Source of the DNA: an uncultured Chloroflexia bacterium | Lineage (GTDB): Bacteria > Chloroflexota > Anaerolineae > Anaerolineales > UBA4823 | Direction: 5' to 3' | Length of the DNA stretch: 64,000 bases | Assembly (NCBI GenBank): GCA_963709875.1 | Contig: CAVPYB010000012.1 | Coordinates: 545,154-609,153, forward strand | Part shown: positions 1 through 64,000 of the stretch, in pieces | Layout: every line of letters starts with the position of its first letter | Position numbering within the stretch: the first letter of the stretch is position 1 | The notes under the pieces: generated by a model | The model's input: the letters and a program-made list of their open reading frames with translations, nothing else | Told to the model about the DNA's origin: nothing | Databases searched by the model: none | Made by a program: the position numbers and the translations under genes

Positions 1-12
1 ATCCAGTATTAT

Positions 13-1246
13 TCAGCCGGCACTCTCTACCCCCTCCACGACGACGGGCCTCTCCTTCACCCGCAGCATGAAGGCGCCTGCCAGGAGCATGAACAGGGCT
101 GAAAAGAAGAACATGATCCGGTAGCTGCCGCCGCTGAGGTCGATCAGCACGCCGACCAGCTGCGGGCCGGCAATGGCGGCCAGGCTGGAGGCAAAATAAT
201 ACAGGCCAGTATAAGCGCCGATGCGGGCGTCGCCGCCGACATCGTAGACCATCGGCAGTGAGTTGACATTGATCAGCGCCCAGAAGAAACCCGCCGGCAG
301 CAGCAGGACGACCAGCATGAGCTGGCTGCTGACCAGCAGCCCGTAAACGAACAGCCCCGCCAGCCCGGCAACCCCGATCAGGATGATGCGCCGCTTCCCA
401 TAGCGGGTTGCCAGCAGCCCGGACGGCACCGCAAAGATCACGAACATCAGCGCCAGCCCGGAGGTCAGGATCGCTATACGCCCCTCGTCGATCCCCAGCG
501 AGAACTTGCCGAAGGATGAGATCCAGGTCTCCAGCGCGTTGTAGCCCATGAACCAGCATAGGATCGCCAGCAGGATCATCAAGCCCGACCGGTCGGCAGA
601 CCTGAACACTTCCCGCAGGTTGGCGGCAAAGCCGGCTCCCCCTTCGCCCTTATCCTCCTCCGGCGGCAGCTCTGGCTCGCGCATGAACAGCAGCACTACC
701 GTGATGGCGATCAGCATTACCACGCTTCCGAACAGGAAGGGGGTGATGCGCCCCATGCTGTACAGCGCCCCGCCGATCAGGAAGGCGGCGATTGCGCCCA
801 GACCACCCATCAGGTTGATCACCCCATTGGCGGTGCTGCGCTGGCTGGACGGGAACAGGTCGCCCAGCAGGGCGATGGTCGGGCGCGCGGAACAATGCCA
901 TCGACAGGTTGGTGAGCAGGATGGCGATCATCACCCCCAGCGGCGAACGCGCCGCCGGGACCAGGATGAAGAAGACCGCTGCCAGCGGCGCGCCGACCAG
1001 CATCCACGGCTTGCGCCGCCCGATGCGCGTTCGGGTGCGGTCCGAGCGCTCGCCCACCACCGGTTGCACGAACAGGTTCAGGTAGTTGTCCCAGGTCATG
1101 ATGAAGCCGATCACCGTGGCGGAGAGGGCGAAATCCTCCCGCAGGAAGATGGGCACGAAGTTGTTGAAGATCGGCCAGATCAGGCTGATGCCGAAGAAGC
1201 CGAACCCGAGCACGAAGGTCTTGCGGTAAGGAAAGCGACTTTTCAT
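13..1246 (-). pseudogene. MFS transporter (GPH/SLC45-like), split by one +1 frameshift as assembled
   Basis: ORFs 650..1246 (N-terminal TM helices, GERSDRTRTRIGRRKPW loop) and 13..822 (C-terminal half) are halves of one MFS protein. Shifting +1 at ~878-884 (coding strand gcgcccGacc) joins ...ALFRAP to TIALLGDLFPSSQRSTANGVINLMGG. Confidence 0.75.
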
Positions 1247-1300
1247 TCCGTTGCTCCTATATTCACCACAGAGTTCATGGAGTCAGGAAACAAGCTGTAT

Positions 1301-1337
1301 GTCATCCCGAGGGAGCGCTCTTTGCGATCGAGGGATC
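1301..1337. repeat. REP-like intergenic element (gtcatcccgagggagcg...gcgatcgagggatc)
   Basis: Same gtcatYSCGAG-type motif recurs at 13926 and 41430. It lies between the MFS and trmD genes. Confidence 0.4.
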
Positions 1338-1380
1338 CCCGAGACCTGTTCTTTTTCTGTGTTCTCTGCGCTCTCCGTGG

Positions 1381-2109
1381 TTAATCTTGGCCGTTATTGT
1401 CGAGGAACCGGCGCTCGTTGTCGCTCAGCTCCGCCTTCTCCAGCAGGTCGGGGCGGCGCTGCAGGGTGCGCAGCAGCGACTGTTCGCGCCGCCAGCGGGC
1501 GATGCGCGCGTGGTCGCCGGAGAGCAGCACATCCGGCACGCGCCAGCCGCGGAACTCTGGCGGGCGGGTGTAGTGCGGGTACTCCAACACCCCGGAGGCG
1601 TGTGAGTCGTCCCAGGCGCCGTCCGGGTCGCCCAGCGCGCCGGGGATCAGGCGCGCCACCGCGTCCACCAGCACCAGCGCGGGCAGCTCCCCACCGGTCA
1701 GCACGTAGTCGCCGATCGAGATTTCGTCCGACACCAGGTGCTCTCTAACCCGCTCGTCGATGCCTTCATAGCGCCCACACAGCAAAGCCAGGCGCGGCTG
1801 ACCCACCAGCTCCTGGGCTACTTTCTGCATGAAGGGGCGTCCCTGCGGGGTGAGCAGGATCACCGGGCAAGCCGGCGGCGCGCCAAGCACGCCTTCCACC
1901 GCGGCGAAGACCGGCTCGGGTTTCATCACCATCCCCCCGCCCCCGCCGTACGGCTCATCATCGGTCACGTGGTGCTTATCATGGGTCCAATCGCGGATAT
2001 TGTGCAGCTGCACCTCCAGCAGCCCACGCTGCTGGGCGCGCTGCAGGATGCTGGCTTGCAGGTAGGGTTCGAACACTTCCGGGAAGAGGGTGAATACGTC
2101 GAAGCGCAT
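1381..2109 (-). CDS. trmD: tRNA (guanine37-N1)-methyltransferase
   Basis: 242-aa ORF with hallmark TrmD N-terminus [13 protein letters not shown]..., YGGGGGMVM loop and C-terminal [17 protein letters not shown]. Confidence 0.95.
1808..2109. repeat. Direct repeat copy A (trmD 5' ~300 nt)
   Basis: Manual alignment to 10192..10493 gives about 21 mismatches in ~300 nt. An ~85-nt block is identical in both copies. Confidence 0.9.
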
Positions 2110-2161
2110 GGGAGTATTCTAGCTGATTAATGGGCGGAAGTACAAGAGAGAGGGGGAGGAT

Positions 2162-2195
2162 TTAGGAATTGCGAATTAGGAATTGCGAGTTAGGG
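2162..2195. repeat. Tandem 14-mer ttaggaattgcgaR (2.4 copies) upstream of trmD
   Basis: ttaggaattgcgaa / ttaggaattgcgag / ttaggg read directly. Confidence 0.6.
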
Positions 2196-2219
2196 CAGCA
2201 CAGTGGCTCTTGACAGGTG

Positions 2220-2266
2220 GATAAACTCTGATAAACTGTAATTATATTACGTTATGTACGTTATGT
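2220..2266 (+). promoter_or_regulatory. Candidate operator repeats upstream of the Phd/PIN operon
   Basis: gataaact at 2220 and 2230. acgttatgt repeated in tandem at 2249 and 2258. A ttgaca hexamer sits at 2211. Confidence 0.35.
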
Positions 2267-2302
2267 GCGCTCTGTACAGACTATTGTGAAAGTGAGGTAC
2301 AA

Positions 2303-2584
2303 GTGGAGAGAGAGCTGAATGTCACAAAAGCCAGGGAAAAGTTCAGCGACTTGGTGGAAGGTGTCCAATTTCAAGGTGACGCCTACATCATCAGCCGTCA
2401 TGGCAAGCCTGCTGCAGCCATCGTGCCGATCGAGGTGTACGAAAGCTGGAAAAGGGAGCGAGCCGCATTCTTCGACTTGATCCGGACTGCTCAGGGTGCT
2501 GCCGACCTGGACCCCGAGACCGCCAACCTCCTGGCGTCTGAAGCTGCCATGGCTGCTCGCTCCGGAGATCGAAGCACCCGGTGA
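2303..2584 (+). CDS. Type II antitoxin, Phd/YefM family
   Basis: 93 aa with LNVTKAREKFSDLVEGV...YIISRHGKPAAAIVPIEVYESW, typical of Phd/YefM. GTG start with gtgagg RBS. The stop overlaps the toxin start (GTGA). Confidence 0.85.
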   Translation: MERELNVTKAREKFSDLVEGVQFQGDAYIISRHGKPAAAIVPIEVYESWKRERAAFFDLIRTAQGAADLDPETANLLASEAAMAARSGDRSTR

Positions 2585-3004
2585 TCGTGGTCCTGGATAC
2601 AAACGTGCTGGTCAGCGCACTGCTGTCAGCTTCCGGACCGCCAGCCGAGATCATCCGCCGCTGGGAAGGGGGTGATTTTGAAGTTATCGTCTCACCACGG
2701 ATGCTGGCTGAACTGGACAGGGCGCTGGGCTACCCTCAGGTATCAAAGAATCTCAGACACACCCCGGAGCAGCGCAATGCTTTCATCCGCAGCTACGCGG
2801 CGGCTGCCACCCTGGTCGAGCCGCAGACAGATCTTGACGTCATTCAGGACGACCCGGGGGATAACAAGATACTGGAATGCGCAGTAGAGGGCGAGCGCGG
2901 ATTACATCGTCAGCGGAGACCGGCACCTGCTCGACCTGAAGGAATACCGGGGCATCGCGATCCTGCCGCCGACCGGTTTTCTTACCCTTCTGAATTTGGG
3001 GTAG
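2581..3004 (+). pseudogene. PIN-domain toxin, one +1 frameshift as assembled
   Basis: The N-terminus MIVVLDTNVLVSALLS...DPGDNKILECAVE is in frame. After ~2889 the conserved ASADYIVSGDRHLLDLKEYRGIAIL continues in the +1 frame to the stop at 3002..3004. Confidence 0.8.
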
Positions 3005-3766
3005 AGGGATGGGGTGCACCGCTCCATCCTGGAAGCCTGCCATGCCGGGACGGACACCCCTCTCCTGGGATCGGGAGAGACGAAACTTTTTTCGCGGGGG
3101 TGAGAGCGACCCGCACATACGGCTGAACTACCCGGTGGACGATCATCTATGAGAGCATACACACACGTACTTCGGTTAGGGTTGGCAATGATCGTGCTGT
3201 TTGCCAGCAGTTGTCACAGATCAACCATTATTCCGACACCAGCAAATACGACTCCTGCAAATACTTTAGCAGCACCTACCGCGAGCCAGTTTGTTAGCAG
3301 CGTTACGCCAAACAAGGTAGTCACATCTGCTCCAACATCGACAAAAGAGGCTGCTCCGATACCCGTTCCCTCACCGACCGATCGCGAAGTTCCTACTCTA
3401 TCTGTCGAACATGCCCGCGTCAGGTTAGTCGAGCTACTGGCAAATAATGGGGGTTGCCAGTTGCCGTGTTTTTGGGGAATTACACCGGGTGAAACCACAG
3501 CTCAGCAAGCGAGGAATATTCTTGCACCCCTGAGCAGTCTGTCGGATTACAATGCCTTTCATCCAAAATCTGGAAAAATCCTAAATTACGGATTGAAAGA
3601 AAACCAAATGTTGGATGTATTTATTAGTTACCTGGAAGATCAATACAATGTTTATGGTGTTTCTTTTGAGGCGCGAGACTTGATAAAGCTAGTGGCTCGT
3701 CATTGATGGATTGACGAGTCGATAAAAGTAGAATAAGCTATCTCCATAGAAACCGGAGGTAGCAAA

Positions 3767-4893
3767 GTGAACAAGAAATACATCGTAGATTTAACAACTG
3801 AAGAACGAGCTGATTTAGAAAGTCGCTTGCGGGGGGGCGAAATGGGAGTGCGCAAAGTAAAGCGCATCCAGATTTTGCTCAAAGCAGATGAAGGCTGGAG
3901 CGATGAACGCATAGGGGCAGCCATTGATGTTGGTTTATCGACGGTAGAACGGACCCGGCGCAAGTTTGTAGAACGCGGCCTAGAAGGAGCGATTACAAAT
4001 CGTCGCCCGCGACGGAAGTATCCTCGCAAACTGGATGGTCGGGCAGAAGCCCAATTGGTCGCGCTGGTATGCGGCCCGGTGCCAGATGGATATGCACGTT
4101 GGAGCTTGCGACTACTGGCCGACGAGTTGGTGAAAATCGAAGGGATCGAGATAGAGACCATTTCGCATGAAACGGTGCGCTTGGCGCTCAAAAAAACGAG
4201 CTTAAGCCTTGGCGCAAAGAACAATGGGTAATTCCACCAGCACAAAGTGCTGAGTTTGTCTATCGAATGGAAGATGTATTGGATATTTATCATTTGCCGT
4301 ATGGTCCAGACTACCCAGTTGTCTGTTTTGATGAAAGCAACAAGCAATTGGTGGCCGAAAAACGCATACCAGTGCCTGCAGAACCCGGTCAGCTAGAACG
4401 GTACGATTATGAATATCAACGCAACGGTGTCCGCAATCTCTTCATGTTCTTTTCGCCACTAGTTGCTTGGCGGCATGTCAAAGTGACCAAGCAGCGCACA
4501 CATTTTGAATGGGCTTATTGCGTGAAAGACTTGGTCGACGTTCATTTTCCAGAAGCGATCCGGATTATCCTGATTCAGGATAATCTCAACACGCATAACC
4601 CGGCTTTTCTGTACGAAGTCTTTGAGCCTGCAGAAGCCAAACGTATCCTTAATAAACTTGAGTTCCATTTCACTCCAAAGCATGGTAGTTGGCTCAACGT
4701 GGCTGAAATCGAATTTAGTGTCTTGGCTCGGCAATGTCTTGACCGTCGTATCGGTGACGAAGTAGCTCTTATTCATGAAATTGCAACTTGGGAAGAAAAA
4801 CGCAACCATACCCAAGCTACGGTCAATTGGCAGTTCACAACTGATGATGCACGGATCAAACTCAAGAAACTATACCCGTCTATCGAAGGTTGA
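3767..4893 (+). CDS. IS630-family DDE transposase, two frames joined by a -1 shift at A7
   Basis: ORF 3767..4231 carries the HTH domains and ORF 4267..4893 the DDE domain. Slipping -1 on a aaa aaa c gives continuous ...ALKKNELKPWRKEQWVIPPAQSAEFVYRMEDVLDIY. Confidence 0.85.
4190..4196 (+). other. A7 slippery run, putative programmed -1 frameshift site of the IS630 transposase
   Basis: ctc aaa aaa acg lies exactly where the two transposase frames overlap. Confidence 0.6.
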
Positions 4894-5445
4894 CGTAACA
4901 CTAGTTGATCAACAAAGTGGAGGATATGCTTTTCAAGATGTCTTTGACTCACCTGACTTTGGAGAAAAGCTGGATTTCTACATGCTTCACCAGGTCCTCG
5001 ACGCCCATGGCCACCCCGGTTCGGTATTGCTTACGACCTGGGGCAAAATTCCTTCGCCAAGATATGAGCAAGGGAATTTCAAACTCATCCTTCTTTATCC
5101 AGAGCAAGGGATTGTGGTGCAATACACCACTGAGATGCGTGTCGATGGTAACAATATAGTAGGCTGCCTGGATAATGCCCATATTGAGATGGATTTATTG
5201 CCACCAGGCGATGCCGATACATTCTTTGAACAGTTAACACCAACAGATTGGCAAAACCGGATTGCTTATTACAAGCCGCTAGAAGAAGTTACATCTATGA
5301 GTATAGATGATTTTTACGAGACATTTCGTCAACCGACAGGCGAATGCCTCATAACGCCTGCAGACCTGTGGCCGATTCCTGAATATTGAGTCTGTATGTG
5401 CGGCTGAATGCTACGAAACCGATCACTCGCTCCCACCCATTCTAT

Positions 5446-5480
5446 CCCTCCCTCTCCCGGATGTTTCGGGAGAGGGAGGG
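5446..5480. repeat. REP-like perfect hairpin (14-bp stem), possible terminator
   Basis: ccctccctctcccg-gatgttt-cgggagagggaggg lies 57 nt after the lipoprotein stop. No T-tract follows. Confidence 0.5.
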
Positions 5481-5622
5481 CGCGCGTATCAAATGCGCCG
5501 GGAATGTAAATCGGCGCGATAATAGATGCACGGAACCAGGTTATGCCAGAGAAACAGAGCTACAACCAGACCAAACAGCAGCATCCGCTCTATTCACCAT
5601 CTTTGATCGACTTCATATCTCA

Positions 5623-5919
5623 ATGATTGTTACCACTCCCCAGTATAATAAGAGTCTGGCTAATTTAGAACTTACACAGTTGAGGAGAGGATTGGGGTGT
5701 ATCGAATCCCCAACAAGAATACGCCTTACAATCCCTATCGGGGCAGTTGCCGGAACTGTCTGCGGCACTATTACTGGATTTGGAGTAATTCTATTCCTGA
5801 CAGGGGATAATTTTAACCTCTCCGTTCTACTTGGAGGTTTCACAGGGACGATAATTTTTCCGATCTCAATTTTGGGTGGGTTACTCATCGGGGTAGTTTA
5901 TTCAATATTACATAATTGA
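5623..5919 (+). CDS. Hypothetical small membrane protein
   Basis: The C-terminal two-thirds is hydrophobic and Gly-rich (IPIGAVAGTVCGTITGFGVILFL...ILGGLLIGVVYSIL). The start is uncertain and I recognise no homology. Confidence 0.3.
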   Translation: MIVTTPQYNKSLANLELTQLRRGLGCIESPTRIRLTIPIGAVAGTVCGTITGFGVILFLTGDNFNLSVLLGGFTGTIIFPISILGGLLIGVVYSILHN

Positions 5920-6099
5920 CGGCTTCAATATCGATCATCATGATGAAAATCGATAATTCACGCCAATCTCGGCATCACGACCGCCCAACATCCGCTGCAG
6001 TGGACTTGGCTGCGCCGCGATTTGCAGGAGGTGAAGCTATTTTGCTATCGTGGAAGGCAGGAGATGGGATGAGCCTAGGCGCCTCAGCTCGAGGCCGTT

Positions 6100-6777
6100 G
6101 TGCAGCAGAAACAGGTAAAGATTAAGATGTTGAAGAAATGGGTTTCTTGGATTGGAATTCTTGTTATTCTTGGTAGCGAATTCTTGATTCGAAATGTTTT
6201 TCTTCCTACGAACGCGAATGAAACCCATGTTAGATATGCGATGATCATGGAATGGTTGATTCTTTTCCTGTTACTTTCACTATGGATACCCAAAGTTGAG
6301 AAGAAATCATTAGAAAGCATCGGTTTCGGAACATTCAAATGGCGTCACTTATGGATGGGGCTTTTAGTATTCGTACTTGCTACAGCAGCACTCATCATAA
6401 GTGGTATGGTGTTAGAAGCGAATGGCCTTGAGCCAATCAGGTCACTTCAGCCAGTACTCAATAATTACAGTTTCTCCACGCTATTTGGATTATTCCTAAC
6501 AGGGACCATCCTCGAGGAGATTTTTTACAGAGGCTATCTCATAGAAAGATTGACTGATTTGTTGGGTCGTCGATGGCTGGCAGGGTTTGTTTCGTGGATA
6601 GCATTCACATTGGCACATCTCAAGTTTTTTGGGATAGGGCCTACAATAGACATTAGTATATTGTCAGCAGCCCTTGTCTTGCTCTATCTAAAGGAAAGGA
6701 GTATTTGGCCGTGTATTGTGGCTCATGGAACAAACAATCTGCTGAGCTATTTGGTTTTTCCTATGCTGATACGATGA
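6100..6777 (+). CDS. CPBP-family intramembrane glutamic endopeptidase (CAAX protease/Abi-like)
   Basis: Motifs EEIFYRGYL, FTLAHL and HGTNN within a multi-TM protein. Confidence 0.85.
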   Translation: MQQKQVKIKMLKKWVSWIGILVILGSEFLIRNVFLPTNANETHVRYAMIMEWLILFLLLSLWIPKVEKKSLESIGFGTFKWRHLWMGLLVFVLATAALIISGMVLEANGLEPIRSLQPVLNNYSFSTLFGLFLTGTILEEIFYRGYLIERLTDLLGRRWLAGFVSWIAFTLAHLKFFGIGPTIDISILSAALVLLYLKERSIWPCIVAHGTNNLLSYLVFPMLIR

Positions 6778-8384
6778 TGAAGAGCTTCATTCATAAAACG
6801 AATAGGTCCATAACTTCAATAGTTTTCCTGGTTGTTTTCCTGTGTTCCAGCTTTGTTTTTCAAATCTATCCAACAAAAGCTGAAGACCCACACACTGAAA
6901 CGGTCTGGGTGTTAACTGAAACGCTAGTTAATCCCAACGGTGGACAGTTAGAGTTTTATGGGGGAGGGGCCACACCAGGCTGGTTTGGAGAAGCGCGCTT
7001 TGAAGGGACATTCGTGAAGTATGGCGTTTCGGAAACCAGCTTCCGGATAGATGATCGCTTTGTGGATCATGAATATGAGCACCACAATGTGACCATAGAG
7101 ACTTTTTTTGAGAAGCCGCCTCTGCAGATGACGTCTGGGGAAACGGTCGAGTTGAGCTATGGTTTTTCCCACAGCGGCATGGCGGAGGATGGAGGAACCA
7201 GAGTGCAGTTCTGGTATGACAGCGAAGATGTTGATATCCAACCAGAAACAGTGTTTGCATACGCACCCTGGGCTGACAATTTTGACGGCATAGCCACTGG
7301 CGAGTACAGCTTCAAAGTTCCTCCTGCAGCCAGTGGGAGTGAGATTGAGATCTATGCCAGCTGGTGGAACGCAGAACCTTGCCTGGTGATCTGGAAATAC
7401 CAGGCAAAAGAAGTGAACGGAACTTCCATCGATGATTCTGCGGCTAATGATCTTGTTCGGGAAGATGTGGCTAAAGGCAGGGAGCTTGGGGATGCAGAAT
7501 GCGCCAGATTACAGCAAGAGGTAGCCGATAAGGTTGGAAATGCCAGGGGGGCCAATGAATCCTATTTAGAGCTTGGTATCATCGGCGTAGTTGTAGGCCA
7601 GTATGGAGATACAATCCACGATTATTGTTCAGGGGGGGAAGGCCCTTTGCTGAGAGGCGGCTTGATAAAAATGGGGGATTGTATCAGAACTGGGCCAAAT
7701 GGGCGCTTGAGAATCCAAATGAATGACCGAGACGATAGAAGAAACGCTGGGCCCTCTGTGCTTAATATCGGAGCAAACAGCGAAGCATGTTTTGATAAGT
7801 TTTTCGTCAATTTTGATGATCCCCCAGAACAGGAAACAATACTTAGTGTTATTCAAGGGGCGATTCGGGTTATCTTCAAAGGTTGGAGAGGAAAATCAAG
7901 TTTTAAAGTTAGAGCAGGTGTTTCAATATGTGGTATTCGCGGCTCAGAGGTTCTCATTGCCTACGTCCCCGAATACAATGACTCTGATATGGATGTCGTA
8001 ACGGCACAGGTACTCGAAGGTCACATGGATGTCACATCAGGAATAGGCGAGACAGTCAGCTTGTACGATAACCAACAAGTGATAATCTATGGTGAGAAAA
8101 TGACCGATGTTCGATCCTTGGATCAAGAAAAATGGGACTCACATCTGGAATTTTACGGCGTGAGCGATGCAAGTTTCCCAGATGTAGAAATCGAAGAATG
8201 GGAGATAATTGCCGAAGATGTACCCGAAGATGGAAACGGTGAAGAAGAGATTACAATAGCGCAGGAAACACTCCCTCCCCTGGCTGGCTATATTTGCATT
8301 CTGGGCAGTGTTCTAATTTGCGGAGCAGCTATTGTCGCAATGCTCACCTTTGTTTACTTTGCTCGCAAGCGATCTGAACAGTGA
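6774..8384 (+). CDS. Secreted, C-terminally anchored FecR-domain protein
   Basis: The ATG overlaps the CPBP stop (ATGA). Signal peptide, FecR-like beta region (GDCIRTGPNGRLRIQM...IRGSEVLIAY...VLEGHMDV), acidic linker and a C-terminal TM helix followed by RKRSEQ. Confidence 0.65.
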   Translation: MMKSFIHKTNRSITSIVFLVVFLCSSFVFQIYPTKAEDPHTETVWVLTETLVNPNGGQLEFYGGGATPGWFGEARFEGTFVKYGVSETSFRIDDRFVDHEYEHHNVTIETFFEKPPLQMTSGETVELSYGFSHSGMAEDGGTRVQFWYDSEDVDIQPETVFAYAPWADNFDGIATGEYSFKVPPAASGSEIEIYASWWNAEPCLVIWKYQAKEVNGTSIDDSAANDLVREDVAKGRELGDAECARLQQEVADKVGNARGANESYLELGIIGVVVGQYGDTIHDYCSGGEGPLLRGGLIKMGDCIRTGPNGRLRIQMNDRDDRRNAGPSVLNIGANSEACFDKFFVNFDDPPEQETILSVIQGAIRVIFKGWRGKSSFKVRAGVSICGIRGSEVLIAYVPEYNDSDMDVVTAQVLEGHMDVTSGIGETVSLYDNQQVIIYGEKMTDVRSLDQEKWDSHLEFYGVSDASFPDVEIEEWEIIAEDVPEDGNGEEEITIAQETLPPLAGYICILGSVLICGAAIVAMLTFVYFARKRSEQ

Positions 8385-8385
8385 C

Positions 8386-9899
8386 CTGTAGTTTCGCCAA
8401 AGTTGGCGATAGGACCTTAAAAACCGCCACCAAAGACGGCAAATGAACGGGCTAGAAGAATGGCAAAGCAGGAAGGCTGGCTTTGGACCTTCCGAGTGTC
8501 ATCTGCGAAAGACCGGTGTCAGACAACTGCCCAGGGCGATGCCGTAAAAACATCCTGCAAGCAGGTCTCAATTTGTTGCGGCTGAGCAAAGGGATGTAGG
8601 ACCAAACGCAACAAGGATTGAAAGTGCTCGAGACGATGTTGGCGAATAAAGTCTGCCAGGGAAGCCTTGGAAGGGTTGTGGCTGTAGGCCAGCGCCAGGC
8701 GATATTGCAGGTAGTTGAGGGCCAGCATGACCACGGCGAACCATTTCTGAGTGGCTTCAAAGGATTGCAGCCGGAAATCGCCCAGTCCCAGGGCATTTTT
8801 CAAGTAAGTGTTATCAACCTCCACCGGCCAGCGCTTCTGGTAATATCTCAAGACTTGCTGCACTGACAAGGATAGATCAGTACAGACGAAGTACTTGGGG
8901 AATTTATCCCCGGGGCGTTTTTTGGAGATGATTGCGTGGACAGGTTCTGCAAAGCCTTCCAGATGTCCCTGGACGAGACGTGTGAAGTAGGTGGGTGGTT
9001 TGTGCAGTTGGTCCACGGCCTCGAGCGTGATCCGCTGATAAGGCTTGTGCCTGAGCGCCAGGTTGTGTTGGTCAACACGTACTTTGTCAATCCGCCGGTT
9101 CGACTTGATGGCACAGATGACCTGCCACTTCTGCCGCCGACAATATCGGATCAGTTTTTTGGAAGCGTACCAGGAGTCAAAAAGCACATAGACTTTGTGT
9201 CCTTTGGGCAAGAGCGTCTCTAACTCCACCAGCATCTGGCGGGCGAGGGCATACTTGCTGCGATAATGCAAACGTTTGTCAGCCGGTCGCTTCCGATTGA
9301 GATGGCGCACGGTCTTTTCGCGCAAGAACGGACGCGTGTCGAACAGAAAACCGAACGGCCCAATTTGCACATGCACTTCGACGTACACATAACCGTTGGT
9401 GTAAGCCTGCTTTTTCTTGCTGCTCTCGCTGTGATTGTGATGATAATCCACCGCTTCCAGATGCCGAGTGGCTTTGCCTTTCTTGCCCAGACTATCATCA
9501 ATGCCGATAAATATCTCGAAGGCAACGTTCAGCTTTCGGGCCAGTTCCAGAAATTTCACCACCATCCAGCGTTTGCGCGGCTCACTGATATCTTCTGGCT
9601 CCCAAGGGCTTTCACGCAGAAAGTCCGCCCCGCTTTTCGGGTCGGGCTGGCCTTTCAACAGACGATAGAGCCCACTGATGGTCTTGGTCTCGTTGCTGGT
9701 TAGCAGCGCATCCACCATCTGGATCAAGTGCCGTATTTGTGGTTGGTAAAGTGCCATGTTCAGAGCGTTAATAAATGCGACAAGTTCTTTAGAGTGTTGT
9801 ACAATTGCTGTGAGCATTGGTTTCCTCTGGTATCTGGATTTGTAGACAACTTATCCTACCAGATTTTCCAGTGCTCATTCTATTTTGGCGAAACTAAAG
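8386..9899 (-). mobile_element. IS4/IS701-like insertion sequence (~1.5 kb)
   Basis: 16-bp terminal inverted repeats matching 15/16 (ctgtagtttcgccaaa versus the reverse complement ctttagtttcgccaaa). Flanked by the 7-bp direct repeat cagtgac at 8379..8385 and 9900..9906. Confidence 0.8.
8519..9817 (-). CDS. DDE transposase, IS4/IS701-like
   Basis: 432 aa with GIDDS, VLFDSWY and YQKRWPVEVDNTYLKNALGL (YxxRxxxE) motifs. Confidence 0.85.
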   Translation of the reverse strand: MLTAIVQHSKELVAFINALNMALYQPQIRHLIQMVDALLTSNETKTISGLYRLLKGQPDPKSGADFLRESPWEPEDISEPRKRWMVVKFLELARKLNVAFEIFIGIDDSLGKKGKATRHLEAVDYHHNHSESSKKKQAYTNGYVYVEVHVQIGPFGFLFDTRPFLREKTVRHLNRKRPADKRLHYRSKYALARQMLVELETLLPKGHKVYVLFDSWYASKKLIRYCRRQKWQVICAIKSNRRIDKVRVDQHNLALRHKPYQRITLEAVDQLHKPPTYFTRLVQGHLEGFAEPVHAIISKKRPGDKFPKYFVCTDLSLSVQQVLRYYQKRWPVEVDNTYLKNALGLGDFRLQSFEATQKWFAVVMLALNYLQYRLALAYSHNPSKASLADFIRQHRLEHFQSLLRLVLHPFAQPQQIETCLQDVFTASPWAVV

Positions 9900-10184
9900 C
9901 AGTGACTATAAGAAATCGATGGTTGGAAGGATAAAAAATGCCAGCTAACCCCACATACACTTGACCGTGCTGCGCACGAGGGTAAGCGCCGCGTTTTCCA
10001 AGCATTTGGCTCTGGGTCAAGCAAATTTCGAAGCCGAAACGCACGGCAAATGATGTAACCGTTAGGCAGCCAAGCCCTTGCTTAAGGGTCTTCTGGAGAA
10101 TTCAAATGGCACTTGCTGGGAAACCTAAAACATGGCTGGCACTTGTGTGTCTAGGGACACTTGGACTGCTTTTAGCCAACCGTG

Positions 10185-10493
10185 TTACCAAAGTTCCTGG
10201 GCTACTTTTTGCGTGAAGGGGCGTCCCTGCGGGGTGAGCAGGATCACCGGGCAAGCCGGCGGCGCGCCAAGCACGCCTTCCACCGCGGCGAAGACCAACT
10301 CGGGCTTCATCACCATCCCCCCGCCGTCGCCGTACGGCTCATCATCTGTCACGTGGTGCTTATCATGGGTCCAATCGCGGATATTGTGCAGCTGCACCTC
10401 CAGCAGCCCGCGCTGCTGGGCGCGCTGCAGGATGCTGGTTTGCACGTAAGGTTCGAAAACTTCGGGGAAGAGAGTAAAGATGTCGAATATCAT
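10185..10493 (-). pseudogene. Truncated second copy of the trmD 5' end (first ~101 codons)
   Basis: [47 protein letters not shown]... differs from trmD at 7 of 101 residues. It carries G->D in the GGGGGM loop and stops two codons after the homology ends. Confidence 0.9.
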
Positions 10494-10536
10494 GATCGTG
10501 AACGGATTAGGGCTTCTTGAGGAAATTGGCAGGTTT

Positions 10537-10983
10537 TTACTTGCCGAACATTTCATAGGGAGGCCATTGCACCCACAGCAACGTGACGAAGATGGTAATG
10601 TTGACCACCAGCGCAATGACCGTATCAATATTCGATAGCCTGCGGTTGGGTGCGCCAGGCCAGATGCCAGAGAAGAGAATGATCCCAGCGGTCGAGATGA
10701 TCGCCGAAAGAACAGCGTACTGCCGCCAGTCGCTCCCGGGAAGCAAAGCACCCCAGAAGGATAACGCAGCAATGACGAAGCCTATCGCCGACAGTAACCA
10801 GAAGAATCCGGCGACGATGGCGGCAGCCCTGGGCGAGAGCGATGGGATCAGCCAGGAGCGAACAGGCAGGACTGGCTTGGAGCCTCCAGCCTGCCGTGGG
10901 AGCGACAGGAATGCATTCCCATGGGCGAGCCCGTGAAGGAAAAGCACTGCAGTGATGATGAATTTGATGGTTTGAGGGGACAT
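10537..10983 (-). CDS. Hypothetical 4-TM membrane protein
   Basis: 148-aa hydrophobic ORF with good coding appearance. I cannot name a family. Confidence 0.5.
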   Translation of the reverse strand: MSPQTIKFIITAVLFLHGLAHGNAFLSLPRQAGGSKPVLPVRSWLIPSLSPRAAAIVAGFFWLLSAIGFVIAALSFWGALLPGSDWRQYAVLSAIISTAGIILFSGIWPGAPNRRLSNIDTVIALVVNITIFVTLLWVQWPPYEMFGK

Positions 10984-11189
10984 AACCTGATTATACAGGT
11001 GAATCGCAAAGGGGGTGGATTAAGCGAGGAGGAAATTCTAAACGCTATCCAAACCGTCATCGGCACCTGACGCATAGCACCTCGCATCCGACACCTGCAA
11101 CTCACTCTTGGTATCTGGTACTTGACTCCCCGCACTTCGCACTAAGCTTAACCCCAGCTTAGCATCCGCCCCGCCAGACCCCATTCTGC

Positions 11190-11219
11190 TTGACTCGCAA
11201 TCCCTTGGGATGGTAATAT
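11190..11219 (+). promoter_or_regulatory. Candidate sigma70-type promoter of the TPR gene pair
   Basis: ttgact, 18-nt spacer, taatat, ending 10 nt before the ATG at 11229. Confidence 0.45.
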
Positions 11220-11228
11220 GCTCTTAAC

Positions 11229-12479
11229 ATGTACTTAAGAGGCAACCGTTGGAACATGAACACCCGGCGCAAGCGGCGCTCCAGCCCGTGGCGGATCATC
11301 CTGCTCGTGGCGCTTATCGGGGTGTTCTTATACTTAAATCAGGTTGTGGTGCCAGCCACCCCGCCGCTGTTCATCCCCACGCCGACCCCCACCCGCAGCC
11401 CGGAGGCCTACGTCAACGAGGCCGACCAGTTCTACCGGGAGGGCAAGCTGGCTCAGGCCATCCAGGCTTACCAGGAAGGCATCCTGGTCGACCCGGACAA
11501 CCCTGCCATCTACGTCACCCTGGCGCGCCTGCAGGTCTTCGCCGGAGAATACCAGGCTGCCATCGAGAACACCCAGAACGCCCTGCTGGTCAACCCCAAT
11601 AACCCGCTGGCGCACGCTGTCCAGGGCTGGGCGTGGAGCTTCCTGGGGGACCATCTGCAGGCTGAAGCGGCTGTGAAGAAAGCGCTGGAGCTCGACCCGA
11701 ACAACGCCCTGGCGCACGCCTTTTACGCCGAGATCCTGATCAACAAGGGAGATTTCGGCGACCTGGATAAAGCCATCGCAGCCTCCAAGACCGCCCGCGA
11801 TCTGGACCCCAGCCTGCTGGAAACGCACCGCGCCCGCGGCCTGGTGCTGGTCAACACGCAGAACGTGGAAGAAGCTATCAACGAGCTGAAAGCCGCCATC
11901 ACCATAAACGATAAGATCGCCGACCTGCACCTCAACCTGGGCTTCGCCTACCGCGTGCAGGGCGAGAACGATCTGGCGGTCGAAGAGCTTCTGACCGCAT
12001 TTGCCCTCAATCCCAATTCGCCTATCGCCCCCACCGAGATCTCGCTGGCTTACGCCAACGAAGGCCAGTTCGGCAAAGCGGTGCAGTACGCCGAGCAGGC
12101 GACCAAAGTCGAGCCTGAAAACCCGCGCCTGCACGGCAACCTGGGCGTGATGTACTACCGCAACCAGGAACTGGATAAAGCCATTCCCGAGCTGGCGATG
12201 GTGGTGCATGGCGGCACAGCCGATGATGGCACGGCGGTCGAAGGCCTGCCGCTGGATTACAGCACCGTGGCGCAGTACTACTGGTTCTACGGCTTCGCCC
12301 TGGCCAAGAACGGTCGCTGTACAGAGGCGGTGCCCGTCTTCCAGGCACTGCTCAGCGGCGTGCCGGATTACGAGCTGGCAGTGGAGAACGCCCAGGCCGG
12401 CATCCAGCTCTGCCAGGAAAGCCTGACCACCTCCACACCCACCCCCGAAGGCGAAGCAGAAGTCACCCCCACCCCGTAG
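11229..12479 (+). CDS. Membrane-anchored TPR-repeat protein
   Basis: Basic N-terminus, one TM helix, PTPTPT linker, then repeated TPR consensus (A..Y..AL.L.P.N..A). Confidence 0.8.
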   Translation: MYLRGNRWNMNTRRKRRSSPWRIILLVALIGVFLYLNQVVVPATPPLFIPTPTPTRSPEAYVNEADQFYREGKLAQAIQAYQEGILVDPDNPAIYVTLARLQVFAGEYQAAIENTQNALLVNPNNPLAHAVQGWAWSFLGDHLQAEAAVKKALELDPNNALAHAFYAEILINKGDFGDLDKAIAASKTARDLDPSLLETHRARGLVLVNTQNVEEAINELKAAITINDKIADLHLNLGFAYRVQGENDLAVEELLTAFALNPNSPIAPTEISLAYANEGQFGKAVQYAEQATKVEPENPRLHGNLGVMYYRNQELDKAIPELAMVVHGGTADDGTAVEGLPLDYSTVAQYYWFYGFALAKNGRCTEAVPVFQALLSGVPDYELAVENAQAGIQLCQESLTTSTPTPEGEAEVTPTP

Positions 12480-12485
12480 CAGCCC

Positions 12486-13904
12486 ATGGATCGCGATATC
12501 GTCGGCAAGCGCCCTCACTACCGCCCGGCAAAAGCCAGGGCAAATCCCTACCGCATCATGCTGTGGATCAGCCTGATTCTACTTGGCATCTGGCTGCTGA
12601 TGGGCATCCAACGCGGCCAGGTGGAGCCGCTCTTCGAGCCAACCCCCACCCCTACCCGCACCGCCGGGTCTTACATCCAGGAAGCGCAGGCCTATTTCCA
12701 GGCCGGGAAGCTGGATGACCCCGATGCTCCACAGCCGGCGCCCCTCAGACCCGACGCAATCGATACCTACCAACGCGCCCTGGATATGGATCCCAGCGAC
12801 GCGCACGCTTGGGCGGAGAAAGCCCGTATCCAGACCTACTCGATCACCATGCTCAGCAACGACGCCGACCGGCTGGAGCGGCTGGAACAGGCACTGGAGT
12901 CGATCGACAAGGCGGTCGAGCTGAATCCCGACGACAGCGATATCCATGCCATCCGCGCTTTCGTATTGGATTGGTACGCCTCCAGCCCGCTTATCTCGGA
13001 CGAACGCCGCCAGGAGCTGCTGCTGGAAGCCGAGAGTGAGGCGGTGCGCGCCTATGGTCTGGACCCTGAGAACGGGCTGGCGCTGGCCTTCTACGCCGAA
13101 GTTCTGCTCGACCAGCAGAAGTGGTCGCAGGCCGAGCAGAACGCCGCCAAAGCGATCTCCATCGCACCCAACTCGATGGATGCCCACCGCGTCTACGCCA
13201 CCGTGCTCGAGTCGCTCGGGCAGTACCGCAGCGCCATAGAGCAGTACCTCAAAGCCGCCGAGATCAGCCCCAACCTGACCTTCCTATACGTGTACGTGGG
13301 CCGCAACTACCTCAGCCTGCGCCTGTACGATCGTGCCCTGGAGTACTACGCCAGAGCAGCGGAGATCAATAAGCAGCTCGGGGTGAAAAATCCGATCCCC
13401 AACCTGGAGATCGCCAAGACCTACTCTCAGCAGGGCGAATTCTTCATCGCCTCCCGCAACGCCGAGACTGCTCTGGGGTTCGACCCGACCAATGCCAATA
13501 CATACGGGCAGCTGGGCATCATTTATATCCGCTCGCGCAACTATGAGGGCGCCCAGCCGATGCTGAAATGCGCCGTGCGCGGCTGCACGGCTGAGGAGAA
13601 CGAGGTCGGGGAATCGCCCGTCGAGGGGTTAGATCTCACCAACCTGACCGTGGCATACTACTACGTAGAGTACGGCACAGTGCTGGCGTTCTTGAGCCGC
13701 CCGAACCAGAACTTCTGCCCTGAGGCCCGCCAGGTGCTGAGCGAAGTCCGGGCCGCCTATCCGGACGATGAGATCTTGATGAGCATCGTCGCCGACAGCG
13801 AGGGCATATGCACCCGGCTGGATAGCGGCAGCGCACCGGAAGAAGCCCCCACCTCCACCCCGGATAGGATGATGGAGGCAACCCCGGTACCTTCCAGCCC
13901 GTAG
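12486..13904 (+). CDS. Membrane-anchored TPR-repeat protein (paralogue of the preceding gene)
   Basis: Same architecture: TM helix, EPTPTPTRT linker, TPR repeats, Pro/Thr-rich tail. Confidence 0.8.
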   Translation: MDRDIVGKRPHYRPAKARANPYRIMLWISLILLGIWLLMGIQRGQVEPLFEPTPTPTRTAGSYIQEAQAYFQAGKLDDPDAPQPAPLRPDAIDTYQRALDMDPSDAHAWAEKARIQTYSITMLSNDADRLERLEQALESIDKAVELNPDDSDIHAIRAFVLDWYASSPLISDERRQELLLEAESEAVRAYGLDPENGLALAFYAEVLLDQQKWSQAEQNAAKAISIAPNSMDAHRVYATVLESLGQYRSAIEQYLKAAEISPNLTFLYVYVGRNYLSLRLYDRALEYYARAAEINKQLGVKNPIPNLEIAKTYSQQGEFFIASRNAETALGFDPTNANTYGQLGIIYIRSRNYEGAQPMLKCAVRGCTAEENEVGESPVEGLDLTNLTVAYYYVEYGTVLAFLSRPNQNFCPEARQVLSEVRAAYPDDEILMSIVADSEGICTRLDSGSAPEEAPTSTPDRMMEATPVPSSP

Positions 13905-13925
13905 ACCCGCAACGATGACCGTTAC

Positions 13926-14019
13926 GTCATTGCGAACCCGGCTCACTTTGCTGGGTGAAGCAATCCTCTGACTGCACATTAGATTGCTTCAAGCCCAAAG
14001 AGCAGGCTTTCGCAATGAC
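13926..14019. repeat. REP/MITE-like nested inverted repeat
   Basis: Outer arms gtcattgcgaa / ttcgcaatgac (13926 and 14009). Inner arms gaagcaatc / gattgcttc (13957 and 13982). Confidence 0.5.
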
Positions 14020-14108
14020 TTCCAAGCGCCGCGTGGAAGCTCGGCTGGCGCAGCTTTTTCCAATGTGAGGGCGAATGTCAGAAATTTGTTAAAATTTGCC
14101 ATTCCCTC

Positions 14109-14137
14109 TTGACTTTCATTATAAAATTAGGTATGAT
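14109..14137 (+). promoter_or_regulatory. groESL promoter
   Basis: ttgact, 17-nt spacer, tatgat, immediately upstream of the CIRCE element. Confidence 0.6.
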
Positions 14138-14148
14138 TCAGGCGCTAG

Positions 14149-14175
14149 TTAGCACTCTCTTTGTTTGAGTGCTAA
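14149..14175 (+). promoter_or_regulatory. CIRCE operator (HrcA binding site)
   Basis: Perfect match to TTAGCACTC-N9-GAGTGCTAA. The palindrome extends to 14144..14180. Confidence 0.9.
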
Positions 14176-14224
14176 CTAGCCTGCATGTGGAAATCCAAAA
14201 TATCATCTTTTTCAGGAGGTACGT

Positions 14225-14521
14225 ATGTCGATTAACTTAAAACCCTTGGGAAGCCGCGTGGTGGTTGAGCCTGTGGAGCAGGAAGAGATCACCGCAGGTG
14301 GCATTGTGCTGCCAGAGACCGCCAAGGAAAAACCGCAAAAAGGGACCATCCTGGCAACAGGCCCTGGCGACCGTGATGACGACGGGAAGCGCATCCCGAT
14401 GGATATTGCGGTAGGCGACATGGTTTTGTATGCCAAGTATGCCGGCACCGAAATCAAGGTCGAAGGCAAAAAACTGCTGATTCTGAAAGAAAGCGACATT
14501 CTGGCAATCGTCGAAAACTAA
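14225..14521 (+). CDS. groES: Co-chaperonin GroES
   Basis: 98 aa: [17 protein letters not shown]...[16 protein letters not shown]. Confidence 0.95.
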
Positions 14522-14550
14522 TTTTGAAATAAACATAAAGGAGTACATCT

Positions 14551-16182
14551 ATGGCAGCCAAACAACTGGTATTTTCTGAGGAAGCACGCCGCCGACTGCA
14601 GCGCGGCATGGACATTCTGGCATCCGCGGTGGTGACCACGCTCGGTCCGAAAGGCCGCAACGTTGCAATAGACCGCAAGTTCGGTTCCCCCACCATCACC
14701 CACGACGGCGTGACAGTCGCAAAAGAGATCGAACTGGAAGACCCATTCGAGAACATGGGCGCCCAGCTTCTCAAAGAAGCCGCTACCAAGACCAACGACA
14801 TCGCCGGTGACGGCACCACCACTTCTACCGTCCTGGCGCACTCGATCGTCTCCGAGGGCATGAAGAACCTTGCCGCCGGTGCCAACCCCATGCTGCTCAA
14901 GCGCGGCATCGAGGCAGCCACCAAGGCAGTCACCGATGAGATCAAAGCCCAGGCGATTGAGATCACTACCAAAGAAGAAATCGCAAACGTAGCATCCATC
15001 TCCGCTCAGGACCGCATCATCGGTGAGCTGATCGCCGAAGTCATGGACAAAGTCGGTAAAGACGGCGTCATCACTGTGGAAGAGTCCAAGGGTCTGGAGT
15101 TCGAGACCGAGTATGTCGAGGGTATGCAGTTCGACCGCGGTTACATCTCACCCTACTTCATCACCGACCCCGAGCACATGGAAGCCAACATCGAAGAACC
15201 ATACGTGCTCATTCATGACAAGAAGATCTCCGCCGCAACCGATATCGTCCCCATCCTGGAGAAACTGGTCCAGGTCGGCAAGCGCGAGCTGGTGATCATC
15301 GCCGAGGATATCGATGGTGAGGCACTGGCGACCCTGGTGCTCAACAAGCTGCGCGGCATGCTCAACGTGCTGGCAGTCAAAGCGCCCGGATTCGGCGACC
15401 GCCGTAAAGCCATGCTGCAGGATATCGCAGTGCTGACCGGTGCAGAAGTGATTTCTGAAGAGACCGGTCGCAAGCTCGAGTCCGTCGTGCTCAGCGACCT
15501 GGGCCGCGCCGAGAAGATCGTCTCCACCAAGGATGACACCACCGTCATCGGCGGCAAAGGCGAGACGGCGCAGATCAAAGGCCGTATCGAGCAGATCCGC
15601 ATCGAGATCGACAAGAGCACCAGCGATTACGACCGCGAGAAGCTCCAGGAGCGCCTGGCCAAGCTTTCCGGCGGCGTCGCCATCATCCGTGTTGGCGCAG
15701 CCACCGAGACCGAGCTGAAAGAGAAGAAGCACCGTGTAGAAGATGCTCTCTCCGCCACACGTGCCGCAGTCGAAGAGGGGATCGTCCCCGGTGGTGGCGT
15801 TGCATTGATCAATGCCATGGGCGCACTGGATGGCATTAAGATGGATCACGAAGACGCCCAGATCGGCGTCAATATCGTGCGCAAATCCCTGGAAGTTCCG
15901 CTACGCAAGATCGCAGAGAACGCCGGCAAGGACGGCTCCGTGATCCTGGAGAACGTGCGCCGCGCTCAGAAAGAGAAGAAGAACAAGAAGCTCGGCTTCA
16001 ATGTCATCTCCGAGGCATACCTGGATATGGTTAAAGACGGCGTGATCGACCCCGCCAAGGTTACCCGCGGCGCTCTGGAGAACGCCACTTCCATCGCAGC
16101 TATGATCCTGACCACCGAGGCCCTGATCACCGAGCTACCCGAGAAGGACAAGCCGGCTCCCCCGCCGATGCCGGATTATTAG
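14551..16182 (+). CDS. groEL: Chaperonin GroEL
   Basis: 543 aa: [18 protein letters not shown]...[12 protein letters not shown]... Confidence 0.97.
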
Positions 16183-16248
16183 AATCGGCAGCTTCGTAGA
16201 TAGGGAGCTGCTATCCCCTAACTGCGTGAGCACGAGAATGATGCAAAA

Positions 16249-16280
16249 GCGAGGCACAGTGCGTCTGTGCCTCGCTTTTT
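16249..16280 (+). terminator. Intrinsic terminator after groEL
   Basis: gcgaggcacag-tgcgt-ctgtgcctcgc followed by ttttt. Confidence 0.8.
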
Positions 16281-16312
16281 ATTGTCCCGTCCGGTCTATT
16301 ACGGCAGCTTTA

Positions 16313-16819
16313 TCAATTTCCGCCTATAAAATCCTCCAAGAGCATCACTGCGAACTTGTCCCGCAGCCGCTCGAAGTGCCGGTCATTTGTTATGAACAAA
16401 TCGGCACCACCGAGCTGGCAGGCGGCGAGTTGTAGCGCGTCTGGAGGGCGGATATGAAATTCTGCACGCAGCCGTGCTGCCTGGCGGATAACGTCCCGGT
16501 CAAGGTCTATGATCATCAGGTTTGGGAAATTAACCAGCAGCGTTTCGTATTTCCTGGCAATATAATCCTTGTCTAACGAGAATGGCCTGACGATAATCTC
16601 CATCAAACTGATCGTCGAGGTTACTCCAACTCTTTCTCCCGCCTCAATACCCATGAGCACAGCGGTAGTCAGCGGGAGGTAGGTTGGATGCTCTTCGAAG
16701 TGATAGATGAAGATTGCAGTATCTAATCCGACTGTCGAAGATGTTCTCAGTCGTTTTGAGAGTCGGTCCACGCGCTGCGTTCCTGATTGATATATTCCTG
16801 GGCAATCAATCCATCCCAT
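16313..16819 (-). CDS. PIN-domain toxin (VapC-like)
   Basis: GLDTAIFIY..., SLMEI, DALQLAAC and ITNDRHF supply the acidic PIN residues. The coordinates give the maximal ORF. The true start may be the CTG at 16750 that overlaps the antitoxin stop. Confidence 0.8.
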   Translation of the reverse strand: MGWIDCPGIYQSGTQRVDRLSKRLRTSSTVGLDTAIFIYHFEEHPTYLPLTTAVLMGIEAGERVGVTSTISLMEIIVRPFSLDKDYIARKYETLLVNFPNLMIIDLDRDVIRQAARLRAEFHIRPPDALQLAACQLGGADLFITNDRHFERLRDKFAVMLLEDFIGGN

Positions 16820-17004
16820 ATCTCTTTGTGCAGACCGGACAAAACCTGAGTGTAATTCTCTGGCTCTGGTACCAAGACCAGGATACCATCCTGGCTGTCC
16901 ACCAGCAAGCGGTCTCCGCTGTTGATATTCAGAAGATGGCGTGCGGCCGCAGGCACCGAGATCTGGTAGCGCTTGCTGACCTTTACAGATGACACAATAG
17001 CCAT
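16747..17004 (-). CDS. AbrB/MazE(SpoVT)-family antitoxin
   Basis: MAIVSSVKVSKRYQISVPAAARHLLNINSGDRLLV. GGAGG RBS upstream of the ATG at 17004. Confidence 0.75.
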   Translation of the reverse strand: MAIVSSVKVSKRYQISVPAAARHLLNINSGDRLLVDSQDGILVLVPEPENYTQVLSGLHKEIWDGLIAQEYINQERSAWTDSQND

Positions 17005-17110
17005 AAATTCCTCCGACTTGCTAAGCAAATAACAGAATTTGCTTAGCATTATAACATCCCTGAATGATTTGGGGAAGGGAATTTAGAGACACAGCTCGAT
17101 GCTCAAAACT

Positions 17111-17139
17111 TTGACAAAATATCCCTTCCGTGCTAAAAT
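17111..17139 (+). promoter_or_regulatory. Near-consensus sigma70 promoter
   Basis: ttgaca, 17-nt spacer, taaaat. Confidence 0.6.
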
Positions 17140-17145
17140 CCGCTC

Positions 17146-17416
17146 TGGTCAGTAAGAATAACTGTGGTGGATATATAGCACTGAGAGATTGAACGGCCAG
17201 CGAACCGGCCCGACTGCGTTACCGTGAACCCAAGCCATTTATGGGAGTTAATATACCCAAAAAAGTGTGTGGAAATTCGATTATGTAACTGCGTGCCCCG
17301 GCCTGTATGAACTTGTCGGGGCATTTTGATTAAGGATTAGACGTTACGCAGCAGGTGGGAAGGTTATACCCTCCCTCGAACTGCGTAACATCAGTATAGA
17401 TTATAGAAGGAAGATT
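17146..17416 (+). promoter_or_regulatory. Structured leader or small RNA upstream of rnj (function unknown)
   Basis: ~270 nt between the promoter and the rnj ATG. It contains a 15-codon mini-ORF (17241..17288), a terminator hairpin (17294..17327) and a second hairpin gttacgcag...ctgcgtaac (17343..17389). Confidence 0.35.
17294..17327 (+). terminator. Intrinsic terminator/attenuator inside the rnj leader
   Basis: tgccccg-16 nt-cggggca followed by tttt. Confidence 0.55.
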
Positions 17417-19060
17417 ATGAGCAACAAAAAATTTAGAATTATTCCCCTGGGAGGACTCGGGGAGATCGGTAAGAACATGATGGTCTACGAATACGGCGAA
17501 AATATCCTCGTCGTGGACAGCGGACTGATGTTCCCCGAGAATGACATGCTGGGGATCGACTATATCATCCCCGATTTCCAATATTTGCTGGACAACCGGC
17601 ATAAGGTCCGCGGCGTGGTCGTCACCCACGGGCACGAAGACCATACCGGCGCCATCAACCACCTGATGGAGCAGATCAACGTACCAGTGTATGCTACCCC
17701 GCTGACCCGCGGGCTGCTGGAGGTGAAGCTCTCGCGCGGCGGGCTGCTGAGCCAGGTGCAGCTCAACACCGTAGAAGCGGGCGATACCATCCAGATCGGC
17801 CCGTTCAAAGTGGAGCTGTTCCACGTTTGCCACTCCATCCCGGATGGCGTAGGGCTGGGCATCACCACCCCGGCCGGGCTGGTCGTCCACACCGGTGATT
17901 ACAAATTCGACCACACCCCGGTCGACAACTGGCCGACGGATTACGCAAGCCTGGCAGATTTTGCCGGGCGTGGCGTGCTGGCTCTGCTGGCAGACTCCAC
18001 CAACGCCGACAAGCCCGGCTGGACGCCTTCCGAACGCGTGATCGACCCGGCATTCGACGACGTGTTCCGCAATGCCTCTGGGCGTGTGATCATCGCCAGC
18101 TTTGCTTCGCTGATCTCGCGCATGCAGCAGGTCGCCAATGCCTCCATCCGTCACAAGCGTAAATTGGCTTTTGCGGGGACAAGCATGGTAGAGAACGCTA
18201 AAATGGCGCGCAATCTGGGCTACCTGGAAATCCCCGATGACGTGCTGGTCAACATTGACCAGGCGCTGAAGATGAAGCCCCGTGAAGTGACCTTGATGAC
18301 CACCGGCACTCAGGGGGAGCCAACCTCCGTCATGGGTCGCCTGTCCACCGGTACCAACCGCCAGTTCGACGTCATCCCTGGAGATACCATCGTTCTTTCC
18401 TCCCACCCCATCCCGGGCAACGAGGAAGGAGTCAGCCGCACTATCAACCGCCTCTTCCGCCGCGGCGCCAACGTGATTTACGAAGACATCGCCCCGGTGC
18501 ACGTCTCCGGGCACGCCAAGCAGGAAGAGATGAAGCTGATGCTGCACTTGGTGAAGCCGGAATACTTCATCCCCATCCACGGAGAGCTGCGGCACCTGAA
18601 GCAGCACGCCGTACTGGCTCAGGAGGTGGGCCTGCCTGCCGAGAATATCGCCGTGGTCGAGAATGGAGAGATCGTCGAGTTCGAGGACGGGGAAATGCGT
18701 GTCACCGGTCGTGTCCCTGGCGGCTACGTCTTCGTGGATGGCGCCGGTGTCGGCGAGATCGGACCGACCGTGATGCGCGAGCGGGAGATCCTTTCCCGCG
18801 ACGGTTTCGTGCTGGTCAACCTGAGCCTGGACCGCAATACCTGCCGCCTGGCGGAAGAGCCCGAGTTCATCACACGTGGCTTCGTTTACTCGAAGGAAGC
18901 TGATGAACTGTTCGACGCAGCCCGGAAGCTGGTCGTGCAGACCGTCGACTGCACCAGCAACGGCAGGATGCAGAACGATCTCGAACAGACCTTGAAATCA
19001 TTCTTCTACAGCAGGACCAAACGCCGCCCGATGGTGTTTGTCACCCTCAGTCAGAAATGA
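17417..19060 (+). CDS. rnj: Ribonuclease J
   Basis: 547 aa of the metallo-beta-lactamase/beta-CASP family with VVTHGHEDHTGA. Confidence 0.95.
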   Translation: MSNKKFRIIPLGGLGEIGKNMMVYEYGENILVVDSGLMFPENDMLGIDYIIPDFQYLLDNRHKVRGVVVTHGHEDHTGAINHLMEQINVPVYATPLTRGLLEVKLSRGGLLSQVQLNTVEAGDTIQIGPFKVELFHVCHSIPDGVGLGITTPAGLVVHTGDYKFDHTPVDNWPTDYASLADFAGRGVLALLADSTNADKPGWTPSERVIDPAFDDVFRNASGRVIIASFASLISRMQQVANASIRHKRKLAFAGTSMVENAKMARNLGYLEIPDDVLVNIDQALKMKPREVTLMTTGTQGEPTSVMGRLSTGTNRQFDVIPGDTIVLSSHPIPGNEEGVSRTINRLFRRGANVIYEDIAPVHVSGHAKQEEMKLMLHLVKPEYFIPIHGELRHLKQHAVLAQEVGLPAENIAVVENGEIVEFEDGEMRVTGRVPGGYVFVDGAGVGEIGPTVMREREILSRDGFVLVNLSLDRNTCRLAEEPEFITRGFVYSKEADELFDAARKLVVQTVDCTSNGRMQNDLEQTLKSFFYSRTKRRPMVFVTLSQK

Positions 19061-19075
19061 ACCTTTAGCATATCA

Positions 19076-19115
19076 ACTGGGCTGCTATTCTGCGACGCAG
19101 GATAGCAGCCCAGTT
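19076..19115. terminator. Bidirectional hairpin terminator between convergent rnj and pcm
   Basis: gggctgctattctg-cgacg-caggatagcagccc (14-bp stem with one G-U pair), with complementary flanking bases. Confidence 0.7.
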
Positions 19116-19117
19116 AT

Positions 19118-19783
19118 TTAATATCCCCAGTCGTTCTCCCAGCCATACCGGCCGCGCAAGGGGACGAAAGCAACCGCCACCAGCACATCCTTGCTGAATT
19201 CCGCACCCTTGCGCCGCCATTTCTCCAGGTACTGCCCCAGCCGTCCACCCACCGGGATGACCAGGCAGCCGCCATCGACAAGCTGCTGCAGCAGCCCTGG
19301 CGGCACGTCGGGAGCCGCCGCGGTGACCAGGATGGCATCGTATGGGGCGTGCACCTCCAGACCGACCGAACCATCCCCGGTGTGTACCTGCACGTTCTCC
19401 AGCTCCAGTGCGTGCAGCACCTGGCGCGCCTCATCCGCCAGCGAGGCATCCCGCTCGATGCTGTGTACTTCCTGAGCCAGCTGAGATAGGACTGCCGCCT
19501 GGTAGCCGGAGCCGGTGCCGACCTCGAGCACTTTCTCTTTCCCTTTTAGTTCCAGCAGCTGGGTCATCAGCGCCACGATATAGGGCTGCGAGATGGTCTG
19601 CCCGCTGCCGATGGGCAGCGGCCCGTCACTGTATGCCAGGTGGCGGTGTTCGGTCGGGACGAAAAGATGCCGCGGCACATTACGCATGGCCTCCAATACC
19701 CGCGCCTCGCGGATATCGCGCTTGTGGAGCTGTTCATCTACCATGCGCAGTCGCTCAGCGGTGTAGCGGGTCTCCTCGTCCAT
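19118..19783 (-). CDS. pcm: Protein-L-isoaspartate O-methyltransferase
   Basis: 221 aa with QTISQPYIVALM and VLEVGTGSGYQAAVL motifs. Confidence 0.95.
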   Translation of the reverse strand: MDEETRYTAERLRMVDEQLHKRDIREARVLEAMRNVPRHLFVPTEHRHLAYSDGPLPIGSGQTISQPYIVALMTQLLELKGKEKVLEVGTGSGYQAAVLSQLAQEVHSIERDASLADEARQVLHALELENVQVHTGDGSVGLEVHAPYDAILVTAAAPDVPPGLLQQLVDGGCLVIPVGGRLGQYLEKWRRKGAEFSKDVLVAVAFVPLRGRYGWENDWGY

Positions 19784-19792
19784 GCTCTTCTT

Positions 19793-20818
19793 TCAGATAA
19801 AGGCTCTCAGCAGGTGCCGCCAGAAATCATCTCGCTTCGCCGGGATATAGGGCAGGTACAGCCCCAGGCGGTCGGCCACCTCCGAGTAGCGCTCTTTCAA
19901 GGCCTCAGGCAGCTCGGCCGGGCTGGCCACCACGGCGAAGGTCTCCAACATCCCCTGGTCGATCAGCGCCGGCATGTCGCCCCACTGGCCGCGCTTCGCC
20001 AGCGCAGAGAGCTGCACGGCGATATCCTCCCAGCCGTGCAGCGCCATCACCGCCCGGTAGGAGGGCGTCGAGGCGTAGAAGGCGATCTGGGAGCGCACAA
20101 AAAGATCCTCCTCCGGTGAGGTGACCACGAATGCCGAGACAGAGACCTGGACATCGTCTCGCTTCCGACCGGACTGCTGTGCCCCCTCTTCGATAGCTGG
20201 CAGCAGGACCTGCTGCAGGTAAGCCGGGGAGTGGAAGGGGTGCACCTGGAAGCCATCCGCAGCTTCGCCCGCCAGGCGCGCCAGCCCGGTGTTGACCCCG
20301 GCGATGAAGATCGGGATCCGCGGGTGCTCGATGCGCCCGGGGTCGAAGAAGGGCGACATCAGGGTAAGCTTGTAATACTCGCCCCGGAAGTCCAGCTTCT
20401 CCCCATTCTGCCAGGCGCTCCAGAAGGCGCGCACTGCGGTGATCTGCTCGCGCAGCTTGCCCACCACAGAGTCGGGCCAGGGCATGCCGAAGCGCCGCTC
20501 GATATGCGCCTTCACCTGCGTGCCCAGCCCGAGGATGAAGCGCCCTCCGGATGCCTGCGCCAGGTCCCAGGCGGTGTATGCCAGCGTCGCCGGGCTGCGC
20601 GCGAAGGCGATCGCCACCGCCGTGCCGAAGCGCAGCCGCTGCGTGTGCTCGGCGATCAGCGCACCTGGCAGGAAGGGATCATGGACCGTCTCGGATGACC
20701 AGACTGCGTCGAAACCGAGCGCTTCCGCCGCCGTTGCGATGGCAGGCACTTCCTTCAGCGGCACCGGGGGTAAGGTGGCATCTAAGTAGAGATCCTTCCC
20801 AGGCATTATCATCTCCAA
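19793..20818 (-). CDS. Luciferase-like (LLM class) F420-dependent oxidoreductase
   Basis: 341 aa with LLM TIM-barrel pattern (FDAVWSSETVHDPF..., FILGLGTQVKAHIERRFG). Confidence 0.8.
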   Translation of the reverse strand: MEMIMPGKDLYLDATLPPVPLKEVPAIATAAEALGFDAVWSSETVHDPFLPGALIAEHTQRLRFGTAVAIAFARSPATLAYTAWDLAQASGGRFILGLGTQVKAHIERRFGMPWPDSVVGKLREQITAVRAFWSAWQNGEKLDFRGEYYKLTLMSPFFDPGRIEHPRIPIFIAGVNTGLARLAGEAADGFQVHPFHSPAYLQQVLLPAIEEGAQQSGRKRDDVQVSVSAFVVTSPEEDLFVRSQIAFYASTPSYRAVMALHGWEDIAVQLSALAKRGQWGDMPALIDQGMLETFAVVASPAELPEALKERYSEVADRLGLYLPYIPAKRDDFWRHLLRAFI

Positions 20819-21057
20819 TCGATCAGCGATCGGATTAGTTCTGATCGATCCATGCCAAGATGAGCAGACACATCTCTTAATACAGCATTCAGAGTCCCTG
20901 CTCGGAGTTGGCCATGTCGCGGGATTGTTACATGGTGTTCACCACCTCGCTGCGTGGTGAGGCGAATATGACTGCCGGACTGTCGGGTTGTTATATGGCC
21001 ATAATTGCTCAAGAACTTGGCAAGCTCATCTCCGCTCAAATCACGCGGGAGCCTCAT
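20809..21057 (-). CDS. hicA: HicA-family toxin
   Basis: LSGDELAKFLSNYGHITTRQSGSHIRLTT...HHVTIPRHGQL. Confidence 0.8.
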   Translation of the reverse strand: MRLPRDLSGDELAKFLSNYGHITTRQSGSHIRLTTQRGGEHHVTIPRHGQLRAGTLNAVLRDVSAHLGMDRSELIRSLIDWR

Positions 21058-21263
21058 ACCAGTACCACCTCTTCTTTCACCAGGTGCAATCGGATAATAG
21101 AAGGCATACTCGCAGGTTCAAAATGACAACGCACAGCATCTTGAACATTTACTTTCAGTTCGTCCCAACTATCGCCCTCTGTGAAAATCGAATGACCTAA
21201 TGCATGAGATGTATACCCACCTTCGGGAGCTTCTTCAACCATAAAGATGACTTCATTCACCAT
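21054..21263 (-). CDS. hicB: HicB-like antitoxin
   Basis: MVNEVIFMVEEAPEGGYTSHALGHSIFTEGDSWDELKVNVQDAV. The stop overlaps the hicA start. Confidence 0.7.
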   Translation of the reverse strand: MVNEVIFMVEEAPEGGYTSHALGHSIFTEGDSWDELKVNVQDAVRCHFEPASMPSIIRLHLVKEEVVLV

Positions 21264-21298
21264 ACGATTACTCCTGATTACCAAATTCCATATTACTA

Positions 21299-22345
21299 CT
21301 AACTGAGTATATACGCCACCAGCCACTGGGTCGTAGCTGTGAGCGCCTCCAGGTGCGTGCGCTCGTAGTTGTGCGAGGCGTCCACGCCCGGGCCGATCAG
21401 CGCTACCGCCACATCACCGCCCGAGCGCCAGTATGCCTCGCCGTCCGATCCGTAATACGGGTAGATGTCCACTTTGTATGGGATGCCGTTCGTCTCCGCC
21501 AGCTCGCGCATGCGCTGGCTCAGTGCATGATGGTAAGGCCCGCCCGAATCCTTGACGCACAGTGTGGCATGGAATTCGTCAGAGGCTTGCCCGTCACCCA
21601 CCGCGGCCATATCGATGGTGACCAACTCGGCCATCTCCGGCGGGAAGCCGACCGCCGCTCCGTGCCCCACCTCCTCGTAATTGCTGATGTGCAGCGTGAT
21701 GGACTGGGCAGGCTTGAGCCCGGCGTCCTGCAGCGCCTTGACCGCCGCCAGCAGGCAGGCCACGCAGGCCTTGTCGTCCAGGTGCCGAGAGCGGATGAAA
21801 CCCTCAGTAATCTCTAGGCGCGGGTCGAAAGCCACGAAGTCGCCCACCTGGATGCCCAGATCACGCGTCTCATCCGCGCTTGTAGTGCGGGCGTCCAGGC
21901 GCACTTCGACATGCTCGTCGTCGCGCTTTGCGTCCGCCAGCTCGTTGCCGTACACGTGGTAAGAGGCCTTGGTCACCAGCAGCGAGCCGCGCACTTCCCC
22001 CCCACCGCTGGCAAATATCGTGCAGCCCTCGCCTTCGACAGTGTTCCAGGGGAAGCTGCCCACCTTGCTCAGCTTGAGCCGCCCGCTGGGCTTGATCTCC
22101 TTGACCATCGCCCCCAGCGTGTCGACGTGGGCGGTCAGGCCGCGCGGAGCGTCCTCTCGCTCGCCGTGCCAGGTCGCCACCAGCGCACCCTTGCGGTTCT
22201 GGCGCACCTCCAGAGCAGGGAACTCCCCCAGCTCCGCTTTGCAGTAGTCGATCGCCCGCTGGCAGTAGCCGGTCGGGCTGGGGATGTTGAGCAGGTCAGA
22301 GAGGATTCTCAGCAAGTAGTCGGTGTCGATGTCCGGTAGGGGCAT
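21299..22345 (-). CDS. M42-family metallo-aminopeptidase
   Basis: 348 aa with FrvX/M42-like pattern (LLNIPSPTGY, HVDTLGAMV, RHLDDKACV, NYEEVGHGAA). Confidence 0.8.
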   Translation of the reverse strand: MPLPDIDTDYLLRILSDLLNIPSPTGYCQRAIDYCKAELGEFPALEVRQNRKGALVATWHGEREDAPRGLTAHVDTLGAMVKEIKPSGRLKLSKVGSFPWNTVEGEGCTIFASGGGEVRGSLLVTKASYHVYGNELADAKRDDEHVEVRLDARTTSADETRDLGIQVGDFVAFDPRLEITEGFIRSRHLDDKACVACLLAAVKALQDAGLKPAQSITLHISNYEEVGHGAAVGFPPEMAELVTIDMAAVGDGQASDEFHATLCVKDSGGPYHHALSQRMRELAETNGIPYKVDIYPYYGSDGEAYWRSGGDVAVALIGPGVDASHNYERTHLEALTATTQWLVAYILS

Positions 22346-22367
22346 TTAGGTTCTCCTTAAAGATTGA

Positions 22368-22473
22368 AACACGAAGGTCGCAAAGAGATCACGAAGATTC
22401 TCCAGGATTTTTTGTATGCCGGTAGTCAACAATACTTCGTGATCCTTTGTGTATCCTTCGCGTCCTTCGTGTT
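22368..22473. repeat. Long imperfect inverted repeat (REP/MITE-like)
   Basis: aacacgaaggtcgcaaagagatcacgaag (22368..22396) pairs with the reverse complement of cttcgtgatcctttgtgtatccttcgcgtccttcgtgtt (22435..22473). Confidence 0.5.
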
Positions 22474-22900
22474 AAAGATCTCTCTCCAGATCTTCGAAAT
22501 TCTGAATGGCCTCCCGCCAGCGGTCCGGCAAGGGGATGGTCTTACCCTCTCGGTAATCGTACGCCACCTGCACGCTGGAGCCATTCGCCAGCTCCTGCCC
22601 AGTCTGGATCTCCTCCAGGCGGTACTGCATGTCCAGGCTCTTGTTGCCCAGCCGCGAGACGCGCACCCCCGCCCTCACCCGGTCGGTGAAGCGGATCGGA
22701 ATGAGGAAGGTGACCCGCGCCTCTGCCAGGATGAAGCCGACATCCAGGAAAGAAGTGGCGTCCCACAAACCCAGGTTTCTGATGTACTGCACGCGCGCCT
22801 GCTCCATATAGGTCATGAACTTGGCGTTGTTGACGTGCCCTTGCGGGTCCAGGTCGCCGTAGCGCACTTCGATGGGGTGGTAGAAGCGGAATTCGGTCAC
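22472..22900 (-). CDS. Acyl-CoA thioesterase, 4HBT/YbgC hotdog family
   Basis: VRYGDLDPQGHVNNAKFMTYMEQAR. Confidence 0.85.
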   Translation of the reverse strand: MTEFRFYHPIEVRYGDLDPQGHVNNAKFMTYMEQARVQYIRNLGLWDATSFLDVGFILAEARVTFLIPIRFTDRVRAGVRVSRLGNKSLDMQYRLEEIQTGQELANGSSVQVAYDYREGKTIPLPDRWREAIQNFEDLERDL

Positions 22901-23003
22901 ATCAGGATTATACCCGTTGAAGATCGTCAGCTATCCACGAATAAGCACGAAAGGGTAGTTACCTGATGTCTCACCCATAATGGGTTTTTCTTCAGCCAGG
23001 TTC

Positions 23004-24278
23004 TCATGGCGCATCTCCCGGTTTGAAGTAAAATCTTGGCGGCAGATACATATCGACTGAATATTGGCCCCCGCCGATGATCTTATCACCAACTCTATCC
23101 TCTACCGTGACCGTTTGGAAGGCGCCATCCGGACCCTGGTAGACGATCGTCTTGCCGTCCAGCAGCCACTCCGGCCATAAGCCACTGGCAACCGGGTTGA
23201 TCTTGCCGTCGAAGTCGAGGGTGAATATCTGGTCCTCCAGCCCGTAAACCGCCACCAAGTCCGACCTCGGAGAACAGGTTATCCTCTGCAAACCCATCGA
23301 ATCCCCGTCCGTTTCCCCTTCCACCGGGGTCACATCCCCGCTGGCGAAATCGAAGATGAATAAGCCCGACAGCGCCTGCTCAGACGGGTCAGAAAAGCCG
23401 ATCAAGAACAAGATCTTGCTCCCGTCGGTGGAAAAGATGGGCCAGGAATGCACCTCGTCCTTGGCCTGGCTCAAGTAAACCAGCTTGCCGTCGGATGGAT
23501 GCCAAAGAGCCAGCACCGTGAAGGCCAGCCCATCCGGCTCGACCATCTCGGGTGTGTAAGTCTCGACTGCCAGGCTGGAGCCGTCCGGCGACCAGGTGAA
23601 GCCCAACAAGACGCGCTCGACCCGGGCAAGCTCCTTGCCGCCCAGGTCGATGACCCTCAGGATATCGTCTTTATCGGTATAGGCGATCCTTTCGACGGTT
23701 GGGGACCAGGCGGCTGAGTTCGCCGTGTGATCCGTGGTTAGCTGGGTTGATTGGTTGGTGTACACATCCAGGTACCACAAGTCGGTCGTGTCGCTGTGGT
23801 ACTCCGCCTGCTGCACCCTGCCTCTGCCGTACAGGAGCTTTGTGCCGTCGCGGTTCCAGCCGAAGATCACCGGTACGTCGCCGCTCTCGGTGAGTGGCTG
23901 GTATTTATCCGCCTCTGTCAAGTAAATATCTCCATTTGCCAATATGGCCGCTGTGCTAAGCAATATTGGTTGTTCCTCTGGAGATGACTGCATTGCAGTA
24001 GTCGTGATCGATGGTAAGCCTTTTGGTACATCTGTCAGTGTTGAGATAAGTGATGGAGTTGAGGTCGAGGAATCGACCGTCCCAGTGGACGGCAGAATTG
24101 TGGCAGTCTGGAGCATTGTTCCTGTATTGCTAGATTCCGGATGAGTGAAGACATTGAACACAAGTATCAAGCCAGCAAACAGCAGCCCTATCAATAAGAA
24201 TACGAACAAAGCGGATACAAAGGACCTGGTTCTTCCCACATTTCCCTCCAGAACGCATATCCAGATAGACATAATCAT
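23004..24278 (-). CDS. Membrane-anchored WD40-like (TolB/PD40) beta-propeller protein
   Basis: TM helix followed by repeated SPDGS/DGSKILF-type blades. The start was chosen at an internal Met to avoid overlapping the divergent gene. Confidence 0.7.
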   Translation of the reverse strand: MIMSIWICVLEGNVGRTRSFVSALFVFLLIGLLFAGLILVFNVFTHPESSNTGTMLQTATILPSTGTVDSSTSTPSLISTLTDVPKGLPSITTTAMQSSPEEQPILLSTAAILANGDIYLTEADKYQPLTESGDVPVIFGWNRDGTKLLYGRGRVQQAEYHSDTTDLWYLDVYTNQSTQLTTDHTANSAAWSPTVERIAYTDKDDILRVIDLGGKELARVERVLLGFTWSPDGSSLAVETYTPEMVEPDGLAFTVLALWHPSDGKLVYLSQAKDEVHSWPIFSTDGSKILFLIGFSDPSEQALSGLFIFDFASGDVTPVEGETDGDSMGLQRITCSPRSDLVAVYGLEDQIFTLDFDGKINPVASGLWPEWLLDGKTIVYQGPDGAFQTVTVEDRVGDKIIGGGQYSVDMYLPPRFYFKPGDAP

Positions 24279-24388
24279 TATCGCGCAATTTTCAGCCCTT
24301 AATAGTATTAGTTCAGCTGAGCACCTGATCCTTAGCAGAATATGAATCACTGCTCCGCATACACATCTCCTCCCCCACCTGCGGTATA

Positions 24389-25966
24389 ATGCGGCGCATG
24401 GAAAACAACGAATTCGATGAAACACGACCTTACCCGGTACCTCCCGAGGAGGAGGACGCTGGTCCAGACCCAGAAATCACCCTGCCCACCCGGGTGGGCC
24501 CGCCCGAACCCGAAGCGGATGACCCGGCGCAGACAATGCTCCTACACCTGGAGGAGATGACCGCTTCCGGCTCCAACTCCGGATACGAAGAGACCATTCC
24601 ACCGCCGCCCACCCAGCCGGCGGATGAAACCGACCCGGGGGAGATGACCGTCCCTACCCGCGTGGAGCAGCCTGCCGACGCCCCGGATGCCGGGGACACT
24701 CCTGCTGATGATGATGATGAGCGAGTTGAGATCCAGGATGGCGAGATCATCGCAGCCTCCAGCACAGATGAAATGCCGTCCAGCAATGAAGCACCGCCCA
24801 CGCCGCCCTATGATCCCGCAGCGACCCCACCGGCAGCCCCCAAGCGCCCCTCCCCCCTGCGCTGGATCGCTCTGATCGGCGTGCTGGTGCTGGTGCTGAT
24901 CGCGGCAGGCAGCGCCTACGCCGGCTACCAGTCGGGCATCAGCCAGCGCACCGGCGCCGAATCCGTGCAGATCGCCCAGCAAGTGCAGGAGCAATTCGAG
25001 CTGGGCGTGCAGGACATGCAAGCCCGGCGCTTCGACCTGGCGCGCCAGCGCTTCGAGTACGTCATCGAGCACGACCCCAGCTACCCCGGTGTGACCGAGA
25101 AGCTGGCCGAAGTGCTGCTGAGCATGAACTCGACCGCCACCCCCACAATCGCCCCGACACCGACCGTCACCCCCACGCCGGATACGCGCGGCGTCGACGA
25201 GCTTCACAGCCAGGCGCAAGAGCACCTCTCCAACAGCGAGTGGACCCTGGCAATCGATACGCTGCTCGCCCTGCGCAAGGCCGACCCGATGTTCCAGCCG
25301 GTCTGGGTAGACGGCGGGCTGTACGTGGCATACATCAACCGCGGGCGGGATAAGATCCTGCGCGACAGCGACCTGGAGGGCGGCATGTACGACCTGAGGC
25401 AGGCCGAGCAGATCGGGCCGCTGGACGCCAACTCCAAGAGCTACCAGACCTGGGCGCGCCTGTACATCACCGGGGCCAGCTTCTGGGAGCTGGACTGGGC
25501 GCAGGTGGTTTACTACTTCGCCCAGATACAGCCGGCACTGCCCAACCTGCGCGACGGCTCCGGCTGGACCGCCACCGAGCGCCTGCGCCTGGGCTATGCC
25601 GGATACGGGGATTTCCTGGCGGAGAACGGTGATGCCTGCGTGGCAGTGGAGCAGTTCGAATTATCCCTCCAATTAGGCACCGACCCGCTGGTCGAGGAAG
25701 CCTGGACTGCCGCACTGGAAGCCTGCGACGGCAAGGATCGGGACGACGACGATGGCAATTCTGACTCCAGCTCGCAGCCGGCTGTCACGGATACTCCCCC
25801 GGTTGAGACCGCCCCACCCCAGGCGGAGCCGACAGCCACTCAGCCCGCACCCACACAGCCGCAACCGACCGAAGCACCACCCACCCAGCCACCGCCGACC
25901 GAAGCACCACCCACGGAGCCGCCTCCCACCGAAGCCCTACCTCCTGAGGCAACCGCGACCCCCTAG
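24389..25966 (+). CDS. Membrane-anchored TPR-like protein with acidic N-terminus and PT-rich tail
   Basis: Acidic and Pro-rich N-terminus, TM helix, APTPTVTPTP linker, helical repeats, and a C-terminal PTEAPPTQPPPTEAPPTEPPPTE repeat. Confidence 0.6.
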   Translation: MRRMENNEFDETRPYPVPPEEEDAGPDPEITLPTRVGPPEPEADDPAQTMLLHLEEMTASGSNSGYEETIPPPPTQPADETDPGEMTVPTRVEQPADAPDAGDTPADDDDERVEIQDGEIIAASSTDEMPSSNEAPPTPPYDPAATPPAAPKRPSPLRWIALIGVLVLVLIAAGSAYAGYQSGISQRTGAESVQIAQQVQEQFELGVQDMQARRFDLARQRFEYVIEHDPSYPGVTEKLAEVLLSMNSTATPTIAPTPTVTPTPDTRGVDELHSQAQEHLSNSEWTLAIDTLLALRKADPMFQPVWVDGGLYVAYINRGRDKILRDSDLEGGMYDLRQAEQIGPLDANSKSYQTWARLYITGASFWELDWAQVVYYFAQIQPALPNLRDGSGWTATERLRLGYAGYGDFLAENGDACVAVEQFELSLQLGTDPLVEEAWTAALEACDGKDRDDDDGNSDSSSQPAVTDTPPVETAPPQAEPTATQPAPTQPQPTEAPPTQPPPTEAPPTEPPPTEALPPEATATP

Positions 25967-25969
25967 TCC

Positions 25970-26476
25970 ATGACCCCTCCGTTCTGGGCATTGAGCCTGG
26001 TCTACTGGCTGCACATGCTCGCCACCGTGGTCTGGATCGGCGGTCTGGCAGCCGTGGTGCTGCTGGTGCTTCCAGCAGCCCGCAGGTCGCTGGACGCCCC
26101 GGCATACGCTGCACTGCTGGTCGCCCTCCAGCGTCGCCTCGACCCGCTGGGCTGGATCAGCCTGCTGGTGCTGGTCGGCACCGGCCTGTTCCAGATGAGC
26201 GCCAGCCCGAACTACCAGGGCTTCCTGGCGGTCAGCAACCGCTGGGCAGCCGCCATCCTGGTCAAGCACCTGGTCTTCTTGCTCATGATCGGCGTGAGCG
26301 CCTATCTCACCTGGGGTCTCATGCCCCACCTGGGGCGCGTCGCCCTGCGGCAGTCGCGCGGCCTGGATGCGCCCGAAGCGGAGAGATTACAGCGCCGGGA
26401 GATATCCCTGATGCGTATCAATTTGCTCTTAGGTGCGCTCGTCCTGGCCCTGACAGCGATCGCAAGGGTATCGTAA
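25970..26476 (+). CDS. CopD-like membrane protein
   Basis: WLHMLATVVWIGGLAAVVLL pattern with 4-5 TM helices. Confidence 0.55.
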   Translation: MTPPFWALSLVYWLHMLATVVWIGGLAAVVLLVLPAARRSLDAPAYAALLVALQRRLDPLGWISLLVLVGTGLFQMSASPNYQGFLAVSNRWAAAILVKHLVFLLMIGVSAYLTWGLMPHLGRVALRQSRGLDAPEAERLQRREISLMRINLLLGALVLALTAIARVS

Positions 26477-26488
26477 AGTGATGAGTTT

Positions 26489-26526
26489 GGTGTATATTTC
26501 GGGCGCTTCTGCCCGAAATATACACC
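26489..26526. terminator. Bidirectional intrinsic terminator
   Basis: Perfect 16-bp stem ggtgtatatttcgggc-gcttct-gcccgaaatatacacc followed by aaatttttattt. Confidence 0.8.
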
Positions 26527-26536
26527 AAATTTTTAT

Positions 26537-28070
26537 TTAAGGGCGGGGAGAAAAGTAAAACTCGTCCGGTTCGTCAGGATAGTAATAAATAATCGTGCGT
26601 TCGGGGAAGTCCGCCGCCAGGGCTGCGTCTGCCCTTGGGCCACGGGCAAAGGTGAAGATGAAGGGCGTGTCCAAGACGGGGTCCTGCAGCTCGAGTAATG
26701 CACCGTACTCCGTCCAGTGATCGGGGTGCACGATGACCAGCGCCGGGGTCAGTTCCTGCGCTTCCTGGGTCAGGAACGGCGCCAGGCGAGCGCGCGAGAT
26801 GCCGTACAGCGCATGCATCCCTCCCACCCTCAGCGGCACGTAATAGATCAGGTTCAGGCTGACCAGCAGCGCCACCAGGGCGGTGACCGCCAGCGGGCGC
26901 AGGCGCCTGCGCCCAAGGTACTGCTGCCACGTTTGTTCGGGGGTGATCGGCCAGCCAGCCAGCAGGGCGATACCCGCCGCGCTGAGAATGGTCAGGCTGT
27001 ACAGCCCTTCGTAATAGTAGCGCGGCCCGGTCAGCCAGGAGCCAATCCAGTACGCCAGGTAGACCAGCACCAGGCTGGGATAGACACTCCCCACCAGCAA
27101 GCCCCTCCACAGCCGGTAGCGCAGCACTGCCAGCACGCCGAACGGCAGGAACAGCCACGAAAACCTGGCCCAGCCGAACAAATCGTGCCAGCCCACCCAC
27201 AAGCTGAATTCGGTATTGACCTGCGCCTGGCGCAGGGTGTGGCCGGCTTCTCTGCGCCCCACTCCGGGGCCGAAGCCGACCTTGTCGTACTCCCACCACA
27301 GGGTGTACGGGTTCAAGGCTGCGTCACCGGTCAAGGCGAATTGCCACAGGAAGTGCAGCGCCACGAAGAAGAGCACGATCAGCCCGAAGACCACCAGACG
27401 CCAGCGCCCCTGCCTGTCCGTACGGAACAGCAAGTACAGCCCGTGCAGCGCAAACGGCAGCAGCACGCCCACCGCGGTCATCGGGCGGGTGCTGATCAGC
27501 AGCCCCATGCTCAGCGCGGCGGTAGTGATCGCCAGCCAGGGCCAGTAATCGGGCTTAGTTTTAGCACCTTCGGTATCCCAGGCATCCAGCCACGCCAACG
27601 CAAAGGCCGCGCTCGAGGAACAGTCCCAGCGGGTGCGAGAGCAGCGTGCCGGTGTTCATCAAGAAGAAGGGTGAGGTCAGCATCAAGCCCGCCGCCAGCA
27701 GCCCGACCGTGCTGCCAAAGACGCGCTGCCCCAGCCGGTAGGTCAGCCAGACCGCCGCTCCAGACAGCAGGGCATTGACCAGCGGCCGCACCCCCAGCAG
27801 CACCCCAAACGCCAGCGTGACCGGCCAGCCCAGCGGGTATTTCCCGAACCTCTGACCTTCGTAATCGACTACGAAAGGCACCAGGAAGCTCTTCGGGTGA
27901 GGTGGAGAAGGCAGCGTCAGATGACCTTCAGCGATCGCCTGCGCCTGCCAGACGTAGGCGGCTTCGTCCTCGATATGTGCCATGCCTTCGTAGATGCGTG
28001 TCGCGATCAGCCAGCCGGCCAGGACAGCCAGCAGACTCAGGAGCAGGGCAATGCGATCGGGGCGTGACAT
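26537..28070 (-). pseudogene. GT-C (family 39/ArnT-like) glycosyltransferase, one +1 frameshift as assembled
   Basis: ORFs 27561..28070 and 26537..27598 join as ...SHPLGLFL / SAAFALAWLDAWDTEG with a +1 shift at ~27613-27617. Confidence 0.75.
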
Positions 28071-28088
28071 CTCTGTTTTGCTGCTTAA

Positions 28089-29132
28089 CTAAGCCTGGAT
28101 GACCCCCAGGGCTTCCAGGGCTGCGGGGTGCAGCCGCGAATTCGATGCCAGAACGCCGCGGTTGTGCGCCAGTGTGCGACCAGCGGAGAAATCCAGGGCT
28201 TTGCCGTGCAGGTCGGTGATCTTGCCGCCGGCCTCCTGCACCACCAGCGATCCCGCTGCCTGGTCCCAGATTTTCTCCCGGTAATCCGGCTTTGCCGGCG
28301 AGAGCAGGCGCAGCAGCAGGTCCCCCATGCCCGCCGCCAGTAAGGCATATTTGGCCTGGCTGTCCATCCGCACCGGCTGCGCCTGGATTCCGGCCGCGTG
28401 GGCGAACTCGGCGATCTGGTCCAGGTTGGTGTGCCCGGCTTCGAAGGAGCGCAGCAGGCGGGCATCCTGCAGGTCATCCCGCCTGGATGCGTGCAGACGG
28501 CGGAACTCTCCCGGCTCGCTGAGCGAGGTCGCCCAGGTCCCCTGCCCGCGCTGGGCCAGCACCAGCAGACCGGCCCTGCCCATCTCGACCGCCAGCGGCG
28601 GGGAGTAAAGTCCGGCAGGGACATTCCCGGCAAGTGCCAGGTTTGGGCAGCCAAGCACGCCGATCTGCACCTGTCCATCCACCACCAGCGCCAGCGCCGC
28701 CGCGTACTGGTCGCCGCGCAGGAAGCCCTTGGTGCCGTCGATCGGGTCCAGCGTCCAAAAACGACCCGCTGGCTCGCCTGCACCGCGCTCGATCCAGTCG
28801 CAGACCGCCTCCGGGGTGGCCTGGGGGATATTGCCCCTCACGAAGCGGGCGACCTGCCCGAGCAGCGAATCTTCGCTCACCCCATTACCATCCAGGCCTG
28901 AAAGCAGACCTGCCGACTCCTCTTCGGCAACCAGCGCGTCGGCGGGAAATGTGTATTCCAGCAGGTACGCCACCAGCGCCTGCGAGGCGTAATCGGCCAC
29001 CGTGACCGGCGAGCGGTCATCCTTGGTCAGGGCAGGCGTGACCATCTCCATCTGGATGTTTTTCACCAGCAGGGATGCACTGCGTACAGCCTGCAGAGCG
29101 AAAATGATCTCGGGGGCGGCGGTATCGATCAT
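28089..29132 (-). CDS. 3'(2'),5'-bisphosphate nucleotidase (IMPase superfamily, HAL2/CysQ-like)
   Basis: WTLDPIDGTKGF and IWDQAAGSLVV motifs. The ATG overlaps the rimO stop (ATGA). Confidence 0.85.
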   Translation of the reverse strand: MIDTAAPEIIFALQAVRSASLLVKNIQMEMVTPALTKDDRSPVTVADYASQALVAYLLEYTFPADALVAEEESAGLLSGLDGNGVSEDSLLGQVARFVRGNIPQATPEAVCDWIERGAGEPAGRFWTLDPIDGTKGFLRGDQYAAALALVVDGQVQIGVLGCPNLALAGNVPAGLYSPPLAVEMGRAGLLVLAQRGQGTWATSLSEPGEFRRLHASRRDDLQDARLLRSFEAGHTNLDQIAEFAHAAGIQAQPVRMDSQAKYALLAAGMGDLLLRLLSPAKPDYREKIWDQAAGSLVVQEAGGKITDLHGKALDFSAGRTLAHNRGVLASNSRLHPAALEALGVIQA

Positions 29133-30557
29133 GGGTGTTCCGACCTCTTAGGCTGGACATCCGGGATGACGATGACCGGCGGCTGGCGCTCTACTACGCC
29201 CGTAAGGTCGTATGCCATCGCGCCGCTGATGCGCACCGGCACCATCTCGCCAGCCGGGACTTCACCCTCGATGATCACCATGCCATCGATCTCCGGCGCA
29301 TCGCGATATGAGCGCCCCAGCGATATGACCTCATCCGGGAGCGGGATGCCATCCTCGGTCTCCACCTCACCGTGCCCCTCAACCAGCACGGGCAGGGTCC
29401 TGCCGACGTACGACTGGTTGCGCTCCAGGGAGATGCCCTGCTGGAGCTGCATCAGCCGCTCCCAGCGCTCCTGCTTCACTTCCGTCGGGATCGGGTCGCC
29501 CAGCGGCTCGCTGGTTGTGCCGGGCTCGAACGAGAATTGGAAGGCTCCCACCCGGTCGAAGCGAATCTCCTGGATGAAATCCAACAGTGTCTGGAACTCC
29601 TCCTCGGTCTCGCCCGGATAGCCGACGATAAAGGTGGTGCGCAGCGCCAGGTCGGGGATAGCTGTCCGCATCTTCTCCAGTGTGCGCTGCACCCAATCCG
29701 ATGTTAGCCGGGCGGCGCATGCGGCGCAGCGTCGGCAGGGTGGGCGTGCTGCAGCGGCATATCCAGATAGGGCAGGATCTGCGGCTGGGTCGCCATCACT
29801 TCGATCAGGCGGTCGGTGACGTAGCCGGGATAGGCATACATGATGCGCATCCAGTCCATATCCGGGACGGCATCCACCAGCGCCTCCAGCAGCAGCGCCA
29901 GCCCGTCCTTGATGCCCAGGTCGTGCCCGTAATCGGTGGTGTCCTGGGCGATCAGTATCAGCTCGCGTACACCTTGCTCGCGCAGAAGGCGCGCTTCGTC
30001 CAGGATCGCCTCCAGCGGGCGGCTGACCGCGGTGCCTTTGATCAGCGGGATGGCACAGAAGGCGCACGGTCGGCGGCAGCCATCCGCGATCTTGAGATAG
30101 GCGCTGGCACCCTGAACGGCGTCGCGGAAAGCGCCCTTTTCGTCGACGCCGACGGTTGGTGCCTCCGGCAGGTGGTAGAGCGGCTCCGGGTGGTCCCCAA
30201 GGCGCAGCTGTCCTACCACGTCCACGATGTCCATCCAGCGGCGGGTGCCGAGGATGCCGTCGATGCCTGGGACCTGGCGCGCCACCTCTGCGCCGTAGCG
30301 CTGGGTCAGGCAGCCGGCAGCGATCAACGTCTGCCCTTTGCGCTTCAGGGCAGCCAGCTCGCTCAAGCACCTGCAGCGACTTCTTCCTTCGCCGGGCCGA
30401 TGAACCCACACGTGTTGACGATCAAGACGCTGGCAGCTTCGGACGTGCCTACAGGCTGGTATCCCGATCTAACCAATAACTGCGCCATCGACTCGGAATT
30501 CACCGTGTTCTTTGCGCACCCCAGCGATACCAGGTGGAAAGTTTTTTCAGTCTTCAT
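29129..30557 (-). pseudogene. rimO: Ribosomal protein S12 methylthiotransferase RimO, about four +1 frameshifts as assembled
   Basis: N-terminal UPF0004 domain (FHLVSLGCAKN...NTCGFI), radical-SAM CRRPCAFCAIP and a TRAM C-terminus are spread over three frames. Shifts lie near 30395, 30378, 29725 and 29700. Confidence 0.85.
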
Positions 30558-30587
30558 CCTTCATCCTTGATCTTTCATCCTTCATCC
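30552..30587. repeat. Duplicated 14-mer (minus strand ggatgaaggatgaa) spanning the rodZ stop and the rimO start
   Basis: cttcatccttcatcc ttgatct ttcatccttcatcc read directly. Confidence 0.5.
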
Positions 30588-31792
30588 GCAGTGGGGGTCG
30601 CACGCGGTGTGGCTGTGGGCGTAAATGTAACCGTCGGTGTGGGGGTCTGCACCCCCTGCGCGGTATACACCTGCTGCACCACCTGACCGTAGAGGCCCAA
30701 CGGTCCCAAATCGATCTGGTTGAAGAATATCTGCAAAGCTGCCCCGTTGCTGGTCAGCAGCTCCACCGTTTCCTCACCTTCATATTGGTAGGCGCTCCCC
30801 GGCAGCACACGCCCCTCAAAGACCACTTCTCCGTCGACGGTAACCCGCACCCAGGCTCGCTGGCGTACGGTGGTATACACCTGCACACCTTGCTGGACCC
30901 CGGGCAGCACGGCAAAGACCGGTGTAGAGTCTGCCTGCTCAGTGGCGGCAGGCAGTGGCGGTACTGTTGGTGTGTGCGGAAGCGCGGTCGCTGAAGCCGT
31001 CGCCGTGGGGGCTGAAAGCAGGACTTCGGCGATGGATGGCGCAGTTGCCGAAGGGGTGCTGTCTGCTCGCATGGTAAAGATACGTGCCGCTCCCCAGACC
31101 ACGAACCCGCCCAACCCCAGGATAATAATCGCTGCCAGCAGCGTTTCGCCCGACAGCACCCGCCGCAGCGCGCCCGGCGGTCGGGGAGCTGTACCGGCAG
31201 GGCGAGATGGCGAAGGCCGCGTGGCCTGTCTGGCTGCCAGCTGCGCCTGCAGAGCCTGGGCAAAGCGCAGCAGCAAGGGCTCTGGGTCTAACCCTAAGAA
31301 GCTGGCATAATTGTTCAGCATCCCCCTGCCCTGCACGGGAGAAGGCAAACCGGAGATGTCGCCAGCCTCTAAGGCCATCAGATAGTGCTGGCGCAGGTGT
31401 GTGTGCTTCTCGACATCTTCTAACGAAAGACCGAGCAGCTCCCGCTGGTGCTTCAGCTGCCTTCCGATATCCGCATAGATCGCATCGGCTGACTCATCCT
31501 GACCGGGCTGTTTCCCGTATTCTTGCTCCGGGGGAGGGGCAGGTGGCAGCTCGACGACCAGCTCTTGCAGTTCTACTTCAGACAGCAGCGCTTCGACATC
31601 CATGCCCAGATAGGTGGCATAAGCACGCGTGAAGCCGCGTGCCTGCACCATGGAAGGAAGGGCATCGTATTCCCCGGATTCCAGGGCTTGCAGGTAGTGC
31701 AAGCGGATATGGGTTGCCATGGCTGCCTGCTCCAGGGAGAGCTTTTGCACCTGGCGTGCCTGGCGAAGCTGCTGTCCGATGTTTTCGTTCAT
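30575..31792 (-). CDS. rodZ: RodZ-like cytoskeleton protein with two HTH domains and a DUF4115-like C-terminus
   Basis: Two copies of the LSLEqaa..THiR..YL.ALE.G pattern, a TM helix, and C-terminal VRVTVDGEVVFEGRVLPGSAYQYEG. Confidence 0.75.
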   Translation of the reverse strand: MNENIGQQLRQARQVQKLSLEQAAMATHIRLHYLQALESGEYDALPSMVQARGFTRAYATYLGMDVEALLSEVELQELVVELPPAPPPEQEYGKQPGQDESADAIYADIGRQLKHQRELLGLSLEDVEKHTHLRQHYLMALEAGDISGLPSPVQGRGMLNNYASFLGLDPEPLLLRFAQALQAQLAARQATRPSPSRPAGTAPRPPGALRRVLSGETLLAAIIILGLGGFVVWGAARIFTMRADSTPSATAPSIAEVLLSAPTATASATALPHTPTVPPLPAATEQADSTPVFAVLPGVQQGVQVYTTVRQRAWVRVTVDGEVVFEGRVLPGSAYQYEGEETVELLTSNGAALQIFFNQIDLGPLGLYGQVVQQVYTAQGVQTPTPTVTFTPTATPRATPTADEG

Positions 31793-31829
31793 CCGTTATA
31801 GGTAATTCCTGCTCGTAGGCTGACACAAA

Positions 31830-31866
31830 GGGCGGGGTTCCATCACACGCATGGAAAGCCCCGCCC
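31830..31866 (-). terminator. Candidate terminator hairpin downstream of rplI
   Basis: gggcgggg-ttccat...atggaa-ccccgccc, followed on the minus strand by tttgtg. Confidence 0.45.
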
Positions 31867-31919
31867 CTGGCGGCACCGAACTTGGAGCAGGGCATTCCCG
31901 CCCCGATCTAATAACTGAT

Positions 31920-32579
31920 TTACTCTACGATATCCGCTTCCGCTTCTGCTTCGACCTCCGCCTCAGGCTCAGCGATTGGTTCTGCTTCCACTTCCGGCTC
32001 AGCTTCTGCCTCGACTTCCAGGTCTTCATCAACAGCTTCTGCGATAGCTGCCTCGAGCTCCTGCGCTACGGCAGCAGCTTCTTCAGCGGCTGCCTCCAGC
32101 TCGGCTATCTCAGCCCGCATCTGCTCCGGCGACTCGCCTTCACGGTAAACCAGGACGGTGACCTCGGGGACCAGATCAATGGTTAGCCGGACAGACACCT
32201 TGTGCTCTCCCAGGTTGCGCAGTGGCTGTGAATTGATCTGGCGTCGATCGATCTCCAGCCCTACCTGTGCCTGGATGGCATCGGCGATCATTTGCGTCGT
32301 GATCGAGCCGTACAGTTTGCCGGTTTCTCCCGCCTTGGCAGGAAAAGCCAGCGCGACCTCTGCCAGCTGCTCTGCAACGCCGCTCAGCTCCTGGTTGAGG
32401 GCAGCGCGGCTTGCCGCTGCCCGGGTGCGGATCTGCTCTACCTGTTTCAATGCACCGGGGGTTGCCAGGACAGCCAGCCCTTGCGGGAGAAGGTAGTTGC
32501 GCCCATATCCGTCGGCAACCTTCTTCACATCACCGGCTCGACCCAGCTTGTAAACATCCTGCAGTAAAAGTACTTTCAT
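31920..32579 (-). CDS. rplI: Ribosomal protein L9 with ~70-aa acidic Glu/Ala-rich C-terminal extension
   Basis: MKVLLLQDVYKLGRAGDVKKVADGYGRNYLLPQGLA... forms the ~149-aa core. The tail is AEIAELEAAAEEAAAVAQELE...EVEAEAEPEVEAEPIAEPEAEVEAEAEADIVE. Confidence 0.9.
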   Translation of the reverse strand: MKVLLLQDVYKLGRAGDVKKVADGYGRNYLLPQGLAVLATPGALKQVEQIRTRAAASRAALNQELSGVAEQLAEVALAFPAKAGETGKLYGSITTQMIADAIQAQVGLEIDRRQINSQPLRNLGEHKVSVRLTIDLVPEVTVLVYREGESPEQMRAEIAELEAAAEEAAAVAQELEAAIAEAVDEDLEVEAEAEPEVEAEPIAEPEAEVEAEAEADIVE

Positions 32580-32648
32580 TGCCTCAAGCCCTTTCGAATT
32601 AAAGATTTTCTGCGGCTGAGAGCGAAGCACCAGGCAGCTCGGGCATCT

Positions 32649-32690
32649 GTGGGGTATGCAGGCACGCGTACGCGTGCCTGCATACCCCAC
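32649..32690. repeat. Perfect 42-bp palindrome between divergent rplI and recO
   Basis: gtggggtatgcaggcacgcg ta cgcgtgcctgcataccccac. Confidence 0.9.
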
Positions 32691-32838
32691 GTCTCCTGCA
32701 CATTATGGCGGTCGCTCCAGCCATTTTCTGCACACAGCAGACCCGGGCGAAGGGTACAACGCACCGGGCAGGGGGATTTTACCAGATGGGCAGGCGCTAG
32801 TCAACGGCTTGACTAACGTCGCTTGACTAATGTAAAGA

Positions 32839-33643
32839 TTGATGCTGTATAATCCACACATGCCATCACGGGAGCGTTCATTCCGGGTCGAAGCAGTCGT
32901 GCTGCGCCATTCCGATTGGGGTGAGGCTGACCGGTTGGAGGTCATGTTCACCCGCCAGTTAGGAAAGATACGCGCCATCGCCAAGGGGGTGCGCAAGATG
33001 CGCTCGCGCAAGGCAGGTCATCTGGAACCGTTCACCCGCTCCAGCCTGCTGCTGGCGCGCGGCCGGGATATGTTCATCATCACCCAGGCTGAGACCATCC
33101 AGGCGCACACCGCGCTGCGCGAAGACCTGCTGCTGGTCGGCTACGCTTCCTACGTTATAGAGCTGTTGGATCGCTTCACGTATGAGGAGGGCGAAAACCG
33201 CGCCCTGTACAGGCTGCTGGTGGATACCCTGGGTCGCCTGTCAGCCGAGGCCGATCCCGTCATGGCCTTACGCTACTACGAGATCCGCCTGTTGGACCTG
33301 CTGGGTTTCCGCCCACAGCTTTTCACCTGCGCACATTGTGGAAAAGAGATCATCGCCGAGGACCAGTACTTCTCCGCACAGGAGGGCGGCGTACTCTGCC
33401 CCGATAGCGGGGGCGGGATGAAGGGCGCCCGCCCGATCTCCATGCTGGCCTTGAAATACCTGCGCCATCTGCAGCGCAGCTCATACGGAGAAGCCTGCCC
33501 GCGCGCAGATCACTCCGCAAACCAACCGGGAGATGGAAATCCTGATCCAGCACTACCTGACATACCTGCTGGAACGCGGTCTGAACACGCCTCAATTTAT
33601 CCAACGTATCAAGAGTCAAAAGACTGCCAACCCGGAGGAGTAG
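32839..33643 (+). pseudogene. recO: DNA repair protein RecO, one +1 frameshift near the 3' end as assembled
   Basis: N-terminal OB fold and CxxC...Cys zinc region (FTCAHCGKEI) are in frame. After ~33495 the conserved tail ARAQITPQTNREMEILIQHYLTYLLERGLNTPQFI continues in the +1 frame to the stop at 33641..33643. Confidence 0.85.
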
Positions 33644-33667
33644 AACGGCTAAACCTTTTCGTAGTGC

Positions 33668-36344
33668 TTACTCCGTGCGGCGGCTTCCTCTTGCTGCCCG
33701 GTGCCACAGGATATACAGGGCAACCAACCCACCCAGCCCCGCCCACAGCCATATAGACCCCAGGAGCTGAAAACCAGCCGGCAGGGAGCTTGCCTGAAAT
33801 GCGGCGACGCTGACCGCCGTCGGGTCGAATGTGAAGCGGTAGTCCTCCACCTCCCCGCCGCTCTCCAGGCCTGTGGCGGCGATGGCAGCCTGGTCCGAAC
33901 AGTCGCCATCCCCATCCAGGTCGGGCACCAGCCGGAAGCGGGCGTAGAATTCAACACCTCCGTTTGCGGCCCCTACGGGCAGTGCAAAGCTGAGCGGTGT
34001 AGTTCCAGTGCTGAGCGCCTGGCGCTCGAAGATCTGCTCTCCCGGGTCGGCAAAATCATTGTCTGCGCCGAAGCTGGACCCATCCCAATAGTCCAGCCAG
34101 GCGCTCAGGCAGGCATTGCCCCCAGATACCGTCACCTGCAAGTTCCCGCTGCCATCGCTCCAATTGCCGGTGGCAACCACGCCATCATCGACATCACCCT
34201 GTGCAGTGGCAGATTCCTGTCCATCCGGGTCTGCATCCAGCGCGGCACCCAGCACCAGGCTGGACACGCAGTGCCTGGCTCCATTATCAACGTTCAGAGT
34301 CTGGGTATAAACGGCAGGCAAGTCGCCGAAGTCGATACCGCTGAGGAAGCTGCCCCAGCGGGTCCCCCAACGCCCGTCCTGCGTAGGATACGATGGAAGG
34401 ACGGTGCCGCGTGTGAGAGCATATTCGTTATACACCCAGAAAGTAGCCTCCCCAACTGGGTCCAGGGCGATGCCGCTGTAATCACCCCAGCGGTTGCGCG
34501 TTCCGCTGAAAGCGCGGTAGTAATAATCCTGCCCCGCCGCCAGCGCGGCACTGGACTGCAGGGTTCCTGCCGGGTCGCTGGCATAACGGGCGCTGTAATA
34601 CGCTCCCGGGTAGATGGACGGTGCCGAAGCAGCAAATCCCAGCCCCATATTGCCGCACTGGTCCACGGCAATGCTGGGGAAGAATGTAAAAGTCCCGCTG
34701 GCGATGTCCTCCCCTCCGGCATCACCCTGGTCTGCCAGGGCGGGCGCGGCCAAGGTGCTGGTATCGACCTGCACCCAGTGAGAGGTCACCTCACCCGGAT
34801 CGCCACCTGCCCACAACGGATATCTGGAAGGTAGCCCACAGGCTGTCGTCCCGCCACACCGCGTGCAGGGCGCGCCGGTCGTTGGTTTCGACCGTGATGG
34901 CGGTGCCGCTCTGCGGCGCATCCCCCAGTGCGGTTGATGAGTCTTCGATATCGCCCATGGATACAAACGCATGCGAAAATGCCGGCGTCCCCAGGGGATT
35001 ATCGACGCGGATGATACTGAGGAATTCCTGGTTGCCGCCCGCGAAGCCGGTTCGCAACAGCCAGGTGCCCACCCCTGCCGGGGCATTCCCAAAGATATGC
35101 GCCGGCTGCGTGGTGGTGGCTGCTAACCCGCCGCCTACTGCTCCGGAGGGGTCATGCACGGTCACCGAGGCTGCCCCGCCGCTGTAGAACGGCTGCTTGG
35201 CTACGATCCACAGCAGTGTGCCACGATAGTAGCGGCTGCCAAAGATATCGGCATAGGTGAACATATTGTTGGTGATATAGACTGCCTCCTCGTCGATCGA
35301 GAAGCCCGGGTAGTCCGCCCAGGTAGGGTCTCCACTGATGGTTATGTTGGAATTGATGGCATGGTAATACCAGGTACCGTTCGGGTCGCTGTCATCCGAG
35401 ACTGCCAGCAGGATGCGCGATGAGTCAACCGGGTCGCCCAGCCCGTCATCCTGCCGCTCGAGCGCCACGACCAGGAAGCGCCCGGCGTGCTGGTCGTAGA
35501 TCGCCTTGGGGTCATACAGCCGGTTGACCGGCACCAGCGGCTCGAAGAAGCTGCCCACATGGGTGGAGCTGTTTCTGCCCAACCGTTGGCTGTTCTGCAG
35601 CGTTCCACCCTTGGTAAACCACTGGATAGACGAGTTGACTACAGAGAGCACATGTGCTGGACCAGCCGCGCCGATCGGGTCAGGCGGGATTTGGTAAACA
35701 CCGGTCAGTGCAGCGTCTACATCGAAATTGAGCGCCTCGAACCGAGCTTCTAAACCGGGTGCTTCCGGCTGCTGCGGGCTTCTAACCGGGTCCACGACAG
35801 CAGCCCCGTCAGCATTATCCAGAGGCAGAGTAGCTTCGAGAGAGAAATCCTGCCCCTGGCTGGTATCCACCTTATCCATCTTATCGGCGCCGATGTATGT
35901 ATCATCACCCGGACCGCCATCCAGAAATTCACCAAATGACCCGGCGAAAAGGATGTCATTCCCGGCCGCTGCGTCCACACTCACGCTGGTCAGGGCAGGG
36001 AATTCAGCCGCGTTCATCTTCCGCAGGTCAATAACATCGGCATCACTGCTTCCGGTCACCACCACGCCGAGGATAGAACTGCACGTCGCCGGGCCGTTAT
36101 CCGGCGGCAGGTCGTTGACCGAGATAGACCCATTCAGACAGGCGATCTCCACCACCTCACCTTCGCTCAGCACCGCAGTAAGCACACTATTGACCACCTG
36201 TACGAACAGACCCGCGCGCGCCGGGAGTATGGGCCACAGCAAGCTGATCGCAGCCACAGCCAGCAAACACATGGCTGCTATTTTTCCAAACTTGCTCGCT
36301 GTCTTATATATCGTTCGATGACCTTTTACCACCATAACCCACAC
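33668..36344 (-). pseudogene. Large secreted protein with RTX-like Gly/Asp repeats, GEVED domain and C-terminal TM anchor, one +1 frameshift
   Basis: ORFs 34791..36344 and 33668..35092 join at ~34810 (...SLWATFQ / YPLWAGGDPGEV). The C-terminus carries GGEVEDYRFTF, then a hydrophobic helix and RAARGSRRTE. Confidence 0.7.
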
Positions 36345-36590
36345 TCCACGTATGCCTCTTCAATATCCGAGTAAATAGGTAAAATCCACGCAGCTCAAAG
36401 GGATACTTGCCTCACCATGCTAGCTGCGCAAGTCCTACATGGATTATATTTTAGAACTGGTCCTTTTTGCCTAACCGTATTGTTAGCCGCTGGCGGTTTA
36501 CAATATACCTGGTCTGCAGTTCTGCTCACTCGGCTCGATAATCTGGTTTTTTTATTCCGAAATGATATACTTGGCATATTTGGAGGCTTT

Positions 36591-38327
36591 GTGTCGAATA
36601 TAAATCTTCAATCCCTTGACTCTGCACTAGCTGAATATGCTCCAATCGGTCGCAGCGCCTTGCTCCCCGCGCTGTATGCCGCACAATCCATCTATGGCTA
36701 TCTGCCTGAGCCGGTAGCTGCCCGAGTGGGCCAGGTTCTGGGGGTTCCTCTGGCTGACGTATATGGTGTGATCGACTTCTACAGCATGTTCTACCGCCAG
36801 CCGGTGGGGGAGACACATATCCTGCTTTGCGGCGACCCGGCCTGCGCTATAGAAGGCTCAGATGTGATCATGCAAGACTTATGCCAGCACCTGGGTATTT
36901 CTAACCCAGGTGTCAGCCCGGACGGCAAGGTAAGCCTGGAACGGGCACCCTGCCTGGGGTTATGCGAGCACGCACCGGCGGCTTTGGTAGGAGAAACCCC
37001 TCTTGGTCAGATCGACCGCACACAGCCCGAGGCGATCATCCAGGGCACCGGCACTGCACCCTACGCCAGGGTCGGAGGCGATGCGCGCCTGCTGACAGCC
37101 AACTGTGATAAAGGACGTCCAACTTCGCTTGAGGAATACCTTGAGGGCAGCGGCTATTCCGGGCTGAAAAAAGCGCTCAGCCAGCCCCCCAAATCGGTGA
37201 TCGCCGAGGTGAAGGCTTCCGGCCTGGTCGGGCGCGGTGGGGCTGCCTTTCCCACCGGCGTGAAGTGGGAAGGCGCAGCCAATGCAGAGGGGCAGCCCAA
37301 GTACGTAGTCTGCAACGCCGACGAATCCGAGCCGGGCACGTTCAAAGACCGGGTGCTCATGGAAGGCGACCCGCACCGGTTGCTGGAGGGCCTGATCATC
37401 GCCGCCTACGCGGTCGGCGCCCACCAGGGCTATATCTACGTGCGCGGTGAATATACCTACGCCTATAAAGTTCTTGATTGGGCAGTCCAGGAAGCCCGGC
37501 AGGCAGGATTGCTGGGAGAAGACATCCTCGGCAGCGGCTTTGAGTTGCAGATCGAGCTGCGCCGCGGCGCCGGTGCCTATATCTGCGGAGAGGAGACGGC
37601 CCTGTTCGAGTCAATCGAAGGCAAGCGCGGCTTCCCGCGTGTCAAACCGCCCTTCCCTACCACCCACGGGTTGTTCTCAAAACCCACCGTGGTCAACAAT
37701 GTCGAGACTCTATGCAATATCCCCCTCATCATCGAAGAGGGTGCTGAAGCTTACCGCCAGCTTGGCACAGAACGATCCCCGGGCACCAAGCTGTTCTGCG
37801 TCTCCGGCGATATTGCCCGTCCCGGTGTCTATGAGGTGCCATTTGGCGCCAGCCTGCGCCATCTGCTGTTCGAGCTGGCAGGAGGCGTGCCTGGCGGGCG
37901 GGAGATGCAGGCGATCCTGTTCGGCGGTGCAGCCGGGACATTTGCCAATCCGGATCAGCTTGACGTGCGCCTGACTTTCGAGGACCTGCGCCAGGCCGGG
38001 CTGCTGCTAGGCTCCGGCGTGGTGATGGTGTTCGACGAGCGGCGCGATCTGCGTGATACGCTGAAACGGCTGGCGCGCTTCTTCGCCCACGAGTCGTGCG
38101 GCAAGTGCTACCCCTGCCAGTTGGGCACCCAGCGCCAGCACGAGATCCTGGAGCGCGTCGCAAACGGTAAGGCTCTCGCCGGGGATACCGAGCGGCTGAC
38201 CGATGTCGGCTGGACGATGACCGACGCGTCGCTGTGCGGACTGGGTCAGACGGCTGCCACCGCTGTGCTAAGCGCCATCAAATTGTGGCCTGAACTTTTC
38301 ATCGAAACACAACCCCAGGCGGAGTAG
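36591..38327 (+). CDS. Fused NuoE/NuoF-like NAD(H)-binding flavoprotein (FdsG/FdsB or HoxF type)
   Basis: GTG start with GGAGG RBS. NuoE-like 2Fe-2S part ([12 protein letters not shown]...CLGLCEHAP). NuoF motifs [13 protein letters not shown] and [12 protein letters not shown]. Intact. Confidence 0.85.
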
Positions 38328-38370
38328 CCACCTTTTCGAACTCTACCCGAAGGACACAGCTATCAACCTT

Positions 38371-39062
38371 ATGGATGAAATTACCCTCACCATCGACGGA
38401 CAGACCGGTCAAAGTCCCGCGCGGCATCACCATCCTGCAGGCTGCCCGGGAAGCTCGGCATCGATATCCCCACCATCTGCTACCACGAGGCCGACCACCG
38501 CCAACGCGCTGTGCCGCACCTGCGTGGTGGAGGTCGACAGGGCGCGCGTGCTGGCGGCTTCCTGCGTTGCGCAGGTAAGCGACGGCATGAAAGTGCTACA
38601 CCCGCTCCGAGCGCGTCGAGCGCAGCCGGCGCACCATCCTGGAGATGCTCGACATCGGCAGTCGATCTCTCCGAGGCGCCGGAGATCCAGGCGATGCTGG
38701 CCGAATACCCGGCCGACCCGGAGCGCTTCCCGGATGCCGAGCGCCGCGAGCCGCCGGTCATCGACGACAACCCGATGTACGTGCGCGATTATGCCAAGTG
38801 CGTGCTGTGCTGGCGCTGCGTGCAGGTCTGCGCCGAGGACGCCCAGTACACCTTCGCCATCAATTTCGCCGGGCGCGGCTTCGAGACCCAGATCGCCACC
38901 TTCTTCGACCAGCCCATGCCCGAGACCACCTGCGTGTTCTGCGGGCAGTGCGTGGGCGTCTGCCCCACCGGCGCGCTCAAGCCCAAGCGTGAATGGCTGT
39001 TCGAGCAGGGGCTGACGCCGGACGAGATCATGGGGGCGACCCGCAGCGAAGCGAAAAAGTAG
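38371..39062 (+). pseudogene. Formate dehydrogenase iron-sulfur (NuoG N-terminal-like) subunit, five +1 frameshifts in the first 300 nt
   Basis: Reconstructed as [54 protein letters not shown]...[36 protein letters not shown]...[11 protein letters not shown]...[16 protein letters not shown]. Confidence 0.8.
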
Positions 39063-39080
39063 GTAAGAAGGAGCGCCGGT

Positions 39081-41260
39081 ATGATCACTCCCGACCGCAT
39101 CGTCTCCACCACCTGCCCCTACTGCGGCGTGGGCTGCAACCTGGAGCTGCACGTCAAGGACGAGTATATCTACAAGGTGACCTCGCCCTTCGACAGCGTG
39201 GTCAACCAGGGCAACCTGTGCGTCAAGGGCCGCTTCGGCTACGATTTCATCTACCACCCGACGGCGCGTGACCACCCCGCTGATCCGCGCGCACGCCCCA
39301 GGCAGCCGGGGAGCGCACGCAGGCCTTCGATCTGGCCGAGTGGCGCGAGCCAGTTTCCTGGGACGAGGCGCTGGATACGATCGCCGACCGGCTGGTCGAG
39401 ATCTACCACCGCGATGGTCCCGAGGCGCTGGCGGTCTACTGCTGCGCCAAAGCCACCAACGAGGACAACTACCTGCTGCAGAAGATGTTCCGTGCCCTGT
39501 TCCGCACCAACAACATCGACCACTGCACGCGCCTGTGCCACGCCGGGTCGGTGGTGGCGCTGCAGCAGGCGCTCGGCTCCTCGGCGATGAGCAACACCGC
39601 CTCCGAGGTGATCCACAGCGACTGTCTTCATCGTCACCGGCTCCAACACCACCGAGAACCACCCGATCATCGCCCTGCAGATGAAAGCCGCGGTCGAAAA
39701 ATACGGCGCCAAGATGATCGTGGTCGACCCGCGCCGCATGGAGCTGTGTCGATTTCGCCGAGCTGTGGCTGCCGCTCAAGCCGGGCACCAACGTGCCGGT
39801 CTTCAGCGCCATGGCGCATGTGATCATCAAGGAAGGGCTGGTAAACCAGCGATTTCATCGAGCCAGCGCACCGAGGGCTACGCTGACTTTGCCGACTCGG
39901 TCGAGAAGTTCACCCCTGAGTACGCCGAGATGGTCTCCGGCGTGGACCGCGAGCTGATCGTCCAGGCTGCCCGCATGTACGCCAGTGCCGAGCGCGGCGC
40001 GATCTACTGGGGCATGGGCATCTCGCAGCTCTCGCACGGCACCGCCAGCGCCCTGTCGCTGATCCACCTGGCCTTCCTCACCGGTCATATCGGGCGCCAG
40101 GGCACCGGGCTGAACCCGCTGCGCGGCCAGAACAACGTGCAGGGCACTTCCGACATGGGCGCCATGCCCTACCACTACCCCGGCTACATGCTGGTGGACG
40201 ACCCGCAGAACGCCGGCCACTGGGAAGCGGCCTGGAATATCGAGCCCGGCGGGCTGAACCAGAAGCGCGGGTCTGACCACCACCGAGATCCTGTCGCAAC
40301 GCCCACCCGGGCGGGGTGCGCTGCGCTGTACATCATGGGCGAGAACCCGATGATGACCGAGCCCAACCTGAACCAGACCCGCCAGCACATGCAGCAGCTC
40401 GAGTTCCTGGTCGCCCAGGATCTGTTCATCAACGAGTTCGGCGCCTTCGCCGACGTCTTCCTGCCGGCCACATCCTGGGCCGAGAAAGAGGGCACCTTCA
40501 CCAACACCGACCGGCGCGTGCAGCGCGTGCGCCAGGCGTCGCCGCCGCGCGGCCAGGCACGCCCCGACTGGCAGATCATCTGCGACCTGGCAAAGCGCAT
40601 CGAAGCCCGCCTGGGCCGTCCGGATTCGGCCGACTGGGATTACAGCCACCCGGCCGAGATCCTGGCGGAGATCGGCGGGTGCCGTCCCGGAATACGCCGG
40701 GGTCAAGTACGAGCGCATCGAAAAGGTCGGCCTGCAAGTGCCGGTGTGGGACGAGGAGCACCCCGGCACGCCCTTCCTGTTCGGCGAGAGCTTCCCCAGC
40801 GGCAGGGGCAAGTTCCACCCGCTGGAGTACGTGCCCGGTGGTCGAGCTGCCGGACGACGAATACCCGTTCATCCTGACTACCGGGCGCGTGCTGGAGCAC
40901 TGGCACGGCGGCACCATGACGCGCCATTCCAAGCTGGACGAGCTTTACCCCGAGGCGCGGGTGGAGATCAGCCCGGCGGACGCCGCACTAGCTGGGCATC
41001 GCAAACGGTCAGGCGGTGCGCGTGTCCTCCCGCCGGGGCAGTATCGTGCTGCGGGCCGACCGTCACAGACAAAACCAACCGCGGTGTGGTCTTCATCCCC
41101 TTCCATTTCGCCGAGGCGGCCGCCAACCTGCTGACCATCGACGCCCTCGACCCGCAGGCACTAGATCCCCGAGTACAAAGCCTGCGCGGTCAAGATCGAG
41201 GCCGCCGGCGAGGACGAGCTGGCCCACCCCGAAGTGAACCTATCTCGCGGAAGGTATTGA
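39081..41260 (+). pseudogene. fdhA: Formate dehydrogenase catalytic (molybdopterin) subunit, Cys type, many frameshifts
   Basis: [25 protein letters not shown] (active-site Cys, not UGA), [10 protein letters not shown] and a C-terminal ...[16 protein letters not shown] are spread over all three frames. Confidence 0.85.
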
Positions 41261-41325
41261 TCATCAGCCGTCGACCCGTAAGGTCGCCGCGGTCAGCAGC
41301 GCGATCTAGATAAAATGACAGAACA

Positions 41326-41482
41326 GGACGTCATCGCAATGACGTCCACAGCGCCAGAATGCACTTCCGGATGAACCTGCACGTTTCGTAGAGACGCCCC
41401 GGCGGGGCGTCTCTACGGCCTGAGGACCCGTCATTCCGAGGAGCGCACGTTCCGCTCTTAGGAACGCAGCGACGAACCAATC
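41326..41482. repeat. Cluster of three REP-like palindromic modules
   Basis: ggacgtcat-cgca-atgacgtcc (41326..41347). gtagagacgcccc-ggc-ggggcgtctctac (41388..41416). gtcattccgaggagcgc...gaacgcagcgacgaaccaatc (41430..41482). Confidence 0.55.
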
Positions 41483-41495
41483 CCACCCACTCCCC

Positions 41496-42134
41496 ATGAC
41501 AGCGAAAATCAACCCCACCGACATCTTCACTCAGGAAACAATAGACCTCGGGCCCCTGATCCAGCACCTGGAAGAACTTGGCGCTTGCTCCACCCCCCTG
41601 CTGAGGGAAGACTTCCGCCTGATGCTTCTGAAAGAGGCCAATGGATACAGCTACCAGCCCGAAGATGAAGTGGTCAGCAGCGGGGAGCGCACCGTGCGCC
41701 AGCAGATGGGCACCATCGAGAGCTTCCCGGATGGCAGCCGCTATCTCCTTCTAAGCGACGCCTTCCAGGAACTGATCGACCGCTCGCTGTCCGCCATGCC
41801 GGTCTACCCCTTCCAGAGCACCCTGACATTCAATTCGCTGTCCTTACAGAAATACGAGCCCGGCTCCATCGGCATCACCCCGCACCTGGATTCGCTGCGC
41901 TATATCAACCTGATCTGCCTGTTTGTGATCGGCGGGCAGGGGCGCTTCTTCGTTTGCGCTGACCGTGCGGGCAACGGTTCCGTCGAGATCGACGCCCTCC
42001 CCGGGGCACTGATCCTGATGCGCGCCCCGGGCTTCATGGGCTCACAGGCGCGGCCCTTCCATTACTTAAAGGACATCCCCGAGACGCGCTATAGTTTCGG
42101 TCTGAGGCAAAGGAGGGCAACAGCAGACCGCTGA
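41496..42134 (+). CDS. Hypothetical protein, possibly 2OG-Fe(II) oxygenase fold
   Basis: ITPHLDS (HxD), later PFHYL and RYSFGLRQ are spaced as in the jelly-roll 2OG oxygenase facial triad. The ORF is intact. Confidence 0.4.
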   Translation: MTAKINPTDIFTQETIDLGPLIQHLEELGACSTPLLREDFRLMLLKEANGYSYQPEDEVVSSGERTVRQQMGTIESFPDGSRYLLLSDAFQELIDRSLSAMPVYPFQSTLTFNSLSLQKYEPGSIGITPHLDSLRYINLICLFVIGGQGRFFVCADRAGNGSVEIDALPGALILMRAPGFMGSQARPFHYLKDIPETRYSFGLRQRRATADR

Positions 42135-42147
42135 CAGCTGACGCTCC

Positions 42148-42181
42148 CCCCTTCTTCTCCTAAATTTGGGAGAAGAAGGGG
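42148..42181 (+). terminator. REP-like perfect hairpin after the 41496 gene
   Basis: ccccttcttctcc-taaatttg-ggagaagaagggg (13-bp stem). Confidence 0.55.
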
Positions 42182-42453
42182 TCGGGGGATGATGAGGGCA
42201 CCCCAAAATATGACAAATATCACATATCTTGTGGTATTTTTTACACAATTGACAAGCGCTATTGCCTTTGCTACAATAATCACAAGACAATACACAACAC
42301 GCCCTCGGGCCCATATCGTCGTACAACGCCTACCCCGCAACCCTGTAACCCAGGGCCTTGTTGACCAGGGGTGCCACTGCCTACGAACATCGCCGCCACC
42401 GCCCTTACTGCATGGAGCAGGGAGGGCGGTTTGTGCATTTTATCGGAGCAGTG

Positions 42454-45400
42454 ATGGTGCATTCATCCAACTTGCCCAATCTTCAGCCCAAGCCTGCCGC
42501 AGCCATGGTGGTCGGCGGCGGGATTGGGGGGATGCGCGCCGCTCTGGACCTGGCCGACGCCGGGCTGAAGGTCTACCTGGTCGAGCACACCCCCTGCCTG
42601 GGCGGGCGCGTGGCCCAGCTCGGCTTTATGTTCCCCCAGCACGACTGCGTGCTGTGCCGCGGCACACCCGACCACGGCTACGGCTGCACCCGCCCTTCCA
42701 TCTCTCCCGCATATATCCAGCAGAACCAGCACCCCAATATCGAGATCCTGACCAACACCCACGTGGTGGATGTCGCCGGTCAGGCGGGCGACTTTACCGT
42801 CTCCCTGCGCCAGGAACCGCGCTACGTGGACCCGCAGCGCTGCATCAACTGCGGCTACTGCACCGAGGTCTGCCCGGTCGAGCTGCCGGACAGCTACCAG
42901 CAGGGCATGACAATGCGCAAGGCAGCCTACAAAGTTGCCGCCCGCGCCGCGCCGGATGCATATGTGATCGACAAAGGGCCGTACTGCGACGACTGCGGCA
43001 AATGCGCCCGCATCTGCCCCACCCACGCCATCGACCTGGAGGAACAGCCGCGCCTGCTGTCTCGATCGCGGTGGGCGCCATCATCCTGGCGCTGGGCTTC
43101 CAGACCTACGACCCGAGCCGAGCTCGGCGAGCTGGGCTACGGGCGCTATCCCGAACGTGCTCAGCGCCATGCAGTACGAGCGCCTTGCCAGCCGCTCCGG
43201 GCCGACCGAAGGGATCGTGCTGCGCCCTTCGGACCAACAGCAGACCCCGCTCCATCGCCTGGCTGCAGTGCATCGGCTCACGCGACCAGCAGAACACCTA
43301 CTGCTCGTCGATCTGCTGCATGTACGCCACCAAGGAAGCCATCCTCGCCAAGCAGCGCCTGGGTGAAGAGGTGGACTGCAGCGTCTTCATCATGGACGAG
43401 CGCGCCTTCAACAAGGAATACAGCACCTACTTCGAACGGGCACGCCAGCAACCACGGCATCCATTACCAGCGCTGCCGGGTTTCAGCGATCAGCGAGGAC
43501 CCGCAAACTCACAACCTGATCCTGCACTACGCCGGCCCGGACGGGCAGCCCCACCAGGAACAGTTCGACATGGTGGTGCTGGCGACCGGGCTGCAGCCGC
43601 CCGACTCAGCCGCGACACTTCACCCAGATGCTCGACATCGAGCTGAACGAGTACGGCTTCTGCAAGACCGATAAGTTCACCCCGCTGCAGACCATCGCAC
43701 TCCGGGGTATTCGTGTGCGGCGCATTCTCCTCGCCCAAGGAGATCGCCGAGACCATCCTCGATGCCAGCGGGGCTGCAGCCGAGGTGATGCGCTTGCTGA
43801 ACGAGCGTCTGAACACCTACCCATACAGCCGCGAATGGCCCTTCCTCTCCTCCAACGACCTGCCGCCGGAGCGGGATGTGAGCGCACAGTCGCCCAGGGT
43901 GGGCGTGTTCGCCTGCACCTGCGGTGGAACGATGGGCGAAGTGCTGGATGTCCCCGAGCTTGCTCGCCAGGCCGCAGGCTGGCCGGGTGTGGTACATTCC
44001 GAAGTCATCGAGTTCGCCTGCTTCCCCGAGACATTGGACCACATCCAGGACCGCATCCACGAGCATGACCTGAACCGGGTGGTGGTGGCAGCCTGCAGCA
44101 ACCGCACCCACGAGTCGCTCTTCCAGCGCACGATCCGCCAGGCGGGTCTGAACCCCTACCTGCTGGAACTGGTCAACCTGCAGAGCCAGTGCAGCCGGCC
44201 GCACCGCTGGCAGCCGGAACTGGCCAACCGCAAAGCGGCCGAGATGCTGCGCATGGCAGTCGGGCGGGTGCTGGTCGCCGAGCCGGTTCACAAGAAACCC
44301 CACCGCTGCCGCCCCTCCGCGCTTGATCATCGGCGGCGGCGTGGCTGGGATGACCGCCGCGCTGGCCATCGCCGACAGCGGCTACGACGTCCACCTGGTC
44401 GAGCGCACCGAGATGCTGGGCGGCAACCTGCTGAACCTGTATTACGTCGCCGAGGGCTACAACCCGCAGCCGCCTGGGACGCGACCTGATCAACCGCGTG
44501 CGCGCCCACCCGCGCATCCAGGCGCTGACCCGCACCGAGCTGCTGCGCCACCAGGGGCACGTCGGCTTCTTCCAGACCGAGCTGCGCACCACACGACCCG
44601 ATGGCACCTGCGAGACGTTCAGCCTCGAGCATGGCGTCACCATCGTCGCCACCGGCGGTCGCGAGACCCACGAACACCGCTGGCTGGCACATCCCACAGG
44701 TGATCACCCAGCGCGAGCTGGAAGAAAAGATCATCCACCAGCCCGGAAGAGATCGCCGCCCTGCAAGATGTGGTCATGATCCAGTGCGTGCACCCGGAAG
44801 GCGACGCAGGATTACTGCTCGCGGGTGTGCTGCACCAACACGATGAAGAATGCCATCCGCCTCAAGCTGTTCAACCCCGGCTGCAAGGTCACCGTGCTGT
44901 ACAAGAATATCGTCACCTACGGCTTCCGGGAGGAATACTACACCGAGGCGCGCCGGCTGGGGGTGATCTTCATCCGCTACACTGACGACGCACCCGCCGG
45001 ATATCTTCGACCAGACTGGACGACCGCATGCGAGTGCGGGTGCGCGACCTGTCCCTTGACCGCTGGCTGGAGCTGCCAGCCGACCTGGTCCCGCTGAGCA
45101 TGTCGATCGCCCCAGCGAAGGCACCAGCGACTTGGCCCAGATGCTGCGCGTGCCGCTCTCCAGCGAGGGATTCTTCACAGAAGCGCAGATGAAGCTGCGC
45201 CCGATGGATTTCATGCGCGAGGGCATCTTCCTGGCCGGCATGGCTCACTATCCCAAAGTTCATCGAGGAGAGCATCAGCCACGCCCTGGCTGCCGCCGCC
45301 CGCGCCCTCACCCTGCTCTCGCCAGGAGATCGCTGTACCTGGGCGGGGTGGTCGCCGAGGTCGATCCCGACAAATGTGTCGGCTGCCTGACCTGCACGCG

Positions 45401-45627
45401 CACCTGCCCGTTCGCCATTCCGCAGGTCATCCAGCAGGAAGGCCGGCTTGGTGTTGGCGGCCTGGGCGGCGCCGCCTTCATCGACCCGGCCCAATGCCAG
45501 GGCTGCGGCACCTGCACCGGCGAGTGCCCGGCCAACGCCATCCAGCTGGTCAACTACACCGACGAGCAGATCATGCTCAGCCGAGATCGGCGGGCTGGGC
45601 GCACTGGCAGGTTCAGGCTGGCAATAA
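42454..45627 (+). pseudogene. hdrA: HdrA-like flavoprotein with two FAD/Fe-S modules, roughly 20 frameshifts
   Basis: AMVVGGGIGGMRAALDLA, WLQCIGSRDQQNTYCSSICCMYATKEA, VGVFACTCGGTMG, ALIIGGGVAGMTAALAIA, MIQCV...YCSRVCCTNTMKNA and the C-terminal ferredoxin CVGCLTCTRTCP / CQGCGTCTGECP are recovered only by repeated frame changes. Confidence 0.8.
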
Positions 45628-45663
45628 TAGCACCTGATGCAGTAGAGGCTAGGAATAACATCT

Positions 45664-46171
45664 ATGACCAACAGAGACCGATACAACCTTCGAGCCGGAG
45701 ATCACCGCATTCTACTGCATCTACTGCGGCTATATGGCTGCCGATACCGCCGGCGCGCTGCACATCCAGTACCCGGCCAATGTCAAATTCGTGCGCCTGC
45801 CCTGCACCGGCAAGACCGATATCCGCTACCTGCTGGAAGCTTTCGAACAGGGCGCCGATGGCGTTATATCGGTTGCCTGCCCGATCGGCAACTGCCACCA
45901 CGTGCGCGGCAACGAGCGCGGCCTGGCCCGCCTGGAACGCGCCAAGGAAATTCTGGATGAGATCGGTCTGGGCGGCGAGCGGCTGGATATGTTCTTCATG
46001 TCCGGCAGCCAGGGGCACACCTTCGCCATGGCTGCCCAGACCATGACCGAACGCATTCGCAAGCTGGGACCCAACCCGCTGCGAATCGGGCAACGGGGCG
46101 CACACCCAGGCAGCGCAATCTGGGGATGCCGAGGACGGAAGATCAAGCGATTCCGCGGCCGGCGAGGCTGA
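45664..46171 (+). pseudogene. mvhD: MvhD/FlpD-like hydrogenase delta-subunit-type 2Fe-2S protein (copy 1, Cys type), frameshift after codon 3
   Basis: MTN / ETDTTFEPEITAFYCIYCGYMAADTAG...VRLPCTGKTD...GADGVISVACPIGNCHHVRGN. The 3' end is uncertain. Confidence 0.75.
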
Positions 46172-46268
46172 AATGCCGAGTCGTGATTAGGTGATTGGCT
46201 GATCGTGAGCCAGATGTCAGGAGCTTCATCAGAGATATGAACATCCCGCCAGAGAGAGTGAGGCACAG

Positions 46269-49200
46269 GTGTACCCGCTGCTCGATGACCAAGTCCGGCA
46301 GCAGGGTTCACCGGCGCAGTCATGGTCGTCGGCGGCGGCATCGCCGGCATGCAGGCTTCCCTCGATCTGGCCGACCAGGGCTTCAAAGTCTACCTGGTCG
46401 AAACCAAGTCCGCCATCGGCGGCAAGATGGCGCAGCTGGACAAGACCTTCCCCACCAACGACTGCGCCATGTGCACCATCTCCCCCAAGCTGGTGGAAAC
46501 CGGCCGCCACCCCAACATCGAGATCATGACCAACACCGAGGTCGCTCGGTGCGACGGCCAGGCGGGGAATTTCACCGTCACGGTGCATCACGCACCCGCG
46601 CTATATCGATACCAGACAAATGCATCGCCTGCGGCGACTGCGCCGAGGTCTGCCCGGTCATCATCCCCGACAATTTCAACGAGGATCTGTCCCAGCGCCG
46701 GGCGATCTACAAACTCTACCCACAGGCTGTCCCCAATGCCTTCGCCATCGAAAAGCGCGGCATCGCCCCCTGCCGGGACGCCTGTCCCGCCGGGCAGCGC
46801 GCCCAGGGCTATATCGCCCTGATCCGCGAAGGGCGCTGGGATGATGCCCTGCGGGTGATCAAGATGGACAATCCCTTCCCCGGCATCTGCGGGCGCATCT
46901 GCAACCACCGCTGCGAAGACGCCTGCAACCGCGGGCTGGTCGACGAGCCGATCAATATCCGGGCGCTGAAGCGCTTTGTGACCGATAAGGTCTACGCCGA
47001 GCCGCGCCAGCCGGTCGAGCCCGCCGCCGCTGCTGCACGACCAGCGGGTGGCCATCATCGGCGCTGGACCCTGCGGTCTGACCGCCGCCCAGGATCTCGT
47101 GCACTGGCCGGCTATCGGGTGACCGTCTTCGAAGCCATGCCGGTGCGGGCGGCATGCTGCGCCTGGGCGTGCCGGAGTACCGCCTGCCCGACCGAGATCA
47201 TCGAGCGCGAAGTGCAGGATATCGTCGACCTGGGCGTCGACCTGCGTCTCAACCACCGCGTCGACGACCTGGACGATCTGTTCGAGCAGGGCTACAACGC
47301 GGTGCTGATCGCGGTCGGCGCGCACGAAGGCATCCGCCTGCCCATCCCCGGCGCCGACCTGGATGGCGTGCTGATCAACACCCATTTCCTGCGCGATGTG
47401 CGCCTGGGCAAATATGCACGAACCCGAGGCGCGAACAGCTCAGGATACGGCAAGCTGCCCGCAACTGGGCAAGCGCGTGCTGGTGCTGGGCGGCGGGAAC
47501 GTGGCCATCGACTGCGCCCGCACCGCCGTCCGGTTGGGCTGCGAGGTGCAGCTGGCCTGCCTGGAGAGCCGCGAGAGCATGCCTGCTCACGCCTGGGAAG
47601 TCGAGGCCGCCGAGGCCGAAGGCGTCCGCGTTCACCCCGGCCGCTCTTTCGAGCGCATCCTGGATGACGGGAACGGCCATGTGCGCCGGCGTGGAGTGCC
47701 AGCAGGTATCCTCCTTCACCTTCGACGAGCGCGGCCGCCTGCATCGTCGAAAAGACCCCTGGCACCCAACACACGCTCCCCTGCGATACGGTCATCTTCT
47801 CGGTCGGGCAGCGCGCCGGTCTGGCTTTCATCCCCGATGATGCCGGCGTCGGCCTGACCGACCAGCAGACCATCGCCATCAATCCCAATACCCTGGCAGC
47901 CACTCGTCCGGGCGTATTCGCCGCCGGCGACTAGCATCTCCGGCACCGCATTCGTGATCGAAGCTGTCGACAGCGGCCACACCGCCGCCCAATCGATCAT
48001 CCGCTACCTGCAAGGCGAGCCGCTGGAGCCGCCCCCAGACCCGAGCTTCCGGTGGTACGCTTCTCCCAGCAGGAGATCGAAGATAAGCTGGCACATGGCG
48101 AGATCCATCGCCAGACGACGCGTGCCGCTGCCAGAACTGCCGGTCGAGCAGCGCATGGATAATTTCGTCGAGGTCGAAGGCGGCTACGACGATGACAGCG
48201 CCCAGGCTGAAGCCGCCCGCTGCCTGGCGTGCGGCATCTGCTCGGAGTGCATGAGCTGTGTCTTCGCCTGCGGGGTCAACGCCATCGACCATGAAATGGT
48301 CGCTGTGTCCGAGCAGGTGCAGGTCGGCGCCGTCATCCTCGCGCCCGGCTACCAGATCTACAACGCCCAGCTCTCCGAAGAGTACGGTCTGGGACGCTAT
48401 CCGAACGTGGTCACAGCCCTGCAGTACGAGCGCATGCTCTCCGCCAGCGGCCCCACCAGAGGCCACGTCAAGCGCCCCTCCGATGGAGCAGTCCCAAAAC
48501 GGATCGCCTTCCTGCAGTGCGTCGGCAGCCGCGACCAGAGCCACGATTACTGCTCCTCGGTGTGCTGCATGTACGCCGCCAAAGAAGCCATCATGACCAT
48601 GGAGCACGCCCGGGCAGAGGCACGCCAGGGAAATGGGCGACGGCGATGTGTCCTGCCAGGTCTTCTTCATGGACACGCGCGCCTACAGCAAAGGCTACGA
48701 AGAATATTACCGCCGCGCCGAGAGTAAATACGGCGTGAAATACACTCGCTGCCGGCTGAGCGATGTCAAAGAAGACCCGCAGACCGGCAACCTGAGCGTG
48801 CGCTACAACGCCCCCTACGAAGGTAGTCAGCAGGTCATCGAGCAGGAGTTCGACCTGGTCGTGCTCTCCGTCGGCATGGAGATCTCCGAGTCGGTCAAAG
48901 ACCTTGGACAGCAGCCTGGGCATCGAGCTGGACGCGTACGGATTCTGCCACACCACCCTGTTCGACCCGCTGCAAACCAGCCGGGACGGGCATCTATGTC
49001 GCCGGGCCATTCCGCGAGCCCAAAGACATCCCCGAGACGGTCATCGAAGCCAGCGGCGCCGCCGCCAGCGCGGCACGCCTGCTGGCGCCTGCCCGCTACA
49101 CCCTGGCACAGTCGCAGGAATACCCCCCGGAACGAGATATCAGCGATGAGGAGCCGCGCATCGGGGTGTTCGTCTGCCACTGCGGCAGCAATATCGGCGG

Positions 49201-50964
49201 TTACCTGGACGTGCCGCAGTGTGGCCGAGTACGCCCGCACGCTGCCCGGTGTAGTCCATGCCGAGGACAACCTGTACACCTGCTCCCAGGACACCATCGC
49301 CCACATCATCGAACAGGTCAAGGAGCTGGACCTGAACCGGGTGGTGGTCGCCTCCTGCACGCCGCTCACCCACGAACCGCTCTTCCAGGATGCCATCCGC
49401 CAGGCCGGGATCAACCCGCACCTGTTCGAGATGGCGAACATCCGCAACCAGTGTTCGTGGGTGCACTCCAACGACTGGGAGGGCGCCACGCTCAAAGCTA
49501 AGTCCCTGGTGCGCATGGCTGTCGCCCGGGCTGCCAAACTGGAGCCGCTCAAGGTCGCCAGTGTAGCGGTCAACAATACTGCCCTGATCATCGGCGGCGG
49601 CGCAGCCGGGATGACCGCTGCTCTGGCCCTGGCCGACCAGGGCTTCCCGGTGCACCTGGTGGAGCGGCAGGAGAGCCTGGGCGGCAATCTGCGCCACCTG
49701 CGCTATTTCTTGCCCGGGAGCAATGGAGACCAGGCCGCCACGCCGCAGGAATACCTGGCTGAGATCATCAGCCAGGGTGGATGAGCACCCTCTCGATCAC
49801 GGTACACCTGAAGAGCGAGCTGGTCGAGACGGACGGTTTCAAGGGCAATTTCACCTCCACACTTAAACAGTGACGGGCAATCTCTCCAGGTGCAGCACGG
49901 CGTGATCATCGTCGCCACCGGCGGTGAGGAATACAAAGGCGATGAATACGGTTACGGGCAGGACCCGCAGGGTCCTGACACAGCTCGAGTTCGAGAAGCT
50001 GCTCGGCGATCGGTCGCCGGTTGATCTCACCGCGCAGAGCGATCTCCCGAATTCAGTGACAATGATCCAGTGCGTCGGACCGGCGGAGAAATACTGCAGC
50101 CGCATGTGCTGCACGACCGCCCTCAAGAACGCCATAAAGCTAAAGGAGCTGAATCCCCGGGCCGAGGTGACCATCCTCTACCGCGATATCCGCACCTATG
50201 GCTTCAAAGAGAAGCTTTACACTCAGGCGCGCCGCGCAGGTGTGCGCTTCATCCATTACGATTTCGACCGCAAACCACAGGTGGAGTTCATCCGGGATAG
50301 CGGGGCAGGGTCAAGTGCATCATTGAGCTCTGAGATCGCCATACGCATCTGGGAGCCGCTGCTCGAGAGAGAGCTGCTCCTGAAACCCGACCTGCTCGTC
50401 CTGAGCACCCCGGTGGTCCCGGCCGATGGCACTCGCGAGCTGGCCTCGCCGGCTCAAGCTCTCGGTCGATATGGATGGCTTCTTCCTGGAGGCGCACGTC
50501 AAGCTGCGCCCGGTCGATTTCGCCGCCGATGGCATCTTTATGGCCGGCATGGCGCACTATCCCAAGTTCCTGGATGAAAGCATCGCCCAGGCGCTGGCAG
50601 CCGCCTCGCGCGCCGCCGGCATCCTCTCGCAGAAGACCATGCTGACCAACGCCCGCGTGGCGGTGGTGGACCCGCTGCAAGTGTGTCGGCTGCCTGACCT
50701 GCGTGCGCATCTGTCCTTACGATGTGCCGCTGGTGAGCATATGAGACGGCTGGCGTTGGAGCGATTCTGGGCGCAGCCTATATCGAGCCAGCCGTCTGTC
50801 ACGGCTGCGGCAGCTGCGCCTCGGAATGCCCGGCCCAGGCTATCCAGTTGATGCACTACACCGACGCGCAGATCCTGACCAAGCTAGATTCACTGTTCGT
50901 TAGCCAGGCAGATAGCTCGGGCTTCATCCCCCTGGATAGCGTGCAGGTCAATGCGGAGGAGTGA
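46269..50964 (+). pseudogene. Giant HdrL-like protein (HdrA modules with inserted GltD/NfnB-type NAD(P)H module), many frameshifts
   Basis: VMVVGGGIAGMQASLDLA. GltD-like GICGRICNHRCEDACNRG, VAIIGAGPCGLTAAQDL, VLVLGGGNVAIDCARTA, VFAAGD. Then FLQCVGSRDQSHDYCSSVCCMYAAKEA, IGVFVCHCGSNIGG, ALIIGGGAAGMTAALALA, MIQCVGPAEKYCSRMCCTTALKNA and a terminal 2x4Fe-4S ferredoxin. Confidence 0.75.

Positions 50965-64000: not shown

Follow-up and report, generated by a model that had tools for sequence, protein, structure and literature searches.

A truncated second trmD beside low-GC DNA in an Anaerolineales genome: a probable product of recombination between two versions of a strain-variable locus

Campbell-type integration of a non-replicating circle and homology-facilitated illegitimate recombination in natural transformation both proceed without an element-encoded recombinase. 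De Vries and Wackernagel are said to have described the latter, homology-facilitated illegitimate recombination during natural transformation, in 2002. A dedicated route is taken by the SXT/R391 elements in prfC, which behave like the islands that occupy dusA. These dusA-specific genomic islands and prophages insert in the 5′ part of a housekeeping gene, leaving a remnant of the original 5′ end and supplying a new one (Farrugia et al., 2015, PMC4482086). The initial annotation of the DNA analysed here, a stretch of 64 kb referred to as the window, proposed an integrative element that targets the 5′ part of trmD.

The window carries a complete trmD (1381-2109, minus strand; 242 aa with an MRFDVF-type start; Pfam tRNA_m1G_MT, E = 1e-64) and, 8.4 kb away across low-GC DNA, a trmD fragment of 101 codons (10185-10493, minus strand) with an MIFDIF-type start. 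The first 300 nt of the complete gene (1808-2107, minus strand) form a direct repeat with 10192-10491 at 93% identity, the sole repeat of >90% identity and >30 nt in a repeat search of the whole 64-kb window. Aligned over 302 positions the two copies match at 280 and differ at 22, close to the manual count of about 21 mismatches and ~93% identity, with an identical block of 83 nt as the longest (estimated initially at ~85 nt). The reported crowding of mismatches near the start was borne out, 12 of the 22 lying within the first 55 nt of the repeat (binomial p = 1.4e-4), and, with this 5′ cluster discounted, the 83-nt block is unremarkable (p = 0.09). Homology stops abruptly at 1808 / 10192, where it had been placed before, and the sequences upstream of the two start codons are unrelated to each other. 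From its start at 10493 the fragment runs to ...QELW*, terminating a little beyond the homology at the abrupt non-homologous junction 10191/10192, and it carries G56D and P65L, both at positions invariant among relatives; the early stop and the G-to-D change in the conserved loop had been recognised in the initial annotation.

In relatives trmD is followed by an MFS gene and hrcA-grpE-dnaK-dnaJ-prmA, and the window retains the MFS transporter gene (13-1246, minus strand; Pfam MFS_1/MFS_2) as the conserved downstream neighbour. On the other side a TPR-protein gene (11229-12479) with its upstream region (11047-12479, plus strand) is the conserved left flank common to all locus versions. Between TPR and trmD lie alternative cassettes, consisting of memb, Phd-PIN, an RHS relic or none. 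Type A, with memb directly upstream of an intact trmD that has the MIFDIF start, was found in L081, L087 and L091, with L092 carrying the 3′ end of memb. Type C, with a PIN-Phd pair, the ancestral promoter and a trmD with the MRFDVF start, was found in L094 and confirmed by L095, a short contig from a second data set, while a type B locus holds neither the memb nor the PIN-Phd filling. Over 9,781 nt from trmD codon 3 onwards, type-A L081 and type-C L094 share 99.36% identity, such that the A and C layouts are alleles within one species. The spacer that separates trmD from the divergent TPR gene is a strain-variable locus in this Anaerolineales clade, at which near-identical strains carry alternative fillings. 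Since the TPR-trmD gap is just 63-458 nt in 33 of the 35 species-level relatives in the genome collection, the hot spot is confined to a small clade. Breakpoints of exchange in the 5′ part of trmD fall somewhere between columns 18 and 51 (L081 against L094), at about column 40 (the window's fragment) and at about column 110 (L087 against L091), and such differing positions indicate homologous rather than site-specific recombination.

Set against these versions, the window combines two of them: a type-A copy that breaks off after trmD codon 101 is separated from a complete type-C copy by 7.1 kb of foreign cargo. The type-A part is marked by memb (10537-10983, minus strand), a predicted 148-aa membrane protein with its own TGTATAAT box (TATAAT, 10990-10995) near its ATG. 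An intact memb ORF occupies the same place in L081, L087 and L091, and the empty site that the initial annotation had predicted, with this gene directly upstream of an uninterrupted trmD, is thereby present in all three. The type-C part is seen in L094, which is collinear with window 13-3050 through MFS, trmD, a 193-nt spacer, both promoters, Phd and PIN at 82-92% throughout, the homology extending ~45 nt beyond the PIN stop to about 3050, and collinearity resumes at window 11047. L094 and L095 each hold one intact trmD and no island, with the same MFS-trmD-spacer-Phd-PIN order on the chromosome. From these comparisons the complete trmD, its promoter and the toxin-antitoxin pair stand in their native chromosomal context and are not element-borne.

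The divergent spacer between trmD and Phd (2110-2302; 193 nt, neither strand assigned) is 83% identical to that of L094 over its whole length and holds two copies of TCGCAATTCCTAA (about 2162-2188). It contains a trmD -10 box, TAGAAT (2116-2121), placed 6 nt ahead of the ATG, together with a weak -35-like TTGTAC (2140-2145) and a Phd promoter, TTGACA-16-TAAACT (2210-2237, plus strand); a promoter scan flagged the Phd promoter and left the trmD promoter unflagged. The -10 box lies at the same distance from the trmD ATG in most of the 27 Anaerolineales loci compared. A TAGAAT/TACAAT box 5-6 nt before the trmD ATG recurs across the order and is present at the full copy but absent at the fragment. 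Judged by motif spacing, this order-wide box so near the start codon suggests leaderless expression, which may be of interest to the field of Chloroflexota gene expression. The Phd/YefM antitoxin gene (2303-2584, plus strand; PF02604, E = 2e-13) encodes a product with 86% amino acid identity to P0143, which adjoins trmD in L094, and overlaps the PIN_3 toxin gene (2581-3003, plus strand; PF13470, E = 9e-19) by 4 nt at stop and start, identifying the two as a type II toxin-antitoxin pair of the Phd/YefM + PIN kind. The PIN gene is frameshifted near 2885, with its C-terminus ADYIVSGDRHLLDLKEY... in another frame, and appears intact in L094. The view that an island had supplied a replacement 5′ end and promoter thus survives in part: the functional copy does have a distinct 5′ end and promoter, whereas the same parts are chromosomal in L094/L095 at orthologue-level identity and were not brought by an element.

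Likewise, an island of ~8 kb including Phd/PIN was wrongly delimited. The GC content is 48.6% for 2160-10191 against 61.1 ± 4.2% elsewhere, with a tetranucleotide distance of about 0.5 in the interval against 0.13-0.29 elsewhere, but the GC drop begins near 3.05-3.1 kb, not 2.1 kb, in keeping with the AT-rich DNA noted by eye from ~3.1 kb. The foreign low-GC cargo delimited by these profiles and by Pfam/NCBIfam matches is about 7.1 kb (3051-10191, plus strand), has no counterpart at any related trmD locus and excludes the Phd/PIN genes that are chromosomal in L094/L095. Its first gene codes for a putative exported protein (3149-3706 / about 4892-5389) and is apparently interrupted by an IS630-family element whose transposase ORFs lie at 3767-4231 and 4267-4893; a hypothetical membrane ORF (5386-5919), a CPBP protease gene (6100-6777; Pfam/NCBIfam) and a FecR-like gene with a weak FecR-domain match (about 6774-8384) follow. 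The FecR-like gene alone has a counterpart elsewhere, 84.6% identical and standing by itself in an unrelated accessory region, L090. Next comes an IS701/IS4-like insertion sequence (8386-9899, minus strand) whose inverted repeats measure 16 nt, and the last 285 nt (9907-10191) are non-coding. The cargo list of the initial annotation holds for Phd, PIN_3, the IS630 transposase, the CPBP protease and the weak FecR match, with the supposed IS4-like transposase matching IS701 best. Splitting of the lipoprotein/exported gene by IS630 is plausible; convincing inverted repeats were sought at the ends of this IS and not found. The 7-bp target duplication of the IS701-like element, CAGTGAC (8379-8385 and 9900-9906), is intact. 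A composite transposon or IS-bounded island was also considered and rejected, as both elements are single and internal, no second copy of either lies within the window, and the repeat search returned no inverted repeat of 16 nt or more linking the island ends.

The junction topology is also exactly that of a site-specific element with a lost integrase. A degenerate island that entered trmD at about codon 101, bringing a replacement 5′ end and promoter before losing its integrase, would be in keeping with a low-GC, IS- and TA-bearing interval bracketed by direct repeats, with the empty site of type-A relatives and with the different 5′ end and promoter of functional trmD, and has a precedent in the dusA islands, through which the target gene receives a substitute 5′ end (PMC4482086). 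Such an origin is nevertheless unlikely. As the initial annotation had stated, no integrase is seen: no recombinase or relic occurs among the called ORFs (Pfam/NCBIfam, main ORFs of 50 aa or more), and six-frame Pfam scans of those stretches in which no family had matched (2105-2310, 3040-3770, 4880-6110 and 9890-10200) returned nothing at E <= 1. The intact target duplications of the IS701-like element, which lies by the left end, argue against IS-mediated loss of a neighbouring integrase gene. No short att repeat with an identical core was found at the island boundaries, the repeat being 300 nt with 3 mismatches in the 22 nt that adjoin the homology boundary; the 83-nt identical block was tried as an att core and rejected, being sited further in and statistically unremarkable. 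A tRNA scan of 1-20000 found none and hence no tRNA-type att site. The 5′ end, promoter, spacer and Phd/PIN that such an island should have carried lie beside a single intact trmD in L094/L095, and no trmD-linked insertion was seen in any other genome examined, with a second trmD piece within ±10 kb at 0 of 80 related trmD loci, no match in a viral-contig scan with TrmD and no paper found that names trmD as an integration site. These searches give no indication of a family of trmD-targeting elements, and the footprint looks like that of an ordinary one-off recombination event, not of a new kind of mobile element.

It is probable that one homologous and one illegitimate recombination joined the type-A variant of the strain-variable locus to a type-C variant with cargo. 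Both parental versions are present separately in close relatives (A in L081, L087 and L091; C in L094 and L095), the direct repeats equal the shared homologous segment, and one junction, 10191/10192, is without homology. That this junction shows no clear microhomology counts against the reading. Type-A and type-C strains of the same species would have recombined, the type-C partner presumably already holding the cargo. Under route (i), a Campbell-type single crossover would have taken a circularised type-C fragment (cargo-PIN-Phd-promoter-trmD 1..302) into trmD of a type-A recipient, giving the topology of the initial annotation with the trmD fragment as the displaced original. Under route (ii), homology-facilitated illegitimate recombination would have taken a linear type-A piece (TPR-memb-trmD 1..302) into a type-C recipient, and the fragment would have been imported, dead on arrival. 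Both routes fit the data with an equal number of events for either direction, and neither requires a dedicated integrase. The fragment would be the displaced original under route (i), and could just as well have been brought in from a type-A chromosome.

The two halves of the locus have different histories, with memb 97-99% identical to that of another species and the toxin-antitoxin pair just 82-86%; against L081, L087 and L091 memb is 96-99% identical where its flanks are only 87-92%. A reading of the fragment as necessarily imported, memb seeming recently transferred, was withdrawn as a firm claim, given that the window's TPR-memb spacer carries indels of its own and that the event count is equal. 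The complete trmD shows a uniform 87-89% identity to all relatives end to end with no visible breakpoint. Over columns 1-40, it is identical to L094 at 37 of 40 positions and the fragment to type-A relatives at 38-39 of 40. Over columns 41-302 the fragment is 95% identical to the window's full trmD and ~87% to every relative, each copy being 87-89% identical to close genus-level relatives. This 95% similarity is about the divergence expected between strains; gene conversion acting on the two repeats, or cross-talk during long-read polishing, could alternatively account for it. Within these columns the two copies have lineage-specific states in common and resemble each other more than any relative. 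The copy-specific differences divide into 7 unique to the fragment and 5 unique to the full copy; the former, including G56D and P65L, fit decay of the fragment as a pseudogene (trmD′). Such a pattern would also fit a duplication in place of the trmD 5′ region, with the cargo inserted later, the upstream start replaced by a memb cassette and gene conversion keeping columns 41-302 alike. That sequence is quite improbable, as it requires more steps and places two copies where none of the relatives (80 loci) has them; the junction of fragment and memb, shared with type-A relatives at 97-99% identity, is better read as a type-A piece that was imported or inherited than as a local copy.

A chimeric contig assembled from two co-occurring strains, one of type A and one of type C with cargo, was also considered. 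Both halves match strain variants known from relatives, and the PIN frameshift together with a 1-nt insertion near 885 that breaks the MFS gene into two ORFs (an indel relative to L081) hints at a long-read assembly with residual errors. An artefact is nonetheless very unlikely, in that 10191/10192 joins dissimilar sequences, at which an overlap-based assembler has no reason to jump, and the fragment has unique substitutions of its own. The protein index, the genome set and a metagenome scan yielded no contig of the same species; the 5 contigs that the metagenome scan returned with a 27-nt trmD core also lack the island junction. The A and C parents within the window's species are consequently inferred and not seen. 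At informative flank sites L087 and L094 are almost identical to each other, with the window as the outlier.

RecA-dependent recombination between the 300-nt repeats would delete the cargo and the toxin-antitoxin pair and regenerate a clean type-A locus. By extension, the interval might be a recombinase-free, RecA-dependent mobile module that couples accessory genes to an essential gene's promoter and first 100 codons, loops out via the repeats and re-enters related chromosomes by single crossover in trmD. This is an improbable extension; if true, re-entry would be harmless to the cell because trmD is rebuilt each time, and the clean type-A loci of relatives could be loop-out products. The wider importance of the trmD case is limited. 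It indicates that a partial duplicate of an essential gene beside low-GC DNA need not mark an integrase-driven island and that the same footprint can arise when different versions of a strain-variable locus recombine, which is a caution for automated calling of islands and att sites. It also gives a small view of cassette exchange in Anaerolineales with breakpoints inside the first codons of trmD.

Compared with the dusA islands, the window shares an insertion in the 5′ part of a housekeeping gene, a 5′ remnant left behind and a working gene with a new 5′ end on the island side. The dusA islands, which recur in hundreds of genomes, have a dedicated integrase of the tyrosine type and a semiconserved att site of 21 bp, whereas in the window's interval no integrase was found, the repeat is 300 nt and the case is single, and its "new" 5′ end is what a sister strain type carries as ordinary chromosomal sequence. 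With strain-variable integration hot spots between conserved core genes, whose contents are exchanged through homologous recombination in the flanks, it has in common the alternative cassettes and the exchange tracts ending inside flanking genes, while differing from the usual case in having one flank boundary inside the first codons of an essential gene and in being confined to a small clade. The likeness to Campbell-type and homology-facilitated events lies in one homologous anchor plus one non-homologous join, with direct repeats as long as the shared segment flanking the insert in a RecA-reversible arrangement; those cases have been shown experimentally in other bacteria, whereas the process in the window is read from its product alone.

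A 300-nt direct repeat with 93% identity (1808-2107 and 10192-10491) was the sole long, high-identity repeat recovered by a repeat search of the whole 64-kb window. Its first copy makes up the 5′ portion of a complete minus-strand trmD (1381..2109) encoding a 242-aa protein (Pfam tRNA_m1G_MT, E = 1e-64) with its closest relatives in the Anaerolineales (Chloroflexota), while the second belongs to a fragment of 101 codons starting at 10493, with a stop directly past the end of homology. The initial annotation was therefore right to describe a complete gene and a 101-codon fragment as a direct repeat flanking low-GC DNA. In the fragment, two residues that do not vary among relatives are changed (G56D and P65L). 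The two copies differ at 22 of 302 aligned positions, 12 of these falling within the initial 55 nt (p = 1.4e-4), and contain identical runs of 83 nt (the longest) and 62 nt. Over alignment positions 41-302, counted from the trmD start, they are 95% identical to each other, a likeness that could be inflated by polishing cross-talk or gene conversion, with each 87-89% identical to close genus-level relatives. Elsewhere in the window, diverged direct repeats at 42506-50734 (63-91% identity, several with a spacing of ~5.26 kb) point to paralogous copies of genes, and one of the repeats encodes a CxxCxxCxxxCP iron-sulfur motif.

In ~35 related genomes the gene order is TPR2 <- TPR1 / trmD -> MFS transporter -> hrcA-grpE-dnaK-dnaJ-prmA, with a TPR1-trmD start-to-start gap of 63-458 nt in 33 of the 35 species-level relatives in the genome collection and of 1,278 nt at locus L014. 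A second piece of trmD within 10 kb on either side was found at none of 80 related trmD loci. In the ~35 relatives sharing this synteny, trmD stands alone, outside the usual rpsP-rimM-trmD-rplS operon. In most Anaerolineales examined (loci including L001-L020 and L082-L094), a TAGAAT, TACAAT or TAAAAT box lies 5-6 nt ahead of the trmD start codon and a Shine-Dalgarno sequence is missing, the arrangement of a leaderless mRNA. The complete trmD of the window has such a box (TAGAAT, 2116-2121) and the fragment has none. A similar TGTATAAT box precedes the ATG of memb, a gene for a predicted 148-aa membrane protein (10537..10983, minus strand), by 6 nt (TATAAT at 10990-10995).

Among the closest relatives the stretch between TPR1 and trmD exists in three versions. 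Type A (L081, L087, L091 and partly L092) reads TPR1, memb, 43 nt and a trmD with an MIFDIF start; type B (L082-L084) reads TPR1, ~260 nt, promoter and a trmD with an MRFDVF start; and type C (L094, L095) reads TPR1, ~230 nt with an RHS/YD-repeat relic, PIN, Phd, promoter and again an MRFDVF start. The empty site predicted by the initial annotation, with memb directly upstream of trmD, exists as type A, matched exactly by L081, L087 and L091. Since L081 and L094 share 99.36% identity across 9,781 nt from trmD codon 3, these versions are alleles segregating within one species; the same pair, 99.4% alike in this 9.8-kb flank, has wholly different cassettes (memb against the RHS relic plus PIN-Phd). 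The exchange boundary falls within the first codons of trmD, with breakpoints that vary between pairs (position 18-51 for L081 and L094, ~110 for L087 and L091, ~40 for the window fragment and type A), pointing to homologous rather than site-specific recombination. The memb cassette (window 10453-11084) is 96-99% identical across lineages differing by 8-13% elsewhere, which suggests recent spread by homologous recombination. The L094 spacer that separates PIN from the region upstream of TPR1 (~10745-10960) gives, on visual inspection of its translation, a peptide resembling RHS/YD repeats (...LLSDHLDSTAITADAGGNKVAELRYKAW...), which would be what remains of a further cassette at the locus.

The window combines two of these versions. 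Positions 13-3050 are collinear with L094, identity staying even at 82-92% (MFS 89%, trmD 87-89% with 37/40 over its first 40 positions, spacer 83%, Phd 86.5%, PIN 81.5%), placing the complete trmD, its promoter, the divergent spacer and the toxin-antitoxin pair in their native type-C context; collinearity picks up again at 11047. Positions 11240-10453, which run from upstream of TPR1 through memb and into the initial 40 nt of the fragment, are type A, with memb 96-99% identical to L081, L087 and L091 and the flanks 87-92%. As such the window joins a truncated type-A to a complete type-C version with cargo (3051-10191) between. That assembly made this join is unlikely, since the junction unites unrelated sequences. 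Single-base frameshifts, neither in a clean homopolymer, split the conserved MFS gene (13..1246) at ~885 into two overlapping ORFs and at ~2885 put the PIN C-terminus into another frame; these may reflect real decay or long-read or assembly errors. Two tandem TCGCAATTCCTAA copies at 2162-2188, between the trmD and Phd promoters and kept in L094, could act as an operator through which Phd/PIN controls its own expression.

GC content between the trmD copies is 48.6% compared with 61.1 +/- 4.2% elsewhere, and the tetranucleotide distance ~0.5 compared with 0.13-0.29, confirming the AT-richness noted earlier, with the break near 3.05-3.1 kb rather than at the trmD start. Three further regions (~14001-15000, 16251-17250 and 55751-57000) have 46-52% GC, >2 SD below the window mean. 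The Phd/YefM antitoxin (2303-2584, family match) and PIN_3 toxin (2581-~3003) lie outside the 7.1 kb of foreign cargo, which comprises a gene that matches no known family and is plausibly split by an IS630-family element (3149-3706 and ~4892-5389), a small membrane ORF (5386-5919), a CPBP protease (6100-6777), a weak FecR-domain protein (~6774-8384) and an IS701/IS4-like element (8386-9899) with 16-nt inverted repeats. The intact 7-bp target duplication of the latter (CAGTGAC) marks a simple insertion that deleted no neighbouring DNA. Taken together, the cargo does not form a coherent element. Its FecR-like gene is found by itself in an unrelated toxin-antitoxin- and IS-rich region of another genome, L090 (ENA ERZ25039514 contig_41695, 1-21608), with homology stopping exactly at the IS boundary. 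This closest homologue is 84.6% identical in nucleotides and 82% in amino acids. The L090 region has 48% GC, is dense with BrnT/CopG, PIN and HigB/HTH toxin-antitoxin pairs along with IS fragments and methyltransferases, and has nothing else in common with the window.

From this product we infer a one-off recombination at a strain-variable locus, which leaves the original interpretation partly supported. The structure calls for a single homologous exchange together with a single join lacking homology, at 10191/10192. In a Campbell-type route, a circularised type-C-plus-cargo chromosome fragment (cargo-PIN-Phd-promoter-trmD 1..302) would enter trmD of a type-A recipient by single crossover, making the fragment the displaced original, with the topology first proposed. 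Alternatively, homology-facilitated illegitimate recombination would bring a linear piece of type A (TPR1-memb-trmD 1..302) into a type-C-plus-cargo recipient, with its TPR1 side as the anchor and its broken end joined illegitimately; the fragment would then be imported and never functional here. Both routes would fit the observed order equally. In an informative-site test of direction the type-A and type-C references were nearly identical to each other, and the TPR1-memb spacer of the window carries its own indels. By sequence divergence the toxin-antitoxin side looks old (82-86% to L094) and memb recently shared across species. By either route, RecA recombination between the repeats would delete the interval, giving a clean type-A locus.

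A dedicated integrative element targeting trmD, as first proposed, is unlikely. No recombinase domain, in agreement with the initial annotation, and no integrase relic was found in called ORFs or in six-frame scans of stretches without family match, and a scan of 1-20000 found no tRNA genes. The adjacent IS deleted no DNA; the repeat spans 300 nt and has mismatches next to the boundary, at the place expected for an att core; and the 5′ end, promoter and Phd/PIN pair supposed to be element-borne are chromosomal in L094 and L095. No similar insertion was found at the trmD loci of 80 relatives or in viral contigs, and none of the literature searched describes trmD as a target of integration. The dusA islands are a known precedent for inserting into the 5′ end of a gene and replacing it; they employ a dedicated integrase together with an att site of 21 bp (PMC4482086), whereas the trmD locus has no integrase and a 300-nt repeat.
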